Origin: Escherichia phage nepoznato
Sequence record: NC_052658.1
DNA: 64,000 bases
Strand: one strand, 5' to 3'
In this document: positions 1-64,000 of the stretch, piece by piece
Numbering within the stretch: the stretch's first letter is position 1
Layout: each line of letters opens with the position of its first letter
Made by a program: the position numbers and the translations under genes
Notes under the pieces: model-generated
What the model saw: only the letters and a program-made list of their open reading frames with translations
The model's database searches: none
Told to the model about the DNA's origin: nothing

Positions 1-1
1 A

Positions 2-700
2 GATTATGTAGATGGTGTTATTAATTGCGCCGCTTATACGGCTGTAGATAAGGCAGAACATGATTTTGCTACTGCTTTGGCTGTTAATGCGTATGGACCT
101 GCAAATATTGCGGCAGTGTGCAGCAAACTTAAAATTGATTTTGTGCATATTTCTACAGATTATATTTTTAATTATTCTCATCCTATTTTTGAAGATACTA
201 CACCTAACCCAATAAACAATTATGGGTATACGAAAGAACTTGGTGAAAAAATGGTGCGAGGAGTTAACCCAAATGCATATATTATTCGAACAACCTCGGT
301 ATATAGAGAATTTGGAAATAACTTTCTAAAAACCATGTTGTCTCGCTATAATGATGGACAACGTGATTTTATTATTGTTGCTGATCAGTTCTCTTGTCCA
401 ACATATGCTCCAGATTTAGCAGAAGCTATTTTTGAAGTATTAAAAACAGGTTGGTCAAGGTCTGTTAAGACTTACCATTTTGCAGGAAGCCATCTTATTT
501 CTTGGGCGGAGTTTGCGGAAAAGATCTTGACACAGATGCCAGAACCTGTTAAGATATCGGCGGTATCAGCTTCAACCTATAATGCTCCAGCAGCACGTCC
601 GGTGAAGTCACAACTAGTAACCAGTCACTATCTTACAAAATCAGATTTAAATAAAGGTATTGAACAGTCTTTAGCAGTATTACTTAATAAGGAGAGGTAA
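2..700 (+). CDS. RmlD-family dTDP-4-dehydrorhamnose reductase-like sugar nucleotide reductase (5' end outside window)
   Basis: Frame open from window start; motifs HISTDYIF, YGYTKELGE, IVADQFSCPTYAPDLA typical of RmlD. Confidence 0.7.
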   Translation, partial: DYVDGVINCAAYTAVDKAEHDFATALAVNAYGPANIAAVCSKLKIDFVHISTDYIFNYSHPIFEDTTPNPINNYGYTKELGEKMVRGVNPNAYIIRTTSVYREFGNNFLKTMLSRYNDGQRDFIIVADQFSCPTYAPDLAEAIFEVLKTGWSRSVKTYHFAGSHLISWAEFAEKILTQMPEPVKISAVSASTYNAPAARPVKSQLVTSHYLTKSDLNKGIEQSLAVLLNKER

Positions 701-960
701 TGGAATTTGTAATTTTTGGTAAACCTAACTGTCAATTTTGCGAAATGTCAAAACAACTATTAACCATGCGCAATAAACAGTTTGAATATTTAAGTCTTGA
801 TCAAGACTATGATTTAGAATCAATGACTAAAACAGTTGTTGATCTTACCGGAGTTCCTCCACGCACATTTCCACAAATTCTGTCTGAAGTGAACGGGGAG
901 GTAACATACGTAGGCGGTTTTACCGAACTGCGTGATCTCATGGCTCAAATTGCGGAGTAA
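700..960 (+). CDS. nrdC: glutaredoxin-like redoxin (T4 NrdC-like)
   Basis: 86 aa; CQFC active site near N-terminus; C-terminal GGF..L signature; start overlaps upstream stop. Confidence 0.6.
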   Translation: MEFVIFGKPNCQFCEMSKQLLTMRNKQFEYLSLDQDYDLESMTKTVVDLTGVPPRTFPQILSEVNGEVTYVGGFTELRDLMAQIAE

Positions 961-965
961 CAATT

Positions 966-1115
966 ATGAAAAGTAAACAGAAACGTAAGATCTTTTCTCG
1001 TGCTTTGGCAAATGAGCTGAAGTCCAACATAAAGAAAACGAAACCAAAACGTGAAACTTCTCCAGAACATCTGTTGTTTAACGAGTTGGATCACGGAGTA
1101 GGAGACGACGAATAG
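966..1115 (+). CDS. small basic hypothetical protein (about 49 aa)
   Basis: ATG-initiated ORF filling gap between redoxin and lysozyme; below track length cutoff; approximate coordinates. Confidence 0.3.
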   Translation: MKSKQKRKIFSRALANELKSNIKKTKPKRETSPEHLLFNELDHGVGDDE

Positions 1116-1122
1116 GAAGTAA

Positions 1123-1623
1123 ATGGCTAAAGTAGTAGATGAGTTTGATATGCTACGAGTCGATGAAGGACTGAAGCTTACTGTTTATCAAGACCATCTT
1201 GGTTATTGGACAGTCGGCATAGGACACCTTCTGACTAAAATAAAAGATAAAGCAAAGGCTATTCAAATCTTAGATAATCTTCTTGGTCGTAAGACTAATG
1301 GAGTTATCACAGAAAAAGAAGCCCGTCAAATCTTTGCTGACGATGTTGCAAAAGTGAAGAGAGACATAAAAAACAGTGCTATCTTATCACCAATCTATGA
1401 TAAGGTGAGTGATACTCGTAAATTGGGAATAATTAACATGGTTTTCCAGTTGGGGTTAAAAGGTGCTGAAGGGTTTCAAAATAGCTTGACTTTAATCAGC
1501 AATGCATATTATACTCAAGCAGGTAAAAACATGCGTAAAAGCCGATGGTATAGCCAGACGCCAAACCGTGCTGAACGAGTAATTAAAGTTCTGACTTCTG
1601 GAACTTTAGATGCTTACAACTAA
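1123..1623 (+). CDS. e: T4-type lysozyme (endolysin, GH24 muramidase)
   Basis: Near-colinear match to T4 lysozyme blocks: EGLKL..Y.D..GYWTVGIGHLLTK, INMVFQLG, AGF.NSL, KSRWY.QTPNRA.RVI. Confidence 0.9.
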   Translation: MAKVVDEFDMLRVDEGLKLTVYQDHLGYWTVGIGHLLTKIKDKAKAIQILDNLLGRKTNGVITEKEARQIFADDVAKVKRDIKNSAILSPIYDKVSDTRKLGIINMVFQLGLKGAEGFQNSLTLISNAYYTQAGKNMRKSRWYSQTPNRAERVIKVLTSGTLDAYN

Positions 1624-1626
1624 TAA

Positions 1627-1645
1627 AGGGGCTTCGGCCCCTTCT
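1627..1645 (+). terminator. GGGGC-UUCG-GCCCC tetraloop hairpin (mRNA-stabilising or terminator)
   Basis: Perfect 5-bp GC stem with UUCG loop followed by UUCU; same hairpin recurs at 15124. Confidence 0.4.
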
Positions 1646-1660
1646 AAAAGGAGTGCTACT

Positions 1661-2419
1661 ATGGGAAATAAAACCGCAGCTAAAACACAACGGCAGAAAC
1701 TGGCTAATTCAGCAAAGATTGAAAGCCGTTATGCAGCAAAAGCGGTAGGTAATGACGATTACCGTTTAGATGAATTTATGCCTGAAGGGGACCAAAATAA
1801 GATTGTTCAAAGCATGATTTGGAATGATCTGACTGTTGTAAATGCTCCGGCAGGGACTGGTAAAACCTCTGTTGCTTTATGGAAAGCTTTGCAGATGCTT
1901 CGTTCAGGAGACTTCCGTAAACTACTTTTTATCAAGAACCCTACTGAAGTAGGAGATGATCAGATTGGTTTCTTGTCTGGGGATAAAACAGATAAACTAG
2001 CAGCACACTATGAATCTACAAAACGTATTTTCCAGCAATTCATGACAGCCAACAAATTGGAAAACGATATTGGATCAGGTAAGATCGAATTGAATATTCC
2101 TAACTATTTGTTGGGAGCTACCCTGGATAATACAATTGTCATTATTGACGAAGCACAACTTATGTCAACAGAAACACTTAAACTTCTTATTGAACGTGCA
2201 GGTATTAATACGCATGTTATTGTATTAGGCGATGTTCGCCAGACATATGCAATTAAAAAACGTAGCAATGGTCTGCATCAAATTTTGGAACTTTTATATC
2301 CAGAAAATGAAGAAGGTGTTCGTGAGCCAATTGTAGATTTTATTGGATATGTTGAACTGACAACGGACGATAATAAACGTGGACGTTTGTCTAAACTGAT
2401 TACTGAAGTGTTTATTTAA
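1661..2419 (+). CDS. phoH: PhoH-like ATPase
   Basis: Walker A NAPAGTGKTS, Walker B IIDEAQ, PhoH-like KNPTEVGDDQIGFL and HVIVLGDVRQ; start set to ATG 1661 after hairpin. Confidence 0.85.
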   Translation: MGNKTAAKTQRQKLANSAKIESRYAAKAVGNDDYRLDEFMPEGDQNKIVQSMIWNDLTVVNAPAGTGKTSVALWKALQMLRSGDFRKLLFIKNPTEVGDDQIGFLSGDKTDKLAAHYESTKRIFQQFMTANKLENDIGSGKIELNIPNYLLGATLDNTIVIIDEAQLMSTETLKLLIERAGINTHVIVLGDVRQTYAIKKRSNGLHQILELLYPENEEGVREPIVDFIGYVELTTDDNKRGRLSKLITEVFI

Positions 2420-2451
2420 TAACGTGGCAGGGAAGCCATTTATAAGGAGGA

Positions 2452-2955
2452 TTGATGGGTGTAGCAACAATAGCTATCGGAAGAAGCGGTATAGATGAGT
2501 GCTATCAAACGGGACTCGTAAAACCTAACGAATTTCGTCAAATTTGTGTAAACCATATTGAAAAAGAGATTGCTCTTACTTTAGAGAATATGACCCTCCG
2601 AGATAAACTGGAAATGTTTAAATGTTGGTGTCTAGGAGAAGATTGGCTTTTAAACCATTTTCAAGAACTTTCTGATAGTAAAGAAAGCTTGTTTGATTGT
2701 ATAATAGGAATAGCTGGCTCCGATCCCAGCCTTCTGCACATAACAGAAGAAGAGGCGAAGTTACTGTTCTTAAGTAATTTGTTTAATAAGAAAGCACTGC
2801 TTGTTCGTGATTGTAGTGATCTTCTTAATAACCCGCTCGCAACGTCTGATCAAATTTTTGTTGACAAAGAGACACTACGTGCGATAGAATACATCTGCAA
2901 ATATGTGAATGGCGGGAAAGCGGTTCTTAAAACATTAACAGAGGAGGAAGAATAG
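2452..2955 (+). CDS. hypothetical protein
   Basis: 167-aa ORF with RBS AAGGAGG upstream; no recognisable domain. Confidence 0.5.
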   Translation: MMGVATIAIGRSGIDECYQTGLVKPNEFRQICVNHIEKEIALTLENMTLRDKLEMFKCWCLGEDWLLNHFQELSDSKESLFDCIIGIAGSDPSLLHITEEEAKLLFLSNLFNKKALLVRDCSDLLNNPLATSDQIFVDKETLRAIEYICKYVNGGKAVLKTLTEEEE

Positions 2956-3647
2956 TGACGACAATTATTGCAACCAAGAATAAGATTTTGAGTGATGGTA
3001 AGGTAACTTTTGGCGGACGTGTAGATTCTATTAATTTCAAAAAGGTCCGAAAAATTGGAGATTACCTTGTAGGTGGTGCTGGTCGTCTGACCTCCGTGCT
3101 TTCTTTCTTTCAATGGTTTGAACAAAACCTACAGTGCGAAGCAGCACGTGATGCTGTCCCTGGTTTGATGATTCATTCTGATCCAGACAAAGAAGATGAA
3201 GAGTTTATTGCGCTTGTTGTTCATCCAGACGGACGTATTTTCCTGCACGAAGGTAACAATCCAACACGTGCATATCCGATTGATGAAGAATATTATGCAG
3301 TAGGAAGTGGGTCAGACTTTGCTTTAGCTGCTCTTGATGCAGGGGCAACACCAGAACAAGCTATGGAAGTAGCTAAAAAGCGAGATGCTTTTTCTGGTGG
3401 TGAAACATTTATTGAAGAACAAGACGAGATTATTGAATTAACAGACGATGATTTAGAAAACTTCTCCAAAGAAGAATTAATCAATCTTTTGAAATTCGGT
3501 AATCCCTACGGTGAAGAAGAACCTCGTAACGTGGCAGGTAACGAGGCGGATACTGAAGAAAAATCTGTTGCAGAAAACAACTTGACTTCTAAATCTGAAA
3601 ATATTAATCTCGTAAATGTGGCGGATTTCGAAGGAACCGCTATTTAA
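2955..3647 (+). CDS. HslV-like Ntn-hydrolase peptidase
   Basis: N-terminal MTTII (Thr nucleophile after Met), KKVRK, GGAG, AVGSGSDFALAAL blocks matching HslV; acidic C-terminal extension. Confidence 0.55.
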   Translation: MTTIIATKNKILSDGKVTFGGRVDSINFKKVRKIGDYLVGGAGRLTSVLSFFQWFEQNLQCEAARDAVPGLMIHSDPDKEDEEFIALVVHPDGRIFLHEGNNPTRAYPIDEEYYAVGSGSDFALAALDAGATPEQAMEVAKKRDAFSGGETFIEEQDEIIELTDDDLENFSKEELINLLKFGNPYGEEEPRNVAGNEADTEEKSVAENNLTSKSENINLVNVADFEGTAI

Positions 3648-3653
3648 CAAACT

Positions 3654-3672
3654 GCCCCTTCGGGGGCATTTC
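3654..3672 (+). terminator. GCCCC-UUCG-GGGGC tetraloop hairpin
   Basis: GC stem with UUCG loop followed by AUUUCUU, between two plus-strand genes. Confidence 0.4.
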
Positions 3673-3692
3673 TTAAACATAGGAGATTAATA

Positions 3693-4127
3693 ATGTTACA
3701 AGTTCCTGCTAAGTTTGTTGAAGGCGCTATCCACTCTTACCGTCAAACATGTAAGAGGGCAAGAAACTGTTTAGATGGTCTGGTGGCAAAAACCTATACT
3801 GTTGAAAAGAAGAAACGTTGGTTTGGCAAAGATGTTTACGAAGTTAATATTTTTGGTGAACATAAACTAAACCACGATACTCCTGAAAACATGTTAGAAA
3901 TATTTCTAAGAGATGACAAAATATCTCCTATGGATTACCAACTTTTAAAATTTTATGATTCTTCTTTGGCTATTGATAAGTTTGTTGAGGATATTCTGTC
4001 TAGAAAAACAGATAAAAACACTTATCCTCTAGAGGCTGATCAAATAGGATTATTAAACGAGATTTCATCTTTTAAAGAGTTGGATAATATTACAAAAGAG
4101 GAGATTTTAGATGGCATTAGATTATGA
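3693..4127 (+). CDS. hypothetical protein
   Basis: 144-aa ORF, RBS AGGAGA upstream. Confidence 0.5.
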   Translation: MLQVPAKFVEGAIHSYRQTCKRARNCLDGLVAKTYTVEKKKRWFGKDVYEVNIFGEHKLNHDTPENMLEIFLRDDKISPMDYQLLKFYDSSLAIDKFVEDILSRKTDKNTYPLEADQIGLLNEISSFKELDNITKEEILDGIRL

Positions 4128-4620
4128 TCGCCCAACGAGCGATTATTATCCAACACCGCAAAAAGCAATCAATAGTTTGTTTAGTGTTATAGATTTCAAA
4201 AATCTAAAGGAAGAAGGTTGGGTTTTTGCAGAACCTTGCAGAGGTGAAGCTGAAGCGATTTATCGCCATTTTCCTGAAGGTTCAGAATATTGTGAACTTG
4301 AAGAAGGTAAGGATTATTTTAGTCACGAGTGGGAAAATCGTCCCGACATTATAATCACAAACCCTCCATTTAAGTTAGCAATGGAGTTCTTGGAAAAGAG
4401 CTTAAAAGAGGCGGATGTTTGTATTTATCTTCTTCGGTTGGGCTTCTTGGAGTCAAAGAAACGACGAGAGTTCCATCAAAAGAATCCACCGACAAACCTT
4501 ATAGTTCTTTCAGAACGGCCTTCGTTTGTTGCAGGTGGAACAGATAAGACAGCATACGCTTGGTATGTATACGACCCAAAGAATCGTTTGGGCCTCTCTC
4601 AACCATTTTATTTTGTTTAA
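4111..4620 (+). CDS. dam: phage Dam-type DNA N6-adenine methyltransferase
   Basis: N-terminal DYYPTP and catalytic NPPF motif in a 169-aa protein, as in small phage Dam-family methylases. Confidence 0.7.
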   Translation: MALDYDRPTSDYYPTPQKAINSLFSVIDFKNLKEEGWVFAEPCRGEAEAIYRHFPEGSEYCELEEGKDYFSHEWENRPDIIITNPPFKLAMEFLEKSLKEADVCIYLLRLGFLESKKRREFHQKNPPTNLIVLSERPSFVAGGTDKTAYAWYVYDPKNRLGLSQPFYFV

Positions 4621-4632
4621 GGAGTGTGAACT

Positions 4633-4869
4633 ATGGGTAAACTAATTATGACAGTGGCTATTGATTTTGATGAAGTAGATGAAAGCCTCAACCTTTCACT
4701 TTCTACTGATGTAGAGGGTGAAATGGATAATATTGAAGCAGCTACTGCTCTTTTCTTCAAAAAAGCTATTGAAGTTTATGCCGAACATGCTGCAAACCAA
4801 GCAGTAGACTATGGCGGCATCGTGCGAGCTTTGGTTCACTCTACCGAGGACAATGACTGGGAAGACTAA
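4633..4869 (+). CDS. hypothetical acidic protein
   Basis: 78-aa ORF in tandem same-strand array. Confidence 0.45.
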   Translation: MGKLIMTVAIDFDEVDESLNLSLSTDVEGEMDNIEAATALFFKKAIEVYAEHAANQAVDYGGIVRALVHSTEDNDWED

Positions 4870-5072
4870 TGGCTTACAATTATTACTGCATTTATGCACA
4901 TGAAAAGAAAAAAGGTGACACTGGGACTAACGTTTATGCGGAGTCTGAATCTCATGCAAAAGAGATTGGTGCTATCCTTCTATCACGCTGGACTGGAAAT
5001 AATTACAGTGCAGAAGATATGTTTGCAGAAGTAGATTCTGGTATCCAAGAAGACAACATAACAACTACGTGA
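4869..5072 (+). CDS. hypothetical protein
   Basis: 67-aa ORF, ATGA-type overlap with upstream gene. Confidence 0.4.
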   Translation: MAYNYYCIYAHEKKKGDTGTNVYAESESHAKEIGAILLSRWTGNNYSAEDMFAEVDSGIQEDNITTT

Positions 5073-5117
5073 TATACTTATACTCCCTTCTCGGAGGGAG
5101 TATTTTAAGGAGGGATT

Positions 5118-5312
5118 ATGCAGAGCGGAGAAGAACTTTTAGAGAAACAATTCTCAACGCGTCAACAAGCTTTAAGTTATATGGTTTTTCTAAGCAATCT
5201 TGATGTGAATGAGATACTTTTACGGCGCGAAGGTAATTTCTGGAGCGTTAAATATCATGCAACAAGGTCTGTAATCTACCTGGAAGAGGCGGAATTCTCT
5301 TTGGTAGAATGA
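5118..5312 (+). CDS. hypothetical protein
   Basis: 64-aa ORF preceded by hairpin and RBS AAGGAGGG. Confidence 0.45.
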   Translation: MQSGEELLEKQFSTRQQALSYMVFLSNLDVNEILLRREGNFWSVKYHATRSVIYLEEAEFSLVE

Positions 5313-5326
5313 TCCGAGGAGTAGTT

Positions 5327-5899
5327 ATGCGTTCAACTTTCACTGGCAAAATAAACGCTGGTTTGATTTTTACCGCAGTAAGCATTCTTAGCAAAAAGTT
5401 TAAAGTTGTTAACTTACCTGTGTGTGTCGATTTCGATCATGTTTTTGATCCTTCGAACCCCACTCGTTGCATAGTAAGGAGTAATGTTGAAAACCCAACA
5501 GAAAATCTTTTTTATGTAACAAAACCATCTCAAAGCATACTTAACCAGGTTGAGGCGAAATTGATACCTAACGGTAAATATTACTCCTTTTTACCTTGTA
5601 AGTCGGTTGAAGTAGAGAATAGCAGTACTTTCGCTAACAACTTGTCTGTATTCGTTTTCTTTGTTTCGCACGAAGATGAAACAGATGAAATGGTAGCAAC
5701 AGTGAGATCACTTTATGACTCTTTAGGGGTTGTTTATAGACAACAAGTGTGCGAAAATAATAAAGCCTGTGTAGATTTCATTATCAACGGTATTTGTGTT
5801 TGTAGAGTAGAATCTTTTTGGCTGCACGATACATATGTGACTGTAGCAGAGGTTATATCTGAACCAAAATTTAGTCATGCTGTTTCGTTAATAATTTGA
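5327..5899 (+). CDS. hypothetical protein
   Basis: Track ORF 5309-5899; start moved to internal ATG preceded by GAGGAG. Confidence 0.45.
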   Translation: MRSTFTGKINAGLIFTAVSILSKKFKVVNLPVCVDFDHVFDPSNPTRCIVRSNVENPTENLFYVTKPSQSILNQVEAKLIPNGKYYSFLPCKSVEVENSSTFANNLSVFVFFVSHEDETDEMVATVRSLYDSLGVVYRQQVCENNKACVDFIINGICVCRVESFWLHDTYVTVAEVISEPKFSHAVSLII

Positions 5900-5909
5900 G
5901 GAGGAAGGA

Positions 5910-6239
5910 ATGGAAATTACTACAGAACAAGCCCTTATCGACGAGGGTCGTAAAATCTTAGAAAAGCATTTAGGGGAGATTCATAAAACTCCTGGCTATT
6001 TGGGTTGGAGAATTGTTGAAGCTGTAGATTTCCTTCCTCGTAACAGTAAAAGCGTCGAAATGCGATCTCTTTTCTTATTAGTAAAGGTGGATGGGGATAC
6101 ACCTTTTAAAGATGCCGCAGAGCATATTGAAAAAGTTGAAGAGAAAGCTTATGCAGAATTTGCCGATCTTGTTTTAGAACAAGAGATTGAAGGAAAGGTG
6201 AATATTTTTATTTTCTTAGATTTTGAGGAGGATAAGTGA
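5910..6239 (+). CDS. hypothetical protein
   Basis: 109-aa ORF, RBS GGAGGAAGG upstream. Confidence 0.45.
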   Translation: MEITTEQALIDEGRKILEKHLGEIHKTPGYLGWRIVEAVDFLPRNSKSVEMRSLFLLVKVDGDTPFKDAAEHIEKVEEKAYAEFADLVLEQEIEGKVNIFIFLDFEEDK

Positions 6240-6979
6240 TCATACATAGAGAAATTACTGTTAAAAGCGATCAAGATCTTTTTATAATTGGAGATCTACA
6301 CGGTTGTTATAATTTGTATGAAAAAGGAAAGGCAAAGTTAGGTATCCGAGATACAGATGTAGTTGTATCTTTAGGAGATCTTACTGACCGTGGAAAGCAA
6401 AACTTTCGTTGTGTTTTAGAATTTACTCGTAAACACAATCGCTACGCTATTCGTGGAAATCATGAAGACATGATGATTAAAGGTATGCTGGAAGGAGATC
6501 GTAGCTACTTCGAGTGTTGGTATCAAAATGGAGGATATACAGTCCTTGAAGAATGTGGTGAAGAAGGAGCTACAGCCTTAGCAATGATGACAGAAGATTT
6601 ACCTGTTGTTCTCATTGTTAACTACAGAGGCATGAAACTTGCGTTTATTCATGGTGGGTATCCATCTTCTTTGGAATATCTCCCTGTAACAGATATTCCA
6701 GAATACACTTTGAAGATGACAAAAACACAGGAAAACCGTTTTGCTGAAGCACTTATGTGGGACAGAGATATGGTGGACTGTGCTAAAGAGGGAATGAAAC
6801 TTCCTGTTGTGATGGGTGTGGACTATGTGTTTCATGGACACTCTTATGTAAAAACACCTATTATCAATGCGAATCGTGTTTATATGGATACTGGATCTGT
6901 GTTCAATAATAACTTAACATTTGCTTATTTCGATATGGACGGTGGTCTTCAATTTTATTCAACTCTTGAGGAGGATTAA
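6236..6979 (+). CDS. Ser/Thr protein phosphatase (calcineurin-like metallophosphoesterase)
   Basis: Metallophosphatase motifs GDLHGCY, GDLTDRG, GNHED, GHS in order; GTG start overlapping upstream stop. Confidence 0.8.
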   Translation: MIIHREITVKSDQDLFIIGDLHGCYNLYEKGKAKLGIRDTDVVVSLGDLTDRGKQNFRCVLEFTRKHNRYAIRGNHEDMMIKGMLEGDRSYFECWYQNGGYTVLEECGEEGATALAMMTEDLPVVLIVNYRGMKLAFIHGGYPSSLEYLPVTDIPEYTLKMTKTQENRFAEALMWDRDMVDCAKEGMKLPVVMGVDYVFHGHSYVKTPIINANRVYMDTGSVFNNNLTFAYFDMDGGLQFYSTLEED

Positions 6980-7287
6980 TGTATAAGATTACAATTATTC
7001 AAAGTGTAGGTAATATCCGTAAAGAAGTTATCTTAGAAACAGAAGATGTTAATCTTGTTCGTGAGATTGTTTTTAAGGAAGATAACCTGCAAACTGTAGA
7101 ATCGGATGCACCGAATCTTATGGTGGATCAAGAATATTCTGAACTTCGTCGTATTTTTGAAGAGATTCAGAAGAAAGAAACACAACCTACCATAAAACCT
7201 TTTGGTCCTTATGATCCGAGCAATCCTAGCAGTCCTTGGATCATGAGAAATACGGAACCCTATACACCTTTTGAAATTACTTGTTGA
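6979..7287 (+). CDS. hypothetical protein
   Basis: 102-aa ORF with RBS GAGGAGG. Confidence 0.45.
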   Translation: MYKITIIQSVGNIRKEVILETEDVNLVREIVFKEDNLQTVESDAPNLMVDQEYSELRRIFEEIQKKETQPTIKPFGPYDPSNPSSPWIMRNTEPYTPFEITC

Positions 7288-7294
7288 GGTGATT

Positions 7295-7876
7295 ATGGCA
7301 GAACTGTTCTATACGGGAGTTGGAAGTAGAGACATATCTGAAGAAGAGTGGGCTTTGATGGTAGGCATAGGAAAATGGCTTTCAAACCTTGGGTTTAAAT
7401 TAAGGTCTGGGAAGGCAGAGGGTAGTGATTCTGCTTTTGAAACAGGTGTCCAAGAGTCTGAAAATCCTACTAACAAGGAGATTTATGTTCCTTGGGAAAA
7501 TTTCAAAGGTAATCAGATTCCAGGTGATGTTATTGTTCTTGCAAAACCAGATACAATGAACTATGCTATCTCTGTGCAATGGATCAAAGATGTTCACCCA
7601 GCTTATGAAAAGCTTAAGCAGGGTGCTAGAAAATTGCACCAACGTAATGTGCATCAGGTGTTAGGCAGAGATTTGGAGAATCCTGCTCCATCGTGTTTCT
7701 TGTTGGCTTGTGCTAATACTGATAAACATGGGGATGCAAAAGGTGGAACAGCTACGGCTTGGAAGATAGCTAAAGCCAATAATGTTCCTTGTTTAAACAT
7801 TCGTGGGAAAACAAAACAAGAGATTTACGATTTTCTACGACCTTTGGTAATGAGGGCAATAACAAGTGATTCCTAA
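7295..7876 (+). CDS. SLOG/DprA-like Rossmann-fold nucleotide-binding protein
   Basis: GVGSRD ... SGKAEGSDSA ... GGTATAW pattern; start moved to ATG after GAGGTG. Confidence 0.4.
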   Translation: MAELFYTGVGSRDISEEEWALMVGIGKWLSNLGFKLRSGKAEGSDSAFETGVQESENPTNKEIYVPWENFKGNQIPGDVIVLAKPDTMNYAISVQWIKDVHPAYEKLKQGARKLHQRNVHQVLGRDLENPAPSCFLLACANTDKHGDAKGGTATAWKIAKANNVPCLNIRGKTKQEIYDFLRPLVMRAITSDS

Positions 7877-8378
7877 ACGTAAACGTGGTGAACAAAGAAC
7901 AAATTTGGCAGAAATCTTAGATTACAACATGGTTAATGATGTGACAAAAGAAATTCTCCCTATTGTAGAAGATATTCTTCGTAGAGGGTTACGATTCTGC
8001 TCGGATCGGGTACATTTCATGTGGACACATAAAAGTGACTCCGCTTTGAATTTCTATCCTTTAGATTATACTCTGAACAATACAGAGATGAAAGATATCA
8101 ACAAATACTTAATGGGATATAAAGATATAACCGAAACTGTTCTTGGAGAATTGGCAGAGATCTTGGCTAATGATATCCTTAGAAATATTAATAAGGCTCT
8201 TGACAGAAGTCCAGCAGGAGTAGTAGTATCTTTTGCTGTGCCAGATATGGTTAAATATGAGTCTACAATACCTAATAAAGCTTATGCCTTTCTTCGGAGA
8301 GACGTTCGTGGAAATGTGTTGGAGATGGAGTCAAACTACAAGATTGAGGAGGTTTTATGGCAGAGTTCGGATCAGTAA
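7866..8378 (+). CDS. hypothetical protein
   Basis: 170-aa ORF in tandem array. Confidence 0.45.
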   Translation: MIPKRKRGEQRTNLAEILDYNMVNDVTKEILPIVEDILRRGLRFCSDRVHFMWTHKSDSALNFYPLDYTLNNTEMKDINKYLMGYKDITETVLGELAEILANDILRNINKALDRSPAGVVVSFAVPDMVKYESTIPNKAYAFLRRDVRGNVLEMESNYKIEEVLWQSSDQ

Positions 8379-8647
8379 CAAGTTTTGAAAGTAACTTCGT
8401 TACCGCTTGGGAAGCTTGGGATGAAATGGGTGTTGGGGAACTTTATTTTTACAATGTAACACTACGTCCAGAGTATGCTTACCTGGTACCAGAAGGAACA
8501 GTTCAAATTGGCATGTATTTGTCTTCTCAAGACGGTGTTGTTCAATTTGAGTTTTATTCTAACACAACGGACAACGAATTTACATACCGCGCATTTCATG
8601 TCAACATGTCTTTAGGAGAGGAGAAATTTTATGACGACCAAGTTTAA
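8357..8647 (+). CDS. hypothetical protein
   Basis: 96-aa ORF in tandem array. Confidence 0.4.
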   Translation: MAEFGSVTSFESNFVTAWEAWDEMGVGELYFYNVTLRPEYAYLVPEGTVQIGMYLSSQDGVVQFEFYSNTTDNEFTYRAFHVNMSLGEEKFYDDQV

Positions 8648-8828
8648 AACAGTAGAAGAAGCCGTAAAAGCAGCTTATGAGGCTTTAGCGGAAGCAGAGC
8701 AGTTAGCAGATGAGACTGGTAAAGGTTTCCGTTTCTCCCCTGAATATGGGATGGGTGGTTATTATGATCCAGAAGACGAAAATGAGAACACTGGAACAAA
8801 TTGGCATCCATCTTCTTTAAGTTGTTAA
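8631..8828 (+). CDS. hypothetical protein
   Basis: 65-aa ORF with RBS GGAGAGGAG. Confidence 0.4.
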   Translation: MTTKFKTVEEAVKAAYEALAEAEQLADETGKGFRFSPEYGMGGYYDPEDENENTGTNWHPSSLSC

Positions 8829-9109
8829 TAGGAGGTAAAGTGGGAATCGAAGATATCAAAGGTTATAAACCGCATACCGATGACAAAATTGGTAAAGTGA
8901 ATGCTATTAAAGATGCTGAAGTTCGATTAGGATTAATCTTTGATGCTCTAATGTCTGAATTGTGGGCTGAACTGGATGATTGTGAAGATTTGGAAGAGTC
9001 TACCAATATATCCACCCGCCTTGACCAAATTTCAATAGCAAAGACTAAGTTGAAAGAAGCTTCTATGTGGGCCTGTCGTTCCGTTTTCCAACCAGAGGAG
9101 AAATACTAA
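8801..9109 (+). CDS. hypothetical protein (true start possibly GTG near 8840)
   Basis: Track ORF; AGGAGG followed by GTG about 40 nt inside. Confidence 0.4.
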   Translation: MASIFFKLLIGGKVGIEDIKGYKPHTDDKIGKVNAIKDAEVRLGLIFDALMSELWAELDDCEDLEESTNISTRLDQISIAKTKLKEASMWACRSVFQPEEKY

Positions 9110-9327
9110 TGAGTGATCGTAATGTTGAAGAATTAACTGAAAAAGCCCAAGCTATTATGGCTTTAGTGGACGAACTTACAAAAGAAGCTGAAGATGCTGG
9201 TTTTGGTCTTAGTTTAGAAAATGACGCAATCTGTTTTGAAGATTGGCAATCCTCTTCTTGTTATGGTGAAGGTGATGATGGTTTCGTCGTTAATTCTCAA
9301 GGCGTTTGGCACAGTAGTAGCTGTTAA
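9109..9327 (+). CDS. hypothetical acidic protein
   Basis: Track ORF 9067-9327; start moved to ATG after GAGGAG. Confidence 0.4.
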   Translation: MSDRNVEELTEKAQAIMALVDELTKEAEDAGFGLSLENDAICFEDWQSSSCYGEGDDGFVVNSQGVWHSSSC

Positions 9328-9336
9328 GGAGAGATT

Positions 9337-9609
9337 GTGGAGTCTGAAGGCGAACTGCTGATAAAAAAGAAAGTTAAAGAGATGGAACAAGCACAAAGAA
9401 AGTTTCGTAAGGAGATTGAAGAACTTTGTGAACAGTTTCAGGAACAAGCTTGGATAGGTGACTACGGTAACGGAGAAACTTATTACCCTACAGGAACGCC
9501 AGCCGCAGATCACTATATTGATTTCATTTGTGAAGATTATGGTGTAGAGTTGGATGAAAATGGTTTAACCACAAGAGGTGTTTGGATCTCTTCTTCCTCA
9601 ATGTGTTAG
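9337..9609 (+). CDS. hypothetical protein
   Basis: 90-aa ORF followed by intrinsic terminator. Confidence 0.45.
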   Translation: MESEGELLIKKKVKEMEQAQRKFRKEIEELCEQFQEQAWIGDYGNGETYYPTGTPAADHYIDFICEDYGVELDENGLTTRGVWISSSSMC

Positions 9610-9618
9610 TAAATAATA

Positions 9619-9640
9619 ACCCGCTTCGGCGGGTTTTTTA
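9619..9640 (+). terminator. intrinsic terminator
   Basis: ACCCGC-UUCG-GCGGGU hairpin followed by UUUUUU. Confidence 0.7.
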
Positions 9641-9669
9641 TTGACAGAAATCTGGAAGCTTGATAAACT
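9641..9669 (+). promoter_or_regulatory. sigma70-type promoter
   Basis: TTGACA, 17-bp spacer, TAAACT; directly after terminator and before RBS GAGGAG of next gene. Confidence 0.55.
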
Positions 9670-9699
9670 TAACCTATCAACCAATAGAGGAGAAATATT

Positions 9700-10635
9700 A
9701 TGGTGTTAATTGGTAGCCGTGCATTACAAATTCATGCTATGGATATGGGAAAAGACTTGTATCGCCCTTGTGTAGATTTAGATTACCTCTGTACAGAACA
9801 AGAATGGGAAGAATTATCAAAAATGTTCTCTCAAGATGAGTTTGTTGAACTTGTAGAGCGTAAAGGGAACAAGGGCCATGTCAAAATGATAGCTGGTGCA
9901 CATTTGGAATACGATATTGCTTCTCAAGGAGATAGCACAGAAGCTTTGATTAGTTATTGTGAAGACTCTGATGATATTCGTCGAACTTACGCTGGACACG
10001 TTGTTGCTCCTTTAGATGTGCTCTACCTTCTTAAAATGAGTCATCGTTTTAAAAAGGATAGTCCTCACTTCTTTAAAACTATGAAAGATATTCATTTCAT
10101 GCGGTCACTGGGCGCAAAGATCCCAGAAAATCTTAAGAGTATTTATGAGTTGCGTGAGAAAGAAACATACACTTACTCTCATCCAAACTTAAACGTGAGA
10201 AGTAAAGACTTCTTTAAAGGTGATGAGGTTCCGTATGTTTATGATCATGACTCTATTCATGAAGCAATCGCAGTAATGGATGCTCCAGCATATAAATCTT
10301 ATATGAAAGATGGAAGTGAAGTTATGACCAGCAAAGAAAAGTTTTTTGCTCAACCAAAACATGTGCGCCTGTTAGGTGTTTATGAAGAAGCGTGTGTTTT
10401 GGCTTTGGAACGTTCACAAATTCCTTTCGGTGAAGAGATCGGAGGTCCAACCCCTAAGCAAAGTTTTATGATGGCTTTATCTAAAGTTTGCACATCTATC
10501 ACTAGTGGTTGGTTTCGTGAATATGCCTATGAATCCTTCCATGTCGTGATGAAGCTTTATGAAAGTATGGGAGAAGATGATTACATCAAAAGATTCCACG
10601 CTAATAAACACTTACTTAAACCTTTTGAGGAATAG
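9700..10635 (+). CDS. hypothetical protein (311 aa)
   Basis: Long ORF after promoter with RBS; no confident domain. Confidence 0.55.
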   Translation: MVLIGSRALQIHAMDMGKDLYRPCVDLDYLCTEQEWEELSKMFSQDEFVELVERKGNKGHVKMIAGAHLEYDIASQGDSTEALISYCEDSDDIRRTYAGHVVAPLDVLYLLKMSHRFKKDSPHFFKTMKDIHFMRSLGAKIPENLKSIYELREKETYTYSHPNLNVRSKDFFKGDEVPYVYDHDSIHEAIAVMDAPAYKSYMKDGSEVMTSKEKFFAQPKHVRLLGVYEEACVLALERSQIPFGEEIGGPTPKQSFMMALSKVCTSITSGWFREYAYESFHVVMKLYESMGEDDYIKRFHANKHLLKPFEE

Positions 10636-10636
10636 T

Positions 10637-11308
10637 ATGGGGAGGAAATTAGAAAACCTGTCTGGAATGGTATTCAATGGTATAACAGTTCTTGATGTAG
10701 CAATTAAGGAGACTGGATGATCTACAAAATGGAATTGTATTTGTCATTGCGGTGAGAAGTTTGTTACTACAGCCGAAAGATTAAAATCTGGTAAAACTAA
10801 ATCTTGTGGTTGTGAGCGTTACCATTACAAGTTCATTGAGGATAGATATACATATAATTCCTACAATGCCATGATAGACAGGTGCACCAATGAGAACTCA
10901 CCGAATTATCCTAAGTATGGAGGTAGTGGAGTTTCTGTATGCTGTAGATGGTTAGAGAAGGGGGACTTAGGTTTTTTGAATTTCGTTGAGGATATGGGTA
11001 GTAGACCACAAAACACAACCTTAAACAGAATTAATTCTGCTGATGTTTATAGCAAAGAAACCTGTGAGTGGGCTTCACTCGCAATGCAATCTTATGATCA
11101 AAAACTAAGGAAAGATAATCTATCCGGTATTTGTGGGGTAAAATACAGAAAAGATAGGGGCAAATGGATTGCATACATCCGAGTCAATGGAGAGCATATT
11201 AGTTTATACTATGGTAACAGTAAAGAAGAAGCTATTCGTAAACGGAAGGAGGCAGAGATGTTATATTATGATAGGGCTAAGGTGAAACCTTACGAAGGAG
11301 GTTATTGA
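10637..11308 (+). pseudogene. AP2-domain homing-endonuclease-like ORF interrupted by in-frame TGA near 10718
   Basis: Continuous frame from ATG 10637 except one TGA after 27 codons; downstream Cys-rich C.C.CG...SCGC motif and AP2-like GVKYRKDRGKWIAYIRVNGEHISLYYGNSKEEAIRKRKEAE. Confidence 0.4.
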
Positions 11309-11309
11309 T

Positions 11310-11708
11310 ATGGGTTGGTGTGATCAGTCACAAAGTTACTTCAAAGTAACACATGCGGATCTCAACAAAGCAAGAGTGAAGTTGTTGAGTATCGAAAAAG
11401 AAACAGTGGCTATTGACAAACGTCTCCGAGAGAGTAAAGTGGTAATCACTTCTTGGTTTGGACTGAAACGTAAAGTCATGACGCAACGAGAGCATGTAGT
11501 TAAAAATATGCACGGTTGGGCTTGGTTCCACGATATGGCAGAACATTTGGGATACATTTCTCCTGAAGAACATGATCTCTTGGAGTTACGCTACCGCCTT
11601 CCAGATGTAGAAGATTTAGATTTGTGGATCAGTTCAGAACAGATCTTCCTAACAGAAAGTGATTGGCGTAAAGTTATGGCTTGTCTTGAATGGAGGGGTA
11701 ATGAGTAA
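11310..11708 (+). CDS. hypothetical protein
   Basis: 132-aa ORF. Confidence 0.45.
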   Translation: MGWCDQSQSYFKVTHADLNKARVKLLSIEKETVAIDKRLRESKVVITSWFGLKRKVMTQREHVVKNMHGWAWFHDMAEHLGYISPEEHDLLELRYRLPDVEDLDLWISSEQIFLTESDWRKVMACLEWRGNE

Positions 11709-12384
11709 AACAGTTTTGTCTATGTTTGACGGATCTGGGATCATGGTGTTACGTTATGCCGAAGCAGGTCACAAGTGTTTTTGTGTAAACGCTGATGAAG
11801 GGGACCACGGTAAATACGAGGTTAGGATGGAGCACCCAAACATAACCTATGTGAATGCTTGGATAGATTCTACATTCAACCCTGAAGATCATGGAATACC
11901 TAAACCCGATATTATTTTTGGATTTCCACCTTGCACTATGTTAGCAGGTAGTGGTAGCAAACACGAACGCAGCACAGAGGAATTAGATGAAGCTTTAGCT
12001 AATATTCGTGTAGTGGAAGATTTGGGTAACAAATACAATGTTCCTTGGATGATTGAGAACCCAGTAGGTAAACTTTCAACCTTATGGCGTAAACCAGATT
12101 TTTACTTTGATCCTTATGAGTATGGTGGGTATTTGTTTGAAGAGGAAGGAAGCTTTCATCCTAAAATGCCTACCCGTGATGGGTATACAAAGAAAACTTG
12201 TATTTGGCACGGCAATGGTTTTGTTCAACCAGTGAAGAAACCAGTAGATCATATAGGCTGCTTCTGGGGTTGGAAAAGCTTAGGTGGAGCTAGTGCAAAA
12301 ACAAAACAACTTAGATCACTAACCGCACGTGGTTTTGCTCGTGCAGTGTTTTTGTCTAACAATCTTCTAGATAAGGAGAAATAA
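11701..12384 (+). CDS. C5-cytosine methyltransferase-like protein (short)
   Basis: Motif I-like SMFDGSG, motif IV-like GFPPCT, motif VI-like MIENPVG; shorter than canonical C5-MTases. Confidence 0.45.
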   Translation: MSKTVLSMFDGSGIMVLRYAEAGHKCFCVNADEGDHGKYEVRMEHPNITYVNAWIDSTFNPEDHGIPKPDIIFGFPPCTMLAGSGSKHERSTEELDEALANIRVVEDLGNKYNVPWMIENPVGKLSTLWRKPDFYFDPYEYGGYLFEEEGSFHPKMPTRDGYTKKTCIWHGNGFVQPVKKPVDHIGCFWGWKSLGGASAKTKQLRSLTARGFARAVFLSNNLLDKEK

Positions 12385-13034
12385 TGTCAAATTCAAAACC
12401 AGTGGTTGCTTATCAAGTAGATCGTAATGATGGTGAAGGAAGTGTTGTTATTTTCAGTACACACGGTCTTGAGGCTCGTCGAAAAGGTGCATATCGTTTA
12501 GAATGTGAGTTTGAAGACTGCACAAGCCACCGTGTCAAACAATTCGATCAATATGCTGATAAAGGCTTCGTCCCTATCAAAGCCTTACTGGAAGATGGTT
12601 GGTGGGTATATTCTGCTTTTGATGGTGTTAGACTCGACGAACCTGTAGGAGGTCTTGAGGCAGATTTTGATGAATGCGAAGATGGCTTGTATATTGAAGA
12701 GGATCTTGTATTCTCCCTTGACGAGAAAAGTGTGTGGAAGAACTGGGAAGAAATGGAACGTCACGCGCATTTTATCAACAATGCTTTGATTCGTAAAGCT
12801 TGGTTTATGGAGGCGGTGAAGGTAGCGTATCCGCAGTTCACCTTTACAGAGGTTTGGGGCGGTCCACACCACATCACCCATACAGCATTTTTCGACTTCC
12901 CTGGTTCACGTTACAAAGGTAATATAATGTGGGACTGGGATGAGAATAAAGTACCATCTGTTAAAGACTTTCGTTGCTATGTTTGCCAAGGTGATCAAGA
13001 AGCCCTTGACAAATACCTACAAAGTCTGGTATAG
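12384..13034 (+). CDS. hypothetical protein
   Basis: 216-aa ORF, overlapping start/stop with upstream gene. Confidence 0.5.
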   Translation: MSNSKPVVAYQVDRNDGEGSVVIFSTHGLEARRKGAYRLECEFEDCTSHRVKQFDQYADKGFVPIKALLEDGWWVYSAFDGVRLDEPVGGLEADFDECEDGLYIEEDLVFSLDEKSVWKNWEEMERHAHFINNALIRKAWFMEAVKVAYPQFTFTEVWGGPHHITHTAFFDFPGSRYKGNIMWDWDENKVPSVKDFRCYVCQGDQEALDKYLQSLV

Positions 13035-13051
13035 TGCCAACATCTGAACAA

Positions 13052-13080
13052 AGCCTCCTGTTTCAGGGGGCTTTTCTTTT
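13052..13080 (+). terminator. probable intrinsic terminator
   Basis: GC-rich imperfect hairpin (AGCCTCCTG..CAGGGGGCT) followed by T-run. Confidence 0.45.
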
Positions 13081-13092
13081 ATAGGAGGGAAT

Positions 13093-13572
13093 ATGTTTCA
13101 AGTAAATATCAATGTGCATAATAGTTACTCTGATTGTGAAACGTGTGGCTATAATTCATCTAATGTTGTTCGTATTAGTGGCGATTTAGGAGAAGCTTCT
13201 TTTGGAGAAGAAGCAAGTTGCTTTAGTGGTATGGATGCAGAATGGAATGATATTGCACATTGGTTGGTGAGCAAACTAAAAGAAAAAGAGAAACCCTTTC
13301 CTACTCTGCTTGATCGTTCCTTTGTAGAAGATGCAGGTAAAGCATATGCGGATTATGCTTATGCAGACGGGAAATATTTGGAAGATGATAAGGCTAACCA
13401 TTTGCTTTATGTTTATTATGAAGCTGAATCTGCCTACGATAATTATTATAGCATGTCTAACATCCTCCGTCTATTTGCAGAGTTTGATATTTATTTTGAA
13501 GTAGAATTTTCAGAAGATGATACTTACGAATATGATTCTTATGATCCATTTGAGGAGGACGAGGGTGAATGA
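13093..13572 (+). CDS. hypothetical highly acidic protein
   Basis: 159 aa, D/E/Y-rich; RBS AGGAGGG. Confidence 0.5.
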   Translation: MFQVNINVHNSYSDCETCGYNSSNVVRISGDLGEASFGEEASCFSGMDAEWNDIAHWLVSKLKEKEKPFPTLLDRSFVEDAGKAYADYAYADGKYLEDDKANHLLYVYYEAESAYDNYYSMSNILRLFAEFDIYFEVEFSEDDTYEYDSYDPFEEDEGE

Positions 13573-14309
13573 TAGAACGAAAACCCTTACCAGATAGAGA
13601 TTACTTGTTATCAAGGTTTAGTGTGGAGAATGGTCGTCTTGTTTGGAAACCTAAACCTTCTACAACAAAAGAGAACAAAAGGTGGAATAGCAGATACGCA
13701 GGGAAGATTGCAGGGACTATTGATAAAGTTGGTTACTCTCATGTCAAAATAGATGGTATTGTATACTTGGAGCACAGAGTTTGTTTTAAAATGTACCATA
13801 ATTACTGTCCAGATGTTATAGATCATGATGATGGCAATAAGCTTAATAATGCGGAAAGTAATTTATTGGATAGTAACTATTTATTAAATAATAACAATAG
13901 ACATGTGGATGGGTTAGAAGGTATTTATGAAAAGGATGGTGTTTTTCTTTGGGTTATAAACTACAACCAAGAAACTTTCTCTGTTTCAGGTTTCAAAACT
14001 AAAGAGGAAGCTACTGTAGCTAGAGCTTTAGCAAAACAAGAAATTTTGAAAGGATCTTATATCAAAAAAGAAAAGAAGCGTATAGATAACACTTCAGGAT
14101 TAAGTTGTGTGTTTGTGGCAACAAGAGAGAGAACATTCTTTTTCAAGTTTGTGTTTGACAAGACCACGTATTGCAAATATGGTTTCAACGATCCAGAGAG
14201 ATGTGCTATAGCTCTGGAGAAGCTAAGGTTGAAGGTGATGAAAGAAAAATATAAACCTGCAAATAAAAGCATTTGCGAAAAACATAAGGAGGAGATTTAT
14301 GCCGCGTAG
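13569..14309 (+). CDS. free-standing HNH homing endonuclease-like protein
   Basis: GYSHVKIDGIVYLEHRV and IDHDDGNKLNNAESNL motifs typical of HNH nucleases. Confidence 0.6.
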   Translation: MIERKPLPDRDYLLSRFSVENGRLVWKPKPSTTKENKRWNSRYAGKIAGTIDKVGYSHVKIDGIVYLEHRVCFKMYHNYCPDVIDHDDGNKLNNAESNLLDSNYLLNNNNRHVDGLEGIYEKDGVFLWVINYNQETFSVSGFKTKEEATVARALAKQEILKGSYIKKEKKRIDNTSGLSCVFVATRERTFFFKFVFDKTTYCKYGFNDPERCAIALEKLRLKVMKEKYKPANKSICEKHKEEIYAA

Positions 14310-15114
14310 AGTCATATTCATAACTGGCGCAGGACTATCTGTGGATAGCGGTATCCCAGCTTTTAGAACAGATACTTCTTCAGGGGAGGCGTTATGGTCT
14401 TCTTATAATCTTTCTGAAGTCTGTGACATTTTCAACTTCCGTGACGGTTATCAGCAAGAACAAGGTATTCTTGATGCTATGGGCGGTTTAGATGCGGAAG
14501 GATATAACCTCTACCGTAAAACTCACGACTTTTACAATAAACGTCGCGCGGAATTAGAGAAAGTTGACCCGAATCCGGCACATCTTCAGATTGGGGAATG
14601 GTTCAAAAAACATGGTGCAGAAAAGATTATTAACATCACTACTAACGTTGATGACCTCCTTGAACGAGCAGGAGTAGATAGGGAAGAAGTGCTACATGTG
14701 CATGGTTTTCTTCCTGAAATTACTTTTCAAAGAAAAGCTGGACAACCTACAATTGTAAAAGATGTTGGTTATCAAGCCATAGATGTAGATGACTACCATT
14801 ATGTAAAACCTAATGTAATCTTCTTTGGGGAAGCTGCTCCACTTTACACAGATATGTATCATATTTTTGATACACTGACGGCTCAAGATATGGTTATCGT
14901 TGTAGGCTGCTCTAACCAAGTAATCAACTTCAACTGGGAACTCTTCCCTGCCCTGAATATTGGGGTTAAGATGGTTGTAGTTAACCCAGGTTTGAATTTT
15001 GTAGAACAAACTCTCTACGAAGAACGTGGAGTGCTTGTCTACCGAGAGAAAGCAGGAACAGTCTTCAGTGATGAAGGCTTTATCAAAATGGTCGAAGACC
15101 ACTTAAACAAATAA
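14299..15114 (+). CDS. Sir2-family NAD-dependent protein (sirtuin-like)
   Basis: Sirtuin motifs GAGLSVDSGIPAFR, TTNVDDL, HVHG, KPNVIFFGEAAP; no obvious Zn-binding Cys tetrad. Confidence 0.75.
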   Translation: MPRRVIFITGAGLSVDSGIPAFRTDTSSGEALWSSYNLSEVCDIFNFRDGYQQEQGILDAMGGLDAEGYNLYRKTHDFYNKRRAELEKVDPNPAHLQIGEWFKKHGAEKIINITTNVDDLLERAGVDREEVLHVHGFLPEITFQRKAGQPTIVKDVGYQAIDVDDYHYVKPNVIFFGEAAPLYTDMYHIFDTLTAQDMVIVVGCSNQVINFNWELFPALNIGVKMVVVNPGLNFVEQTLYEERGVLVYREKAGTVFSDEGFIKMVEDHLNK

Positions 15115-15123
15115 ACCACTCAA

Positions 15124-15143
15124 GGGGCTTCGGCCCCTTTCTT
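15124..15143 (+). terminator. GGGGC-UUCG-GCCCC hairpin with U-tract
   Basis: Same tetraloop hairpin as at 1627, followed by UUUCUUAUU. Confidence 0.5.
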
Positions 15144-15157
15144 ATTAGGAGAATAAA

Positions 15158-15430
15158 ATGACTGAAGAAATCCGTGATTACTACCTTGCACATTACGTTT
15201 ACTACTTTGCTAATGCTACACAAAAAGGGGAAGGTAATCTTTACTTGGCAACAGGGCATGGAACAGGTGTTAGGAAATCAAATATTGATAATGCCTTGGC
15301 TCAAGTGGCTGCTGGGCTAGAAGATAAACTTAAAACACCTGTAGTTGTAGTGATGCAAAACATAAGTTACCTAGCAAGTTGTACTGAAACCGAATTTAAC
15401 GCGTCTGAAACGCAATCTAACGAAGAATAA
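15158..15430 (+). CDS. hypothetical protein
   Basis: 90-aa ORF, RBS AGGAGA; last gene of plus block. Confidence 0.5.
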   Translation: MTEEIRDYYLAHYVYYFANATQKGEGNLYLATGHGTGVRKSNIDNALAQVAAGLEDKLKTPVVVVMQNISYLASCTETEFNASETQSNEE

Positions 15431-15436
15431 AATAAA

Positions 15437-15462
15437 GGCACCCACTTGGGTGCCTTTCCTAT
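15437..15462 (+). terminator. intrinsic terminator at convergent junction
   Basis: GGCACCC..GGGTGCC hairpin then UUUCCUAUUUU. Confidence 0.65.
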
Positions 15463-15499
15463 TTTAGAGCGTCTCTGTTTGATTTAGGTGGGTTCTAGC

Positions 15500-15730
15500 T
15501 TACTTGTGTAGTGCTCTCTCGTATAACTCAATAATCAATTCATCCTCTACTGTAATACGCGCCATTTGATCCGTCTTAAGGATTGTTGGTTGGTAGTGGT
15601 GCATTTCACTATTGATACTACAATCCCATTCGTCATTACCTAAATACTCTCCTATGTGGATCTTAACCATAAACGGAAACGGGTTATCTACCAAAAATGC
15701 CATACAACCTTCTTCGATTTTATTTAACAC
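15500..15730 (-). CDS. hypothetical protein
   Basis: 76-aa ORF, last on minus block. Confidence 0.4.
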   Translation of the reverse strand: MLNKIEEGCMAFLVDNPFPFMVKIHIGEYLGNDEWDCSINSEMHHYQPTILKTDQMARITVEDELIIELYERALHK

Positions 15731-15754
15731 ACGACCTCCTATTGCTACAGATAT

Positions 15755-15776
15755 GAAAAAACCCGCCGAAGCGGGT
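15755..15776 (-). terminator. intrinsic terminator (minus strand)
   Basis: On minus strand ACCCGC-UUCG-GCGGGU followed by UUUUUU. Confidence 0.6.
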
Positions 15777-15821
15777 TCTATTGCTACGATAGAATCACTA
15801 TCCTATAGTATTGTTTCTGTG

Positions 15822-16103
15822 TCAAGCCTTAGCGTAGAAAAACTTCTCATATTCAGCTTTTGTTACGATTGTGGGGCAACCTTTTGTTCCATCCTCGATA
15901 ACAGGGGCTTCTACCATTCTGGTGTTGAATAAGCAATAATTTCCACGCATGTAAATACCCAGTTTTGTTTCTACGATGTGCTCTTTACTTACACTTGAAA
16001 ACTTAATCTCACCATCGGAGTCTCTTATAGCAATAAGCGCATGTTCGGGCCAATCTTTTCCTTTTGCTCCTAAAGCATTATACAATTCTTGAACGAGTTC
16101 CAT
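15822..16103 (-). CDS. hypothetical protein
   Basis: 93-aa ORF with RBS GGAGG. Confidence 0.5.
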   Translation of the reverse strand: MELVQELYNALGAKGKDWPEHALIAIRDSDGEIKFSSVSKEHIVETKLGIYMRGNYCLFNTRMVEAPVIEDGTKGCPTIVTKAEYEKFFYAKA

Positions 16104-16115
16104 ATGACCTCCTTA

Positions 16116-16316
16116 TTAAATAACAAATTTTTCTTCTTCTGGCTTATCGTAATCTGGAGAATAAACATGTGCGGGATTAAAACCTTTAAAATTTCCGCGA
16201 CCTTTACGTGGACAGTTGAATGTGCGAGCTTGATGATCCCCAAAAGATTTCCCACAATGCATACATTTAAAATCAGTGCGTTTAGTCATGCCATATCTCC
16301 TTTTAAAAGGCTGCAC
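16116..16316 (-). CDS. small Cys-rich (zinc-finger-like) basic protein
   Basis: 66 aa with CMHCG and FNCP Cys pairs. Confidence 0.5.
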   Translation of the reverse strand: MQPFKRRYGMTKRTDFKCMHCGKSFGDHQARTFNCPRKGRGNFKGFNPAHVYSPDYDKPEEEKFVI

Positions 16317-16452
16317 CTATTGAAGATGCAGCTTTGATAGATTATTTAGATGAGTCTAAAATGTCTTTTACTTTTGCCGTGATAACGTCTTGATATTTGT
16401 TAATAAGATAGCCTACAACTACACCTACGATAAATGAAACCATTATTTCTCC

Positions 16453-17061
16453 TTATTTAAGTGGTGAGAGAACAATCTCTCGGTTTTTTAAGAACCAAAG
16501 CATGTCATCTTGATCATAGTCTGATCCCTCTGTAGTAGAATTTTTGATAGAATCAAAAAACCAACGAGGTATGCCAAAACAACTTCCAGATGACTGCACG
16601 TCTTTCTGCGACATTTTAAATGTGATTGGAAAATCACAATTCTCAATCTCTCGGATATCTGCTGAAGATAATATTGTAACTTCAACCAGTTCGTCGTTAG
16701 ATGTAGTATCGTTGTCTTCCTCAATAATGTCAAGTGCTTTTTGCACATCTTTTACATCTAATGTTAAACCTGTGGCTTTCTGAAAAGCCGAAACAAAAAT
16801 GAGAGCTTCTTCAGAGCAAGGGGCTTCCAGCAAATGAGCCATAATAGGTGACAAGCAAATGTTAAGATCTTTGTCATACCAACGAACAATCCACACAGGT
16901 GTTGATCCGTTTTGTTTGTCACGAGCCAAAATTGTAACGTGCTGACCCTCTTCTGGTATATGATACAAACCAGAAAAACCAGGGCCTGTAGTAGATTTTT
17001 TGACACGTGCTACATGTCCCACTTCTAAAGGATCTTTACCATCCCAAATCTTCTCTTCCAT
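16453..17061 (-). CDS. hypothetical protein
   Basis: 202-aa ORF with RBS GGAGG. Confidence 0.55.
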   Translation of the reverse strand: MEEKIWDGKDPLEVGHVARVKKSTTGPGFSGLYHIPEEGQHVTILARDKQNGSTPVWIVRWYDKDLNICLSPIMAHLLEAPCSEEALIFVSAFQKATGLTLDVKDVQKALDIIEEDNDTTSNDELVEVTILSSADIREIENCDFPITFKMSQKDVQSSGSCFGIPRWFFDSIKNSTTEGSDYDQDDMLWFLKNREIVLSPLK

Positions 17062-17069
17062 ATAACCTC

Positions 17070-17333
17070 CTAAATAACATCTTTGAAATAGTGAATCACT
17101 TCAATATTATGATACAAAGTGCTTCGCTCTTTTGTGTACTCTGTTTTAGTAACAAACACTTTTGCAATACCGTACTTATGTGCTGGTAGGTTTGGATTAG
17201 TTTGCATAATTTCTTTCACTACGCTTATAGTTTCGTGCTCGGATTCCCAATAAGTGAAGTAACCCTCACTATCAACGATTAAAGACTCGTTTTCAAGATC
17301 TACAAAACAGAAAAATATTGACGGATGGCTCAT
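17070..17333 (-). CDS. hypothetical protein
   Basis: 87-aa ORF. Confidence 0.5.
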   Translation of the reverse strand: MSHPSIFFCFVDLENESLIVDSEGYFTYWESEHETISVVKEIMQTNPNLPAHKYGIAKVFVTKTEYTKERSTLYHNIEVIHYFKDVI

Positions 17334-17497
17334 TCTTTTTCTTCAACCTTCCTCAAAGCTTTTTGATCGAATATGGCGTGTTGCAATTCCCCGTTTTCAT
17401 CGAACCAAGTTACTTTACAAGATTCACCATAACTTTCTATTACTGTCATTTGTTTGTTTGCACCTTTAAGGCAAACCACATCACCTACTTGCATCAT
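17330..17497 (-). CDS. small YodC/DUF2158-like protein (about 55 aa)
   Basis: Minus ORF MMQVGDVVCLKG..MTV....CKVTWF below track cutoff; approximate coordinates. Confidence 0.35.
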   Translation of the reverse strand: MMQVGDVVCLKGANKQMTVIESYGESCKVTWFDENGELQHAIFDQKALRKVEEKE

Positions 17498-17943
17498 GAT
17501 TGAGTTCCTTTTTGTTTTTCAATAGCTGCACGAATTTCTGCTAAAGGTTCTGCTACCAAGTCTTCAACTTCTTGGATTTGTTCATTCATCACATCACGAA
17601 CCATTTGAATACGCTCTTCAAGGGAAACAGCAAGTTCATCTGCATAAGCCATATTAAGAACGTGGTAGAAATTTTCTTGTGCACTTAAAGCACCAGATAA
17701 CAAATAATCCTGATCTTCCTCTGGTAAAAGCATGTGTTGCTCATATTCAGCAAAAGTGTTTTTGTTAATCTCAAGCAAAGCACCCATCATAACATCATAC
17801 TGATAATCTTTATGACCAGGATTGTTTAAAATAATATCTTCAAAGATATTAAGAAGAATCTTAGTAACAAAAGCATTGTTTTCGGCACCTTCCATCTGAC
17901 GGATTACCGTGATTACTTCTTTTTCTTTAGCGTTTTGGCTCAT
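17494..17943 (-). CDS. hypothetical protein
   Basis: 149-aa ORF. Confidence 0.5.
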   Translation of the reverse strand: MSQNAKEKEVITVIRQMEGAENNAFVTKILLNIFEDIILNNPGHKDYQYDVMMGALLEINKNTFAEYEQHMLLPEEDQDYLLSGALSAQENFYHVLNMAYADELAVSLEERIQMVRDVMNEQIQEVEDLVAEPLAEIRAAIEKQKGTQS

Positions 17944-18133
17944 AGTGTTTCTCCTCTGATTCTATTTCGATATAGCCTGTGGTTTTGCACGGGTTACACT
18001 CGTAAATTTGACCTACATCCGCCATAACATATCCTGCACCACCACAATAGGGGCAAGGCATAGGAGGACAAGGTATGGACGTAGTGATTGTTACGACATT
18101 ATCAATTTCCAACATTTTCGCCATTATTACCAT
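17927..18133 (-). CDS. small Cys-rich zinc-ribbon-like protein
   Basis: 68 aa with CPPMPCPYCGG and CNPC. Confidence 0.45.
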   Translation of the reverse strand: MVIMAKMLEIDNVVTITTSIPCPPMPCPYCGGAGYVMADVGQIYECNPCKTTGYIEIESEEKHYEPKR

Positions 18134-18372
18134 TCCGCTATTAACGTCAAACCAAGTGCATCGTTAAAACGCTCAACATTTGAGTATAGGTATGGAGGGG
18201 TTATTTGCTCTAAAATTTGTGCTGCTTCCACTTGGTGCTCTATGTTTTGAGAAGTTCGGGCATAAACTAAGACACCCATTTTATTCAAAATAAAAACAGA
18301 ATCAGACCCATCCAGCTTATCAACGGCTGCATACATTTTAGTCATATTTTCTCCTGGATTACCATTCAGCAA
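18127..18372 (-). CDS. hypothetical protein, C-terminal LIAEW (paralog of 18359-18574)
   Basis: 81 aa; shares C-terminal LIAEW-stop with neighbour. Confidence 0.4.
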   Translation of the reverse strand: MLNGNPGENMTKMYAAVDKLDGSDSVFILNKMGVLVYARTSQNIEHQVEAAQILEQITPPYLYSNVERFNDALGLTLIAEW

Positions 18373-18574
18373 TAAGACTAGGATTCATAGCAAAAGCTTT
18401 GAAAGTTGTTATGTCATGACTAACATTAAAACTAACGCCTTTTACTTTCTCTAGTATTTGAACTTTCGTCTCTCCGTCCCACGGTAGTATGATAACACCA
18501 TCTTCTGTGATCAACCACCAATGGTTCTCTCCATCTCGTGAATCTTTTGCTTTGTATAGAAAATTGGAACTCAT
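18359..18574 (-). CDS. hypothetical protein, C-terminal LIAEW
   Basis: 71 aa; RBS AGGAGG; first gene after minus-strand promoter. Confidence 0.45.
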   Translation of the reverse strand: MSSNFLYKAKDSRDGENHWWLITEDGVIILPWDGETKVQILEKVKGVSFNVSHDITTFKAFAMNPSLIAEW

Positions 18575-18612
18575 TCTTCCTCCTGTTCGGTATTATTCAC
18601 TTGTGAGACACA

Positions 18613-18641
18613 ATGTAACACAAGCTTTGTGAGTTTGTCAA
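18613..18641 (-). promoter_or_regulatory. sigma70-type promoter for minus block 18574-15500
   Basis: On minus strand TTGACA, 17-bp spacer, TTACAT with TG two nt upstream. Confidence 0.4.
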
Positions 18642-18775
18642 GGATCTAATTACATTCTACAGAAGAAGAGGGTTAATAACTATAGGAATAGTCTTACTAT
18701 AGGTGCAATACTAGTTAAGAGTTAGATTGATAGGTAAGATTTATCTTAAACACATAATTGATAGGTGAACCAGCA

Positions 18776-18840
18776 TTGACTTTTTCAAAAAAATATGGTA
18801 CCCTAAACATATGTTTACGAGCGATAGCGAGTAGTAGATT
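18776..18840 (+). promoter_or_regulatory. conserved promoter-like element, copy A (TTGACT, 17 bp, TGnTACCCT, then CGAGCGATAGCGAGTA box)
   Basis: About 60-bp near-identical copy at 49918; extended -10 with GC-rich discriminator. Confidence 0.4.
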
Positions 18841-18934
18841 TCTATATAATAATGTTTCATGTTACTCACGATAGTGAGGTATGAAACGTAAGTGAAGGTA
18901 GATAAACTATGATCATCTATCTACCATCTATTAA

Positions 18935-19144
18935 TCAGTATAGATCTAATGTTAGACTAACAGTTATCCAACAAACAATAACAGTCCATATAACAAGTAA
19001 TGATCTACAAAATACATCCCATTCAAATACATTGTATGTTAACCATTCTCCCATCACAACAGAAGAACCTAACCAACATCCAACAATAACTATAATCCAA
19101 TAAAAGAATCCTACAGTGGAGTATATAGCAAAAGCTTTTAACAT
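18935..19144 (-). CDS. small hydrophobic membrane protein
   Basis: 69 aa, W/I/V-rich predicted TM segments; strong RBS GGAGGAAAG. Confidence 0.45.
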   Translation of the reverse strand: MLKAFAIYSTVGFFYWIIVIVGCWLGSSVVMGEWLTYNVFEWDVFCRSLLVIWTVIVCWITVSLTLDLY

Positions 19145-19557
19145 CTTTCCTCCAGAAGTTGTTCAACAGTTTGACGAGTATGATTGTCCCAGTAAACCTT
19201 AGTGAAGTCAAGAGTTCCTTGTTCGTTTCTCTTAGTTTCGAAGAAGTATCCGCCTTCTCTTTCTACTCTGTCTCTAATGTGCTCTATGAGGTGCTTTTTA
19301 CAAGATGCTGATAAACAGTAGTCATACTCCCCACGAAGTAACGCTATAGCTGCAAGTCTGTTATCACCAACTTGAGATATTGTCCAAGAAAGCATACTAC
19401 CTTCTATACCTAAAGGTGTTTGTCGGATTGAATATCCACCATACCGACTGATAGAAATTATGGAGAGTGGTTCTCCTGTTAGAGATCTTCCTAATGCACC
19501 TTCTGTTGGACTTCCTTCAATAATACGTTTGAAAAAAGCTTTGATCTTACCTAACAT
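19138..19557 (-). CDS. hypothetical protein
   Basis: 139-aa ORF. Confidence 0.5.
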   Translation of the reverse strand: MLGKIKAFFKRIIEGSPTEGALGRSLTGEPLSIISISRYGGYSIRQTPLGIEGSMLSWTISQVGDNRLAAIALLRGEYDYCLSASCKKHLIEHIRDRVEREGGYFFETKRNEQGTLDFTKVYWDNHTRQTVEQLLEERC

Positions 19558-19701
19558 AAGTCCCCCTTAAAAACTTACTTGTTTAAAGTATCTCTTACTT
19601 GTTCTGCTTGACGTTTAGTAATAAAAGTTCCAACAGAAACATTAAACTCATTGACTACAGAGAACGATCCATCACGATTCTCACGAATATTAAACAACTT
19701 C

Positions 19702-19905
19702 TTACTCATTACTACCTCCTTCAATGCTTTGTGCCGTACCGTCCCAAGACATTAGAATGTTTGCCAATAGTTCACGAGGCTCTTTAAACCAAACTTCCAT
19801 CTCATCTAGAATCTCGTCCGTGTCGTAAGTATAACCTGGAACACCAAGTTCACATTTCTTAAGGTAGCTTTCTAACCAACGGTGATAATTCTTAACCCCA
19901 TTCAT
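19702..19905 (-). CDS. hypothetical protein
   Basis: 67-aa ORF. Confidence 0.45.
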   Translation of the reverse strand: MNGVKNYHRWLESYLKKCELGVPGYTYDTDEILDEMEVWFKEPRELLANILMSWDGTAQSIEGGSNE

Positions 19906-20278
19906 ACTGTGCTACCTTTTCTTTTACCCAATTTACACGATCTTTGTCATAATGTTGAGTGCCAATGAAAAGAGCATTGTGGAAGCTTTCAGCACCGAAA
20001 GGGTAGATTGGATCTAAACCATCTTCTTCAAATAACATTTTTAGTCTCTTTGATGTAGATTTCTTAGTTTCTGAATCGTAGCTTGTGGTTATAAGCCAAT
20101 CTTCCAAACAACGACATAACCCTTGACGAGAATCCCAAGGAAAAACACAATCTCCGACAGGAGCTTGTTCAGCCCATTTCAACCAGCCTTTAAAAAAGTT
20201 ATACAATATGTAGTCTTCAGTGTAATACATTAGCGCCTCCTTTACGTATACAATAACACCCCGCAGAACGGGGTGCAA
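19892..20278 (-). CDS. hypothetical protein, member of GLC.CL/YPF paralog family
   Basis: Shares W..W......GLCRCLEDWL ... YPFG pattern with 21170, 24605, 28158, 31243. Confidence 0.5.
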   Translation of the reverse strand: MHPVLRGVIVYVKEALMYYTEDYILYNFFKGWLKWAEQAPVGDCVFPWDSRQGLCRCLEDWLITTSYDSETKKSTSKRLKMLFEEDGLDPIYPFGAESFHNALFIGTQHYDKDRVNWVKEKVAQYEWG

Positions 20279-20281
20279 CTA

Positions 20282-20893
20282 TTATTTAATCTGTTTAAAA
20301 ATTTCGTTTGGAACGGTACCGTTTAAAATACCTTCTACGATCTCTTGTGCAGATGTGTAAGAGAGTCCAAAAGAAGCTACGCCTAAAATTGCCTCCTTCA
20401 AAGGATCTGGCAGGGGTTCAAAATTACCTGCAACAAAGCCACCTGCACAAGCAGCGCCTTCATCATCCCAGAAAACAACTGCTACATCGTTACCATGCGA
20501 AGTTGTGCGATGTGCAATAACTTCAACTTCTGTTCCTTCTTTAGGAACAGAATAAGAACTGTCCCAAGAATATCTTTCCAAATCAGGAACAAAGATAACC
20601 TTTTCACCTACTGGCGGCAGTTCACAACGATAATACCAAGAATTTTTTTCGTTCATTGTTTTATTTTCCTCCACGTCTTCAAAAGTAACGATCCAATCGT
20701 AGCCGTAAGAAAACGGATATTTTAGATCTAAAGAATAAGTTTGACCTAGATCGTCCTCAACAAGAACCATCCTGTCAAAGTTTGCGATGTTAGGATTATG
20801 TTTAATGACAGGGTATGTTTCCCCTACAGTAAATTGTCCCAAATGGTAAAGTTCATCTCTCCAAGTAATTTGGATATGAGTGCATTGAATCAT
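20282..20893 (-). CDS. hypothetical protein
   Basis: 203-aa ORF. Confidence 0.55.
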   Translation of the reverse strand: MIQCTHIQITWRDELYHLGQFTVGETYPVIKHNPNIANFDRMVLVEDDLGQTYSLDLKYPFSYGYDWIVTFEDVEENKTMNEKNSWYYRCELPPVGEKVIFVPDLERYSWDSSYSVPKEGTEVEVIAHRTTSHGNDVAVVFWDDEGAACAGGFVAGNFEPLPDPLKEAILGVASFGLSYTSAQEIVEGILNGTVPNEIFKQIK

Positions 20894-20897
20894 AAAA

Positions 20898-21170
20898 TCA
20901 CCCCCAAGAAATATTTATATATCTTACAATGTTTGCACTGTCTAAAGCCATGTTTGCACCACACCCACGCTCGCGCCAATAACTAACAATACCTTCACAG
21001 ATACTCTCTTGTATCTTCTTATCACTTGGCATTTCTAGTATAAGACTTGGGTTGTGGATGTTTATGTTATAATATCCTTCCTCTGCGGCTTGAGCTACCA
21101 ATTTACTTACTTTTTCAAAGTACGGGGAATTAGTGGCATCTGCCATTGCTTTTAAGGTTTGTCTATCCAT
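20898..21170 (-). CDS. hypothetical protein
   Basis: 90-aa ORF. Confidence 0.5.
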   Translation of the reverse strand: MDRQTLKAMADATNSPYFEKVSKLVAQAAEEGYYNINIHNPSLILEMPSDKKIQESICEGIVSYWRERGCGANMALDSANIVRYINISWG

Positions 21171-21568
21171 TATTCTGCCTCATCATAGAAGAAATCCAAC
21201 TCTTGTTCCAGTTGTTTAACTCGCTCCTTAACCCACTGTACACGTTTTTCATTAAACATGCAACGTTTTTCCTTACACTCTTGCTCAAAAGATTTTGCTG
21301 TGTTAAACGGGAAAGTTGTATCTAAACCAGCATTTTCAAAACTGGCTAATTGCATACCATAAACAGAATATGCTAAAGAATGATCGGCTCGAAATTCATC
21401 ACTTATATACATACGTAGACCTCGGCATAAGCCAACATCAGCGTAACCACTTTCTCGTGGAAAGAGACGGAGGTGTTCTAACCAATTATTATAGAAATCT
21501 AAAAGAATCCTCTTACACTTCAAATCAATTGTCATAAAAAGTTTCTCCTTCATCGAACAAGTTGGCAA
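21170..21568 (-). CDS. hypothetical protein, GLC.CL/FPFN paralog family
   Basis: FYNNWLEHL..GLCRGL...FPFN pattern. Confidence 0.5.
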   Translation of the reverse strand: MPTCSMKEKLFMTIDLKCKRILLDFYNNWLEHLRLFPRESGYADVGLCRGLRMYISDEFRADHSLAYSVYGMQLASFENAGLDTTFPFNTAKSFEQECKEKRCMFNEKRVQWVKERVKQLEQELDFFYDEAE

Positions 21569-21935
21569 GATTGTTCACCGCAATTTGGGTGGAAAGAAGA
21601 CAACTGTTTGCAGACACATAAGCACGGGCTATTTTGTAAACATAAACTTTCGTATTGCAATCTTCTAAAATCGGAAGACTTTCATCGATAGCATCTATAA
21701 CACTAAACATCACATCTAAAACTTTAATTGTAAGTATTGTATCTATATCTTCGTAACCTTTTTCAATCCGACCTGAATAGAAAGTATAGTCCTCAACAGT
21801 TCGTCGTTTAAATTGGCGCATAAAATCAGAACCATCTGTAGCAGAATTGAACAAATTTTCAAAAAATACCTCCCATCCGGCAAAAAGGGCTGACAGCATG
21901 ATTAAGTGATCTACAGATTCATTTTCTTGTTTCAT
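21525..21935 (-). CDS. hypothetical protein
   Basis: 136-aa ORF. Confidence 0.5.
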   Translation of the reverse strand: MKQENESVDHLIMLSALFAGWEVFFENLFNSATDGSDFMRQFKRRTVEDYTFYSGRIEKGYEDIDTILTIKVLDVMFSVIDAIDESLPILEDCNTKVYVYKIARAYVSANSCLLSTQIAVNNLANLFDEGETFYDN

Positions 21936-21943
21936 ATCCTCTC

Positions 21944-22621
21944 CTATTTAATGTTCAATCTAGCACACAAGCGAGAAACAGTTTTAGCATCCCACTTACC
22001 ACCACGTGCTGTTGCGATTTTCTTACTATTGAATTTTTCAGCAATAGTTTTGTAAGGTGTATTTAAATCTCTAAGGATTTCTAAGCGTTCACGGAATGTC
22101 TCTGCAAAAGCATCTGCTTTAACAGAATTGTATTCCATTTTTCCTTTTCTACGTGCAGCGGCAGTTTTAGGATTAGCACTGCCTAATAAAACACCTTTGC
22201 TTTTTGCTACAGCAAGACCCTTTTTAATACGATCAGCAATACCTCTGACTTCTTGTTCAGCCAAAACAGACAGAAGCTGTATAACCATTTTATCTGCGTC
22301 TGGCATGATGGCTATCTTAACATCGATCATTTCTAGAAGAGTTGCTACGGAGGCGTTGTTACGACCCAAGCGGTCAACTTTAGCTACCAATAAAGTTGCT
22401 CCGGTAGCTTTACACATTTCAACCGCTTTAACCAGTTCCTTACGTTGCTTCCAATCGCCCTTACCAGAATAGTATTCAGAAAATTGACCAATAACTTCAG
22501 CATCAGGCACAGAGTCTAAGAAGTAACGGATATCGTTCTCTTGGCTCTCCATACCATATTGTGCCTCACCTTTTTTCTGTTTAGAAAGACGACTGTAAAC
22601 AACAAACTTTTTCATAACCAC
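21944..22621 (-). CDS. small serine recombinase (resolvase/invertase family)
   Basis: N-terminal VVYSRLS catalytic-Ser region, VAKVDRLGRN, C-terminal HTH-like tail; about 225 aa. Confidence 0.8.
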   Translation of the reverse strand: MVMKKFVVYSRLSKQKKGEAQYGMESQENDIRYFLDSVPDAEVIGQFSEYYSGKGDWKQRKELVKAVEMCKATGATLLVAKVDRLGRNNASVATLLEMIDVKIAIMPDADKMVIQLLSVLAEQEVRGIADRIKKGLAVAKSKGVLLGSANPKTAAARRKGKMEYNSVKADAFAETFRERLEILRDLNTPYKTIAEKFNSKKIATARGGKWDAKTVSRLCARLNIK

Positions 22622-22685
22622 TCCTAAACCATTGCTGTATTCTCACTTTACAAAACGAATAAACACTTGTCAAGGTATTTATTAT

Positions 22686-22898
22686 TTACAGCCATTCTAC
22701 TTTTAAGCAGTATTCTTCGACATGTTGTTTACGCTTGTTTTTGTCTATGTAAGTGTATTCAACAAATGTCCCAAGATAATCCTTGTCCACATTGTGTTGG
22801 CTATTAATTGGACATTTAGTACGACAAACCCGTTGCCACTGACGAAGAATTACGGCTTTGTTTTTAGGATCAAAGGGATGAGGGTAATGTGCCTTCAT
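22686..22898 (-). CDS. hypothetical protein
   Basis: 70-aa ORF. Confidence 0.45.
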   Translation of the reverse strand: MKAHYPHPFDPKNKAVILRQWQRVCRTKCPINSQHNVDKDYLGTFVEYTYIDKNKRKQHVEEYCLKVEWL

Positions 22899-23222
22899 TC
22901 ACGCCTCCTGTTTTAGTCGAAAAATATTTTGAATAACGAGAGATGTATAGTTATCACTTAGTCCCATAAGTTCTACTTCCAAGTTTCGAATATCTTCCAC
23001 CGTAGGAGGATATGTTGGTAAAAATGCTTGAGCATTACCAGATCCAACCTCATTGCTGTAAGCAGTTGTAAAATTGTAAGATACAAAACATGAAACACCT
23101 TTTTGTCGGTACCCGATTAATCGACGAATACACCAGATAAGAGCCAAACCTATGAGAACACCTCCTAAACCAGCTAACAAGAAGGATAAGTTCATAATAG
23201 CTTCGTTAACAACTGCTTGCAT
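22899..23222 (-). CDS. membrane protein (single TM)
   Basis: Hydrophobic stretch LSFLLAGLGGVLIGLALIW. Confidence 0.5.
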   Translation of the reverse strand: MQAVVNEAIMNLSFLLAGLGGVLIGLALIWCIRRLIGYRQKGVSCFVSYNFTTAYSNEVGSGNAQAFLPTYPPTVEDIRNLEVELMGLSDNYTSLVIQNIFRLKQEA

Positions 23223-23232
23223 TCTTTTCTCC

Positions 23233-23580
23233 TTAGTTGTGTAAACCCAAATGTGCTACAACTTCTCTACGATAAGATAACTGCATAGCGATTTTATAGC
23301 CAGGATGAAAACCATTTACATCAATGTCATCAAACCAAACCTCAAATGAACCGTGTTTAAGAGTCATTAAGTTAATATACCATTCAATAGTATAATGATC
23401 GTTAGCAATACCTTCGATGTAAAATTCTCGACAACAGTGAGATAAATCTTCACTTGTTTCACGTTTCCAGTCTTTGATAGCACCCTTCTCTTTGGCTTTA
23501 TTCAGAATGTGGATCAGGTCTTCAACTTGCATATTCTCTCCTTTAGTTCCAACTAATAATAATGTGTTTGATAATCCCAA
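23233..23580 (-). CDS. hypothetical protein
   Basis: 115-aa ORF. Confidence 0.5.
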   Translation of the reverse strand: MGLSNTLLLVGTKGENMQVEDLIHILNKAKEKGAIKDWKRETSEDLSHCCREFYIEGIANDHYTIEWYINLMTLKHGSFEVWFDDIDVNGFHPGYKIAMQLSYRREVVAHLGLHN

Positions 23581-24097
23581 AAATACTGTGCTCTGCGGTT
23601 GCCAATGTTACATCCAAACCTTTTGCACGTAGCATTGTAGCTACAACATTTGCCCCTCTTTTCTGTTCACTTATCTGTTCATAAGAAGAAGGGTTATTGC
23701 ACAAACCAAAACTGGAAGGTTCAAAGTATTTTTCAAACTTCCCTTGTTCCGCACAATCTTCAATCTCTAATAGAACGGCGTCTACCATTTCAGTAAAATG
23801 GGAATTTGCTTGCAGTGCTTTATTACGCAGTTTATCACGTAAACTTCCCGTAGATTCTTCCTGCTCTTCTGTCTGTCCATCTTCACAGAAAGGATGAAGT
23901 TCAGCCCAGTCCCAAGCATCTCCTTCTAAAGCAAATAGAGTGTTGTAATTGAAGAAAGTGCAGCGCGGATATTCCCCGTTGAAAGAATCTTTCAGCAGAA
24001 TATATTTCTTACCGTTTGCATGGAAGAGTTCTCCTTTGATAACCTTACCTACAAGGATATCACTGTTAGTGGAACGGGTGCAAATAAACTTTTTCAT
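23543..24097 (-). CDS. hypothetical protein
   Basis: 184-aa ORF. Confidence 0.5.
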   Translation of the reverse strand: MKKFICTRSTNSDILVGKVIKGELFHANGKKYILLKDSFNGEYPRCTFFNYNTLFALEGDAWDWAELHPFCEDGQTEEQEESTGSLRDKLRNKALQANSHFTEMVDAVLLEIEDCAEQGKFEKYFEPSSFGLCNNPSSYEQISEQKRGANVVATMLRAKGLDVTLATAEHSIFGIIKHIIISWN

Positions 24098-24159
24098 GAT
24101 TTTCTCCTCTTTGTTTCGATGAGATGATTATGACAAAGACAGATCCTTCTGTCAACTAT

Positions 24160-24381
24160 TTATTTCCATTCCCCTTGGTGTTCTTTGATCTCATAAGAGT
24201 AGTATTCGAACATGCTCATACAAACCACACCAGACATTTCTAAACAAAGAGGTTTACTATTATAAAAGGCACTTATCATTCTTCCAGCTTTATCTGCTGA
24301 CTCTTTAGTATCACATCCACAAACTGTTCTCACCCAAGGATCAGGGCCATCATATTTAAGACGCACAATCCACATGATCAT
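24160..24381 (-). CDS. hypothetical protein
   Basis: 73-aa ORF. Confidence 0.45.
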   Translation of the reverse strand: MIMWIVRLKYDGPDPWVRTVCGCDTKESADKAGRMISAFYNSKPLCLEMSGVVCMSMFEYYSYEIKEHQGEWK

Positions 24382-24605
24382 TCTTCCATCTCAAACCATT
24401 CAGGGAACACTTTGCGGAAGACCCGCGTGTTTTCTAAGAGAAATTCCAACTCTTTTTCCAAATCTGCGTTCCAACCGTTTATTTTAACACGGATTGCCAA
24501 TGCACTTGCACGGCGACTCAATTCTTGACAGATTGGATCACGCAGAACTATTGAGTCATAAAACTGACAAACAGCCTCAAGTTCATACCAGTTATAATCC
24601 GACAT
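24378..24605 (-). CDS. hypothetical protein
   Basis: 75-aa ORF. Confidence 0.45.
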   Translation of the reverse strand: MSDYNWYELEAVCQFYDSIVLRDPICQELSRRASALAIRVKINGWNADLEKELEFLLENTRVFRKVFPEWFEMEE

Positions 24606-24931
24606 TATTCATCCTCCTCTGCAATACGATCTCTTACCCAATTAATCCTGTCCACGTTCAGGTGACATACCTCTGCATCTGATTCTAAGACATATGCATC
24701 GTAGTTCTCATTGAAAGGGAGTGCTTGACTCAACCCTTTGTGGTAAAACTGTGCGTGCATTTCATCTGACAAGGTTGTTATAAGGGGATTGTAATTACCT
24801 CTGTGCACATAATCGAACAAGTTGGCACACAAACCACAATCCCGCCGAAAAGGTTTACCATCAGGAGCACCAACATCAATCCATGCTAGATAAATTTTAT
24901 AAAACTCCATCAACCTTGTGCTTGTTTTCAT
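24605..24931 (-). CDS. hypothetical protein, GLC.NL/LPFN paralog family
   Basis: FYKIYLAWI..GAPDGKPF..DCGLCANLFDYV ... LPFN. Confidence 0.5.
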   Translation of the reverse strand: MKTSTRLMEFYKIYLAWIDVGAPDGKPFRRDCGLCANLFDYVHRGNYNPLITTLSDEMHAQFYHKGLSQALPFNENYDAYVLESDAEVCHLNVDRINWVRDRIAEEDE

Positions 24932-25169
24932 TTAGCCACCTCGTTAGTTTTTCTTGCTCTTTGTTTGCGCGTTCTAAGCTTCTGAACTTTAAACAGAGGG
25001 AACGAGAATCCCTACCCATGCACAAGCTTTCATCTAAGCTGTGCTCCCCAACCAACCAAAGAGAGTATGTTTGAACATCTAACCCATAGTTTCTGTCTTT
25101 CCATAATCTCACCCCAAGAACATCAAAAGGAGCTTCCGCGACTAAAGAAAGAAACCGATCTTTATTCAT
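24897..25169 (-). CDS. hypothetical protein
   Basis: 90-aa ORF. Confidence 0.45.
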   Translation of the reverse strand: MNKDRFLSLVAEAPFDVLGVRLWKDRNYGLDVQTYSLWLVGEHSLDESLCMGRDSRSLCLKFRSLERANKEQEKLTRWLNENKHKVDGVL

Positions 25170-25231
25170 ATTACACCACCTTGCTCACGTTGATAATGTA
25201 TGTATACCATACATAAAATAAATGTCAAGGC

Positions 25232-25432
25232 TTATCGACACAGATAGTTGTAACGATCTGCTTTATCCTCGGCTTCAGCAAAGTCAGCAATCAAGGAAGT
25301 TTTGAGTTCTTCCAACTCTTTCACCCAAGAGTCGTAATCGTTCTGTGTTTCTCCAATAGTTTGGAGAAAACAATCGTCGTAGCCAATAGACATGGCTAAC
25401 TCGATAATACGTTCCAGTTTTTCTTCCATCAC
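25232..25432 (-). CDS. hypothetical protein
   Basis: 66-aa ORF. Confidence 0.45.
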   Translation of the reverse strand: MMEEKLERIIELAMSIGYDDCFLQTIGETQNDYDSWVKELEELKTSLIADFAEAEDKADRYNYLCR

Positions 25433-25791
25433 TTCTCTCCTTCTACAGACTTCTGTTTAACATAAAAGTAAGCACCACGAGCAAGATACAAATCATGTTC
25501 AATATCGCTCACAGGAAAACCATCTGGATTTTTAAAACCGTCTTCTACAGCCAAAATGAGAGATCGTAAACTGATAGCTAACAACTCCATTTGATCTTGT
25601 AGTTTTCTATTTTCTGCATAAAGGTTTTTGCATTTTTGTTCTGCATTTTTCCATTGTTCTAATGCATGATCATAGTTTCGCATAAGGATAGCTTTTTCTT
25701 GTTCACGTTTAAAAGTTTCTTCACAAATGAAACCCGTGCCTAAACCAGTTTCTTCATCTTTGACAAACACTTCAACAAAATCTTTAGACAT
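25429..25791 (-). CDS. hypothetical coiled-coil protein
   Basis: Track ORF 25429-25923; start moved to internal ATG preceded by AGGAGA, removing overlap. Confidence 0.45.
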   Translation of the reverse strand: MSKDFVEVFVKDEETGLGTGFICEETFKREQEKAILMRNYDHALEQWKNAEQKCKNLYAENRKLQDQMELLAISLRSLILAVEDGFKNPDGFPVSDIEHDLYLARGAYFYVKQKSVEGEK

Positions 25792-25792
25792 A

Positions 25793-26056
25793 TTATCTCC
25801 TATTTGCTTTTGGATACTCCCAACCCTCTGGGAGATCTTCTTTACACATCCACTCAAAAGGCCAGCGACAATAACTGTGCCACTTTCCATCGAGATACAA
25901 GCAATCTTCATCCACTGGTCCACAAGGGTTGATAACTACAACACACCCTTTTGCTCGCCAATATTGAACTATTTCAGGGTAAAAACAAGAAACGTCGGTC
26001 CACTCCCAAATACGTTCATCATTCAAACGGTATGCTGCTGGCAATGTCTCTTTCAT
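25793..26056 (-). CDS. hypothetical Trp/Cys-rich protein
   Basis: 87-aa ORF. Confidence 0.45.
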   Translation of the reverse strand: MKETLPAAYRLNDERIWEWTDVSCFYPEIVQYWRAKGCVVVINPCGPVDEDCLYLDGKWHSYCRWPFEWMCKEDLPEGWEYPKANRR

Positions 26057-26060
26057 ATTA

Positions 26061-26507
26061 TTAAACCTCTGTCAAAGAGAAACGCCAATCCTTACTACTA
26101 CCTACACCAAGGAAGATATAGTCTCCGGTACTAACGGAATATCTCCAAGCGGGAATCCAATCAGGAATCTCTGGCTTATGGCTGTAGCCATAACGCTCGC
26201 CACTCGAATCTGTTGCAATATAATTAACAAATTCAGGAACCTCTAAAGTTTCACCTTGATACTCTACACGCTTGAAGCCATCTTCCACTTCTTTCTCACC
26301 TTCTACCAGAAGGGCAAGAAGTTTGATGTGAGGGCAAGTGAAATCTTGTCCTGGATAACGTGAACGGATATCTGTTAACAATGCGACTACAGCATCCGAT
26401 AACTCTTTATAATCCTCATATCTTACAAATGTACCTTCTGTCGGATCATCAGGACACAAACGCCAAACATCGTTGCAGTTTACAGCATAATGTCTCATTT
26501 TAGTCAT
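26061..26507 (-). CDS. hypothetical protein
   Basis: 148-aa ORF. Confidence 0.5.
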   Translation of the reverse strand: MTKMRHYAVNCNDVWRLCPDDPTEGTFVRYEDYKELSDAVVALLTDIRSRYPGQDFTCPHIKLLALLVEGEKEVEDGFKRVEYQGETLEVPEFVNYIATDSSGERYGYSHKPEIPDWIPAWRYSVSTGDYIFLGVGSSKDWRFSLTEV

Positions 26508-26579
26508 AAATACCTCTATTCATATATTAAGAAACCCAAAATAATAACCAGAACAATGAAAATGATAGTCTCTATCATA

Positions 26580-26828
26580 TTACCAAGCTGCCACTACCCC
26601 AGTGCGTAGGGTTTCTTCATACCCCCAAATATCTGCACTAAGAGCAACAGCAGTCCATTCTGGGGACCAAGTAAAACCCAACAGATCTGTCATCTTTTCA
26701 GCATCTTTTTTAATGCTTTCTTCATCAGAGAAAACACGGTAAAGATCTTCCAACTCTTTTGTAATCTCTGCACGTTCTTCTTCGGTAATCGGTGTTCCTA
26801 CACGATCAGTAGTAAAAACATTCAGCAT
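26580..26828 (-). CDS. hypothetical protein
   Basis: 82-aa ORF. Confidence 0.45.
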   Translation of the reverse strand: MLNVFTTDRVGTPITEEERAEITKELEDLYRVFSDEESIKKDAEKMTDLLGFTWSPEWTAVALSADIWGYEETLRTGVVAAW

Positions 26829-26837
26829 AATATCCCC

Positions 26838-27236
26838 TTATCGTTGCGTACAATCAGCTTCTAGAGTAAGAACATTCGTTATTGTTTTATCATTTTTTAG
26901 AAATGCAAACCAAGCCAAAGTGTCTCGATACTCTGTGCGCATCATCACAACTTCGGTAGTGCCAATAAACTGCTGTGAACCGTACATAGAACTTCCATCT
27001 TTACTCTTTCCTCCTGTGTTTTGAAGAATACCGCTCATCAAAGCACCACCCGAATTTTTAAGGATAAAAGAGTTATCTTTATTAATGACAACAGAAGCCA
27101 TTTTCTTAGGACCAGAAATCACTTCACCTTTCAGATTTTTAACAACTACATCTGATACACACTCATAAACTTGAGACGCATTTGCTGTTCCAAGAGATGC
27201 AATGAGTAACAATAAACCTACGATAATCTTTTTCAT
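26838..27236 (-). CDS. secreted or lipoprotein-like protein
   Basis: N-terminal signal peptide MKKIIVGLLLLIASLGTANA. Confidence 0.55.
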   Translation of the reverse strand: MKKIIVGLLLLIASLGTANASQVYECVSDVVVKNLKGEVISGPKKMASVVINKDNSFILKNSGGALMSGILQNTGGKSKDGSSMYGSQQFIGTTEVVMMRTEYRDTLAWFAFLKNDKTITNVLTLEADCTQR

Positions 27237-27331
27237 ATAAACTCTCCTCTTTGTTTACCCGATGCGCCCCTGTTGGGCGGAAAGGGTTGTACGCAAAATT
27301 TTTAGCTCCAATCGTCGGGTGTCCCGACTCC

Positions 27332-27538
27332 TTACGCTTTTAATGTTTTAACAGAATGACAAGCTTTGCAAACCATAACCGGAACAAGTTCGTCTCCACT
27401 ATCCGCATAAATCACTGTTTTCTTCATTCTGCCACCACATGAACAATACTCTGTATGATCCGCTGGAATATTAAATATTCCGTAATCACTTTCATACTGT
27501 TTCTTACATATGGACACTGCTTTTGTAAAACAAGACAT
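27332..27538 (-). CDS. small zinc-ribbon-like protein
   Basis: 68 aa with CSCGG and CKACH. Confidence 0.45.
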   Translation of the reverse strand: MSCFTKAVSICKKQYESDYGIFNIPADHTEYCSCGGRMKKTVIYADSGDELVPVMVCKACHSVKTLKA

Positions 27539-27540
27539 AC

Positions 27541-27762
27541 CTACTCCGAAAGAACATTCACTTCGTCAGAGAAAAATACGTAATCACAACCTTCCCAAAC
27601 ATCTTCTTCAAACCACTCCCATCCCTCAACTTTGGACATTTCTTCTATCGTAACAAAGAATGTTGTCATATCATCACTAACAAGATGTGCTTCAACAACA
27701 AAAGGAATCTGAACATTCTCAAAACCAACATAACCCAATACATCACAAACTCTAATTTTCAT
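27541..27762 (-). CDS. hypothetical protein (paralog of 30752-30982)
   Basis: Shared W.W.E....G.DYVFF C-terminal pattern. Confidence 0.45.
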   Translation of the reverse strand: MKIRVCDVLGYVGFENVQIPFVVEAHLVSDDMTTFFVTIEEMSKVEGWEWFEEDVWEGCDYVFFSDEVNVLSE

Positions 27763-27763
27763 A

Positions 27764-27964
27764 TTATGCTCCTTTGTAGATTATGTTGGTGCGTTCACAC
27801 TCTGCCACCAGCAAGCGATTAGCAATGTTGTCCATAGGAACATCAATCTCTACGCTCCAGGCATTGATATACACTTCTTCAATCTTTGCTCCAAGCATTT
27901 GTGCGATCAGAGCAACAGCCCCAGCATATTCAAGTTTAATCTCAATTACCATTTTGCACCTCAA
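27764..27964 (-). CDS. hypothetical protein
   Basis: 66-aa ORF. Confidence 0.4.
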   Translation of the reverse strand: MRCKMVIEIKLEYAGAVALIAQMLGAKIEEVYINAWSVEIDVPMDNIANRLLVAECERTNIIYKGA

Positions 27965-27966
27965 GG

Positions 27967-28167
27967 TTATTTATCTTGCTTATATCTTACAAGGCGATCA
28001 CACTCCAGGTCAAGAAATTTCTCCGCATTTCGTTCATGTTTGAGCACAATACATTGTTCTTTCAAGTCTGTAGCTCTTTGCTGCGCGGCTCCTGGGTCAA
28101 AATCCCAAAGCCATGCGGCGAAAAGAACAACCATAACAATTGCCAAGAAAACAAACACTATAGGCAT
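27967..28167 (-). CDS. small membrane protein
   Basis: Track ORF 27967-28203; start moved to ATG after AGGAGG; hydrophobic IVFVFLAIVMVVLFAAWLW. Confidence 0.4.
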   Translation of the reverse strand: MPIVFVFLAIVMVVLFAAWLWDFDPGAAQQRATDLKEQCIVLKHERNAEKFLDLECDRLVRYKQDK

Positions 28168-28472
28168 TGCACATCCTCCTGTGTAGCATGATCTTTTACC
28201 CATTTTATACGGGCAGCATTCAAATGCAATAGCCCGTTTCTTTGTGCAAAATCATATTTAAACCAGTCTCCGTCATCAAACGGGTATTCTTCAGACAACC
28301 CTGCTTCTCGAAATTGCATTTGCATTTCATAATTTAGGTCATCATAACCACCAGACCAAAGATAGAGGCAACTACATAATCCTTTATCATGCCAGAAAGG
28401 ATTATTATCTGGAGCACCAGCTAATAGCCAGTTATGATATGCCTGATAAAATTCTTTAAGTTCCTCTGACAT
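28158..28472 (-). CDS. hypothetical protein, GLC.CL/YPF paralog family
   Basis: FYQAYHNWLLAGAPDNNPF..DKGLCSCLYLW ... YPFD. Confidence 0.5.
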   Translation of the reverse strand: MSEELKEFYQAYHNWLLAGAPDNNPFWHDKGLCSCLYLWSGGYDDLNYEMQMQFREAGLSEEYPFDDGDWFKYDFAQRNGLLHLNAARIKWVKDHATQEDVQCL

Positions 28473-28664
28473 TTAACCTCCTGTATGCAGTGTTGAAAGA
28501 TACGCAGCAAAAGCATTCTCGGCTGTTTTCACCTCCTCTTCAAGATCTTCACGCTCTGCTGGCGTTAATGCATTCCGCACAGCAGCGTCTGCTTCTCGGA
28601 TTTTTCTTACTAAACGTGAAACATCTTTCAATTGTTGAAAAGTAGCCATAATCTTTCTCCTGTT

Positions 28665-28949
28665 TTAGTTAGTGTCACGCCATTCGGCAATCTCTTCGGC
28701 TAAACGATCACAAGAATCGAAAGCCACTTTACCTTTAGTCTGATTTTCATGTCGTACTTCCTTCAATGCGAGTAATGCGTTCACCAGATTATCAACACCT
28801 TGATCATCCAGTGCGATAACATCGAAGTTAAACCCTGTATCAGTTGGGACTTTACGTTTTATGGTGTAATAGTCTCCTTCATGACGTTCAACATACGCGT
28901 ATGGGTAACTGCTGTTTGGATCATGTTTCACGCGAATAGATGTTTTCAT
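28665..28949 (-). CDS. hypothetical protein
   Basis: 94-aa ORF. Confidence 0.45.
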   Translation of the reverse strand: MKTSIRVKHDPNSSYPYAYVERHEGDYYTIKRKVPTDTGFNFDVIALDDQGVDNLVNALLALKEVRHENQTKGKVAFDSCDRLAEEIAEWRDTN

Positions 28950-28964
28950 GTTTTGTTCTCCTCT

Positions 28965-29216
28965 TTAATCAAACCAGTTGTATTCGGAAGGGTAACGAGC
29001 GTAGTTTGGCTTGTACCCCAGTCTTTTCATCTTAACAGACATACGAGTGAAGCCAAAAGTTGTTTTGCCCTTAGACATAAACTTCTTCCCACTCTTCATT
29101 GGCTTCTTAGGGTTTTTGATCGTCTGGTGTAACGCTCGCGCAAGCCACAAAGTGTATGCGCTAGGCACTTGATTAACTTTCATCTTGTTACCTTTCATCA
29201 TTTCACCTCGGACCAA
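28965..29216 (-). CDS. hypothetical basic protein
   Basis: 83 aa, K-rich. Confidence 0.45.
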   Translation of the reverse strand: MVRGEMMKGNKMKVNQVPSAYTLWLARALHQTIKNPKKPMKSGKKFMSKGKTTFGFTRMSVKMKRLGYKPNYARYPSEYNWFD

Positions 29217-29497
29217 TCAATAGTGATCCACTCATATGCTCCGTTTAGGTCCATTTCTTTATAAACAACAAGCCCACGCTCACGAAGAATTGCTACTGCT
29301 TCATCCATCCATTTCACCTGATTGTAGATTTCCCCTGGGTGGGTAGGGGAATTATCCAGACCAAAATCGGATGGCGTGAAATTCCTTGAAGAGTTTCCCG
29401 CTCGTGCTTCAGCAAAACAAGTCTCGATCACTTCTTCAACAGGGAAGTTGAAGGAAGCTTCTTTTGCAATACGGCGTAACTGTTCAGTCAGATTCAT
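29198..29497 (-). CDS. hypothetical protein
   Basis: 99-aa ORF. Confidence 0.45.
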   Translation of the reverse strand: MNLTEQLRRIAKEASFNFPVEEVIETCFAEARAGNSSRNFTPSDFGLDNSPTHPGEIYNQVKWMDEAVAILRERGLVVYKEMDLNGAYEWITIDWSEVK

Positions 29498-29524
29498 CTT
29501 ATTCTCCTTTCGTTGTGTGAAACA

Positions 29525-29962
29525 TTATAACAGATCTAATGCTTTCAACTCTTCTTTCAATGATTCAAGCAGGTCACATTCAACGTCAATCAGAGATAAC
29601 AAGTGACCAACAATGCCTTCCAGATGTTGATACTCACTATAACTTATAAATTCAGAATTGTAAACAGAAACATCCTTAGTTTCTTTCACAACTTCCCCCG
29701 CAGACACGCAAATAAAAAAGTTACGCTCTCCGCGAGCTAACAATATCTCCCAACTTCTGAACGGATACTGTCCAGCCTCAATAATATCCCCGCTGTCCAA
29801 TAAAGTCAATGAGCAAACAGACCCTGATTCACTAACATCTTCGACGCGGAAACAAGACCCGTCAATCAAAGCCGCCATTTTGAAATTTTCATCAGAGATC
29901 ATAGAGAAAGCTTCACATGCAGCTTTACTTTTGAAACAGTAAACAGCATTAACTTTAAACAT
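29525..29962 (-). CDS. hypothetical protein
   Basis: 145-aa ORF. Confidence 0.5.
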   Translation of the reverse strand: MFKVNAVYCFKSKAACEAFSMISDENFKMAALIDGSCFRVEDVSESGSVCSLTLLDSGDIIEAGQYPFRSWEILLARGERNFFICVSAGEVVKETKDVSVYNSEFISYSEYQHLEGIVGHLLSLIDVECDLLESLKEELKALDLL

Positions 29963-30050
29963 AACATTCCCCTTTTAAACAAAAGACACACCGATGGTAG
30001 CAACAACCAGACGCTTATAAACTTCAACCTCTTCTGTAGGATTAGCCATT

Positions 30051-30503
30051 TTATGCTCTGCCTAGTTCATCATACCATTTCAAAGCGTCTTTTGGAAGCA
30101 TACCAAAATCTTCTTTTAGTTCTTTTTCAATCTCTTCTTTCAGTTCATTCAACACTTGCAGTTGGCGTATTTTCTTCCGTAACAAAGCTTCCCGTTCACT
30201 GTTGCTTGGTGTTACTTCATTTCCTGCTATCATCACATATCCTGTCGGAGAGCAAGGAAGATAGTCATCAATATCTTCTAAAGCATAACGATAATTGGAG
30301 TCCAGGAAGTTTACATGCACACGATCACATCCAAACAAGGTAGCACGGAATACTTCGTAACGAGTTTCAGATAGGATATGTTGCACACAGACAATACCTA
30401 CATCATTTTGCACTGCACAGGTTACATCCAACAAACTTGAATGTTCTTTGACATAATCTGCAACACATTGCACATGTGCTTCCAGTATAGATAGTTGTTT
30501 CAT
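30051..30503 (-). CDS. hypothetical protein
   Basis: 150-aa ORF. Confidence 0.5.
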   Translation of the reverse strand: MKQLSILEAHVQCVADYVKEHSSLLDVTCAVQNDVGIVCVQHILSETRYEVFRATLFGCDRVHVNFLDSNYRYALEDIDDYLPCSPTGYVMIAGNEVTPSNSEREALLRKKIRQLQVLNELKEEIEKELKEDFGMLPKDALKWYDELGRA

Positions 30504-30748
30504 TTTCTACCTCCCCATAATGCTAACATTTTATTGAAAATGGAAACGCGTCGTGCGCGAGATGCCATATCATAATTCATTCTTTCCGTCTCTGCAAGAA
30601 ATTGATCTACTGTAATCAACGCTTTTGTCTTCTCTTTCAGAGTTTGCATATTCATCCATTCACATTCAGAGTACCAATTATCGAAATACAAACTATCAAG
30701 AAGATCCATTGCTGCTTCATTCTGTTGTGGTGTGATCATTGCACACAA
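30500..30748 (-). CDS. hypothetical protein
   Basis: 82-aa ORF. Confidence 0.45.
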   Translation of the reverse strand: MCAMITPQQNEAAMDLLDSLYFDNWYSECEWMNMQTLKEKTKALITVDQFLAETERMNYDMASRARRVSIFNKMLALWGGRK

Positions 30749-30751
30749 CCT

Positions 30752-30982
30752 TTAATAAACAATTTCATATTCGTGAGGAAAGAAAACATAATCTTCTCCT
30801 TCTCGTGCATCTATCTCGTCCCAAAACCATTCCTGCACTTCCATCATCTTCGAGAATCGCACATGAGCAAGTCCACTGTATTCCACCGTAGCTTCCAGCA
30901 CAAGTGGAAATTTTGCATGTGCCAAGCCTTTATAACCACCATCATTCTCAATACGAATTTTCATGCGTTTCATGTTATGCAT
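30752..30982 (-). CDS. hypothetical protein (paralog of 27541-27762)
   Basis: W.W.E....GEDYVFF pattern. Confidence 0.45.
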   Translation of the reverse strand: MHNMKRMKIRIENDGGYKGLAHAKFPLVLEATVEYSGLAHVRFSKMMEVQEWFWDEIDAREGEDYVFFPHEYEIVY

Positions 30983-31184
30983 CCTTCAGACCCTTAATAA
31001 AGTAACGACCAACCGGATTCCCTCGGAAGTATTCGTTAATGAAATCGATAACACACGTTTCACTGCCTGTCACAACGGACGGCTTACAGTTTTGGAATTC
31101 TACAGCTACACGGCTGGCTTTAGCCAGTGCTTGCACACGTGTAGGATTAGTCAAGAACATTGTGACAGTTTTCAAATTCTTCAT
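30975..31184 (-). CDS. hypothetical protein
   Basis: 69-aa ORF. Confidence 0.45.
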   Translation of the reverse strand: MKNLKTVTMFLTNPTRVQALAKASRVAVEFQNCKPSVVTGSETCVIDFINEYFRGNPVGRYFIKGLKDA

Positions 31185-31242
31185 TTCATCTCCTCATTAA
31201 CTGTTTGTTATGCGCGGTATGCAAACTATCATACAAACATCT

Positions 31243-31617
31243 TTATTCAATGCAAGCATTATTTGCATCTTCAATTCTGTCTTTCACCCACTGAAGACGT
31301 AACGTGTTGGTATGACACGCCAAGTTTATACACTCTGAAAGGTAATCCATGCAATCTGCATTGAACGGAAGATTGTAGTCCAGCCCTGCACATGTAAATT
31401 GTTTCCTCATTTCATATTTCAAACGGTCTAACAAATGATCACGCCATCTTCTATCTTCTTCTCTAGTTGTCTCACCAACAAAATCATCTACGTAATCTAC
31501 CAGACAACCACATAAGCCACTCGTTGTGCGATTCATTGCAGGATAGTTGGCAATCCATGCTTTATAGAAGCGAAGCAATGTTGCACTACTCAACGGAACA
31601 TTTTTACTCTCTTGCAC
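31243..31617 (-). CDS. hypothetical protein, GLC.CL/LPFN paralog family
   Basis: FYKAWIANYP...GLCGCLVDYV ... LPFN. Confidence 0.5.
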   Translation of the reverse strand: MQESKNVPLSSATLLRFYKAWIANYPAMNRTTSGLCGCLVDYVDDFVGETTREEDRRWRDHLLDRLKYEMRKQFTCAGLDYNLPFNADCMDYLSECINLACHTNTLRLQWVKDRIEDANNACIE

Positions 31618-31955
31618 GATAATCTCCTCTCATCATTAGCCATCTTTCATGGCAATCATCAATCACCAACATCATACGATCAATCTTCGGCAATTACAAT
31701 CGAATTATCATAGGGGATTCCTATCAATTATCCCATATATACTGATTATTTTTGACACCCCACTCTTGTATAAAAAGTAACCCAAAATATCTACGGGGAG
31801 AGATTATTTCGGGACACCCTGTTTCATGGCAATCATGGCAAGAATATCTAATAGAATCAATATCATATGGCAAAAATCATGGCGTATACGTAAGAAGTGC
31901 TTAACGCGAATTTTCGGGCCGTCAGGTCCACGCAGCGACAATTCCCAAATATCAT

Positions 31956-31979
31956 GCGAATGAGAATAATTATCATTCG
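31956..31979. promoter_or_regulatory. Fur-box-like palindrome
   Basis: GCGAATGAGAATAATTATCATTCG; GATAAT/ATTATC hexamer arrangement. Confidence 0.3.
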
Positions 31980-32137
31980 TATTCAATGACTTATGCAAGG
32001 CTCATGCCAACATAGCGACAAGGTGGGCCACTTGATTATAAATCACACAAACACTTATTTATCAATGGTTTGGCAACTTCATCATATGACGGAACATTGT
32101 CAACTGATCCCGCTCATGACAAGCAGACTATTATTTA

Positions 32138-32156
32138 TATGAGAATGATTATTATT
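32138..32156. promoter_or_regulatory. Fur-box-like element
   Basis: ATGAGAATGATTATTATT. Confidence 0.25.
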
Positions 32157-32213
32157 TAAACGTTTATTAACATAAAAACTAAAATAAATCAAGATTATTC
32201 TGATTTTATTTAC

Positions 32214-32410
32214 GTTTAAGAGAAGGTGCTCAACATCCTACCGGATCGCCGTTGGCAATCCTGCGGATATTTACGCCCCCATGATTAAGGTTTATCTCTT
32301 TTCTTAGTGCTCAACATATCGCGTAGCGATAGTATTCGCCCCCGTGATATTTGCTCTTCTCTTAGTGCTCAACATTCCCGCCTGTGGCGGTAACATTTCG
32401 CCCCCAAAAT
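32214..32410. repeat. three direct iterons: CTTAGTGCTCAACAT box, variable short hairpin, (A)TTTCGCCCCC box
   Basis: Boxes near 32225, 32304 and 32363, each followed 30-40 bp later by CGCCCCC; spacing about 60-70 bp. Confidence 0.6.
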
Positions 32411-32453
32411 TATTGACTTTTATTCTATTATGTGCATAGTGTGCAATGTATCG

Positions 32454-32472
32454 GAATGATGATAATCATCCT
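32454..32472. promoter_or_regulatory. Fur-box-like palindrome
   Basis: GGAATGATGATAATCATCC (GATGAT-A-ATCATC). Confidence 0.3.
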
Positions 32473-32779
32473 CCCATTGCCCCCATAATTATTGCCATGC
32501 TAATTGTTTCCTTATGTAATTATCACAATGACTATTGTTATTGCGCTAATGTTATGATCTTGGTAATTACATATAATGCTAATAATAAGCCAGCGCAATA
32601 AGTGTAAGCGTCATTACGCTTGCAATTATTGCAAGCTACGCAGTAACAAGAAATAACCATCACCGATGGTTATGATTGTTGGGGTGTAGTTGGCTTATTA
32701 TTAGCTCGCTACGTGTCCGGCGTAGCGTGCTAATGATGAGTCTGTAAATGATTCATTGTGTAATGATTTCATTCAGGCA

Positions 32780-32995
32780 CTATTTTGCTAATAGTTATTA
32801 TTTTAATGGTTTCGTTTGTTATTGTTCGTTAGTTGGTTGTTTTGTCGTGTTATCGTTATCTTGCTTAGTATTCATCATGGTTTGATTGTTTGTCGTTATC
32901 AATCATCTTGCTATTATTCCTTTGATTATGATTAGTTTGCTTATTGTTTTATGTTGTTTGTTGGTTAGTTGTTGCGAACTATTATCAACATTATA
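32780..32995. repeat. T/G-skewed low-complexity tract (GTT/TTG-rich, nearly A-free on plus strand)
   Basis: About 200 bp of gtttgttattgttcgttagttggttgttttgtcg... with extreme strand asymmetry. Confidence 0.5.
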
Positions 32996-33030
32996 ATTAT
33001 GCGCTTATATTGCATAGATAATCATGGGTA

Positions 33031-33050
33031 GATGATAATGGTTATCATTG
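33031..33050. promoter_or_regulatory. Fur-box-like element
   Basis: GATGATAATGGTTATCATTG. Confidence 0.25.
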
Positions 33051-33271
33051 CACTAGAAAGGAGGTAAAAGGGTGTTTTTGATGGTTTGTTGTTGGTTGTT
33101 GATCGATTTTAACCGCTCTAAATGGCTCTCTAACAGCCTGTAACCCTGGGAGGTATGGTTATTCGTTTGCTGGTTGATTAGCTCGATACCGCGATTTATT
33201 CAGTTTTGTTCTGTGTCGGTTTTTCATAGGCGGAAGCTATCAATATTGTTCGGGCAAAAATAAAGGGCGCT

Positions 33272-33292
33272 TAGTGCGCCCCTTGTATAATC
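33272..33292 (-). terminator. intrinsic terminator (minus strand) ending the cassette array
   Basis: On minus strand GGGGCGCACUAAGCGCCC hairpin then UUUAUUUUU. Confidence 0.6.
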
Positions 33293-33661
33293 TTACTTTG
33301 TGCTGTTGTAAACGTTATCGCGTTCAACCATCACCGCAAGGCGGATCAGTTGATCAGTTGTATCGCGTAAATTGTCGGGCCATGTTTTACTGTTCCAGCT
33401 ATCCAGGTTTGATTGTATATAGGTTTCAATGGCTTGATCCATATTATCAAACAAGTTTTCCTCCAGGCTCTCGGCTGTTTCACACTGGAAAGCATTAGCG
33501 ACACTATTAATCAATAAGCAAGCCAGTAAATCAGCGTTGCGCCAATTTTTACGGATAGTTTCATCTGTCAGATAACCAACGAGATTAACCTTTGCGCCAG
33601 TGGTGGACGTTGCGATCACTTCTTGCGCTTTTTCAACTGCTTTAATTGCTGATTTGCTCAT
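33293..33661 (-). CDS. hypothetical protein (cassette 1 ORF)
   Basis: Track ORF 33293-33739 runs into the promoter; start moved to ATG (MSKSAIK) after RBS AAAGAGG. Confidence 0.5.
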   Translation of the reverse strand: MSKSAIKAVEKAQEVIATSTTGAKVNLVGYLTDETIRKNWRNADLLACLLINSVANAFQCETAESLEENLFDNMDQAIETYIQSNLDSWNSKTWPDNLRDTTDQLIRLAVMVERDNVYNSTK

Positions 33662-33677
33662 CTTCTTTTCCTCTTTG

Positions 33678-33739
33678 TGGGCTTGCTGTATTGCTCGCCC
33701 TACGTGATAAATAATAATATAAGGGTGATCCCGTGTCAA
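33678..33739 (-). promoter_or_regulatory. PeSL-like early promoter with weak leader hairpin (unit 1)
   Basis: Minus strand TTGACA, 17 bp, TATTAT, TATCACGTAGG, weak GC hairpin, RBS. Confidence 0.5.
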
Positions 33740-33877
33740 TAGGTAGAATTGTAAAGATTTGATAGTTTATCTCTTTGATGCTTTGTTGTTTGATAGATGT
33801 TAGCTATCAATATATAGCGGGGTCGTCCGGTGATTATCTTCCCTGTTTCCAGTGCCGCCCGTTCAATAAGCATAACA

Positions 33878-33905
33878 AAAAACAGGACAAAAACAAGCCC
33901 TGTTT
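33878..33905 (-). terminator. probable intrinsic terminator (minus strand)
   Basis: ACAGG...CCUGU hairpin followed by U-run on minus strand. Confidence 0.35.
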
Positions 33906-33913
33906 TGTAAAGA

Positions 33914-34117
33914 TTAGATGATCTGCATATCTTCCACGATAATTTCTAATTTCCAAACAAGATGATCTAAGCTCCCTGATAAAAATGATTCCGATACATA
34001 ACCGCCATCGGACACCGTAGCAAGGATCTCGCCATTTGCTTGCTCTTTGATTTGAACATCCAGGCGGTTAGCCTTTGCTTTGTTCAGGACGGCGATCAGG
34101 CGGTTAGCTGTAGTCAT
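33914..34117 (-). CDS. hypothetical protein (cassette 2 ORF)
   Basis: Start moved to internal ATG (MTTANRL) 20 nt after leader hairpin. Confidence 0.5.
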   Translation of the reverse strand: MTTANRLIAVLNKAKANRLDVQIKEQANGEILATVSDGGYVSESFLSGSLDHLVWKLEIIVEDMQII

Positions 34118-34140
34118 GATGTTTCTCTCTTCTGTTGTGA

Positions 34141-34197
34141 GCGGCACTATTGCCGCCCTACGTGATAAACTTTACTACCTGTTGCGCCTGCTGTCAA
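34141..34197 (-). promoter_or_regulatory. PeSL-like early promoter with leader stem-loop (unit 2)
   Basis: Minus strand TTGACA, 17 bp, TAAAGT, TATCACGTAGG, GCGGCA-AUAG-UGCCGC. Confidence 0.6.
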
Positions 34198-34198
34198 A

Positions 34199-34303
34199 CT
34201 ATTTTTTCTTTGCTTCCATTCGTCTAAGGTTACGGCTTGACTTGTTACGCAAGGCGCTCAAATCATCATAACCTTTAAAAGGTTGCATATTGTTCGGATT
34301 CAT
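34199..34303 (-). CDS. small basic protein (about 34 aa)
   Basis: Minus ORF MNPNNMQPFKGYDDL... with RBS AAGGGG; stop abuts -35 of unit 2; approximate. Confidence 0.3.
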   Translation of the reverse strand: MNPNNMQPFKGYDDLSALRNKSSRNLRRMEAKKK

Positions 34304-34313
34304 GCTACGCCCC

Positions 34314-34592
34314 TTAACGGTTATAAACGTCGTGAATAGTGATAAAGGCGCTACGACCATAAGCCGCCAAATCGGGATTGATCCAAGTGTTATCTAACAG
34401 TGTTTCAAGGACGATAGAATCATCATGAATAGCATCATAGAAATCAGGATGTATGATCGTTTCAATATCGTCCGGTGTTAGTTCCCAATTAAGGTTGCAA
34501 ACCGCTAAAACGTCTACCAATAACTTCCAATCTTGCAAATTAGTGGTTAATACTGTTTTCATTTCTTCGGTAGTGAGTTTAACGATGGTCAT
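34314..34592 (-). CDS. hypothetical acidic protein (cassette 3 ORF)
   Basis: 92-aa ORF about 20 nt after leader hairpin. Confidence 0.5.
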   Translation of the reverse strand: MTIVKLTTEEMKTVLTTNLQDWKLLVDVLAVCNLNWELTPDDIETIIHPDFYDAIHDDSIVLETLLDNTWINPDLAAYGRSAFITIHDVYNR

Positions 34593-34612
34593 GATATTTT
34601 CTCTTTTTGATG

Positions 34613-34673
34613 AGGCGGAAAGTGTTCCCGCTCTCGATGTGAAACATTATACAACACTAAAAACTGATTGCAA
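34613..34673 (-). promoter_or_regulatory. PeSL-like early promoter with leader stem-loop (unit 3)
   Basis: Minus strand TTGCAA, 16 bp, TATAAT, TTTCACATCGAGA, GCGGGAA..TTCCGCC hairpin. Confidence 0.55.
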
Positions 34674-34683
34674 GTGTTTTTAA

Positions 34684-35013
34684 TTATCGCTTGCTATTCT
34701 CTTTCTCTACTTCCCCGATAGCATCGCAAAATTGATTGATAACATCAGGGTGAACGTCAATAGCGTCAAACAATCCGCTATTAGTTGCATTTTGTAAAGC
34801 AATAGACAATTCAGCCAGGGCGTTCAATTGTTTTACACGGAATTGATCGCGGATTGAATCCATATATTCCATCACTGCACTTTCCAGTGTTTCCCATGTA
34901 GTCGCTGCACCTTCGCCTACAGTTACATCCCACAAATTAGACTCGATTTGAGTCAGTACTACAGTTGGGCGACCAGCAACAACACTGCGGGCTAATTCGA
35001 TTTCATTAAACAT
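34684..35013 (-). CDS. hypothetical protein (cassette 4 ORF)
   Basis: 109-aa ORF. Confidence 0.5.
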   Translation of the reverse strand: MFNEIELARSVVAGRPTVVLTQIESNLWDVTVGEGAATTWETLESAVMEYMDSIRDQFRVKQLNALAELSIALQNATNSGLFDAIDVHPDVINQFCDAIGEVEKENSKR

Positions 35014-35020
35014 TTTATTT

Positions 35021-35079
35021 TCCTCTTTGTGGGGAGAACTATTCTCCCCTTCATGTAAAACAGTCTACAGGTTTATTTC
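35021..35079 (-). promoter_or_regulatory. PeSL-like early promoter with leader stem-loop (unit 4)
   Basis: Minus strand TTGACA, 16 bp, TAGACT, TTTTACATGAA, GGGGAGAA-UAG-UUCUCCCC. Confidence 0.6.
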
Positions 35080-35089
35080 TCAATGTCAA

Positions 35090-35269
35090 CTATTTATTAT
35101 CGGGATTGTAAGCCAGGACCGCGCCACTTGCTTTCACCGCCCCAGCCTCATAGCTGCGTAAATCTTCCTCGGTGATATTCATTGCGATCACTTCCTCGAC
35201 CTCTACGCCAGTAGCAAGGGCGATCTCTTTGATGATATTTGATGTTTTGATAATGTCGATAGTTTTCAT
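35090..35269 (-). CDS. hypothetical protein
   Basis: Track ORF 35090-35317; start moved to ATG (MKTIDIIK) after AAGGGG. Confidence 0.45.
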   Translation of the reverse strand: MKTIDIIKTSNIIKEIALATGVEVEEVIAMNITEEDLRSYEAGAVKASGAVLAYNPDNK

Positions 35270-35279
35270 AGTAAGCCCC

Positions 35280-35399
35280 TTACAGAAGAATAGCCGCGAT
35301 GGTTGAAATGAAAGCAATAACAGCGACGATGATCATCATGTTTTTACCTTCGGTTACTGCTACGTTTTCGGTGCTGTATTCTACGGTATATTTGCTCAT
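35280..35399 (-). CDS. small tail-anchored membrane peptide (about 39 aa; cassette 5 ORF)
   Basis: MSKYTVEYSTENVAVTEGKNMMIIVAVIAFISTIAAILL; first ORF after unit 5 leader. Confidence 0.4.
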   Translation of the reverse strand: MSKYTVEYSTENVAVTEGKNMMIIVAVIAFISTIAAILL

Positions 35400-35415
35400 C
35401 TTTCTACCCTCGTTT

Positions 35416-35475
35416 GTGGTTGGCTGTTGTCGCCGCCCTATGTATTTAATATACACTACCACGGCAGCATTGCAA
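35416..35475 (-). promoter_or_regulatory. PeSL-like early promoter with weak leader hairpin (unit 5)
   Basis: Minus strand TTGCAA, 16 bp, TATATT, TACATAGG, GC-rich leader. Confidence 0.5.
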
Positions 35476-35488
35476 GTTTATTTTGCAA

Positions 35489-35779
35489 TTATTTTTCTTC
35501 TGTAAAAAGCCCATCATTAACAACGGCGGCGATGATTTCACGGGCCATTGATTCGGGAAACGGTAGGCTATAATCCTGGCTTGTTTCATCTTCGCAAGAT
35601 ACCCAATGATAAGCTAATGAATAATACCCCTTAGAAACGGTTTTCAGGCTAACAATGATCACGGTGTTTTGTTCGTTGGTAAACGTCGCCGTGATGGTCT
35701 GGTCGTTTTGCACCATATCCATCAAACGGGCGTTATCATTTACCAGGGAAAACATTAGCACGGTGTTAGCTTTACTCAT
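35489..35779 (-). CDS. hypothetical protein (cassette 6 ORF)
   Basis: Start moved to ATG (MSKANTV) 20 nt after leader hairpin. Confidence 0.5.
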   Translation of the reverse strand: MSKANTVLMFSLVNDNARLMDMVQNDQTITATFTNEQNTVIIVSLKTVSKGYYSLAYHWVSCEDETSQDYSLPFPESMAREIIAAVVNDGLFTEEK

Positions 35780-35799
35780 GATTGCATCCTCAAAGGGGC

Positions 35800-35854
35800 G
35801 CGGCACCATTGCCGCCCTACACGATAACTATAACACAATGTAAAACAGGATCAA
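35800..35854 (-). promoter_or_regulatory. PeSL-like early promoter with leader stem-loop (unit 6)
   Basis: Minus strand TTGATC, 16 bp, TATAGT, ATCGTGTAGG, GCGGCA-AUGG-UGCCGC. Confidence 0.55.
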
Positions 35855-36057
35855 CCTTTATTTTTCCACGGTGTCAGCTTGTTAATCATTGGTGATAAAT
35901 AGCGTTTACCAACGTAAAACAGTACGCCAACTGATGCAACGGCGGCGACCTCATGCATAGCCGACGGGAAACGGGTATCATAATAAGATCCAATAATAGC
36001 GATAGCGGCAACGGCTGCAACGTCGATAATGATTTTTTCTTGTTTTGCGGTGATCAT
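35851..36057 (-). CDS. small membrane protein (cassette 7 ORF)
   Basis: 68 aa with hydrophobic AAVAAIAIIGS and VAAVASVGVLFYVG segments. Confidence 0.5.
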   Translation of the reverse strand: MITAKQEKIIIDVAAVAAIAIIGSYYDTRFPSAMHEVAAVASVGVLFYVGKRYLSPMINKLTPWKNKG

Positions 36058-36079
36058 AATATTTACCTTTTTGTATGGT

Positions 36080-36136
36080 GGGGAACTATTCCCCGCCTGA
36101 TGTAATACAGTTTAACAGGTCCGGTTATGGTGTCAA
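36080..36136 (-). promoter_or_regulatory. PeSL-like early promoter with leader stem-loop (unit 7)
   Basis: Minus strand TTGACA, 16 bp, TAAACT, TATTACATCAGGC, GGGGAA-UAG-UUCCCC. Confidence 0.6.
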
Positions 36137-36142
36137 CCGTTT

Positions 36143-36328
36143 TTAAAGATATTTTATGCTAATAACGTTTTCCGGTTTAACCTTGTTATAATGTGCATCA
36201 ACATAGATCAAACCATCGTCAGAAAAGCCCAGGATCACGCCCTGCGCAATAAAACCGTATTCGTCACGGTAACGCACGGCTATTTTTAATGTTGCGCTGT
36301 ACGCTGTTTTAAGCTCGTTTAAAGTCAT
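36143..36328 (-). CDS. hypothetical protein
   Basis: 61-aa ORF after a terminator-like hairpin and RBS GAGGAT. Confidence 0.45.
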   Translation of the reverse strand: MTLNELKTAYSATLKIAVRYRDEYGFIAQGVILGFSDDGLIYVDAHYNKVKPENVISIKYL

Positions 36329-36357
36329 TTTTGTTTATCCTCTACATGTAAAAAGAA

Positions 36358-36381
36358 AGGGCGCTTGGTGCGCCCTTGTTA
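36358..36381 (-). terminator. intrinsic terminator or attenuator inside the array
   Basis: On minus strand AAGGGCGCACCAAGCGCCCUU then UUCUUUUU; near-identical to 33272 hairpin. Confidence 0.5.
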
Positions 36382-36383
36382 TG

Positions 36384-36530
36384 TTAATCCTCTAAATCCA
36401 TCCAATTATATTTGTCACTCTTCCCGCGCTTTGTTTTATTACGCTTGTCGCCTTTGCGGATCACTTCCTCGTTCCAGGCCTTGCGGATCTTGGAAGATTG
36501 AATTTTTTCTGCGCGATTAGATGTATTCAT
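36384..36530 (-). CDS. small basic protein (about 48 aa; cassette 8 ORF)
   Basis: MNTSNRAEKIQSSKIRKAWNEEV...; RBS AAGAGGAAAC; below track cutoff. Confidence 0.4.
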   Translation of the reverse strand: MNTSNRAEKIQSSKIRKAWNEEVIRKGDKRNKTKRGKSDKYNWMDLED

Positions 36531-36550
36531 TTTGTTTCCTCTTCATATGA

Positions 36551-36603
36551 GCGGCACCATTGCCGCTATATTGTTAATTTAAACTGTTTTGTAAAATTGT
36601 CAA
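36551..36603 (-). promoter_or_regulatory. PeSL-like early promoter with leader stem-loop (unit 8)
   Basis: Minus strand TTGACA, 16 bp, TAAATT, GCGGCA-AUGG-UGCCGC. Confidence 0.55.
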
Positions 36604-36609
36604 GGTTTA

Positions 36610-36960
36610 TCATTCATAAGAGCAAGCAAGGATCACGCCTGCAATATAAAGCCAATAATTTTCCCTTTCTCGTTGGATTTTATCATCGCGGCTATTCTCT
36701 TTAATGTATCCCCAGGATGTTAACAGGCGATCAATTTCCCAATATTCGAAAGCGATATTGATATCTGATGGCAAACCTTGTAACCAACTTGCCAGGGCGC
36801 GGACTATTGATCCGTTATATCGTTTTTGATTATCAGGGTACCAGTACTCTGATTCAAAGCGGCGCATCAGTTCGGCTATCTTCTCTTTTTCGCCAGTGAT
36901 GCCATAGTCGATTGATGCTAGGATGTAACCTTTAATTTCGTTTTGTGCTTTCATGGTCAA
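36610..36960 (-). CDS. hypothetical protein
   Basis: 116-aa ORF immediately downstream of 36967-37188 (co-transcribed). Confidence 0.5.
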   Translation of the reverse strand: MTMKAQNEIKGYILASIDYGITGEKEKIAELMRRFESEYWYPDNQKRYNGSIVRALASWLQGLPSDINIAFEYWEIDRLLTSWGYIKENSRDDKIQRERENYWLYIAGVILACSYE

Positions 36961-36966
36961 TCTCTC

Positions 36967-37188
36967 TTATTTACTTACAACCAGTTGATAACCGTTTTCT
37001 ACATTGCTAAACACTGTTAGCCCGTCGTCGCGCTCACTCATCAACAAGCAAGGCGATAACATGCGTTCGGCAGCTTTACACTCATTATAAGCGGCAGTGA
37101 TGTCTCCTGCTGCCTTGTCTTCTGTAGTAAATGTCTCGTTTACGTAAACCTGACCAGCAACAACGGCGACAATAGCAAAAGTAATCAT
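36967..37188 (-). CDS. hypothetical protein (cassette 9 ORF)
   Basis: 73-aa ORF with N-terminal hydrophobic segment. Confidence 0.5.
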   Translation of the reverse strand: MITFAIVAVVAGQVYVNETFTTEDKAAGDITAAYNECKAAERMLSPCLLMSERDDGLTVFSNVENGYQLVVSK

Positions 37189-37221
37189 GATGTTTCCTTG
37201 TTAATAGTGGTTTCTCTTCTC

Positions 37222-37259
37222 TATAGCGCCCATTATAAAGCGCTATAACGAAAAGTCAA
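37222..37259 (-). promoter_or_regulatory. sigma70 promoter with -10 inside an 8-bp-arm palindrome (operator-like; unit 9)
   Basis: Minus strand TTGACT, 16 bp, TATAAT; TATAGCGC-N10-GCGCTATA inverted repeat spans the -10. Confidence 0.55.
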
Positions 37260-37262
37260 CGA

Positions 37263-37430
37263 TTATTTTTTAAGGCTTAAAGTACCTAACTTGTCAGCAT
37301 GACGCAGACCAGGGAAGATCCATTTGCCTGATTCATCTTTTACCGGAGCTTTAAGCGTAGCGCCCAGGTTGGCGGCGTTAACTTTACGTGCAACGTTGCG
37401 AGCGGCTTCACGGGTAGCGCAAGTGATCAT
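37263..37430 (-). CDS. small protein (about 55 aa; cassette 10 ORF)
   Basis: MITCATREAARNVARKVNAANLG...; 20 nt after unit 10 hairpin; below track cutoff. Confidence 0.35.
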   Translation of the reverse strand: MITCATREAARNVARKVNAANLGATLKAPVKDESGKWIFPGLRHADKLGTLSLKK

Positions 37431-37454
37431 GATGTTTTCCTCTTCTCTTTGTTA

Positions 37455-37516
37455 GGCGGTGGACCATTCCGCCGCCTTGATGTAATACAGTTTACTCTTT
37501 TTCTTTCCGGTGTCAA
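37455..37516 (-). promoter_or_regulatory. PeSL-like early promoter with leader stem-loop (unit 10)
   Basis: Minus strand TTGACA, 16 bp, TAAACT, TATTACATCAAGG, 9-bp stem with G-U wobble and AUGG loop. Confidence 0.6.
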
Positions 37517-37526
37517 CAATCTTTTT

Positions 37527-37754
37527 TCAGATTAATTCATCCAGGCATAACAGGCGATCAACGTTGAGATCGGTTAGGCTGATGGTTGGCACCTGGTAGG
37601 ATTCGATGTACTCAACGCTCGACCATTGCCCGAAGTTAGCGACCGCCCAGCTATTCAAGGAAGAGTGAAGATCATCCCCTTTCTTCTCGGTGATAACTGC
37701 TACTACCTGGGAAGTGCCAACGGTGCCGGATACGCGAACAATATTGATAGCCAT
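37527..37754 (-). CDS. hypothetical protein (cassette 11 ORF)
   Basis: 75-aa ORF 20 nt after leader hairpin. Confidence 0.5.
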   Translation of the reverse strand: MAINIVRVSGTVGTSQVVAVITEKKGDDLHSSLNSWAVANFGQWSSVEYIESYQVPTISLTDLNVDRLLCLDELI

Positions 37755-37777
37755 GATTTTTCTCTCTTCTGTTAGGC

Positions 37778-37832
37778 GGGGCGCTTGTCGCCCCTATGTG
37801 ATACATCTTACACTAATTTTAAACGTTGTCAA
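37778..37832 (-). promoter_or_regulatory. PeSL-like early promoter with leader stem-loop (unit 11)
   Basis: Minus strand TTGACA, 16 bp, TAAGAT, TATCACATAGG, GGGCGACAAGCGCCCC hairpin. Confidence 0.6.
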
Positions 37833-37927
37833 ATTATTTTCTATTTCTTCCGTAATAGCCCAATTTATGATCTAAGCTAAAACGTTTTGTTAGATAGGTA
37901 GAACGATGTTTCATTTTTATATCTCCT

Positions 37928-38167
37928 TTACATTCCAACCATCGCGGCGCGGATCGCTGTAGTGCTATACTTGAAACCGTCTGGAGTTTTATCTTGTCCA
38001 GTTTGTTCCAGGAATAACATCATATCACGGGCAGCATCATTACGATTAGTATTAGCGGCGATAAATTCTTTCGCCAACCGATATAACGATTCATCGTTAT
38101 TAATCCAAAGGCTTACATTCCAATGAGTTTTATTTTTGTGACCTAAGAACATTTTTGATTTAGCCAT
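37928..38167 (-). CDS. hypothetical protein (cassette 12 ORF)
   Basis: 79-aa ORF. Confidence 0.5.
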   Translation of the reverse strand: MAKSKMFLGHKNKTHWNVSLWINNDESLYRLAKEFIAANTNRNDAARDMMLFLEQTGQDKTPDGFKYSTTAIRAAMVGM

Positions 38168-38192
38168 GATGTTAATCTCTTTTTTCAGTGAG

Positions 38193-38251
38193 GCGGGAAG
38201 TGTTCCCGCTCTCTATGTAATACAGTTTACTCTTTTTATTCGTGCTGTCAA
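38193..38251 (-). promoter_or_regulatory. PeSL-like early promoter with leader stem-loop (unit 12)
   Basis: Minus strand TTGACA, 16 bp, TAAACT, TATTACATAGAGA, GCGGGAA-CAC-UUCCCGC. Confidence 0.6.
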
Positions 38252-38257
38252 TGCTTT

Positions 38258-38623
38258 TTATAAATCTTTTTTACGTTTAACATCGCTCGCATGACTGTAT
38301 ACAGTGATCCCATTATCACGGCAAAAACGGGAAAGATACGCGCCGCGTGAAAACTCTTTACCTTCCATATTAATAACCTTGCTAAATTCTTCCAGGGCGA
38401 CGGTATCAAAATGATCACCATAACCATATTGAAACGGAACGTTAACCACCTCGATCAGTTTACCGCCGATCTCAACGTCAACCATTAAAGAAAAATATGT
38501 ATTACCGTAGGACTGTTGAAACCAACGACGGGCGCTAATATGCACCGCCTCAATGCTGGATAGTTCAATTTTAGCCGTGTCAGCCAGGGTAGCATAAGAG
38601 GAAACATTAATATTAATAGCCAT
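38258..38623 (-). CDS. hypothetical protein (cassette 13 ORF)
   Basis: 121-aa ORF. Confidence 0.5.
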   Translation of the reverse strand: MAININVSSYATLADTAKIELSSIEAVHISARRWFQQSYGNTYFSLMVDVEIGGKLIEVVNVPFQYGYGDHFDTVALEEFSKVINMEGKEFSRGAYLSRFCRDNGITVYSHASDVKRKKDL

Positions 38624-38645
38624 GATGATAACCTTTTTATTGTTG

Positions 38646-38701
38646 GCGGCACCATTGCCGCCCTACGTGATAAACTATAACAGAATTTTAAACAATGTCA
38701 A
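38646..38701 (-). promoter_or_regulatory. PeSL-like early promoter with leader stem-loop (unit 13)
   Basis: Minus strand TTGACA, 16 bp, TATAGT, TATCACGTAGG, GCGGCA-AUGG-UGCCGC. Confidence 0.6.
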
Positions 38702-38711
38702 ACGTTTTTTC

Positions 38712-38957
38712 TTAGTTTGCGAAATATGGCGCGGCGGCTGATGCCGTTAAGCTCCAAGTGATTTGACTATCGATCAAGTATTCTTCATTCTTGATCCGCA
38801 CGGTATCAATCGAGAAGTTACTAAAAGGTTTACTTTTAATTTTACGAACAACCGTTACACGACGGTTATTTTTCATCTCTTTTAACTGAATCCAGGCGAA
38901 ACCTTTTTCATTAACGAAAATTTCATTGTGGTTAGTGATAGATGATAAGTGTTTCAT
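38712..38957 (-). CDS. hypothetical protein (cassette 14 ORF)
   Basis: Start moved to ATG (MKHLSSI); the track N-terminus YHVGRR is just the translated leader. Confidence 0.5.
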   Translation of the reverse strand: MKHLSSITNHNEIFVNEKGFAWIQLKEMKNNRRVTVVRKIKSKPFSNFSIDTVRIKNEEYLIDSQITWSLTASAAAPYFAN

Positions 38958-38980
38958 GATTTTTCTCTCTTCTGTTTTGA

Positions 38981-39040
38981 GCGGTGGACCATTCCGCCGC
39001 CCTACGTGATACATATTACTACTTTTTCAAACGTTGTCAA
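38981..39040 (-). promoter_or_regulatory. PeSL-like early promoter with leader stem-loop (unit 14)
   Basis: Minus strand TTGACA, 16 bp, TAATAT, TATCACGTAGG, 8-bp stem with AUGG loop. Confidence 0.6.
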
Positions 39041-39049
39041 CAATCTTTT

Positions 39050-39331
39050 TCAACTATATGATCCGCACCGTTCGCAATAGTGATCTTCTTCCTCTTCCAC
39101 TACTTGACCGACAAAATGATCAACCTTTGATTTCAGGCTTTTATAATTACTTTCTACTTCCTGTAGTCGTCGTTGGTAGTATTCCAGGGCTTGCACATAT
39201 GCCGCTTGTTCTGTTTTAGCTTGCATCGCTAAATTCATGCCGCGCGTGTCATCATACAACCAATAACCATCATTGCATTCACTGATTGACAGTGTGGGGC
39301 TTAGTTTTTCGTGACGGATAACCTTGCTCAT
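39050..39331 (-). CDS. hypothetical protein with C-terminal Cys pair
   Basis: Track ORF 39050-39364; probable start MSKVIRHEKL; ends CERCGSYS. Confidence 0.45.
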   Translation of the reverse strand: MSKVIRHEKLSPTLSISECNDGYWLYDDTRGMNLAMQAKTEQAAYVQALEYYQRRLQEVESNYKSLKSKVDHFVGQVVEEEEDHYCERCGSYS

Positions 39332-39341
39332 AGTGTGCGCC

Positions 39342-39446
39342 TTATAGAATGATTGAAACAACAATTGCTACAGTGATCCACACTGGAACGGCTAACAAAA
39401 TAGCGTTAATCGTTCCAACCGTCAAGCTATTTCCTTTATTAATCAT
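39342..39446 (-). CDS. small membrane peptide (about 34 aa; cassette 15 ORF)
   Basis: MINKGNSLTVGTINAILLAVPVWITVAIVVSIIL; RBS AAGAGG; approximate. Confidence 0.35.
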   Translation of the reverse strand: MINKGNSLTVGTINAILLAVPVWITVAIVVSIIL

Positions 39447-39475
39447 TGTAAGCCTCTTGCATAATTTCACTATGA

Positions 39476-39532
39476 GCGGCACCATTGCCGCCCTACGTGG
39501 TAAATATTATGCCAGTGGCGGCGATATGTCAA
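39476..39532 (-). promoter_or_regulatory. PeSL-like early promoter with leader stem-loop (unit 15)
   Basis: Minus strand TTGACA, 17 bp, TAATAT, TACCACGTAGG, GCGGCA-AUGG-UGCCGC; 42-bp core identical to unit 18. Confidence 0.6.
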
Positions 39533-40086
39533 AGACTATTTTCAAAGTTTTCTAGGGCGATCCTTTTTTCTTCCTCTGTCGGCTGATAATCAGGAAAAGC
39601 ATCAGCACACAACAACGGCGGGATCTCTTCGTACTCTTCCTCTTCCGTTGTCTCCTCGTCTTCCTCCTGGGCTATGGCTGCAATTTTGGCTAATTTTCTT
39701 TCAGCTTGAATCAATTTACCATCAAGTACGTTTTTTGCCATGTTGTAAGCGGTCCAGGTGATGCGCTTACTTTCCAGGGCCTGATCGAGCGCCGCTATCT
39801 TGCTGGGGTATTCATCCAGGACACGAAAAGCCGGATCAACTTTGTACAAAGGATTATCTTTCGCGCCGTCGCTCGCATCTTCCGCACTGGATAAATCAGC
39901 GTTACCATTTGCCAGCCAGCCAGGGCGCACATAACGCGCTTTTATGTTGCCGTTACTACGTGCTAACCTGTTACCTATTTGCTCACCGCTATATCCCGTG
40001 GATTCATCGATAAGATGATCGGGAATGATGCGCGGATCATCTGCTTCATGTTTTACCCAAGACTGGATCACATATTCGCGGCCCAT
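39529..40086 (-). CDS. hypothetical protein with acidic C-terminal region
   Basis: Start moved to ATG (MGREYV) after AGGTGG; co-transcribed with 40088-40345. Confidence 0.5.
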   Translation of the reverse strand: MGREYVIQSWVKHEADDPRIIPDHLIDESTGYSGEQIGNRLARSNGNIKARYVRPGWLANGNADLSSAEDASDGAKDNPLYKVDPAFRVLDEYPSKIAALDQALESKRITWTAYNMAKNVLDGKLIQAERKLAKIAAIAQEEDEETTEEEEYEEIPPLLCADAFPDYQPTEEEKRIALENFENSL

Positions 40087-40087
40087 A

Positions 40088-40345
40088 TTAACCACCTTTT
40101 TTCAACAATCGGCATACTTTAAAAAGACTTGCTGAATCCTTGCAAGGGTAGAAAGATGTACGATAATCACGTACGCCAACCTTGCGGATCTCGATGTTTT
40201 CGCATGTTGTTTGATCAAAGATATTTATTTCATCACGCCCCCTTATATAAACATAGTGGGGATGTATTAACGCATATTTTGCTAATCTGTAAAAAGCGTT
40301 ATCTTTGAACGCGATCACGTGACCTTTTAATTTGATGTAAAACAT
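40088..40345 (-). CDS. hypothetical protein (cassette 16 ORF)
   Basis: 85-aa ORF after RBS AAGGTGG. Confidence 0.5.
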   Translation of the reverse strand: MFYIKLKGHVIAFKDNAFYRLAKYALIHPHYVYIRGRDEINIFDQTTCENIEIRKVGVRDYRTSFYPCKDSASLFKVCRLLKKGG

Positions 40346-40363
40346 TCTACCACCTTACAAATA

Positions 40364-40418
40364 GCGGGAACTATTCCCGCTTTATGTAACATATTAACAA
40401 ATTAGTCGTTAATGTCAA
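40364..40418 (-). promoter_or_regulatory. PeSL-like early promoter with leader stem-loop (unit 16)
   Basis: Minus strand TTGACA, 16 bp, TAATAT, TTACATAAA, GCGGGAA-UAG-UUCCCGC. Confidence 0.6.
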
Positions 40419-40421
40419 GCC

Positions 40422-40694
40422 TTAAAGCAAAAACGCTACATCTTGCGCTTTTAATGTAGTGTCAACCATTTTTGGGCTTTTATAATCAACAAAACGCGCG
40501 GTTTTTTCAATAGCAAAACCGAGATAATCTTGTTTATTGAATTTACATTCTTTCTTAAATGTTTCCCGCGCCACGGTGATCGCTGCGTCCAGGGATAAAC
40601 GCCCGTCAATGTTGATATTTGCGAAAGATCCGCCACCGCTCATAGGTTTACCAGTGGTGCCAGCTACGATCATTGTTGCGCTATATGATGCCAT
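40422..40694 (-). CDS. hypothetical protein (cassette 17 ORF)
   Basis: Start moved to ATG (MASYSATMIV). Confidence 0.5.
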   Translation of the reverse strand: MASYSATMIVAGTTGKPMSGGGSFANINIDGRLSLDAAITVARETFKKECKFNKQDYLGFAIEKTARFVDYKSPKMVDTTLKAQDVAFLL

Positions 40695-40719
40695 GATTAT
40701 AATCTCTCTTCTGTTGTGA

Positions 40720-40780
40720 GCGGCTGAACCATTCCGCCGCCCTATGTGATACATCTTATCAGGTTGTTGGTTGTTGTCAA
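40720..40780 (-). promoter_or_regulatory. PeSL-like early promoter with leader stem-loop (unit 17)
   Basis: Minus strand TTGACA, 16 bp, TAAGAT, TATCACATAGG, 8-bp stem with AUGG loop. Confidence 0.6.
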
Positions 40781-40786
40781 TACTTT

Positions 40787-40984
40787 TTATTCTATTCCTG
40801 CAATCTGATTAACGCGTTTGCATTTTGTAGCGTGCTGGTCTTCTGTAATTACTCCCATTTCTAACAGTGAATCAATGAAAGATAAAACCGTTTCATGATC
40901 ATCCTGGGGATGACTGAACTCAGTAAAACCGTTTACTACCACGTTTATTTGTCCAGCTTTCGCCACAATGTGCAATGTTGCCAT
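40787..40984 (-). CDS. hypothetical protein (cassette 18 ORF)
   Basis: Start moved to ATG (MATLHIV). Confidence 0.5.
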   Translation of the reverse strand: MATLHIVAKAGQINVVVNGFTEFSHPQDDHETVLSFIDSLLEMGVITEDQHATKCKRVNQIAGIE

Positions 40985-41005
40985 GATTTTAACTCCAAAT
41001 AATGA

Positions 41006-41062
41006 GCGGCACCATTGCCGCCCTACGTGGTAAATATTATGCCGCCACCTGGCGAACGTCAA
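41006..41062 (-). promoter_or_regulatory. PeSL-like early promoter with leader stem-loop (unit 18)
   Basis: Minus strand TTGACG, 17 bp, TAATAT, TACCACGTAGG, GCGGCA-AUGG-UGCCGC. Confidence 0.6.
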
Positions 41063-41171
41063 TCACTTTTTCAATCTTTTTTATTTTCTTTTTGCTTGCT
41101 ATATATAAAAGAAAGGGCTATCATCTTTCTACCGCGCCAACCTGGGCGCACATCAAAGAAAGGGCGATACC

Positions 41172-41438
41172 ATGACAAATACTACATTACACCTTATGCA
41201 CTCATTGGGCTGGCAAGGCGGCACGGTGCACCAGGTAGCAAGCGCAACGGGCTTAAAGGTTGAAACCGTTCTCAACCTATCAGATTATAAGGTCGAGGAT
41301 AGTTATCAATTACAAAGTTACACGGGCGGTTTTACCTGGGCGCGTGAAGGTGGGAAAGAAAGCAATATACCACATTGGGGAAAAGGTGATATTCATTTTT
41401 GGCTAGGTGTCCTGACCTGGCAAGAAAACAAAAAATAA
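41172..41438 (+). CDS. hypothetical protein
   Basis: 88-aa plus-strand ORF diverging from the minus array. Confidence 0.45.
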   Translation: MTNTTLHLMHSLGWQGGTVHQVASATGLKVETVLNLSDYKVEDSYQLQSYTGGFTWAREGGKESNIPHWGKGDIHFWLGVLTWQENKK

Positions 41439-41440
41439 TC

Positions 41441-41469
41441 TTGACAAGCCCAGGGATCGGGCTTATACT
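41441..41469 (+). promoter_or_regulatory. sigma70-type promoter with PeSL-like leader, no downstream ORF
   Basis: TTGACA, 17 bp, TATACT, then GTTTTACATACAG and GC-rich hairpins; no plus ORF of 20 aa or more before 42.2 kb. Confidence 0.5.
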
Positions 41470-41477
41470 GTTTTACA

Positions 41478-41600
41478 TACAGAAGAGGAAGCGCCACCCC
41501 CACGGCGTAAAGGCGGGGCTAACATACCAGGGGCACTGGTTGGAAGGTTGATCGCCGGTAGGCTGGGCGCTATATATTTGTAAAGAAATGTAAAGATAAA
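41478..41600 (+). ncRNA. candidate structured non-coding transcript or leader
   Basis: About 80-nt GC-rich segment flanked by GCGCC...GGCGC with internal hairpins, downstream of the consensus promoter; not tRNA-like. Confidence 0.25.
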
Positions 41601-41699
41601 ATAATCGCTTGCTTTCCTGGCTGGATCTGTTATTCTTATTACATGGCGAGGGGACACGGGAGCGCGAGACAAACACCGCCCCTGCGCGTCATTCTCTAA

Positions 41700-41720
41700 A
41701 TGAGAATGATTATCATTTAC
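41700..41720. promoter_or_regulatory. Fur-box-like palindrome (AATGAT-T-ATCATT)
   Basis: GAGAATGATTATCATTTAC; perfect 6-1-6 inverted repeat. Confidence 0.35.
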
Positions 41721-41759
41721 TTTATTAAATAAGAATCAATCTCATTTATAAACCTAAAT

Positions 41760-41778
41760 GCGAATCATTATCATTTGC
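41760..41778. promoter_or_regulatory. Fur-box-like element
   Basis: GCGAATCATTATCATTTGC. Confidence 0.3.
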
Positions 41779-42159
41779 ATTTCCACATGAGAACTCTTCT
41801 CATTCCCATCTGCATAAATTTTTGTAAACTTTAAATTTTGCTTTTGTACTTTCATTTTTGTAAAAGCAAAAAAACTTTAAATACTGTGGGCGCGCAAAAT
41901 TTTTAAAATTTTCCTTGACTTTTGAGTTTTGTTTTGTATCTGACATTTTAAGATAATTTTCCTAAACTTTAAATTTTGGTTTTCAACTTTCACTTTTGTA
42001 AATTCTTAAAAAGTTTAAATAATTTGAGGGATTTTTGAGATAATGGATAGTGGGAATTTGATATAACCTTTAATCTTATTAGTAGACCTTCAGGAACCCA
42101 CCTAGATCGAATCCTGGTGATGCAAACTGAAAAAGACAAGGGTTTGTATAGGACAAAAT

Positions 42160-42195
42160 AATAGGCTCTCTACGGTGCTGTAGGAGCCTTATTTC
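42160..42195 (+). terminator. long hairpin with U-tract at convergent junction
   Basis: AGGCTCTCTAC...GTAGGAGCCT stem followed by TATTTCT. Confidence 0.5.
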
Positions 42196-42244
42196 TGTGC
42201 TACAAAGTGACACCTTTGTTCTAAAAATGAAAAAAGTTAAAATA

Positions 42245-42787
42245 TCACAAATATCGTCTTTGCGGTATTTTGTCTGGGAAAAGTATTTCGATCAGTTTGT
42301 TATGATATTTACCTAAAAGATTTTGCCCTTTCCAGTTGACCGGATTTAGCACCCCTGGTTCATACATCCCCATTCCAATTCCGTAAACCTTATCGTAGGG
42401 GCTTGCTTCAACAAACGTTTTGTATTGGTAAAGGTGTAAGTCTGCATACAAATCTGGATTCTGTACATATTTCAAGCATAAACCTCGCATAACAATACGC
42501 TCACGGTTCTCTTCCCATACGTTGTTATCAAAATCCGACACTGCCCTACCCATACGTTTGTAATAAGCTTGGATCTTCTCATCTTTCCGTATCAAACTAT
42601 GAGTCAGAATAGCCTGTGCAGTGTTGTGGTCATTAAAAAGCAAAGCTTTACGCCACATCATATATTGTTCGACACAATTAAATGTTTGATTGTAACCTGG
42701 TTCGGTTTCTGTAAAGGGTGCAATATACCAATTACTAAACACATCTTTATGTGAAAAGAAGAATACATAATCATCAGTTATTCGCAT
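42245..42787 (-). CDS. NADAR-domain (YbiA-like, DUF1768) protein
   Basis: FFFSHKDVFSNWY, EQYMMWRKA, YGIGMG and WKGQNLLGKYHNKL blocks matching the NADAR/YbiA family. Confidence 0.7.
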   Translation of the reverse strand: MRITDDYVFFFSHKDVFSNWYIAPFTETEPGYNQTFNCVEQYMMWRKALLFNDHNTAQAILTHSLIRKDEKIQAYYKRMGRAVSDFDNNVWEENRERIVMRGLCLKYVQNPDLYADLHLYQYKTFVEASPYDKVYGIGMGMYEPGVLNPVNWKGQNLLGKYHNKLIEILFPDKIPQRRYL

Positions 42788-42998
42788 TTTTCATACTCTC
42801 CAAAATTTCACGTTGCCCTTTCTGATAGGCTTTCATCAGGACCACTTTAAGGTTTGTCTCCAAAAGATCTTCATTGTAGTTATACCGCTCCACAACATAT
42901 GTCAATTCATCATAAAGATCAAGAACGGGGTAGAATACAGGGTTATCTGCTAAACGTGCCATAGTTTCTCCTTTGTTAGTCCATCCACCAGTAGCCAT
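42774..42998 (-). CDS. hypothetical protein
   Basis: 74-aa ORF. Confidence 0.45.
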   Translation of the reverse strand: MATGGWTNKGETMARLADNPVFYPVLDLYDELTYVVERYNYNEDLLETNLKVVLMKAYQKGQREILESMKNANN

Positions 42999-43341
42999 AA
43001 ACTGCGTCTGCGTCGATGAGTTTGTGTTTGTTGTTCCGCATGTAGTCTAAGATAAGTAGACGTTTATTGTATCTGGAGAGATTATGACCCTCTTTTCCGC
43101 CATAGTCAAAATATTTTGCAAGATCTTTACACTCAAACAAAATCAGTTCGGGAGTTTCTTCACACTGGTCTGTCTGGTACACTTGACGAATGATCATGTA
43201 TACATCATCGTCTTCCGCTAAATGCTCTACTGGTCCACATCCAGCAGGAACAAATTCATAGTCCCATCGGATCAGATGTTTCTCTACTGCTTCAAAGAAA
43301 TCCATCCTTTCGTTGCGCATAATTTGAACGTCAACTAACAT
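42976..43341 (-). CDS. hypothetical protein
   Basis: 121-aa ORF. Confidence 0.45.
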   Translation of the reverse strand: MLVDVQIMRNERMDFFEAVEKHLIRWDYEFVPAGCGPVEHLAEDDDVYMIIRQVYQTDQCEETPELILFECKDLAKYFDYGGKEGHNLSRYNKRLLILDYMRNNKHKLIDADAVYGYWWMD

Positions 43342-44519
43342 GTTTCCTCCTGTAATGTTCCACCATAAAGTTTATAAATGTTTTGTATTGATGCCATGCA
43401 AGATAACTCCGCTGTCTCTGTGTAGCCATCTGGCATAGCATATTTGCTCACTGCTTCCGTGTGAAGGACACGCTTACAACGCTTTTCTGCATCTTTGCAT
43501 TGCTTCACAGTAGGGAAGTGCCACACTTGGCCCTGTTTCATAGTAAACACATTACGACTATTTTGTTCTTTGATACGGCGATTACTATTATTAGCAATAC
43601 CAAACTTCAGTGCACAGATAATATCTTGCTCATCGTAAATATAATTAATGTAGGCTTGTTGTTGATTTTTGTTAGCACACTGCGGACAACCTTGTCCTAT
43701 GTTTAAAAGGTTGTTTGCAGTTCCTTTTTGTTCCCCATGACTCTTACATACATATTTAAACTTACCTATAGAAGATGGTTTGGTAATCCATCCTATCCAA
43801 ACATACCCTTTCTTTTCTATTTTCTTTCTTACTTTATACGTAATCTGTTCCGCTGTATACCTATAAGATGCAGAGCAACGGCAGGGTAAGTGTCCATATT
43901 TAAGATTGCTACGCGTCATATAAAACTTACCATCACATAGTCCAGCTTTAACATATTCATCATGAGAACAAACAGGACACTGAACCATCCATACCGGATC
44001 ACACCCTTTACGTTCCCCCGTGTTGGTGAAAATAGTGCCTTCCTTAAACTTCCCTGTAGAAAAGAAATCTGCAATATGTTGATCGTCGGGTATTGTTTGT
44101 GACCTCCTTGTGTTCTCATACCTACATATAAGACAACCACTGCCATGTTTAAAACTATCAAAACTACATGTATTCCATTCATGACCATACCTACAACGTA
44201 GCATCATTTTCGTACGCGCACCTTTAAACGGTTCTACGATACCTATGATGGTAATCCCCTTAGCTTCCGCTATTGGTTTACATTCAGTAAGGTATGTTTT
44301 TAAATCTTTAATTTGACCTGCACACATAGGACAACCACTACCACGTTTAAAACTGTTAATACTTGTAGTATCCCATTTATAACCACAATGACACAACAAA
44401 TCAAGTTTTGTATTAACCCCTTTCCATTCTCCCGTCCATCCTAAGATTTGGATTTGCTTACTCTCTGCTATGGGTTGACACTCTTCTTTATATTGTTCCC
44501 ATGATTTTGGTGCTGCCAT
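43335..44519 (-). CDS. Cys-rich protein with three tandem zinc-ribbon-like repeats
   Basis: Three repeats of GW.G......L.C.CG..W.T....F..GSGC..C in 394 aa; function unknown, possibly nuclease-associated. Confidence 0.5.
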   Translation of the reverse strand: MAAPKSWEQYKEECQPIAESKQIQILGWTGEWKGVNTKLDLLCHCGYKWDTTSINSFKRGSGCPMCAGQIKDLKTYLTECKPIAEAKGITIIGIVEPFKGARTKMMLRCRYGHEWNTCSFDSFKHGSGCLICRYENTRRSQTIPDDQHIADFFSTGKFKEGTIFTNTGERKGCDPVWMVQCPVCSHDEYVKAGLCDGKFYMTRSNLKYGHLPCRCSASYRYTAEQITYKVRKKIEKKGYVWIGWITKPSSIGKFKYVCKSHGEQKGTANNLLNIGQGCPQCANKNQQQAYINYIYDEQDIICALKFGIANNSNRRIKEQNSRNVFTMKQGQVWHFPTVKQCKDAEKRCKRVLHTEAVSKYAMPDGYTETAELSCMASIQNIYKLYGGTLQEETC

Positions 44520-44554
44520 CTGTTGCTCCTCTTATTAATCTGATATCCATACAA

Positions 44555-44580
44555 GAGAAAACCCGCCGAAGCGGGTTTAA
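44555..44580 (-). terminator. intrinsic terminator (minus strand)
   Basis: On minus strand AACCCGC-UUCG-GCGGGUU followed by UUCUC. Confidence 0.5.
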
Positions 44581-44594
44581 TAAATCTCAACTTA

Positions 44595-45734
44595 TTAGAA
44601 CACGCTACCTAATGTGGTGGAACGTTGTGTTACAGGCTCCAGCACCACTCGCAGAGTGTTTCCTGGTGTAGTGCTCATCACCAGAATCTTACCACCTTCA
44701 ATCAGATCACAAGTTAGACCATCAGCAGTTGCACACAGATCAATATGTGGGTCGCCATCTTCATCCAGGATAACATAACTGTTGGTTTCCATTGCTTCCA
44801 CTTCATCATCTTTCAAACTTTGCAGATAGATGTTCAGGGAACAAGCACCCGACAAAAACTTAGTAGGGGTGAAGTCGTGCCAGTTATTGATCCAATTCAC
44901 CTTCAGGGTTTTGCCATTAGCTACGATAGAAGCCACATTCCATTTAGCATCGTTGCCTAAAGAAATACCCATCATTTCCAGACATTCTTTAAAAGTCATT
45001 TTTGGATAGAAATTCAATTCTTCTACAATACCTTGAATAACATCAAAAGACAACTCTGTGCTAACATCCCATAAACGTTGGAAGTTATCTACGTGTTTTT
45101 TATTTACCAAGTTCTTATCCAAGTAATCTAACATAGTTTCACTAGACAGTTTATCGTAATTGAAACTGTAATAGATACGACTAGGACGGTTTACAAAATA
45201 TTCCGAGATATAGCCACTATTTTTAGTGAGGATGTAAAGTTTATTTCCACTTCCTGTTCCATCCAACAAGGTCAACAGTGCTTCCTGATCTTCTTTCTTA
45301 GCGTACACTTTATCAAATTCGTCAAATAAAACAACAGCACGATCTGTAATTTTACTCATAAATTCTAAGAAGCCAGCATCTGTGTAAGGCTGTGTAACCA
45401 AAATGGTTGGAATACCTAAACCTTCTGTGGACATTAGAGACATGCTAATCAGTTTAGCTAACATCGTCTTACCACTGCCCTTTGTCCCTGTCAGTAACAC
45501 CCCAGTATTTTTACCTTCTTTACTACGACGAGCAAATGTTTTAATAACATGTGCGGCGCGGTCTTTAGTTTCCCCATAAAGAGTGTTCGGAAGAGAGAAA
45601 CTTTCGCCACGCACTAAAGAGTAGTTACCGTGCGGATCGCAGTTGACAACCCAAACTCCAGCAGGAAGTTTATTAGCTTCAACACCATATTCCTTATTTA
45701 CAACAGCCACATCTCCAAAAATAGTGTATTTCAT
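44595..45734 (-). CDS. AAA-type ATPase
   Basis: Walker A GTKGSGKT, Walker B VLFDEFDK. Confidence 0.6.
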   Translation of the reverse strand: MKYTIFGDVAVVNKEYGVEANKLPAGVWVVNCDPHGNYSLVRGESFSLPNTLYGETKDRAAHVIKTFARRSKEGKNTGVLLTGTKGSGKTMLAKLISMSLMSTEGLGIPTILVTQPYTDAGFLEFMSKITDRAVVLFDEFDKVYAKKEDQEALLTLLDGTGSGNKLYILTKNSGYISEYFVNRPSRIYYSFNYDKLSSETMLDYLDKNLVNKKHVDNFQRLWDVSTELSFDVIQGIVEELNFYPKMTFKECLEMMGISLGNDAKWNVASIVANGKTLKVNWINNWHDFTPTKFLSGACSLNIYLQSLKDDEVEAMETNSYVILDEDGDPHIDLCATADGLTCDLIEGGKILVMSTTPGNTLRVVLEPVTQRSTTLGSVF

Positions 45735-46090
45735 TAGAACGTTTCTCCTTTTAAAATAATTACTGTAAACTTTGCAGTTTTTTCACTCTTAATATTCTTG
45801 ATTAATAAGTACTCTCCTCCAGGTGCATCTTTGTATTGTTTAATAGCTACTATTTCATTTTTGCAAGTAGCTATAATCGAATAAAAAGGACGTTCCGTGT
45901 TATCTTCTTTTCCTGTATATGCCTCAACATCTTTGCACTCTTCTAGAACACCATTCCCAGGTGTATAGTAAAACTTGTTGCCTGTGATCACAACATCTTT
46001 ACCAATATCCGTTTTAACTGCTACAAATTTTTGAGCGTAAGTGGTGAAGCTTACGGTAGCCAGCAATGTGGCTAAGATTAATTTTTTCAT
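45734..46090 (-). CDS. secreted or lipoprotein-like protein
   Basis: Start moved to ATG after GGAGGG; signal peptide MKKLILATLLATVSFTTYA. Confidence 0.5.
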   Translation of the reverse strand: MKKLILATLLATVSFTTYAQKFVAVKTDIGKDVVITGNKFYYTPGNGVLEECKDVEAYTGKEDNTERPFYSIIATCKNEIVAIKQYKDAPGGEYLLIKNIKSEKTAKFTVIILKGETF

Positions 46091-46104
46091 AAACTTCCCT
46101 CCTA

Positions 46105-46269
46105 TTCCCACAACATACAAATCGCAGCGACAAACATGTTAGCAACAGCCGCACCAAGAACTATAAACATCGCCAGTTCAGAAAAATATTCACCAACCAG
46201 AGGGGATACTATTGCACAGAGTAGTCCCAATGTCAAACACAAGTTGATGATGAAGTTTAAAATCATATT
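46105..46269 (-). CDS. small membrane protein (about 54 aa)
   Basis: MILNFIINLCLTLGLLCAIVSPLV...; below track cutoff; approximate. Confidence 0.3.
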
Positions 46270-46275
46270 CTCTCC

Positions 46276-46467
46276 TTACAACCAACCCTTTGCCTGGTAG
46301 CCTTTAGAAAATCCATCTTCCCATTCTTCGAATTCCTTTTTGTGTGTCTTTGGACAATATGGATTTACTTTATTAAACATACCAAACTTGAACCCTGCGG
46401 TATACCCCTTCTTAAAAGCTATTGATTCTAAAGAGATCATATTCTTTCTCCTCTTAGAACTCGACAA
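46276..46467 (-). CDS. hypothetical protein
   Basis: 63-aa ORF. Confidence 0.45.
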   Translation of the reverse strand: MSSSKRRKNMISLESIAFKKGYTAGFKFGMFNKVNPYCPKTHKKEFEEWEDGFSKGYQAKGWL

Positions 46468-46705
46468 TGATTTTGTCTAAGTGTTCTGCTTCAACTTGGG
46501 ATAATGTTAACACCTGCACCAAACCTCTGTCAATACCAATTTTAATGACTTGCAAATAATCACCAAAAAGATCTGATAAAGAAATAGCATGTTCCGTAAC
46601 TACAATAACTTCATTACCTTTAGTGTATTCTTTCCACACCCGACCACATTTATAAATGTAATCTTTTTGATCTTCAGTAATCATTTTAGGTTTGATACTT
46701 AGCAT
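46454..46705 (-). CDS. hypothetical protein
   Basis: 83-aa ORF. Confidence 0.45.
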   Translation of the reverse strand: MLSIKPKMITEDQKDYIYKCGRVWKEYTKGNEVIVVTEHAISLSDLFGDYLQVIKIGIDRGLVQVLTLSQVEAEHLDKIIVEF

Positions 46706-47043
46706 TAAAGACTCCCGTATTCTGGTTCAATATTATGTTTACGACAAATAGTATCCCAACGTTCATTACCAAAACTTCTTCCATGTAGAGCGTTAAATGC
46801 GAAATGCTCTGCCAACCACAATACTACATCATCAGGATCTGTGTCAAGTGGAATCCTAAACTCTCGGTCATAACGCATACGCAGAATAAAATCCTTATCA
46901 TCTTCAAGGAGATACATGTGGCTTTTAGCCCGTGATGCCAAATCAAAGAAAGGAGGCTCATCTTTCCAAATGTGACGCTCAACTTCAACACCATGATCAA
47001 CTACCAGAGTAGCGATCACCTCTCTCATCTCTTTACTAAACAT
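46705..47043 (-). CDS. hypothetical protein
   Basis: 112-aa ORF. Confidence 0.45.
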   Translation of the reverse strand: MFSKEMREVIATLVVDHGVEVERHIWKDEPPFFDLASRAKSHMYLLEDDKDFILRMRYDREFRIPLDTDPDDVVLWLAEHFAFNALHGRSFGNERWDTICRKHNIEPEYGSL

Positions 47044-47044
47044 A

Positions 47045-47296
47045 TTAAAGCCCTCCTAATTTAATGGTCCACTCGACACCTGTTGGGTAACTTCCACGGC
47101 AAATCTTACCATCAGAATGCCAGTTGATACTGTCAGGAAAGGTGTGGTTGACTACTTTTTCATGTGGAAGCCAAGCCGTAGGCTTCTCTCCGCCGTTGAT
47201 CCACACAAAACCTGCATCTTCGAGAAGTTCAAGTGCAAATTCCATATCTTTTGCGTCGTATACCGTCATCTTTTGACCTTTTTGGAACTGAATCAT
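47045..47296 (-). CDS. hypothetical protein
   Basis: 83-aa ORF. Confidence 0.45.
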   Translation of the reverse strand: MIQFQKGQKMTVYDAKDMEFALELLEDAGFVWINGGEKPTAWLPHEKVVNHTFPDSINWHSDGKICRGSYPTGVEWTIKLGGL

Positions 47297-47308
47297 ATTA
47301 CCCCCCTA

Positions 47309-47497
47309 TTAACCAATTAGTTCAACTGCTTTGCAGATGTAGATCCAAACCGGAGTGAGCATAAGAGCTATACCAAATACACAATTCCACTTGATTCCCA
47401 TTTCCTCTATTAGAGACATGATTAAGCCAACAGCACTAATAATCAGATAGATCCCTAAGAAAGCCATTGTGAAGAATTCAGACATATTTAGCTCCAA
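47309..47497 (-). CDS. small membrane protein
   Basis: 62 aa, two hydrophobic segments. Confidence 0.45.
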   Translation of the reverse strand: MELNMSEFFTMAFLGIYLIISAVGLIMSLIEEMGIKWNCVFGIALMLTPVWIYICKAVELIG

Positions 47498-47847
47498 AGA
47501 TTATCAAAATAACTAGCGAATAAAAGACGGCCCTCTAACCGTGCCTTCCTTTGATCTTCAGCATACACGATTTCTGGATTACCACTATCAATAAAAGCAT
47601 TCTCCATCTTTTCTAAAATATTTAACCACTCTCTTCTACCTGTCTCCTCTTCTTCATCTGTATACGGCGCACTTCTATTTGGATACAAAACACGCATCAG
47701 TTTAGTGGGGATCATGACAAACGTGCTATTGTTTGCCTTCTCACGGAAGGCTTTAATTCCTGCATAGATTACCTTCCCCAAAACTGCATCCAAATCCATC
47801 AAGTCACTTTCTTCTATTTGAATTTCGTCGTGTACAATTTTCATCAT
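47488..47847 (-). CDS. hypothetical protein
   Basis: 119-aa ORF. Confidence 0.45.
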   Translation of the reverse strand: MMKIVHDEIQIEESDLMDLDAVLGKVIYAGIKAFREKANNSTFVMIPTKLMRVLYPNRSAPYTDEEEETGRREWLNILEKMENAFIDSGNPEIVYAEDQRKARLEGRLLFASYFDNLWS

Positions 47848-48128
47848 GCCTTCTCCCGATCTGCATCTAATTTCGACAAGAAAGCTGTATACTCTTCCGA
47901 ACCTTGGTGTAAAAACATGCGATAAGAGCTTACCAGTTTCTTGGTCGTTGTATAACGTTCCATTTCCCCAACAACACCTCCACCTAGTGTGTAGAGCACA
48001 ATACCTTCAACTCCAACATGGGTTACTACTTCAACCAAATCTGTGTTATCCCAATGGTAGTTAGGTGACACAATAAGATCGCCAACTGTCAGTTTAATGT
48101 TTGCTGCTTCGTCTTGTGAATAATACAT
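47844..48128 (-). CDS. hypothetical protein
   Basis: 94-aa ORF. Confidence 0.45.
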   Translation of the reverse strand: MYYSQDEAANIKLTVGDLIVSPNYHWDNTDLVEVVTHVGVEGIVLYTLGGGVVGEMERYTTTKKLVSSYRMFLHQGSEEYTAFLSKLDADREKA

Positions 48129-48140
48129 TTTGTTCTCCTC

Positions 48141-48434
48141 TCACATTAAGACACGTTTTGTATCGATGGGTGCATTATCAAACATGTTAAGAACATTGTC
48201 AAGCAGTTTTACTAATTCATTTGTAATTTGTTCTTTTGAACGGGAGGAAGTGAGCACTTTGCTTTCACCAACGATATGCATAACTTTTATAGGGGCATCT
48301 AAAATAATGTTGTGTTGACGATCCTCTTCAAAAGAAGCCAACCATTTCTCATTGTTACCGTGCAAGGCTACAATCACACCAAAACCGTTAATTGTTTCAG
48401 AAATATTCTTAGTTGCTAAAGTAATGTTCATCAT
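48141..48434 (-). CDS. hypothetical protein
   Basis: 97-aa ORF, first gene of minus block. Confidence 0.45.
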   Translation of the reverse strand: MMNITLATKNISETINGFGVIVALHGNNEKWLASFEEDRQHNIILDAPIKVMHIVGESKVLTSSRSKEQITNELVKLLDNVLNMFDNAPIDTKRVLM

Positions 48435-48490
48435 CTACCTCTCTTGTTAATGTTCATACATGATACCTGAAAATAATTTCAGATCAAGTA

Positions 48491-48518
48491 TTGACATACT
48501 TTTTAATCTTGTTAAGAT
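48491..48518 (+). promoter_or_regulatory. sigma70-type promoter for plus block
   Basis: TTGACA, 16 bp, TAAGAT, upstream of RBS AAGGAG and ATG 48549. Confidence 0.55.
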
Positions 48519-48548
48519 CAACTCCTACCAAACAAAAGGAGAAAACAA

Positions 48549-48992
48549 ATGCAAAACATCCAAAACATCAAACTAACTTGGCCCGAAGCTAAAGAAGCAA
48601 TGAAGGAAGGTAGACGTGTTGAGCACCGCCATTTTTGTGGTGGCGAATGGTTTGAGATGCGAGATGGTGTTATTCTCGACGAACAAGGTTATAACATGGA
48701 AACTTGGTTCAGAGGGGAAGCTTGGCAGGAAGAGGGTTGGTCTGTAATTGAAAAAGAAGACAGTAAGGAAGAAGGCGTGTTGTCTAATGTAGAACGCAAG
48801 ATGAGGGAAACAAAGATACCTGCTTTGGATTTTGTATACCTGGAAGAACTTGTGGCAGCATCTTTTGTAGCAGGAAATCTTTGGAATACACCTGTTAGCC
48901 GACTGGAGAACCAAAATAACCCATCTGCTCGTAATCACAAGCTTTATAAGGGTAAAGGTCACAACAAATTAAAGAAAGGAAAGAAGAAATGA
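48549..48992 (+). CDS. DUF2829-like protein (Tad2-like candidate) with basic C-terminal tail
   Basis: N-terminal LTWPEAKEAMKEGRRVEHRHF..W resembles the DUF2829 signature; C-terminal K-rich tail. Confidence 0.45.
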   Translation: MQNIQNIKLTWPEAKEAMKEGRRVEHRHFCGGEWFEMRDGVILDEQGYNMETWFRGEAWQEEGWSVIEKEDSKEEGVLSNVERKMRETKIPALDFVYLEELVAASFVAGNLWNTPVSRLENQNNPSARNHKLYKGKGHNKLKKGKKK

Positions 48993-49138
48993 TCTACAAA
49001 AACAAGTTCACTGGTTGTCTCCGTAAATTTATCAATAAGAAAGGGTATGTTTCTCTTGACAAGGGTGTTACGTGGGTGCAAAATGGCACTTCAGAACAAC
49101 TGATCAAGGCTTTACCTTACTATGAGGAGGTTTTATGA
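48989..49138 (+). CDS. small hypothetical protein (about 49 aa)
   Basis: MIYKNKFTGCLRKFINKKGY...; below track cutoff; approximate. Confidence 0.3.
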   Translation: MIYKNKFTGCLRKFINKKGYVSLDKGVTWVQNGTSEQLIKALPYYEEVL

Positions 49139-49395
49139 CACTTTATCACGTAACTACAGAAGGCGACTGTGAAGGCCGCACTACAAAAGATTTGGGGTAT
49201 GTTGAAGCAGATTCACCTGAACATGCTATCAAATACCTGCATTCCATTGGGAAGTATGCGGGTTATGAGTATACTATCTACGAGGTTGAAATTATTAACC
49301 TTATACAAGTGGCAACTCCTATGGCAGAGTTGAAACATCTTAAGGCAAAAGTAAGACCTGGTATAGTGTCCGATTACAAAGGGGAAGTAAAGTGA
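49135..49395 (+). CDS. hypothetical protein
   Basis: 86-aa ORF with RBS GAGGAGG. Confidence 0.45.
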   Translation: MTLYHVTTEGDCEGRTTKDLGYVEADSPEHAIKYLHSIGKYAGYEYTIYEVEIINLIQVATPMAELKHLKAKVRPGIVSDYKGEVK

Positions 49396-49604
49396 GTGGA
49401 TGGATTAAAGTATCTGGTACCGAGGATGTTCCTATCGGAGAGTGGCTTGTAATCATGGCAAACGGCAAGAAGGGATTCTGTGAAGTTAACAAAACACGCA
49501 ATGGCACGATAGCTGTTATCAATGGTCATTTTTATTTTGACTTGGCACCTGTGATCGCATACCATGCACTACCAACATATGAAGAGGAGATTAACAATGG
49601 CTAA
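49392..49604 (+). CDS. hypothetical protein
   Basis: 70-aa ORF. Confidence 0.45.
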   Translation: MSGWIKVSGTEDVPIGEWLVIMANGKKGFCEVNKTRNGTIAVINGHFYFDLAPVIAYHALPTYEEEINNG

Positions 49605-49914
49605 CAAAGAACCACATGTATATACTGCACTGGTAAAGCACTTGAACAAAGAACGTAACAGGATCATTGCAGATTATCGTAAATTTAAACGTAGTAGTCT
49701 AAATCGTAAATACATGCCACATGCAGCTTTTGACGCTACACGTGCAGTATTTCGTGCAAAGATTGCGGAAATGGATAATCTGCTTAAGCTTGCACGATTA
49801 TCTATTCATGCATCCAAAGTAACAGGAGTCACTCACTTCTTTGACTTCGATACTAAAGCACTATATGCACCAGAAGCAGGTGAACAATTGATTTATCTAC
49901 TTACCAAAAAATAA
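49597..49914 (+). CDS. hypothetical protein
   Basis: Track ORF 49564-49914; start moved to ATG after GAGGAG. Confidence 0.45.
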   Translation: MANKEPHVYTALVKHLNKERNRIIADYRKFKRSSLNRKYMPHAAFDATRAVFRAKIAEMDNLLKLARLSIHASKVTGVTHFFDFDTKALYAPEAGEQLIYLLTKK

Positions 49915-49917
49915 GTG

Positions 49918-49980
49918 TTGACTTTTTTCAAAAAATATGCTACCCTAACCCCGAAGGGTCGAGCGATAGCGAGTATAGAT
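49918..49980 (+). promoter_or_regulatory. conserved promoter-like element, copy B (TTGACT, 17 bp, TGnTACCCT, then CGAGCGATAGCGAGTA box)
   Basis: Near-identical to copy A at 18776. Confidence 0.45.
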
Positions 49981-50090
49981 TATGTAATAGATTAATCTCT
50001 ATCGTTAGATGTTCGAAGAACAGAGATTTAAGTACTTGTTCTTATCGGTAGATGATCGTAAGATCAAGAACAATAATAGGAGAGTGTGTT

Positions 50091-50288
50091 ATGTTAGTCA
50101 GTGAAATACTACCTGACTCTAATGGTAATCAGATCACTATTGATTGGTTTCCTGGTACTGGTACACTAGATCTAACTGCTGAATGGTCTGGTGATATTTA
50201 TGGAGAAGGTGTATTATCATTGTCTACAGAACAAATGATCATCCTTCGTGACTTCTTAATTAGTTTAGATCTAGGAGAAAACAAATGA
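50091..50288 (+). CDS. hypothetical protein
   Basis: Track ORF 50052-50288; start moved to ATG after GGAGAG. Confidence 0.4.
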   Translation: MLVSEILPDSNGNQITIDWFPGTGTLDLTAEWSGDIYGEGVLSLSTEQMIILRDFLISLDLGENK

Positions 50289-50554
50289 GTAAGACTTCTA
50301 TCGAGTTTATCGAGAAATCCCCTGTTCCAAAATTATATCGTTTAGATGAAATTGAACCTATGTCTGTTTTCTACTACTACGATTCAGAAGTAAGTGAACA
50401 AGAACGGGACTACTACTTAGCTACAGATACAGGTGCAGTGTGCTTAACAGGTTCTCGTGCAGGAGAATACATTGTGACTAGTCGTTTTAATGAAGCAGAC
50501 TACTGTTGGGCTAAGGTTGAAACTAAGATTGTCATCAACATCACCAATCATTAA
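50285..50554 (+). CDS. hypothetical protein
   Basis: 89-aa ORF. Confidence 0.45.
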   Translation: MSKTSIEFIEKSPVPKLYRLDEIEPMSVFYYYDSEVSEQERDYYLATDTGAVCLTGSRAGEYIVTSRFNEADYCWAKVETKIVINITNH

Positions 50555-50576
50555 GACTAATCTGATAAAGAGCTAC

Positions 50577-50606
50577 TTGACATGTGCAAAGCTCTTTGTG
50601 TAGAAT
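50577..50606 (+). promoter_or_regulatory. sigma70-type promoter
   Basis: TTGACA, 18 bp, TAGAAT, followed by RBS AAGGAG and ATG 50637. Confidence 0.4.
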
Positions 50607-50636
50607 AAAGATTCACTTACTAAGGAGATTTTATAA

Positions 50637-50834
50637 ATGGCTACAAAGAAACAGAAAATGAAATGTCTTACTCTCACTGAACTGGGTCAAGCTTCCAACT
50701 GCGTTACTGTTGGTAAGATTTATTCTACAGTTCTTGATAAAGACAACAACAGTTTTACTTTCAAAGATGATAACGGAAACCCTCAAGTTGGAATCTACCC
50801 TTCCTGTGCTTTTGGTACTTGGGAAAAAGTGTAA
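50637..50834 (+). CDS. hypothetical protein
   Basis: 65-aa ORF. Confidence 0.45.
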   Translation: MATKKQKMKCLTLTELGQASNCVTVGKIYSTVLDKDNNSFTFKDDNGNPQVGIYPSCAFGTWEKV

Positions 50835-50877
50835 CTAATTAGAGGGTATACTTGTAAATAAGATTAAGGAGGCATTT

Positions 50878-51051
50878 ATGGGAGATAAACAAAGTAACAT
50901 CCGTTACGCTCTTTATGGAAGAATGGGTGCAGATTGTGAATGGATGCTTCTGTCGCAACGTATACCCTCTTACAAAGAGGCTCTTGCGAAAAGAGAACAC
51001 TACAAGCAAACTTGGCGTTTGGTCATCTGTAAGGCTTATGAGGAGGCATAA
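50878..51051 (+). CDS. small hypothetical protein (about 57 aa)
   Basis: MGDKQSNIRYALYGRMGADCEW...; RBS AAGGAGG; below track cutoff; approximate. Confidence 0.35.
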   Translation: MGDKQSNIRYALYGRMGADCEWMLLSQRIPSYKEALAKREHYKQTWRLVICKAYEEA

Positions 51052-51359
51052 TGAGCACATTAACGAAAGCAGTGGAAGTTCACCAGGCATACGAAGAAGC
51101 TGTTAAGGATCATCCAAACCCTTCTTCACTGGTATTTGAAGACTTAAGCCAATACAAGTGGTGTGAAACTCATGATGAAGTCTACTTTTGGAATCCTCCT
51201 AGTTGCGAAGGTAATGTTCATCTGTATAGCTACGAATTGGAATACCGACATGCTGTAGATGAAGATGATAACTACATCATGTTCTACATCAACGATGGGT
51301 GTGGTAGCCAGTGGCACGTTGTCTTCGACAAAAACAAAAAGTCTGACGAGGAGATGTAA
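51051..51359 (+). CDS. hypothetical protein
   Basis: 102-aa ORF. Confidence 0.45.
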   Translation: MSTLTKAVEVHQAYEEAVKDHPNPSSLVFEDLSQYKWCETHDEVYFWNPPSCEGNVHLYSYELEYRHAVDEDDNYIMFYINDGCGSQWHVVFDKNKKSDEEM

Positions 51360-51718
51360 TGAAAAAGTTGCTATTTGTCCTAATGTTGGCGGTGTCTGTC
51401 AGTGCTTCTGCTCGTGACGGCTTCAAGGTTGGGGCAGATCGCACTAAATTCTTCACATGGTTCGGAGGTGAAGCACTTTACCAAGATGGTAAAGATAAAA
51501 TAAAATGTAAGTATGTAGAAACATTAAAAGGTGTGGATGATTGGGGTGATGCTTATCAAGCAACAGGCTTCTCTTGTAAGAAACACCTTTACATTGTAGT
51601 AAAAGAGTTTCAAGATATAAATAAACAACTTTTTATTTTAGTAGATCCTAGCAAATTTGATGAACGGACAGCTTATGAAGTTGACATGTTCTTAGAATAC
51701 AAGAAGGAGGAAAAATGA
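51359..51718 (+). CDS. secreted protein
   Basis: Signal peptide MKKLLFVLMLAVSVSASA. Confidence 0.5.
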   Translation: MKKLLFVLMLAVSVSASARDGFKVGADRTKFFTWFGGEALYQDGKDKIKCKYVETLKGVDDWGDAYQATGFSCKKHLYIVVKEFQDINKQLFILVDPSKFDERTAYEVDMFLEYKKEEK

Positions 51719-52077
51719 GAGAAACGATTGTAGATGTTGTTATTAATGGTCAACGTTATGTGCCTGTTGTAGAGAAAGCTGAACCAGACGCTTTAGATGT
51801 TGTTTTTGAAGACGATGATCTTGGAACTGTTACTGTGCGTGAATATTTCAGACGACTGCTCTCTACACTTTGGGAAGAAGAAGACAGTTTCAGTGGAAAA
51901 CGCCCTTTCGGTAACTCTTGCTGGCAGTTCGATTTGATTATTGGTTTGATCGATGCTGGGTACCTGGAAGGTAAAGTTTATCGTGACGAAGATGGTGGTA
52001 TAGAAGATACCGACTATGATCGTGAAGAAGCAGATAAACTCATCCAGGGTCTGATCGCACGTATGTGTTTAGGTTAA
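51715..52077 (+). CDS. hypothetical acidic protein
   Basis: 120-aa ORF. Confidence 0.45.
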   Translation: MRETIVDVVINGQRYVPVVEKAEPDALDVVFEDDDLGTVTVREYFRRLLSTLWEEEDSFSGKRPFGNSCWQFDLIIGLIDAGYLEGKVYRDEDGGIEDTDYDREEADKLIQGLIARMCLG

Positions 52078-52190
52078 ATAGTGAAGGGTATAGTCATGCA
52101 GGGATTGGTAAGGTTCTAAACAGATCTCGCAACTCTGTATCCCACAGGTTAATGCGAAATAAGGTCAACACAAAATAAGAGGAGAATTTT

Positions 52191-52544
52191 TTGAAAAATA
52201 TTATTGATGTAGATGTGTTTGGTATCACAACACTACAAGACAAACAAGCAACATTGTATTACCATAAAAAAGAGGACCAAGCTTACATCTACATCGGGGC
52301 AGAAAAGTTTGGTGTCGGAGATATGGTTTTAAATGTCGAAGGAGATCTTCCTTTAGAACAAAAGTTGAAAGTTTTTCGTTTCACAGGAGATGTTAAACTA
52401 GACGGCGTTATCGCAATCCTACAAGAAGACCATTATTACATGGTAACTTTCGTTACTCCTGCTTTCTCTGGCCTTAATGGAGAAGAAGCTCTTAACGATG
52501 TTATTATCTTAAAGATTGGTAATGCTCTAAACGATGTAAACTAA
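52191..52544 (+). CDS. hypothetical protein
   Basis: 117-aa ORF. Confidence 0.45.
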   Translation: MKNIIDVDVFGITTLQDKQATLYYHKKEDQAYIYIGAEKFGVGDMVLNVEGDLPLEQKLKVFRFTGDVKLDGVIAILQEDHYYMVTFVTPAFSGLNGEEALNDVIILKIGNALNDVN

Positions 52545-52551
52545 AGGGGGA

Positions 52552-53067
52552 GTGAGTATGTTCTTTGATGCAAATTCTCTTTTTGTATCTACAGCAGGGC
52601 AGTCTGCTGTTAATGCAGAATTTGAGGAAAGAGAAGAATGGATTGATAATCACAACTACGATCCAAGTAATTTAAACTGGTGCAGTTTGGATGTTGGTAA
52701 TCTTAGTCGAGATAATGCACTTAGAGCATACTACTCTGTATATACTGTTGACAATCTTTATCAATACTACGTGTTTCGTAGTCTTATTGTTAATCTTAAT
52801 TTAGCTGGACGTTTAAAGAACAATAAGGCATTCACATTGGGACATTATATTCCCTTCCGTAAAGGTGGTGTGCATTTTCCATGTAATTGGATTATTCAAA
52901 CACGAAAAGAAAACAGTTTAGCAGGAGACACCATGCCAAGATTTAAAGATAAGTGGACATGGGAAAAACAAATGGGATACATTAATGCACATTTGCCACC
53001 TAATCTAAAAGAACCTTACGCCAGCAGAGCTAAGGAAATGATGAGGATTGTCAAGAGTTTTTATTAA
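52552..53067 (+). CDS. hypothetical protein (possible His-Me finger nuclease motif)
   Basis: GHYIPFRKGGVHFPCNW...RKEN loosely resembles an HNH core. Confidence 0.35.
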   Translation: MSMFFDANSLFVSTAGQSAVNAEFEEREEWIDNHNYDPSNLNWCSLDVGNLSRDNALRAYYSVYTVDNLYQYYVFRSLIVNLNLAGRLKNNKAFTLGHYIPFRKGGVHFPCNWIIQTRKENSLAGDTMPRFKDKWTWEKQMGYINAHLPPNLKEPYASRAKEMMRIVKSFY

Positions 53068-53081
53068 GAGAGGAGAAATAC

Positions 53082-54674
53082 GTGTCTACACAATTGAGTT
53101 TTACACCTACCGACGAACAATACGCTATTGAAAGTGGGTATCAAGAAAATCGTTTCGTTACAATTCAAGCTAAATCTGGATCAGGTAAAACGTCAACGCT
53201 GTATATGTTGGCTAATGGCACAAATGATAGTATTCTATACTTAGCATTTAACAAAAGTATGGCAGAGGAAGCTCGACGTAAAATGCCGCCCAATGTTATG
53301 TGCCGAACGCTACATTCTATCTGTTACCAGCGTCTTCCACAAAACCTTCGACACAAATTATCTCGTCCAGAAGGTCAATATGTTAACGTAGCTGGCACTG
53401 GTAGTGAGATTGCCAAGAAATTCAAGATTCAGAACTTGATCGATAAGAATGGTAAAGTGCTACTGACTCGTGCAATGATCGGGTTAATGGTAAAACAAAC
53501 TTTAGCTAAATATGAGTTTTCTGACGATGAACATATCGGACATAAACATTTTCCTAAAGTGCACATGTCAGACTTAAAACGTAAAAACATCAACGAACAA
53601 AAACTTATTAACGAAGTTGTTAAATATGCGAAGCAACTTTGGCGTGAGCGTATTGATCCTAAATCAGAAACCATTATGACTCATGACACCTACGTGAAAC
53701 TCTTTGAATTGAGCAAAGAAGACTTAGGATACGATATTATTTTTGGAGATGAATTCCAGGATGTTAACCCTGCATTCCTGTCTATCCTTCGCAATGCTAA
53801 ATCGGCTAAACGTATTGTTGTTGTGGGTGATGAATTTCAGAGTATTTATCAGTTCCGTGGAAGCCAGAACATGATGAAGCAAACGGCTACATATGGGGTT
53901 GAGTTGCCTCTGACAGCTTGTTTTCGCTTTGGTCCTAAAGTTGCGGACATTGCTAATGCGATCCTTTCTGATCGCTCACCTCTGAAGCATCCGCTGGTAG
54001 GCAAAGGTTATGATACTGTCACTGGAAGTTTTCATTCCGATGTGGTAGATTATAGTAAACCTTACACCATTATTTTCCGTAAGAATTTGACCCTGTTGCT
54101 CGAAGCTATGGACCGAATCGCTAACGGAGAAGAGATTATTATTAACGTAGATACCAAAGATTTCATTTCTATGGTCGATAGTGTTAATGCTTTACGTAGA
54201 GGTGATTTGGACAAAGTTAAGCATGAGACAGTTCTACCTTACACTTCTTGGGAAGAATTTGTAGAGTGTGCAGAATCAGATCCTGATGCAAAACGACTTT
54301 TAAACATTGTTGTTTCTGGTAAAGCTAATAATATTGCATACACTTTACGTATGCACCGTAACTCTCCAACGGCTAAAGTTACTTTAACTACAGCCCACAA
54401 ATCAAAAGGTTTGGAATGGGATCAGGTTATTGTTGCAAATGACTTCCCTTCTAATTATGATAAGAAGGGTGAGTGGGTAGGTCTTGAAGAATCAGAACGA
54501 AATCTTCTGTATGTTGCACATACACGTTGTATTAAATGTCTGCAATGGAACCGGACTGTTCAAGAGATTTTAGACATGCATCGTTTAGGTAAGAGCACGG
54601 CTCCTGTATCTGAAGAAGATAAGCTTATAGCTGCCCTTGCTCGTAAGATTAATCAAATCAGAGAGGATCGTTAA
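53082..54674 (+). CDS. UvrD/Rep-family SF1 DNA helicase
   Basis: Walker A AKSGSGKTST, DEFQD, QSIYQFRG, C-terminal VAHTRC motif. Confidence 0.75.
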   Translation: MSTQLSFTPTDEQYAIESGYQENRFVTIQAKSGSGKTSTLYMLANGTNDSILYLAFNKSMAEEARRKMPPNVMCRTLHSICYQRLPQNLRHKLSRPEGQYVNVAGTGSEIAKKFKIQNLIDKNGKVLLTRAMIGLMVKQTLAKYEFSDDEHIGHKHFPKVHMSDLKRKNINEQKLINEVVKYAKQLWRERIDPKSETIMTHDTYVKLFELSKEDLGYDIIFGDEFQDVNPAFLSILRNAKSAKRIVVVGDEFQSIYQFRGSQNMMKQTATYGVELPLTACFRFGPKVADIANAILSDRSPLKHPLVGKGYDTVTGSFHSDVVDYSKPYTIIFRKNLTLLLEAMDRIANGEEIIINVDTKDFISMVDSVNALRRGDLDKVKHETVLPYTSWEEFVECAESDPDAKRLLNIVVSGKANNIAYTLRMHRNSPTAKVTLTTAHKSKGLEWDQVIVANDFPSNYDKKGEWVGLEESERNLLYVAHTRCIKCLQWNRTVQEILDMHRLGKSTAPVSEEDKLIAALARKINQIREDR

Positions 54675-54926
54675 ATGGCAGGGTATCACATAACAAATAT
54701 TAAGAAGCAACCTTATGGCAGCATAGAAAAGATTAAAGAGGAAGTAGAAGAACTTTTTGATGCTGTTGAACAGGATTGCAAAATAATGCAACTTGTTGAA
54801 TTATCAGATATTATAGGTGCTGTCGAGGGAGTTTTAGAACAACAGTTCCCAGATATGACTTTACAAGATTTGATCATTATGTCAAACATTACTAAACGCG
54901 CTTTCCGCACAGGAGGAAGATCATGA
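54675..54926 (+). CDS. MazG-like nucleotide pyrophosphohydrolase-like small protein
   Basis: 83-aa predicted all-alpha protein with EE..E acidic pattern (KEEVEELFDAVEQD, GAVEGVLEQ). Confidence 0.35.
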   Translation: MAGYHITNIKKQPYGSIEKIKEEVEELFDAVEQDCKIMQLVELSDIIGAVEGVLEQQFPDMTLQDLIIMSNITKRAFRTGGRS

Positions 54927-55480
54927 ACGTAGCTGTTATTGCTCAAGCTATTGATTACTATGGACGGTTTGCGGAGATGTTGGAAGTCCCTTATCTTGTA
55001 GATGCAGATATCCTTGCATATACATTACCAGAAGGTAAAGAGGATCGCCCCTTGGGGCATCCTAATGGGAAGTTTTATGTTGCCAGTGCCGAGCAATCAT
55101 TCTTGCAAATGGAAAAGGATGGCTACGAGTTTATCGCTGGTCATCCCTACATGGCCCTGACACCATGTTACCGCACAGAGGAAGTGTTGGATGATTCTCA
55201 CTTCAACATCTTCTTGAAGCTGGAGTTGATTGAGTTCTATCCCAGCTTTGGTGAAGTGAAAGAGTATGCCGAAGAAATGCGATACTTCTTCTGGACCTAC
55301 TACAAAGTCCAAACAAGAATTGTAGAAACAGAAATAGGGCTTGACGTGGAAGACATGAATGGTTTAGAATTAGGGTCATTCGGAACAAGATTGTCCCCAC
55401 AAGATCATCCATATATTTATGCAACAGCCATAGCCGAACCTCGTGCATCTATGGCAATTAACAGGAGGAATCATGATTAA
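54923..55480 (+). CDS. hypothetical protein
   Basis: 185-aa ORF. Confidence 0.45.
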   Translation: MNVAVIAQAIDYYGRFAEMLEVPYLVDADILAYTLPEGKEDRPLGHPNGKFYVASAEQSFLQMEKDGYEFIAGHPYMALTPCYRTEEVLDDSHFNIFLKLELIEFYPSFGEVKEYAEEMRYFFWTYYKVQTRIVETEIGLDVEDMNGLELGSFGTRLSPQDHPYIYATAIAEPRASMAINRRNHD

Positions 55481-56858
55481 TAAATTTGCCCGTAAACAGG
55501 AAGTTGCTGAAGCAGCACGTCGCGCTGGTGTGTATGACAAATTGTGTGAAGGTATTGTGAAGGTGTATGGCTGGGAGGGAGAAGATGATCCAACCTGTTC
55601 AGGTGATTTTGCAATGAACGATATGACCTTCCCATATATTTCCTACAATGTCTCCACTGGTGAAATAAACGGTGTAACCAGCACCAGTGTTGATCGTTAT
55701 CCAGACGCAGAACAAACCACAGGAGGTTACATGTTAGATTTGATTCTTAAGAAATCAGGGTTATTGGGAATCGAAGACGTTTTCGTAGATGCAGATAGTT
55801 TATCATTAGGAGATGTTGTTAAACTACTGGTAGACTTTAGGTTTGCAACAGGTAAAAGCTTCTGGAAGCCAGAAGATGCTGAACGTTTGAAGACAATCGA
55901 TCCAAGTATGTATGAACTGCCACAATATAAAGATAAACAATTCCGCAAGGTTATCTTCTTTGATCGTCAAGCAGGCTTAGATGCAATGCATATTGAAGTT
56001 GGGGATTTACCACGCCCACACTCTGCTGCTACTGGTGATCGCGGCCTTGTAGAAGTCACGGCTCAAGAATTTAAAAATATGTTTGCTGCGAAATACGATG
56101 AAGCTGCGCCTGTGCCAAGTATTGAGGAGCAAGAGGAAGAACAGTTTGTAGCGGAAGATACTGCATTTGAATATCTGCCGAACACAGGTGTTATGCCTTC
56201 GGAAGATTTCGTGCAGGTTCGCTTCAACAATGGTCAAACAGATGTTGCTAAGGGAACAGTGTTCACTTGGAATATCGACAATCTGGAAGAGTGGGCGATT
56301 AAAGAATACTTCATTCTCCCGCGCACGGCAAAATACAACTATAATAATGGTGGACACCGCCCTTGTGGTGGTCACGTAGAAGTTCTCTTTCGTGACGGAA
56401 CTACGGATAGTGGATCGGCTACGCATTTCACTTGGGGTCATGTTGGATATGATCGGGATATTGTTGGTTGGCTTCCAACTAACAACCCTAAACCACGTTA
56501 CCGTAAGCCTCGTAAGAAGCCTCCGGTAGGTAAGAAGAGTGTCGTTCGTGTCCTCTACACTACGCAACAGACCTACACATTTAAAAATGTGGTAGACGTG
56601 CAAGTAACCGAGGAGCGAGTTTATATCCAATATGATCGTGAAGTTACAGAGGGTATCAAAGAATCGGTTACTACCGAAATTGAAAATAAGCTTGTTATGG
56701 CAATCATTGTGGAAGAAAGTAAAGTAGAGAACGGTAAAGCCTATACTGTTCGTGATAGCTTCTTGCGTAATATCGATGGAACCTGGGATTACAATGGACA
56801 CGATGGGACCGCTGTGAAGAACGGTAAGATCATGGGAAGACAATTCCTCTCCAAATGA
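55473..56858 (+). CDS. hypothetical protein (about 461 aa)
   Basis: Track ORF 55443-56858; start moved to ATG after AGGAGG. Confidence 0.5.
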   Translation: MINKFARKQEVAEAARRAGVYDKLCEGIVKVYGWEGEDDPTCSGDFAMNDMTFPYISYNVSTGEINGVTSTSVDRYPDAEQTTGGYMLDLILKKSGLLGIEDVFVDADSLSLGDVVKLLVDFRFATGKSFWKPEDAERLKTIDPSMYELPQYKDKQFRKVIFFDRQAGLDAMHIEVGDLPRPHSAATGDRGLVEVTAQEFKNMFAAKYDEAAPVPSIEEQEEEQFVAEDTAFEYLPNTGVMPSEDFVQVRFNNGQTDVAKGTVFTWNIDNLEEWAIKEYFILPRTAKYNYNNGGHRPCGGHVEVLFRDGTTDSGSATHFTWGHVGYDRDIVGWLPTNNPKPRYRKPRKKPPVGKKSVVRVLYTTQQTYTFKNVVDVQVTEERVYIQYDREVTEGIKESVTTEIENKLVMAIIVEESKVENGKAYTVRDSFLRNIDGTWDYNGHDGTAVKNGKIMGRQFLSK

Positions 56859-56868
56859 TAAAACTTAA

Positions 56869-56895
56869 AGGCGCACTTTGCGCCTTTTTTGATTT
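56869..56895 (+). terminator. intrinsic terminator
   Basis: AAGGCGCA-CUUU-GCGCCUU hairpin followed by UUUUU. Confidence 0.65.
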
Positions 56896-56961
56896 CCCTC
56901 AAAGCTTTTTTCGGTTGAAAGAGGTAGAATAATAGTTCTACTCACAAAATAAGGATTAATA

Positions 56962-57834
56962 ATGAAAGATTTGTACCAAGATGTTTTTTCTTTTTTAGAT
57001 CGCACTTCAGAAACATACACTAGAGAGAATGCAAACAAACCTTCCCACCTTGTTAACACGCACAGGGATCTCTTGGCGGGGATTTTAAGCAAACATATGG
57101 CAATGACACAGATACTGCCAAAAAACTTGTCAGAATGGCATACAGAAGGTTTTGGACATATTCACGACTTGGATTATCTGCTCTCTCCTCTTACAAACTG
57201 TTGTCTTGTTAATTATCAAGATATGTTAGAGAATGGTTTTAAGATCGGTGCTGCACAGATAGAAAAACCAAAATCTATTGGAGTAGCTACTACAGTGCTA
57301 ACTCAAATCATCCAAGCTGTTGCCTCCAGTCAGTATGGAGGTCAGACGTGTGCGCACATTGATAAAGGTCTTAGTCCTTATGTTGAAGCCAGTTTCCTTA
57401 AAAACATGGAGATAACCAAACGTCGCTACGGTTGTTATGCAAGGAAAGAAGCCCTAGAAATGACCGAACAAGATGTATATGACGCTATGCAAACTCTTTT
57501 GTATCAGGTTAACACTTTAATGAGTGTTAATGGACAATCTCCTTTTATTACAATCAGTATGGGTCTGGATACCTCTGTTTTTGGCAGAATGATCACAGCT
57601 AACTATCTTAAAGTGCATAGTAACGGTCTAGGTAAAGATCATGTAACGCCTGTATTCCCTAAAGTTATTTTCTTTTTACAAGAAGGTGTTAACATGAAAC
57701 CTAGTGATCCTAACTACGACCTTAAGCAACAAGCTTTGGCATGTTGTGCTGATCGTATTTATCCAGATTTTATTTCTGTTCCTTTGAACAAAGAAGTTAC
57801 GGGATCAGCAGATGGTACCGTTACGAGTATGGGT
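56962..57834 (+). CDS. nrdD: anaerobic ribonucleoside-triphosphate reductase NrdD, exon 1
   Basis: Colinear with T4 NrdD N-terminal half (NANK, RDL.AGI.SKH, NCCLV, ENGFK.G.AQIE.PKSIGVAT, SPMG); track ORF stop lies inside the intron. Confidence 0.85.
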
Positions 57835-58604
57835 AAACTATAACTGCTCATGTAAAATCTGCCTAAACGGGGGAACTCTCAACAGAGACAATCCCGTGCT
57901 AAACGTAACAGAACTCCCAACACAGAAGAAGGGGGTACTGATATGAGAAAACAAATTCGTGATTTTGAAGGGTATGAAATTGACGAGCTTGGAAATGTTT
58001 ATTGTACCAGGTATAAGGATGAAAGAATCCTTCGCTCGTGGGAAGAAATAAACACAGGATACCAACTTGTCAGAATACGTAAAAACAAGAAAACTGTTTG
58101 CTTTCGGGTGCACAGACTTGTAGCTGAAGCGTTTTTACCCAATCCAGACAATTTACCTTATGTGAAGCATAAAGGTGACAATAGGAAAGACAACAGTGTA
58201 TACAATCTTGAGTGGGGATCTTGTCCAGACAACACGCAAGAGGGTTACGATAATAACTGTTATGCTTTCTACACAAGGTGTCACAGTGTAAAAGCTACTC
58301 ATAAGGCTACTGGTGAAGTTTTTTACTTTAAAAGTCTGAGATGTTGTGCTGACGCTTTAGGGTTGGACAGAAAAAGAATATCTGCAATCTTAAAACAAGG
58401 AGCACCAAATAATTATGATTATGAGTTCTGTTACGAAATGCCTAACGACTAGCTGTGATGAATGTAGCAGCGTAGGGTGTAAGCCTATGACACCCCAAAT
58501 GGTAGACATGCTTTAAGCATGAAGATATAGTCTGATCTGCATGGTGACATGCAGCAGCACGTAATGGTGCGGGAGTGGCCTTGCGAGCCACTTTGAACAT
58601 AATG
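57835..58604 (+). mobile_element. group I intron in nrdD carrying an HNH homing endonuclease ORF
   Basis: 770-bp insertion between SMG and CRSFLS codons; exon 1 ends in T and the insertion ends in G; boundaries inferred from T4 NrdD alignment. Confidence 0.6.
57943..58452 (+). CDS. intron-encoded HNH homing endonuclease
   Basis: GYEIDELGNVY...VHRLVAEAFLPNP...KHKGDNRKDNSVYNLEWG motifs typical of phage HNH endonucleases. Confidence 0.75.
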   Translation: MRKQIRDFEGYEIDELGNVYCTRYKDERILRSWEEINTGYQLVRIRKNKKTVCFRVHRLVAEAFLPNPDNLPYVKHKGDNRKDNSVYNLEWGSCPDNTQEGYDNNCYAFYTRCHSVKATHKATGEVFYFKSLRCCADALGLDRKRISAILKQGAPNNYDYEFCYEMPND

Positions 58605-59546
58605 TGTAGAAGTTTCTTGTCATACTATGCAACAGAGCAAGGAGAAAAATATGATGGACGATTCAACCTTGGAGTAGTTTCTATCAACTTGCCTCTGATT
58701 GCTGCGGAAGCGAGAAGTAAAGGAGAATCTTTCACCGATCTTCTTAATAAACATATGGAGATAGCCTACGATGCTCACATGCTACGTGTAAACCGTATCA
58801 GACATACCAAAGCATCTGAAAACCCTATTCTTTTCATGGAAGGGGCTTTAGCGCGTTTAAATGCCAATGATGAAATTGGTGTTTTGTTTGAAGGTGGTTA
58901 TGCTTCTATTAGTATTGGTTATGTAGGTCTTGCCGAAGCTTTGGAAATCCTTTATCCAGAAGAAAAAGATAAAAAGGAACTTGGTAAAAACATTCTGCAA
59001 CATATGAAAGATGTGTGTGCTGTGTTTAAAGAGCGATCTAAGCTGGCATTTAGTCTCTATGGAACTCCAGCAGAATCTTTGTGCTATAAGTTTGCAACAG
59101 CTTTAAATGAAAAATACCCAGGTTTGGTAGAAAGAGACTATCTTACTAACTCTTTTCATCAACCTGTATGGTTGGTAACAAATCCTTTTGAAAAATGGGA
59201 TTATGAAGCAGGTTTTGCACAGATTAGTAATGGTGGTAACATAAGTTATGTCGAAACACCAAACTTAAAGAATAACTTAGAAGCTTTGGAGACTTTAGTA
59301 GACTACGCTTATGAACATATTCACTATTTTGGTATTAATCAGCCCGTGGATCAATGCTTTAAGTGTGGTTTTCATGGAGAATTTAAGGCAACGGCTAAAG
59401 GGTTTGAGTGTCCTGATTGTGGCAACCATGAAGAAGAAACTATTTCTGTAGTTAGACGTGTATCAGGGTATCTTTCTGCTCCTAATTCACGGCCTTATAA
59501 CAAAGGTAAAATGCAGGAAGTTTTGCAAAGGGAGAAACATCTTTGA
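58605..59546 (+). CDS. nrdD: anaerobic ribonucleoside-triphosphate reductase NrdD, exon 2
   Basis: CRSFLS...NLGVV.INLP, TPAE.LCY.F, Zn-site CFKCG...CPDCG and glycyl-radical motif RVSGYL; joined product about 604 aa. Confidence 0.85.
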   Translation, partial: CRSFLSYYATEQGEKYDGRFNLGVVSINLPLIAAEARSKGESFTDLLNKHMEIAYDAHMLRVNRIRHTKASENPILFMEGALARLNANDEIGVLFEGGYASISIGYVGLAEALEILYPEEKDKKELGKNILQHMKDVCAVFKERSKLAFSLYGTPAESLCYKFATALNEKYPGLVERDYLTNSFHQPVWLVTNPFEKWDYEAGFAQISNGGNISYVETPNLKNNLEALETLVDYAYEHIHYFGINQPVDQCFKCGFHGEFKATAKGFECPDCGNHEEETISVVRRVSGYLSAPNSRPYNKGKMQEVLQREKHL

Positions 59547-60013
59547 ATTTTGCAGGATATGAACCTGTAGATCTTATTAATGGTGAGGGAGTTAGGTGCT
59601 CCCTCTGGGTTAGTGGTTGTAGCCACGGTTGTCGTGGCTGTTTTAACCAGAAAGCCTGGTCTTATTCTTACGGGGAACCGTTTACTCACGAAAATGTAGA
59701 GCAAGTTTTAAAAGATTTGTCAAGACCGTTTGTAAAAGGTTTAACAATTTTAGGAGGAGAACCATTAGATCCGCAGAATATTTACAATGTTAAAAGCCTT
59801 ATAGAAAAGGTTAGAGACGTTTATGGGTCAAGCAAAGATATAATGGTGTATACAGGATATACTTTTGAGGAAGTGCCTTTATATATTAAAAATCTTGTTG
59901 ACATTATTGTAGACGGAAAGTATGAAATAAACAATCCAACTACAAAACCTTTCAGAGGGTCAGATAATCAAAGATTATGGACCAAAACGGCAAGTGGTTG
60001 GCAATCAGATTAA
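59543..60013 (+). CDS. nrdG: anaerobic RNR activating protein NrdG (radical SAM)
   Basis: Cys cluster CSLWVSGCSHGCRGC near N-terminus; directly downstream of nrdD. Confidence 0.85.
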   Translation: MNFAGYEPVDLINGEGVRCSLWVSGCSHGCRGCFNQKAWSYSYGEPFTHENVEQVLKDLSRPFVKGLTILGGEPLDPQNIYNVKSLIEKVRDVYGSSKDIMVYTGYTFEEVPLYIKNLVDIIVDGKYEINNPTTKPFRGSDNQRLWTKTASGWQSD

Positions 60014-60015
60014 CT

Positions 60016-60218
60016 TAGGAGGTTTCATGGTTACATATTTTGCTGTAGGAGATAGAGTAGGGACGGCAGGAGAACTGTTGAAGAACAGTGATCGGGACGT
60101 TAAGGAGATTCTTGCAACCCTTGTGGATATTTTACAAAGAAAAGAGTTGCTTTCTGATCGAGATGTTGCTAAATTACTTGATATCGGAGGAGATGAACTT
60201 CAAAGACTTCCATTTTAA
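60016..60218 (+). CDS. hypothetical protein
   Basis: Track ORF 59994-60218; probable start MVTYFAV after GGAGG. Confidence 0.4.
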
Positions 60219-60233
60219 GTGAGGAGATAAGTA

Positions 60234-60839
60234 ATGCAACATAGTGTAGTAGTCAACATGCCGAATAGTGGGGATAAATCTTTTGGTGTCCCTGCTAAAA
60301 AAGTGTGGAAAGCCCATTTTCATCTTACTTTATCTAACGTTAGTTCTGAAGAGTTGATGAAAGCAGCTAAGATTATTGGTGCCAAATGCACAACAATTGA
60401 TTTACATCGGGATACAAAGTCTCAACGTGATCGTATGTTAACAAAGTATCAAAGCGATCTCGACACTACTTTAATGTTGCAGTGTGTAGAAAAACTTGAG
60501 AATGCAGGTTTCAATGTTGTTCGTTACAAACTGGAACGAATGTTTAAACATGTTGCCTGTGTTCTTTTCATGGATCTAAGTAAAGAAAATTATGGAGAAG
60601 TTCACATTAAGACTTCAGCAAGTGATCCCGAAGTAGAAACAAACTTCTTCCGTATTTCTTCTAATGCTGAAGAAATTGATTACCGATTTTATAATGCTCG
60701 CTTATATTCCGCAGAAGATAAGTTGCGTTTCAATGAAGCGTATGATATGCTCTTGAACAGTGGGATACAGATAAAAGGCTACCACATAGAACAAGTGGTA
60801 GTGGACAGTAATCTTAACTTAGACGCATGGTGGGCTTAA
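60234..60839 (+). CDS. hypothetical protein (one H-x-T-x motif; weak 2H-phosphoesterase resemblance)
   Basis: 201 aa with FHLTL near residue 28; second motif not evident. Confidence 0.45.
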   Translation: MQHSVVVNMPNSGDKSFGVPAKKVWKAHFHLTLSNVSSEELMKAAKIIGAKCTTIDLHRDTKSQRDRMLTKYQSDLDTTLMLQCVEKLENAGFNVVRYKLERMFKHVACVLFMDLSKENYGEVHIKTSASDPEVETNFFRISSNAEEIDYRFYNARLYSAEDKLRFNEAYDMLLNSGIQIKGYHIEQVVVDSNLNLDAWWA

Positions 60840-60840
60840 T

Positions 60841-61497
60841 ATGACTATTAAACATATCTCTTTTGATGTATGGAACACACTGATCACAGCAAACTCCAAT
60901 TACGCAGACATGCGAGCCTGGACTATCGCAAAATATGGAGATATTACGGAAGTGGAAGCAAGAGCAGCTTATAAGAAGATCAAAAAGGAACTGGATAATG
61001 CAGCACTTCAAGGCAAAGCCGAGTGTGCAGCATACGCCTGGGAAAGACTTGGTTCTGAACTTGGGATAACACCTTGGAAGTCTGCAAAGCTTCGTTTCGA
61101 GTGTGAACAGTGGTTCCTTAAGTTTCCACCACACGTAGCCGTGGATCTGCCGATGTACTTGCTGTATCTTTCGGGACGTTATGATTTGAGTATTAAGAGC
61201 AATACCAACTTTATATCAGGGGATATCCTGCGTCGTGCTTGTAAGTTTGATAGTTGGAATTGTTTTGAGTTCACCCATTTCTCGGATGAAGCTTTACTTT
61301 GTAAACCAGATCCGCGATTCTTTGCTCGCACGCTCACATATTCTCCGATCCCTCTGTTAGGGCACGAAGTATTGCACGTAGGCGATAGTGAAGAATATGA
61401 TGGAAAATGTGTTGACTTAGGATTTAACTTCTGTCATATTAAGAACCCTAACGACTTACTAGAGAAACTTAAAAGAGGAGAAATTGTAAATGCGTAA
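60841..61497 (+). CDS. HAD-superfamily hydrolase-like protein
   Basis: Motif I-like FDVWNTL near N-terminus and motif IV-like HVGDSEEYD. Confidence 0.5.
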   Translation: MTIKHISFDVWNTLITANSNYADMRAWTIAKYGDITEVEARAAYKKIKKELDNAALQGKAECAAYAWERLGSELGITPWKSAKLRFECEQWFLKFPPHVAVDLPMYLLYLSGRYDLSIKSNTNFISGDILRRACKFDSWNCFEFTHFSDEALLCKPDPRFFARTLTYSPIPLLGHEVLHVGDSEEYDGKCVDLGFNFCHIKNPNDLLEKLKRGEIVNA

Positions 61498-62317
61498 TCA
61501 AACTCAAATTTTTGCAAATAAATTTGATGACCTGGAAACTGCTACTTTTGATATCCAAGATTATTCAAAATTGAAATTTGGTAGTAACCAAGCCGCGCGT
61601 CGTATGGGTAAAGAATTGGCACTTCAGTTTTTTGCTCAAGTGGCAATGAAACATATTGGGGAACAATTTGTTATCATTCCTTCTCCTTACAACCATGTGC
61701 ATAATGCTGCAACAATGATGACAGATCATTTTATTAATTACTTTAACATGTTGCAATCACAATATAATCAAGGTCGTTCAGCAGAACTGGACATTATTCA
61801 TCGTAAAGTTAGCTATATCAACGATTATGGTTTCTTGGATAAAGCTAGTCGTAAGAAACTTATTGATGGGGATACATTCTACTGCAACAAAGAATTCTGG
61901 GGTGATAAGAAGCTTGTATTCATTGATGATGTAAATATCACTGGAACGCATGAAGACAAACTGATTGAGATTCTTGATGAAAATCAAGTTAAAAATGATG
62001 TTTACTTCCTGTATTTTGCAAAATATGAAGGTAATCAAGCAGATACCGAAGCTAAACTGAATTTTAACTACATTAATACACCAGAAGCGTTTGTTAAAAT
62101 GATTAATGAAGAACGTGATGCACAGTGTCTTGTTCGTCCTATTAAATATCTTATGGGCCAAAATCATGAAGACTTCAAAATCATTCTTAGCCAATTGCCA
62201 CACTACTATGTAGAGCAACTTTTCTTCGGCTGTTTAGCTGAAGGCTACAATCGAATTGCAAAGTATACTGAAAACTTTGAATTCTTGGATCGTTACACAA
62301 AACAACACATTCTGTAA
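61490..62317 (+). CDS. phosphoribosyltransferase-fold protein
   Basis: PRPP-binding-loop-like KKLVFIDDVNITGTHEDK. Confidence 0.5.
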   Translation: MRNQTQIFANKFDDLETATFDIQDYSKLKFGSNQAARRMGKELALQFFAQVAMKHIGEQFVIIPSPYNHVHNAATMMTDHFINYFNMLQSQYNQGRSAELDIIHRKVSYINDYGFLDKASRKKLIDGDTFYCNKEFWGDKKLVFIDDVNITGTHEDKLIEILDENQVKNDVYFLYFAKYEGNQADTEAKLNFNYINTPEAFVKMINEERDAQCLVRPIKYLMGQNHEDFKIILSQLPHYYVEQLFFGCLAEGYNRIAKYTENFEFLDRYTKQHIL

Positions 62318-62331
62318 TAAGGAGCTAAAAA

Positions 62332-62805
62332 ATGCTTAAAATGAAAACAGGTAATCTTATTGATGCCGCTAAAGCAGGTGAAGTAACTGTTATTGCTCAT
62401 TGTTGCAATTGTATGTGTAATATGGGGGCAGGAATTGCTCCGCAAATTAAACGAGCATTCCCTTATGCATATGCGGCGGATTTAGACACAATGGCTGGTG
62501 ATCAGAGTAAGTTAGGTTCTTTTAGTTTAGGGGTGCCAGACGAACAATCAGACCCTTTGGTATATAATCTATACGGGCAATACCGTTACGGATATAATGC
62601 TAAAGGTCGTCAGTTGGACTATGATGCCCTATACGATGCACTAATAGCTATGGCTAATGATTTGCTTCTCCGTGACCAAAAATGTAAGATCGGTTTACCT
62701 ATGATTGGAGCGGGACATGCCGGAGGTAATTGGGCTATCATCCAAGTGATGATTGAAGAAACTTTAGTAAAAACAGGTCACGATGTGACTATTTATAAAC
62801 TTTAA
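62332..62805 (+). CDS. macro-domain protein (ADP-ribose binding/processing)
   Basis: VIAHCCNCMCNMGAGIA and IGLPMIGAGHAGG glycine-rich loops typical of macro domains; 157 aa. Confidence 0.55.
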   Translation: MLKMKTGNLIDAAKAGEVTVIAHCCNCMCNMGAGIAPQIKRAFPYAYAADLDTMAGDQSKLGSFSLGVPDEQSDPLVYNLYGQYRYGYNAKGRQLDYDALYDALIAMANDLLLRDQKCKIGLPMIGAGHAGGNWAIIQVMIEETLVKTGHDVTIYKL

Positions 62806-62817
62806 GAGGAGATTAGT

Positions 62818-63039
62818 ATGGGTGTTTTTGCAGGTATTGTTGCAGTGGTAAGCTTTTTTGTTATTGCTTTTATGCTTAGTTTGATTCCAGCTTGGTTACT
62901 GTTGCTGGCTTACAACTATGTTGCTGAAGTTATGGGTCATGCAGATATCACTGTCCCAGTAACCTTCTGGACCGTGGTTTGTGTTTCGTTTATTCTGGCT
63001 GTATTACGAGGAATCTTTTCCTCTCATTCAACAAAATAA
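62818..63039 (+). CDS. small membrane protein (two TM segments)
   Basis: 73 aa, hydrophobic. Confidence 0.45.
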   Translation: MGVFAGIVAVVSFFVIAFMLSLIPAWLLLLAYNYVAEVMGHADITVPVTFWTVVCVSFILAVLRGIFSSHSTK

Positions 63040-63042
63040 GTG

Positions 63043-63101
63043 TTGACATAGTTCTTAAAAAGAGTAAGATATATCACATGAAGCGGGGAATAGTTCCCCG
63101 C
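63043..63101 (+). promoter_or_regulatory. PeSL-like early promoter with leader stem-loop (plus strand)
   Basis: TTGACA, 16 bp, TAAGAT, TATCACATGAA, GCGGGGAA-UAG-UUCCCCGC, RBS GAGAGGAG, ATG. Confidence 0.6.
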
Positions 63102-63118
63102 AAAGAGAGGAGAAAAGA

Positions 63119-64000
63119 ATGCAACTCGGTTTCCCAATTATTGATGTAGTTGTTTTAGTTGGTATTTTGGCATTGTCTATTGGTATCGATTTCTTTGGTC
63201 ATAAAGAGAATAAAGAAATTGGAATTAAATCTGCTTTGCTTTGGTCTATTTTTTGGATTGCTTTAGCTTTAGGATATTACGCATTCATTTGGGTAGAACA
63301 TGGTAAAGAGTTTGCCGCGCTTTTCCTAAGTGGCTATGTGTTGGAAAAGAGTCTTTCTGTAGATAACCTGATGGTGTTCATGGCAATTTTTGCAAGCTTT
63401 GGAATTAAGAGCACACATCTCCAACATAAGATTTTACTTTGGGGGATTGCAGGAGCCATTGTCTTCCGAGGTATTTTTGTTGCAGCAGGCACCGCTTTGT
63501 TTAACCTTCATTGGTCGGTACAAGTGTTGTTCGGTTTGATTGTAGCTTGGTCTGCCGTAGCTATCATCAAAGGTGGTGACGAAGAAGAGGATATTGATTA
63601 CTCTAAGCATTGGGCTGTTCGTTTAGTAGGTAAAGTTCTGCCTGTGCACAATGCACTGGATGGTGAAAAGTTCATTACCATTAAGAATGGTATTAAATAT
63701 GCAACTCCTGCTCTTCTTTGTGTGTTTGTTATTGAGCTTACAGATATTGTCTTCTCTTTTGATTCAGTTCCGGCTGTGATCGGTGTGACACAAGAACCTC
63801 TGCTGGTTTATTCTGCAATGCTGATGGCTGTTCTTGGTTTACGTGCGCTTTTCTTTGTGTTAAGTGTAGCTGTGAAATATCTGGTTCACTTAGAGAAAGC
63901 TGTTGCTGTGGTTCTGGTGTTTGTTGGTGTTAAACTTATGTATCACCCGTTCGGTGAAACACTTCATGCCAAGTGGTCATTCCTCCCGCATGATATTTCC
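63119..64000 (+). CDS. TerC-family integral membrane protein (3' end outside window)
   Basis: Open frame of 294 codons to window end; multiple TM segments; TerC motifs LSVDN and FSFDSVPAV. Confidence 0.7.
   Translation, partial: MQLGFPIIDVVVLVGILALSIGIDFFGHKENKEIGIKSALLWSIFWIALALGYYAFIWVEHGKEFAALFLSGYVLEKSLSVDNLMVFMAIFASFGIKSTHLQHKILLWGIAGAIVFRGIFVAAGTALFNLHWSVQVLFGLIVAWSAVAIIKGGDEEEDIDYSKHWAVRLVGKVLPVHNALDGEKFITIKNGIKYATPALLCVFVIELTDIVFSFDSVPAVIGVTQEPLLVYSAMLMAVLGLRALFFVLSVAVKYLVHLEKAVAVVLVFVGVKLMYHPFGETLHAKWSFLPHDIS

Follow-up and report, generated by a model that had tools for sequence, protein, structure and literature searches.

A putative self-contained terC cassette within the Ter gene island of a phAPEC8-like coliphage

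The last gene of the window, by which we mean the whole 64,000-nt stretch of phage DNA analysed here, is a terC gene that appears to form a self-contained cassette, and its product may well be the membrane component of a phage Ter module that changes cation flux and envelope state and protects the infected cell. We give this reading a probability of roughly 55%. The window derives from a Phapecoctavirus (Stephanstirmvirinae), a phAPEC8-like, non-jumbo coliphage of about 148 kb. Over bases 60000-64000 its nucleotide identity amounts to 98.5% with EF1-1 and to 97% with phAPEC8, and at least 80% of this stretch is covered by 69 phage records. In phAPEC8 the same gene is annotated as ‘integral membrane protein TerC’ (phAPEC8_00214, AFU62785.1), with the same flanking genes and the same annotated upstream promoter, and orthologs are known from both Phapecoctavirus and Justusliebigvirus, an example being phi92 gp182. 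Public annotation thus already covers terC, the TerC family assignment and the promoter, and sets of Ter genes in phages have been described in print before. The leader hairpin of terC carries no annotation in the public phAPEC8 and ortholog records; otherwise nothing substantive sets these apart from the window. Added here are the placement of the protein in the ter-operon branch of TerC, its membership in a phage Ter island that is conserved, and the description of terC as an apparently monocistronic cassette of promoter, hairpin and terminator. The cassette takes up the final 958 bases of the window, and its elements there are the following.

63043..63070, plus strand: sigma-70-type promoter, predicted from the consensus, with -35 TTGACA at 63043-63048, a 16-nt spacer and -10 TAAGAT at 63065-63070
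63083..63101, plus strand: leader hairpin GCGGGGAA-TAG-TTCCCCGC, a perfect 8-bp GC-rich stem with a 3-nt loop, dG -14.6 kcal/mol
63108-63112, plus strand: Shine-Dalgarno sequence AGGAG, within GAGGAG at 63107-63112, read from the sequence, 6 nt upstream of the ATG
63119..64000, plus strand: terC coding sequence, incomplete at the window end (codons 1-294 of 324); encodes the whole Pfam TerC domain and all but the last of the 9 predicted transmembrane helices

The reading frame that opens with the ATG at 63119 contains no stop up to the last base at 64000, giving 294 codons. In relatives of 97-98.5% nucleotide identity terC is a 975-nt gene for a protein of 324 aa, its stop codon lying 93 nt outside the window; because these near-identical relatives carry the complete gene, the copy in the window is taken to be free of truncation. 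The TerC proteins of phAPEC8 and EF1-1 are identical to each other, and the window protein differs from that of EF1-1 at two positions across the 294 visible residues. The product matched Pfam TerC (PF03741) with E=1e-40 and 139.8 bits against a cut-off of 27.8, over profile positions 2-177 of 178, as well as the NCBIfam model TIGR03718 ‘TerC/Alx family metal homeostasis membrane protein’ with 302 bits against the curated cut-off of 246.4, and phrog_7180 among the PHROGs (E=2e-89). Judged by its sequence, it is a full-length, intact TerC-family integral membrane protein. The preliminary description had assigned the last gene to the TerC/Alx-type integral membrane proteins and had proposed a profile search together with completion of the gene from beyond the window; the former agrees with the assignment, and in the latter no close relative shows a premature stop immediately beyond the window end. 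The start it had chosen for this region, 63043, proved to be exactly the first base of the -35 TTGACA.

Nine hydrophobic segments are predicted in the phage protein, the last of which (residues 297-315) lies past the window and was therefore taken from the relatives, and an AF2 model likewise consists of nine long helices (pLDDT 79.6). A Foldseek comparison of this model with PDB and BFVD gave no match at E<=0.001, which is an uninformative result, and a sequence search for solved structures of phage TerC found none. That BFVD gave no match is surprising, phage TerC proteins being publicly available. On the minus strand beneath terC there is no plausible gene, the open reading frames there being at most 58 aa long and without support.

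The promoter of this cassette corresponds to a site that is annotated in phAPEC8 as ‘putative host dependent promoter determined with MEME’. Its -10 box is followed by the stretch ATATCACATGAA, which leads up to the leader hairpin. The hairpin begins 12 nt past the -10 box and about 5-7 nt past the predicted transcription start, in a leader of about 42 nt, and the folding z-score of the 60-nt terC leader against shuffles is -2.56. In phi92 the orthologous hairpin, GCGGAGGA-TTG-TCCTCCGC, keeps the stem with two compensatory pair changes. Because the stems vary between copies of the unit yet the pairing stays, and because the changes in phi92 are compensatory, the hairpin can be regarded as a selected structure. 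Two roles considered for it were rejected: that of an intrinsic terminator as its main function, since no T-tract follows it on either strand, and that of an RNase III site, since the stems of these hairpins measure just 6-9 bp. A terminator-like hairpin of a different make, GAGCCTCC-TTCG-GGAGGCT followed by ATTTTAT, is located 6 nt past the terC stop in the near-identical relatives. With a promoter of its own and this terminator-like hairpin, terC appears to be monocistronic.

The phage protein was compared with the two kinds of bacterial TerC that are relevant to its role. With E. coli Alx it shares the TIGR03718 profile, a similar length (324 vs 321 aa), the nine-helix layout and five export-critical acidic residues. 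Its residues E76, D82, E206, D209 and D215 align with Alx E86, D92, E213, D216 and D222, each of which is needed for Mn2+ export according to mutagenesis (PMC10197570), and all five are invariant in a 32-sequence alignment. Identity to Alx of the K-12 host is nevertheless 33%, as compared to 48-52%, over 92-99% of the length, for the TerC proteins of plasmid terZABCDE operons and 52-55% for bacterial TerC proteins flanked by TerD, TerF, TerB, the TerY-PP2C-kinase triad, ATPgrasp_Ter and PRTase_2. By pairwise identity, the sole basis of this placement, phage TerC thus belongs to the ter-operon branch, to which it is nearer than to Alx. The TerC of terZABCDE(F) tellurite-resistance operons, whether plasmid-borne or chromosomal, shows the same family profile and the same acidic residues. 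TerD is encoded in the operon as well as in the phage set, as are a vWA protein of the TerF type and a PRTase/HAD-type module. The phage set differs in having PRTase_3 in place of PRTase_2 and in the addition of TelA, and its terC is carried in a phage promoter-hairpin cassette, whereas the terZABCDE(F) operon is induced by metals.

These comparisons bear directly on a simpler explanation, namely that terC encodes a stand-alone, Alx-like Mn2+ exporter that needs none of its neighbours and through which cytoplasmic Mn2+ is brought down, or metal pools are otherwise altered, soon after infection. The annotation of E. coli Alx names it a Mn2+ exporter, the phage protein scores above the TIGR03718 cut-off and retains 5/5 of the Alx export residues, and an apparently monocistronic gene with its own promoter and terminator-like hairpin would suit a protein acting by itself. 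We nevertheless consider this explanation rather unlikely. The phage protein is closer to ter-operon TerC than to Alx, and its leader, short and with a simple hairpin, is unlike that of Alx, which is controlled by a yybP-ykoY riboswitch. No such Mn2+ sensor was found for terC: no Rfam family reached the gathering score in the window, and a permissive Rfam scan of 62700-63300 returned chance-level matches only. Moreover, nothing in the window suggests that the phage needs Mn export, and linkage of terC with TelA, TerD, a TerF-type vWA protein and the HAD-PRTase_3 pair recurs in independent phage lineages. The metal (Mn) export proposed earlier for this gene is retained in part: the family profile and the Alx residues are in line with it, whereas the idea of a protein acting alone is incomplete, the gene being a TerC of the ter-operon branch situated in a phage Ter island.

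Upstream of the terC cassette, four genes of this region are located within the window.

60841..61497, plus strand: HAD-superfamily hydrolase, 218 aa, weak HAD profile matches, phrog_14393
61490..62317, plus strand: PRTase_3, a ComF-like phosphoribosyltransferase, 275 aa, PF15610 with E=2.3e-41
62332..62805, plus strand: Macro-domain protein, 157 aa, PF01661 with E=8e-5, weak DarG-like match, phrog_335
62818..63039, plus strand: hydrophobic small protein, 73 aa, directly upstream of the terC unit, phrog_16065, of unknown function

The reading frame of the 73-aa protein ends with TAA at 63037-63039, 3 nt ahead of the -35 box of terC. The genes for TelA, the TerF-type vWA protein and TerD lie beyond the window and were seen in relatives only. 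In EF1-1, terC is followed downstream by genes for a SprT-like protein, TelA (PF05816, E=3e-33) and a vWA-TerF-like protein (PF10138, E=2e-37), and TerD (PF02342, E=8e-28) is encoded about 6 kb downstream of terC. Scanning of the island open reading frames detected no TerZ/A/B/E, ATPgrasp_Ter, PRTase_2/TRSP, StiP or HpcH aldolase.

A similar gene set was found in other phages. PRTase_3 homologs reside mostly on phage-sized contigs. On 3/3 distant phage-like contigs a HAD gene directly precedes PRTase_3, and 2/3 of these also carry TerC, TelA, vWA-TerF and TerD, while the remaining HAD-PRTase_3 pair lacks Ter genes in the surrounding +/-8 kb. The two contigs with Ter genes, both metagenomic, phage-sized and unrelated, contain a tight operon of TelA, vWA-TerF, two unknowns, TerC, a small gene, HAD, PRTase_3 and TerD. 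The same Ter-island genes, rearranged, are present in phi92 and in Klebsiella phage FBKp34, and in Cronobacter (GAP52), Vibrio and Brevundimonas phages TerC is paired with TerD, TerZ, TerB or TelA. From this conserved linkage we infer that terC, although separated from TelA and TerD by other genes, functions together with them. The HAD hydrolase is a probable partner of the PRTase in this Ter-associated module; whether the Macro-domain protein forms part of the Ter set is uncertain. A relationship of PRTase_3 and HAD to PRTase_2 and the neighbouring hydrolase of plasmid ter operons was considered and rejected, there being no significant similarity. On these comparisons, the phage proteins and their ter-operon counterparts represent different families in analogous slots, and the phage island is, by its gene content, an abbreviated Ter variant and not a canonical ter operon.

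The Ter stress-response system as a whole, the terZABCDEF/TelA network, was reportedly set out by Anantharaman in 2012. Phage Ter systems were later proposed by Iyer, Anantharaman, Krishnan, Burroughs and Aravind (2021) to act against superinfecting phages (PMC7824862). The systems treated there have PRTase, HAD, TerC, TerF-type vWA, TelA and TerD in common with the present island, and the role proposed is the same. That work focused on jumbo phages and mentioned ‘certain other related smaller tailed phages’ in passing (PMC7824862); unlike its main subjects, the present terC belongs to a coliphage of non-jumbo size and is placed in a promoter-hairpin cassette of its own.

According to the mechanism that we favour, host sigma-70 RNA polymerase would start near 63076-63078 and transcribe terC from the onset of infection, a timing read from the promoter consensus alone. 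The leader hairpin, close to the 5' terminus of the transcript, would mainly stabilise it and might also damp read-through from upstream. In E. coli, 5'-terminal stem-loops shield mRNAs from 5'-end-dependent decay. TerC would then act as a nine-helix inner-membrane protein that moves or handles divalent cations and, together with TelA, TerD and the vWA protein, would alter the envelope state of the infected cell. A cell altered in this way could resist superinfecting phages, colicins or envelope stress through the latent period. The protective role is proposed by analogy, because bacterial ter operons give phage-inhibition and colicin-resistance phenotypes: insertions in bacterial terC, terD or terZ abolish both phage inhibition and colicin resistance, and deletion of terC in K. 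pneumoniae leads to larger plaques and to sensitivity to Zn/Mn (PMC12054061). Literature searches returned no experiments on any phage TerC and no transcriptomics on Phapecoctavirus terC.

Since bacterial Ter systems restrict phages (PMC12054061), the phage set might alternatively be directed against the host. It would then neutralise or pre-empt membrane-depolarising abortive-infection effectors, or the Ter response of the host, instead of excluding other phages. The island does contain the Macro-domain protein with its weak DarG-like match, and other auxiliary genes surround it. The case is circumstantial, though, and names no specific known target, and we regard such a counter-defence as quite improbable.

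A different biochemical role is suggested by reports that TerC proteins metalate exoenzymes and interact with SecYEG (PMC10550928, PMC12096827). Like MeeF/MeeY of B. subtilis, phage TerC could supply secreted or periplasmic enzymes, of the phage or of the host, with Mn2+ or another metal during Sec export, and in several phages a gene for an endolysin or cell-wall hydrolase is indeed found near the Ter genes. This closeness to lysis genes may be coincidence, no candidate for a metal-dependent exported phage enzyme was found, and the YkoY subfamily model scored 64.8 bits with phage TerC, far under its cut-off of 138.5. A metalation helper of this kind therefore has little chance of being the right description, and we return to TerC as the membrane component of a protective Ter module.

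This reading can be extended, more tentatively and with the odds clearly against every part of it holding, to the entire gene set. TelA, the TerF-type vWA protein, TerC, HAD, PRTase_3 and TerD would form a compact, phage-specific Ter module of Stephanstirmvirinae and several unrelated lineages, one that would produce a nucleoside-like signal and remodel the inner membrane along with its cation flux so that superinfecting phages or colicins are kept out; terC would be an independently promoted early cassette of this module, exchangeable between genera. If true, this would amount to superinfection exclusion at the level of the membrane, borrowed by viruses from bacterial anti-phage defence. By itself the terC finding has little weight, the gene, the promoter and phage Ter systems being already on record. 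A coliphage of this size that grows on E. coli K-12 would nonetheless be a convenient system in which to study the roles of TerC, TelA, TerD and PRTase/HAD, and the same question of roles stands for the bacterial ter operon.

The promoter-hairpin arrangement in front of terC is not unique in the window. The pattern TTGACA-N15-19-TANNNT occurs 37 times, compared with 6.3 occurrences expected from shuffles, and 0/100 shuffles reached 37. Thirteen of these occurrences are assembled in one array.

33655..40780, minus strand: array of 13 homologous promoter-hairpin-SD units, head-to-tail, each before a small open reading frame of about 55-120 aa

The 13 array units and the terC site have in common a spacer of 16-17 nt, a conserved GTATCACATAG-like box straight after the -10 element, a GC-rich hairpin whose stem measures 6-9 bp and whose loop is in many cases AATAG or AATGG, and a purine-rich ribosome-binding site. 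The 14 units were compared by individual folds, the MAFFT alignment not being structure-aware at the hairpin. For all of them (14/14) the hairpin segment folded with a dG of -11.3 kcal/mol or lower, a value reached by 5.8% of random 45-nt windows of this DNA. The design of promoter plus leader hairpin is thus common to terC and the cassette array, as the preliminary description had proposed. These units are an undescribed regulatory motif in this phage group, which belongs more to the array than to terC.

The name given to the terC promoter in that description, ‘PeSL-type’, fits only in part. PeSL (promoter-early stem-loop) cassettes were described by Arbiol (2010) and Comeau (2014). In T4-type phages, PeSLs consist of a strong sigma-70-like promoter joined to a stem-loop that acts as a terminator (PMC2839356, PMC4122927); the stem-loop is mostly situated between or over the -35/-10 boxes (PMC2839356), and the cassettes lie beside ORFan genes and bring about modular shuffling (PMC2839356, PMC4122927). 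The 14 units described here resemble them in the combination of a sigma-70-like promoter, a stable stem-loop and a Shine-Dalgarno sequence, repeated before small open reading frames in a plastic region, and to this extent the earlier name is apt. It fails with regard to the T4-type lineage, the hairpin position and the T-tract of a terminator. The hairpin lies in the transcribed leader, in most units 10-12 nt past the -10 box, and is not followed by a T-tract; the carrier belongs to the Stephanstirmvirinae and not to the T4-type phages, and its units are not homologous in sequence to the T4-type motifs (RB49/phi1/nt-1/PST). The phage units can accordingly be called PeSL analogues, not members of this class, and the resemblance is only an analogy.

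Exchange of the cassette content between phages could be followed in phage tuntematon, whose sequence on either side of terC, promoter and hairpin included, matches that of the window and of EF1-1 with 98-100% identity. The body of its terC, from about +70 nt to the stop, shows in contrast about 70% identity to the window terC and about 90% to that of phi92. The left junction of this swap falls in the stretch that runs from the leader to about +100 nt in the coding sequence, and the right junction is at the terminator hairpin. As far as the aligned sequences tell, a terC allele was swapped cleanly between genera, with the exchange ending at the terminator hairpin. As evidence for PeSL-like shuffling this is suggestive only, the crossover not being localisable to the leader hairpin.

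A small cassette of its own that is swapped between genera might also be expected of a dispensable passenger, a terC without selected function in the phage. Such an explanation seems to us very improbable indeed. TerC homologs were found in 173 phage records from several families, with a coverage of at least 80% in every one, and the catalytic-type residues are invariant. Comparison of the phage terC alleles gave dN/dS values of 0.04-0.18, which, on this measure, place phage TerC under strong purifying selection.

Within the window, the gene terC appears to be a hotspot of allele replacement. The stretches compared were:

window 63190-64000, within terC
L012 1501-2475, terC of phage tuntematon
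L010 9001-9978, terC of phage phi92

Both terC flanks of tuntematon, including the promoter and its hairpin, were 98-100% identical to those of the window. The terC body of tuntematon shared about 70% nucleotide and 73% amino acid identity with the window gene, and about 90% nucleotide and 95% amino acid identity with terC of phi92, a phage of another genus. The right-hand junction of the tuntematon swap was found at the terminator hairpin located 3' of the stop codon.

When the TerC model (ma5e7d0f0c74e) was searched with Foldseek against PDB and BFVD, no significant match was obtained; BFVD stayed blank although public databases contain phage TerC proteins. The cause is either that no protein with the TerC fold has a solved structure and BFVD holds no such clusters, or that the search performed weakly on this all-helical membrane model.

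EF1-1 and the window showed a single divergent patch compared with phAPEC8 (79-89% identity; 96-100% in the surrounding region):

L002 (EF1-1) 8790-9146, patch diverging from phAPEC8 (L001)
window about 62790-63146, the same patch

The patch spans an ORF for a hydrophobic protein of 73 aa and extends over the spacer of the promoter, the loop of the hairpin and the Shine-Dalgarno region. Thus, the 73-aa ORF and the regulatory unit form a separate mosaic segment. In the promoter units at 33655-40780 on the minus strand, the hairpin loops were recurrently AATAG or AATGG, and a box GTATCAC(A/G)TAG was present 5' of the stem. Since sequence is kept beyond the needs of pairing, this suggests a protein-binding or processing site and not a mere stabilising structure.

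Another gene near terC is:

62332-62805, 157-aa stand-alone Macro-domain protein; its gene is situated between those for PRTase_3 and TerC

Its match to the ADP-ribosyl glycohydrolase model of the DarG antitoxin was weak (36 bits, far under the cut-off). The gene may serve counter-defence, by opposing DarT or by processing ADP-ribose, rather than belong to the Ter set. In Cronobacter phage GAP52, the genes 5' of terC, separated from it by one small ORF (L005 5238-7756), encode ribose-phosphate pyrophosphokinase-like and nicotinamide phosphoribosyltransferase-like proteins, which resemble a phage NAD+-reconstitution pair; thus, the PRPP-using enzymes beside terC differ between phages. The Ter gene that comes last, be it TerD, TerZ or TelA, directly adjoins the gene for an endolysin or cell-wall hydrolase in three lineages of phages:

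EF1-1, L009 10148-11371
GAP52, L005 10082-11226
FBKp34 (Klebsiella phage), L011 14621-16271

This adjacency may be due to chance or may be a sign that the Ter module is tied to lysis or envelope control.

Apart from the Ter region, the anaerobic ribonucleotide reductase gene nrdD of the window is in two pieces (span 56962-59546), and the gap of about 730 nt between them contains a homing endonuclease ORF:

56962-57843, nrdD piece 1, NRDD model positions 1-263
57943-58452, HNH/I-HmuI-type homing endonuclease, 169 aa
58575-59546, nrdD piece 2, NRDD model positions 263-562 and glycyl-radical domain

No Rfam match to a group I intron reached the gathering score. Unlike in the window, nrdD is unbroken (604 aa) in EF1-1 and phAPEC8; that of phi92 is annotated as a 'spliced variant'.
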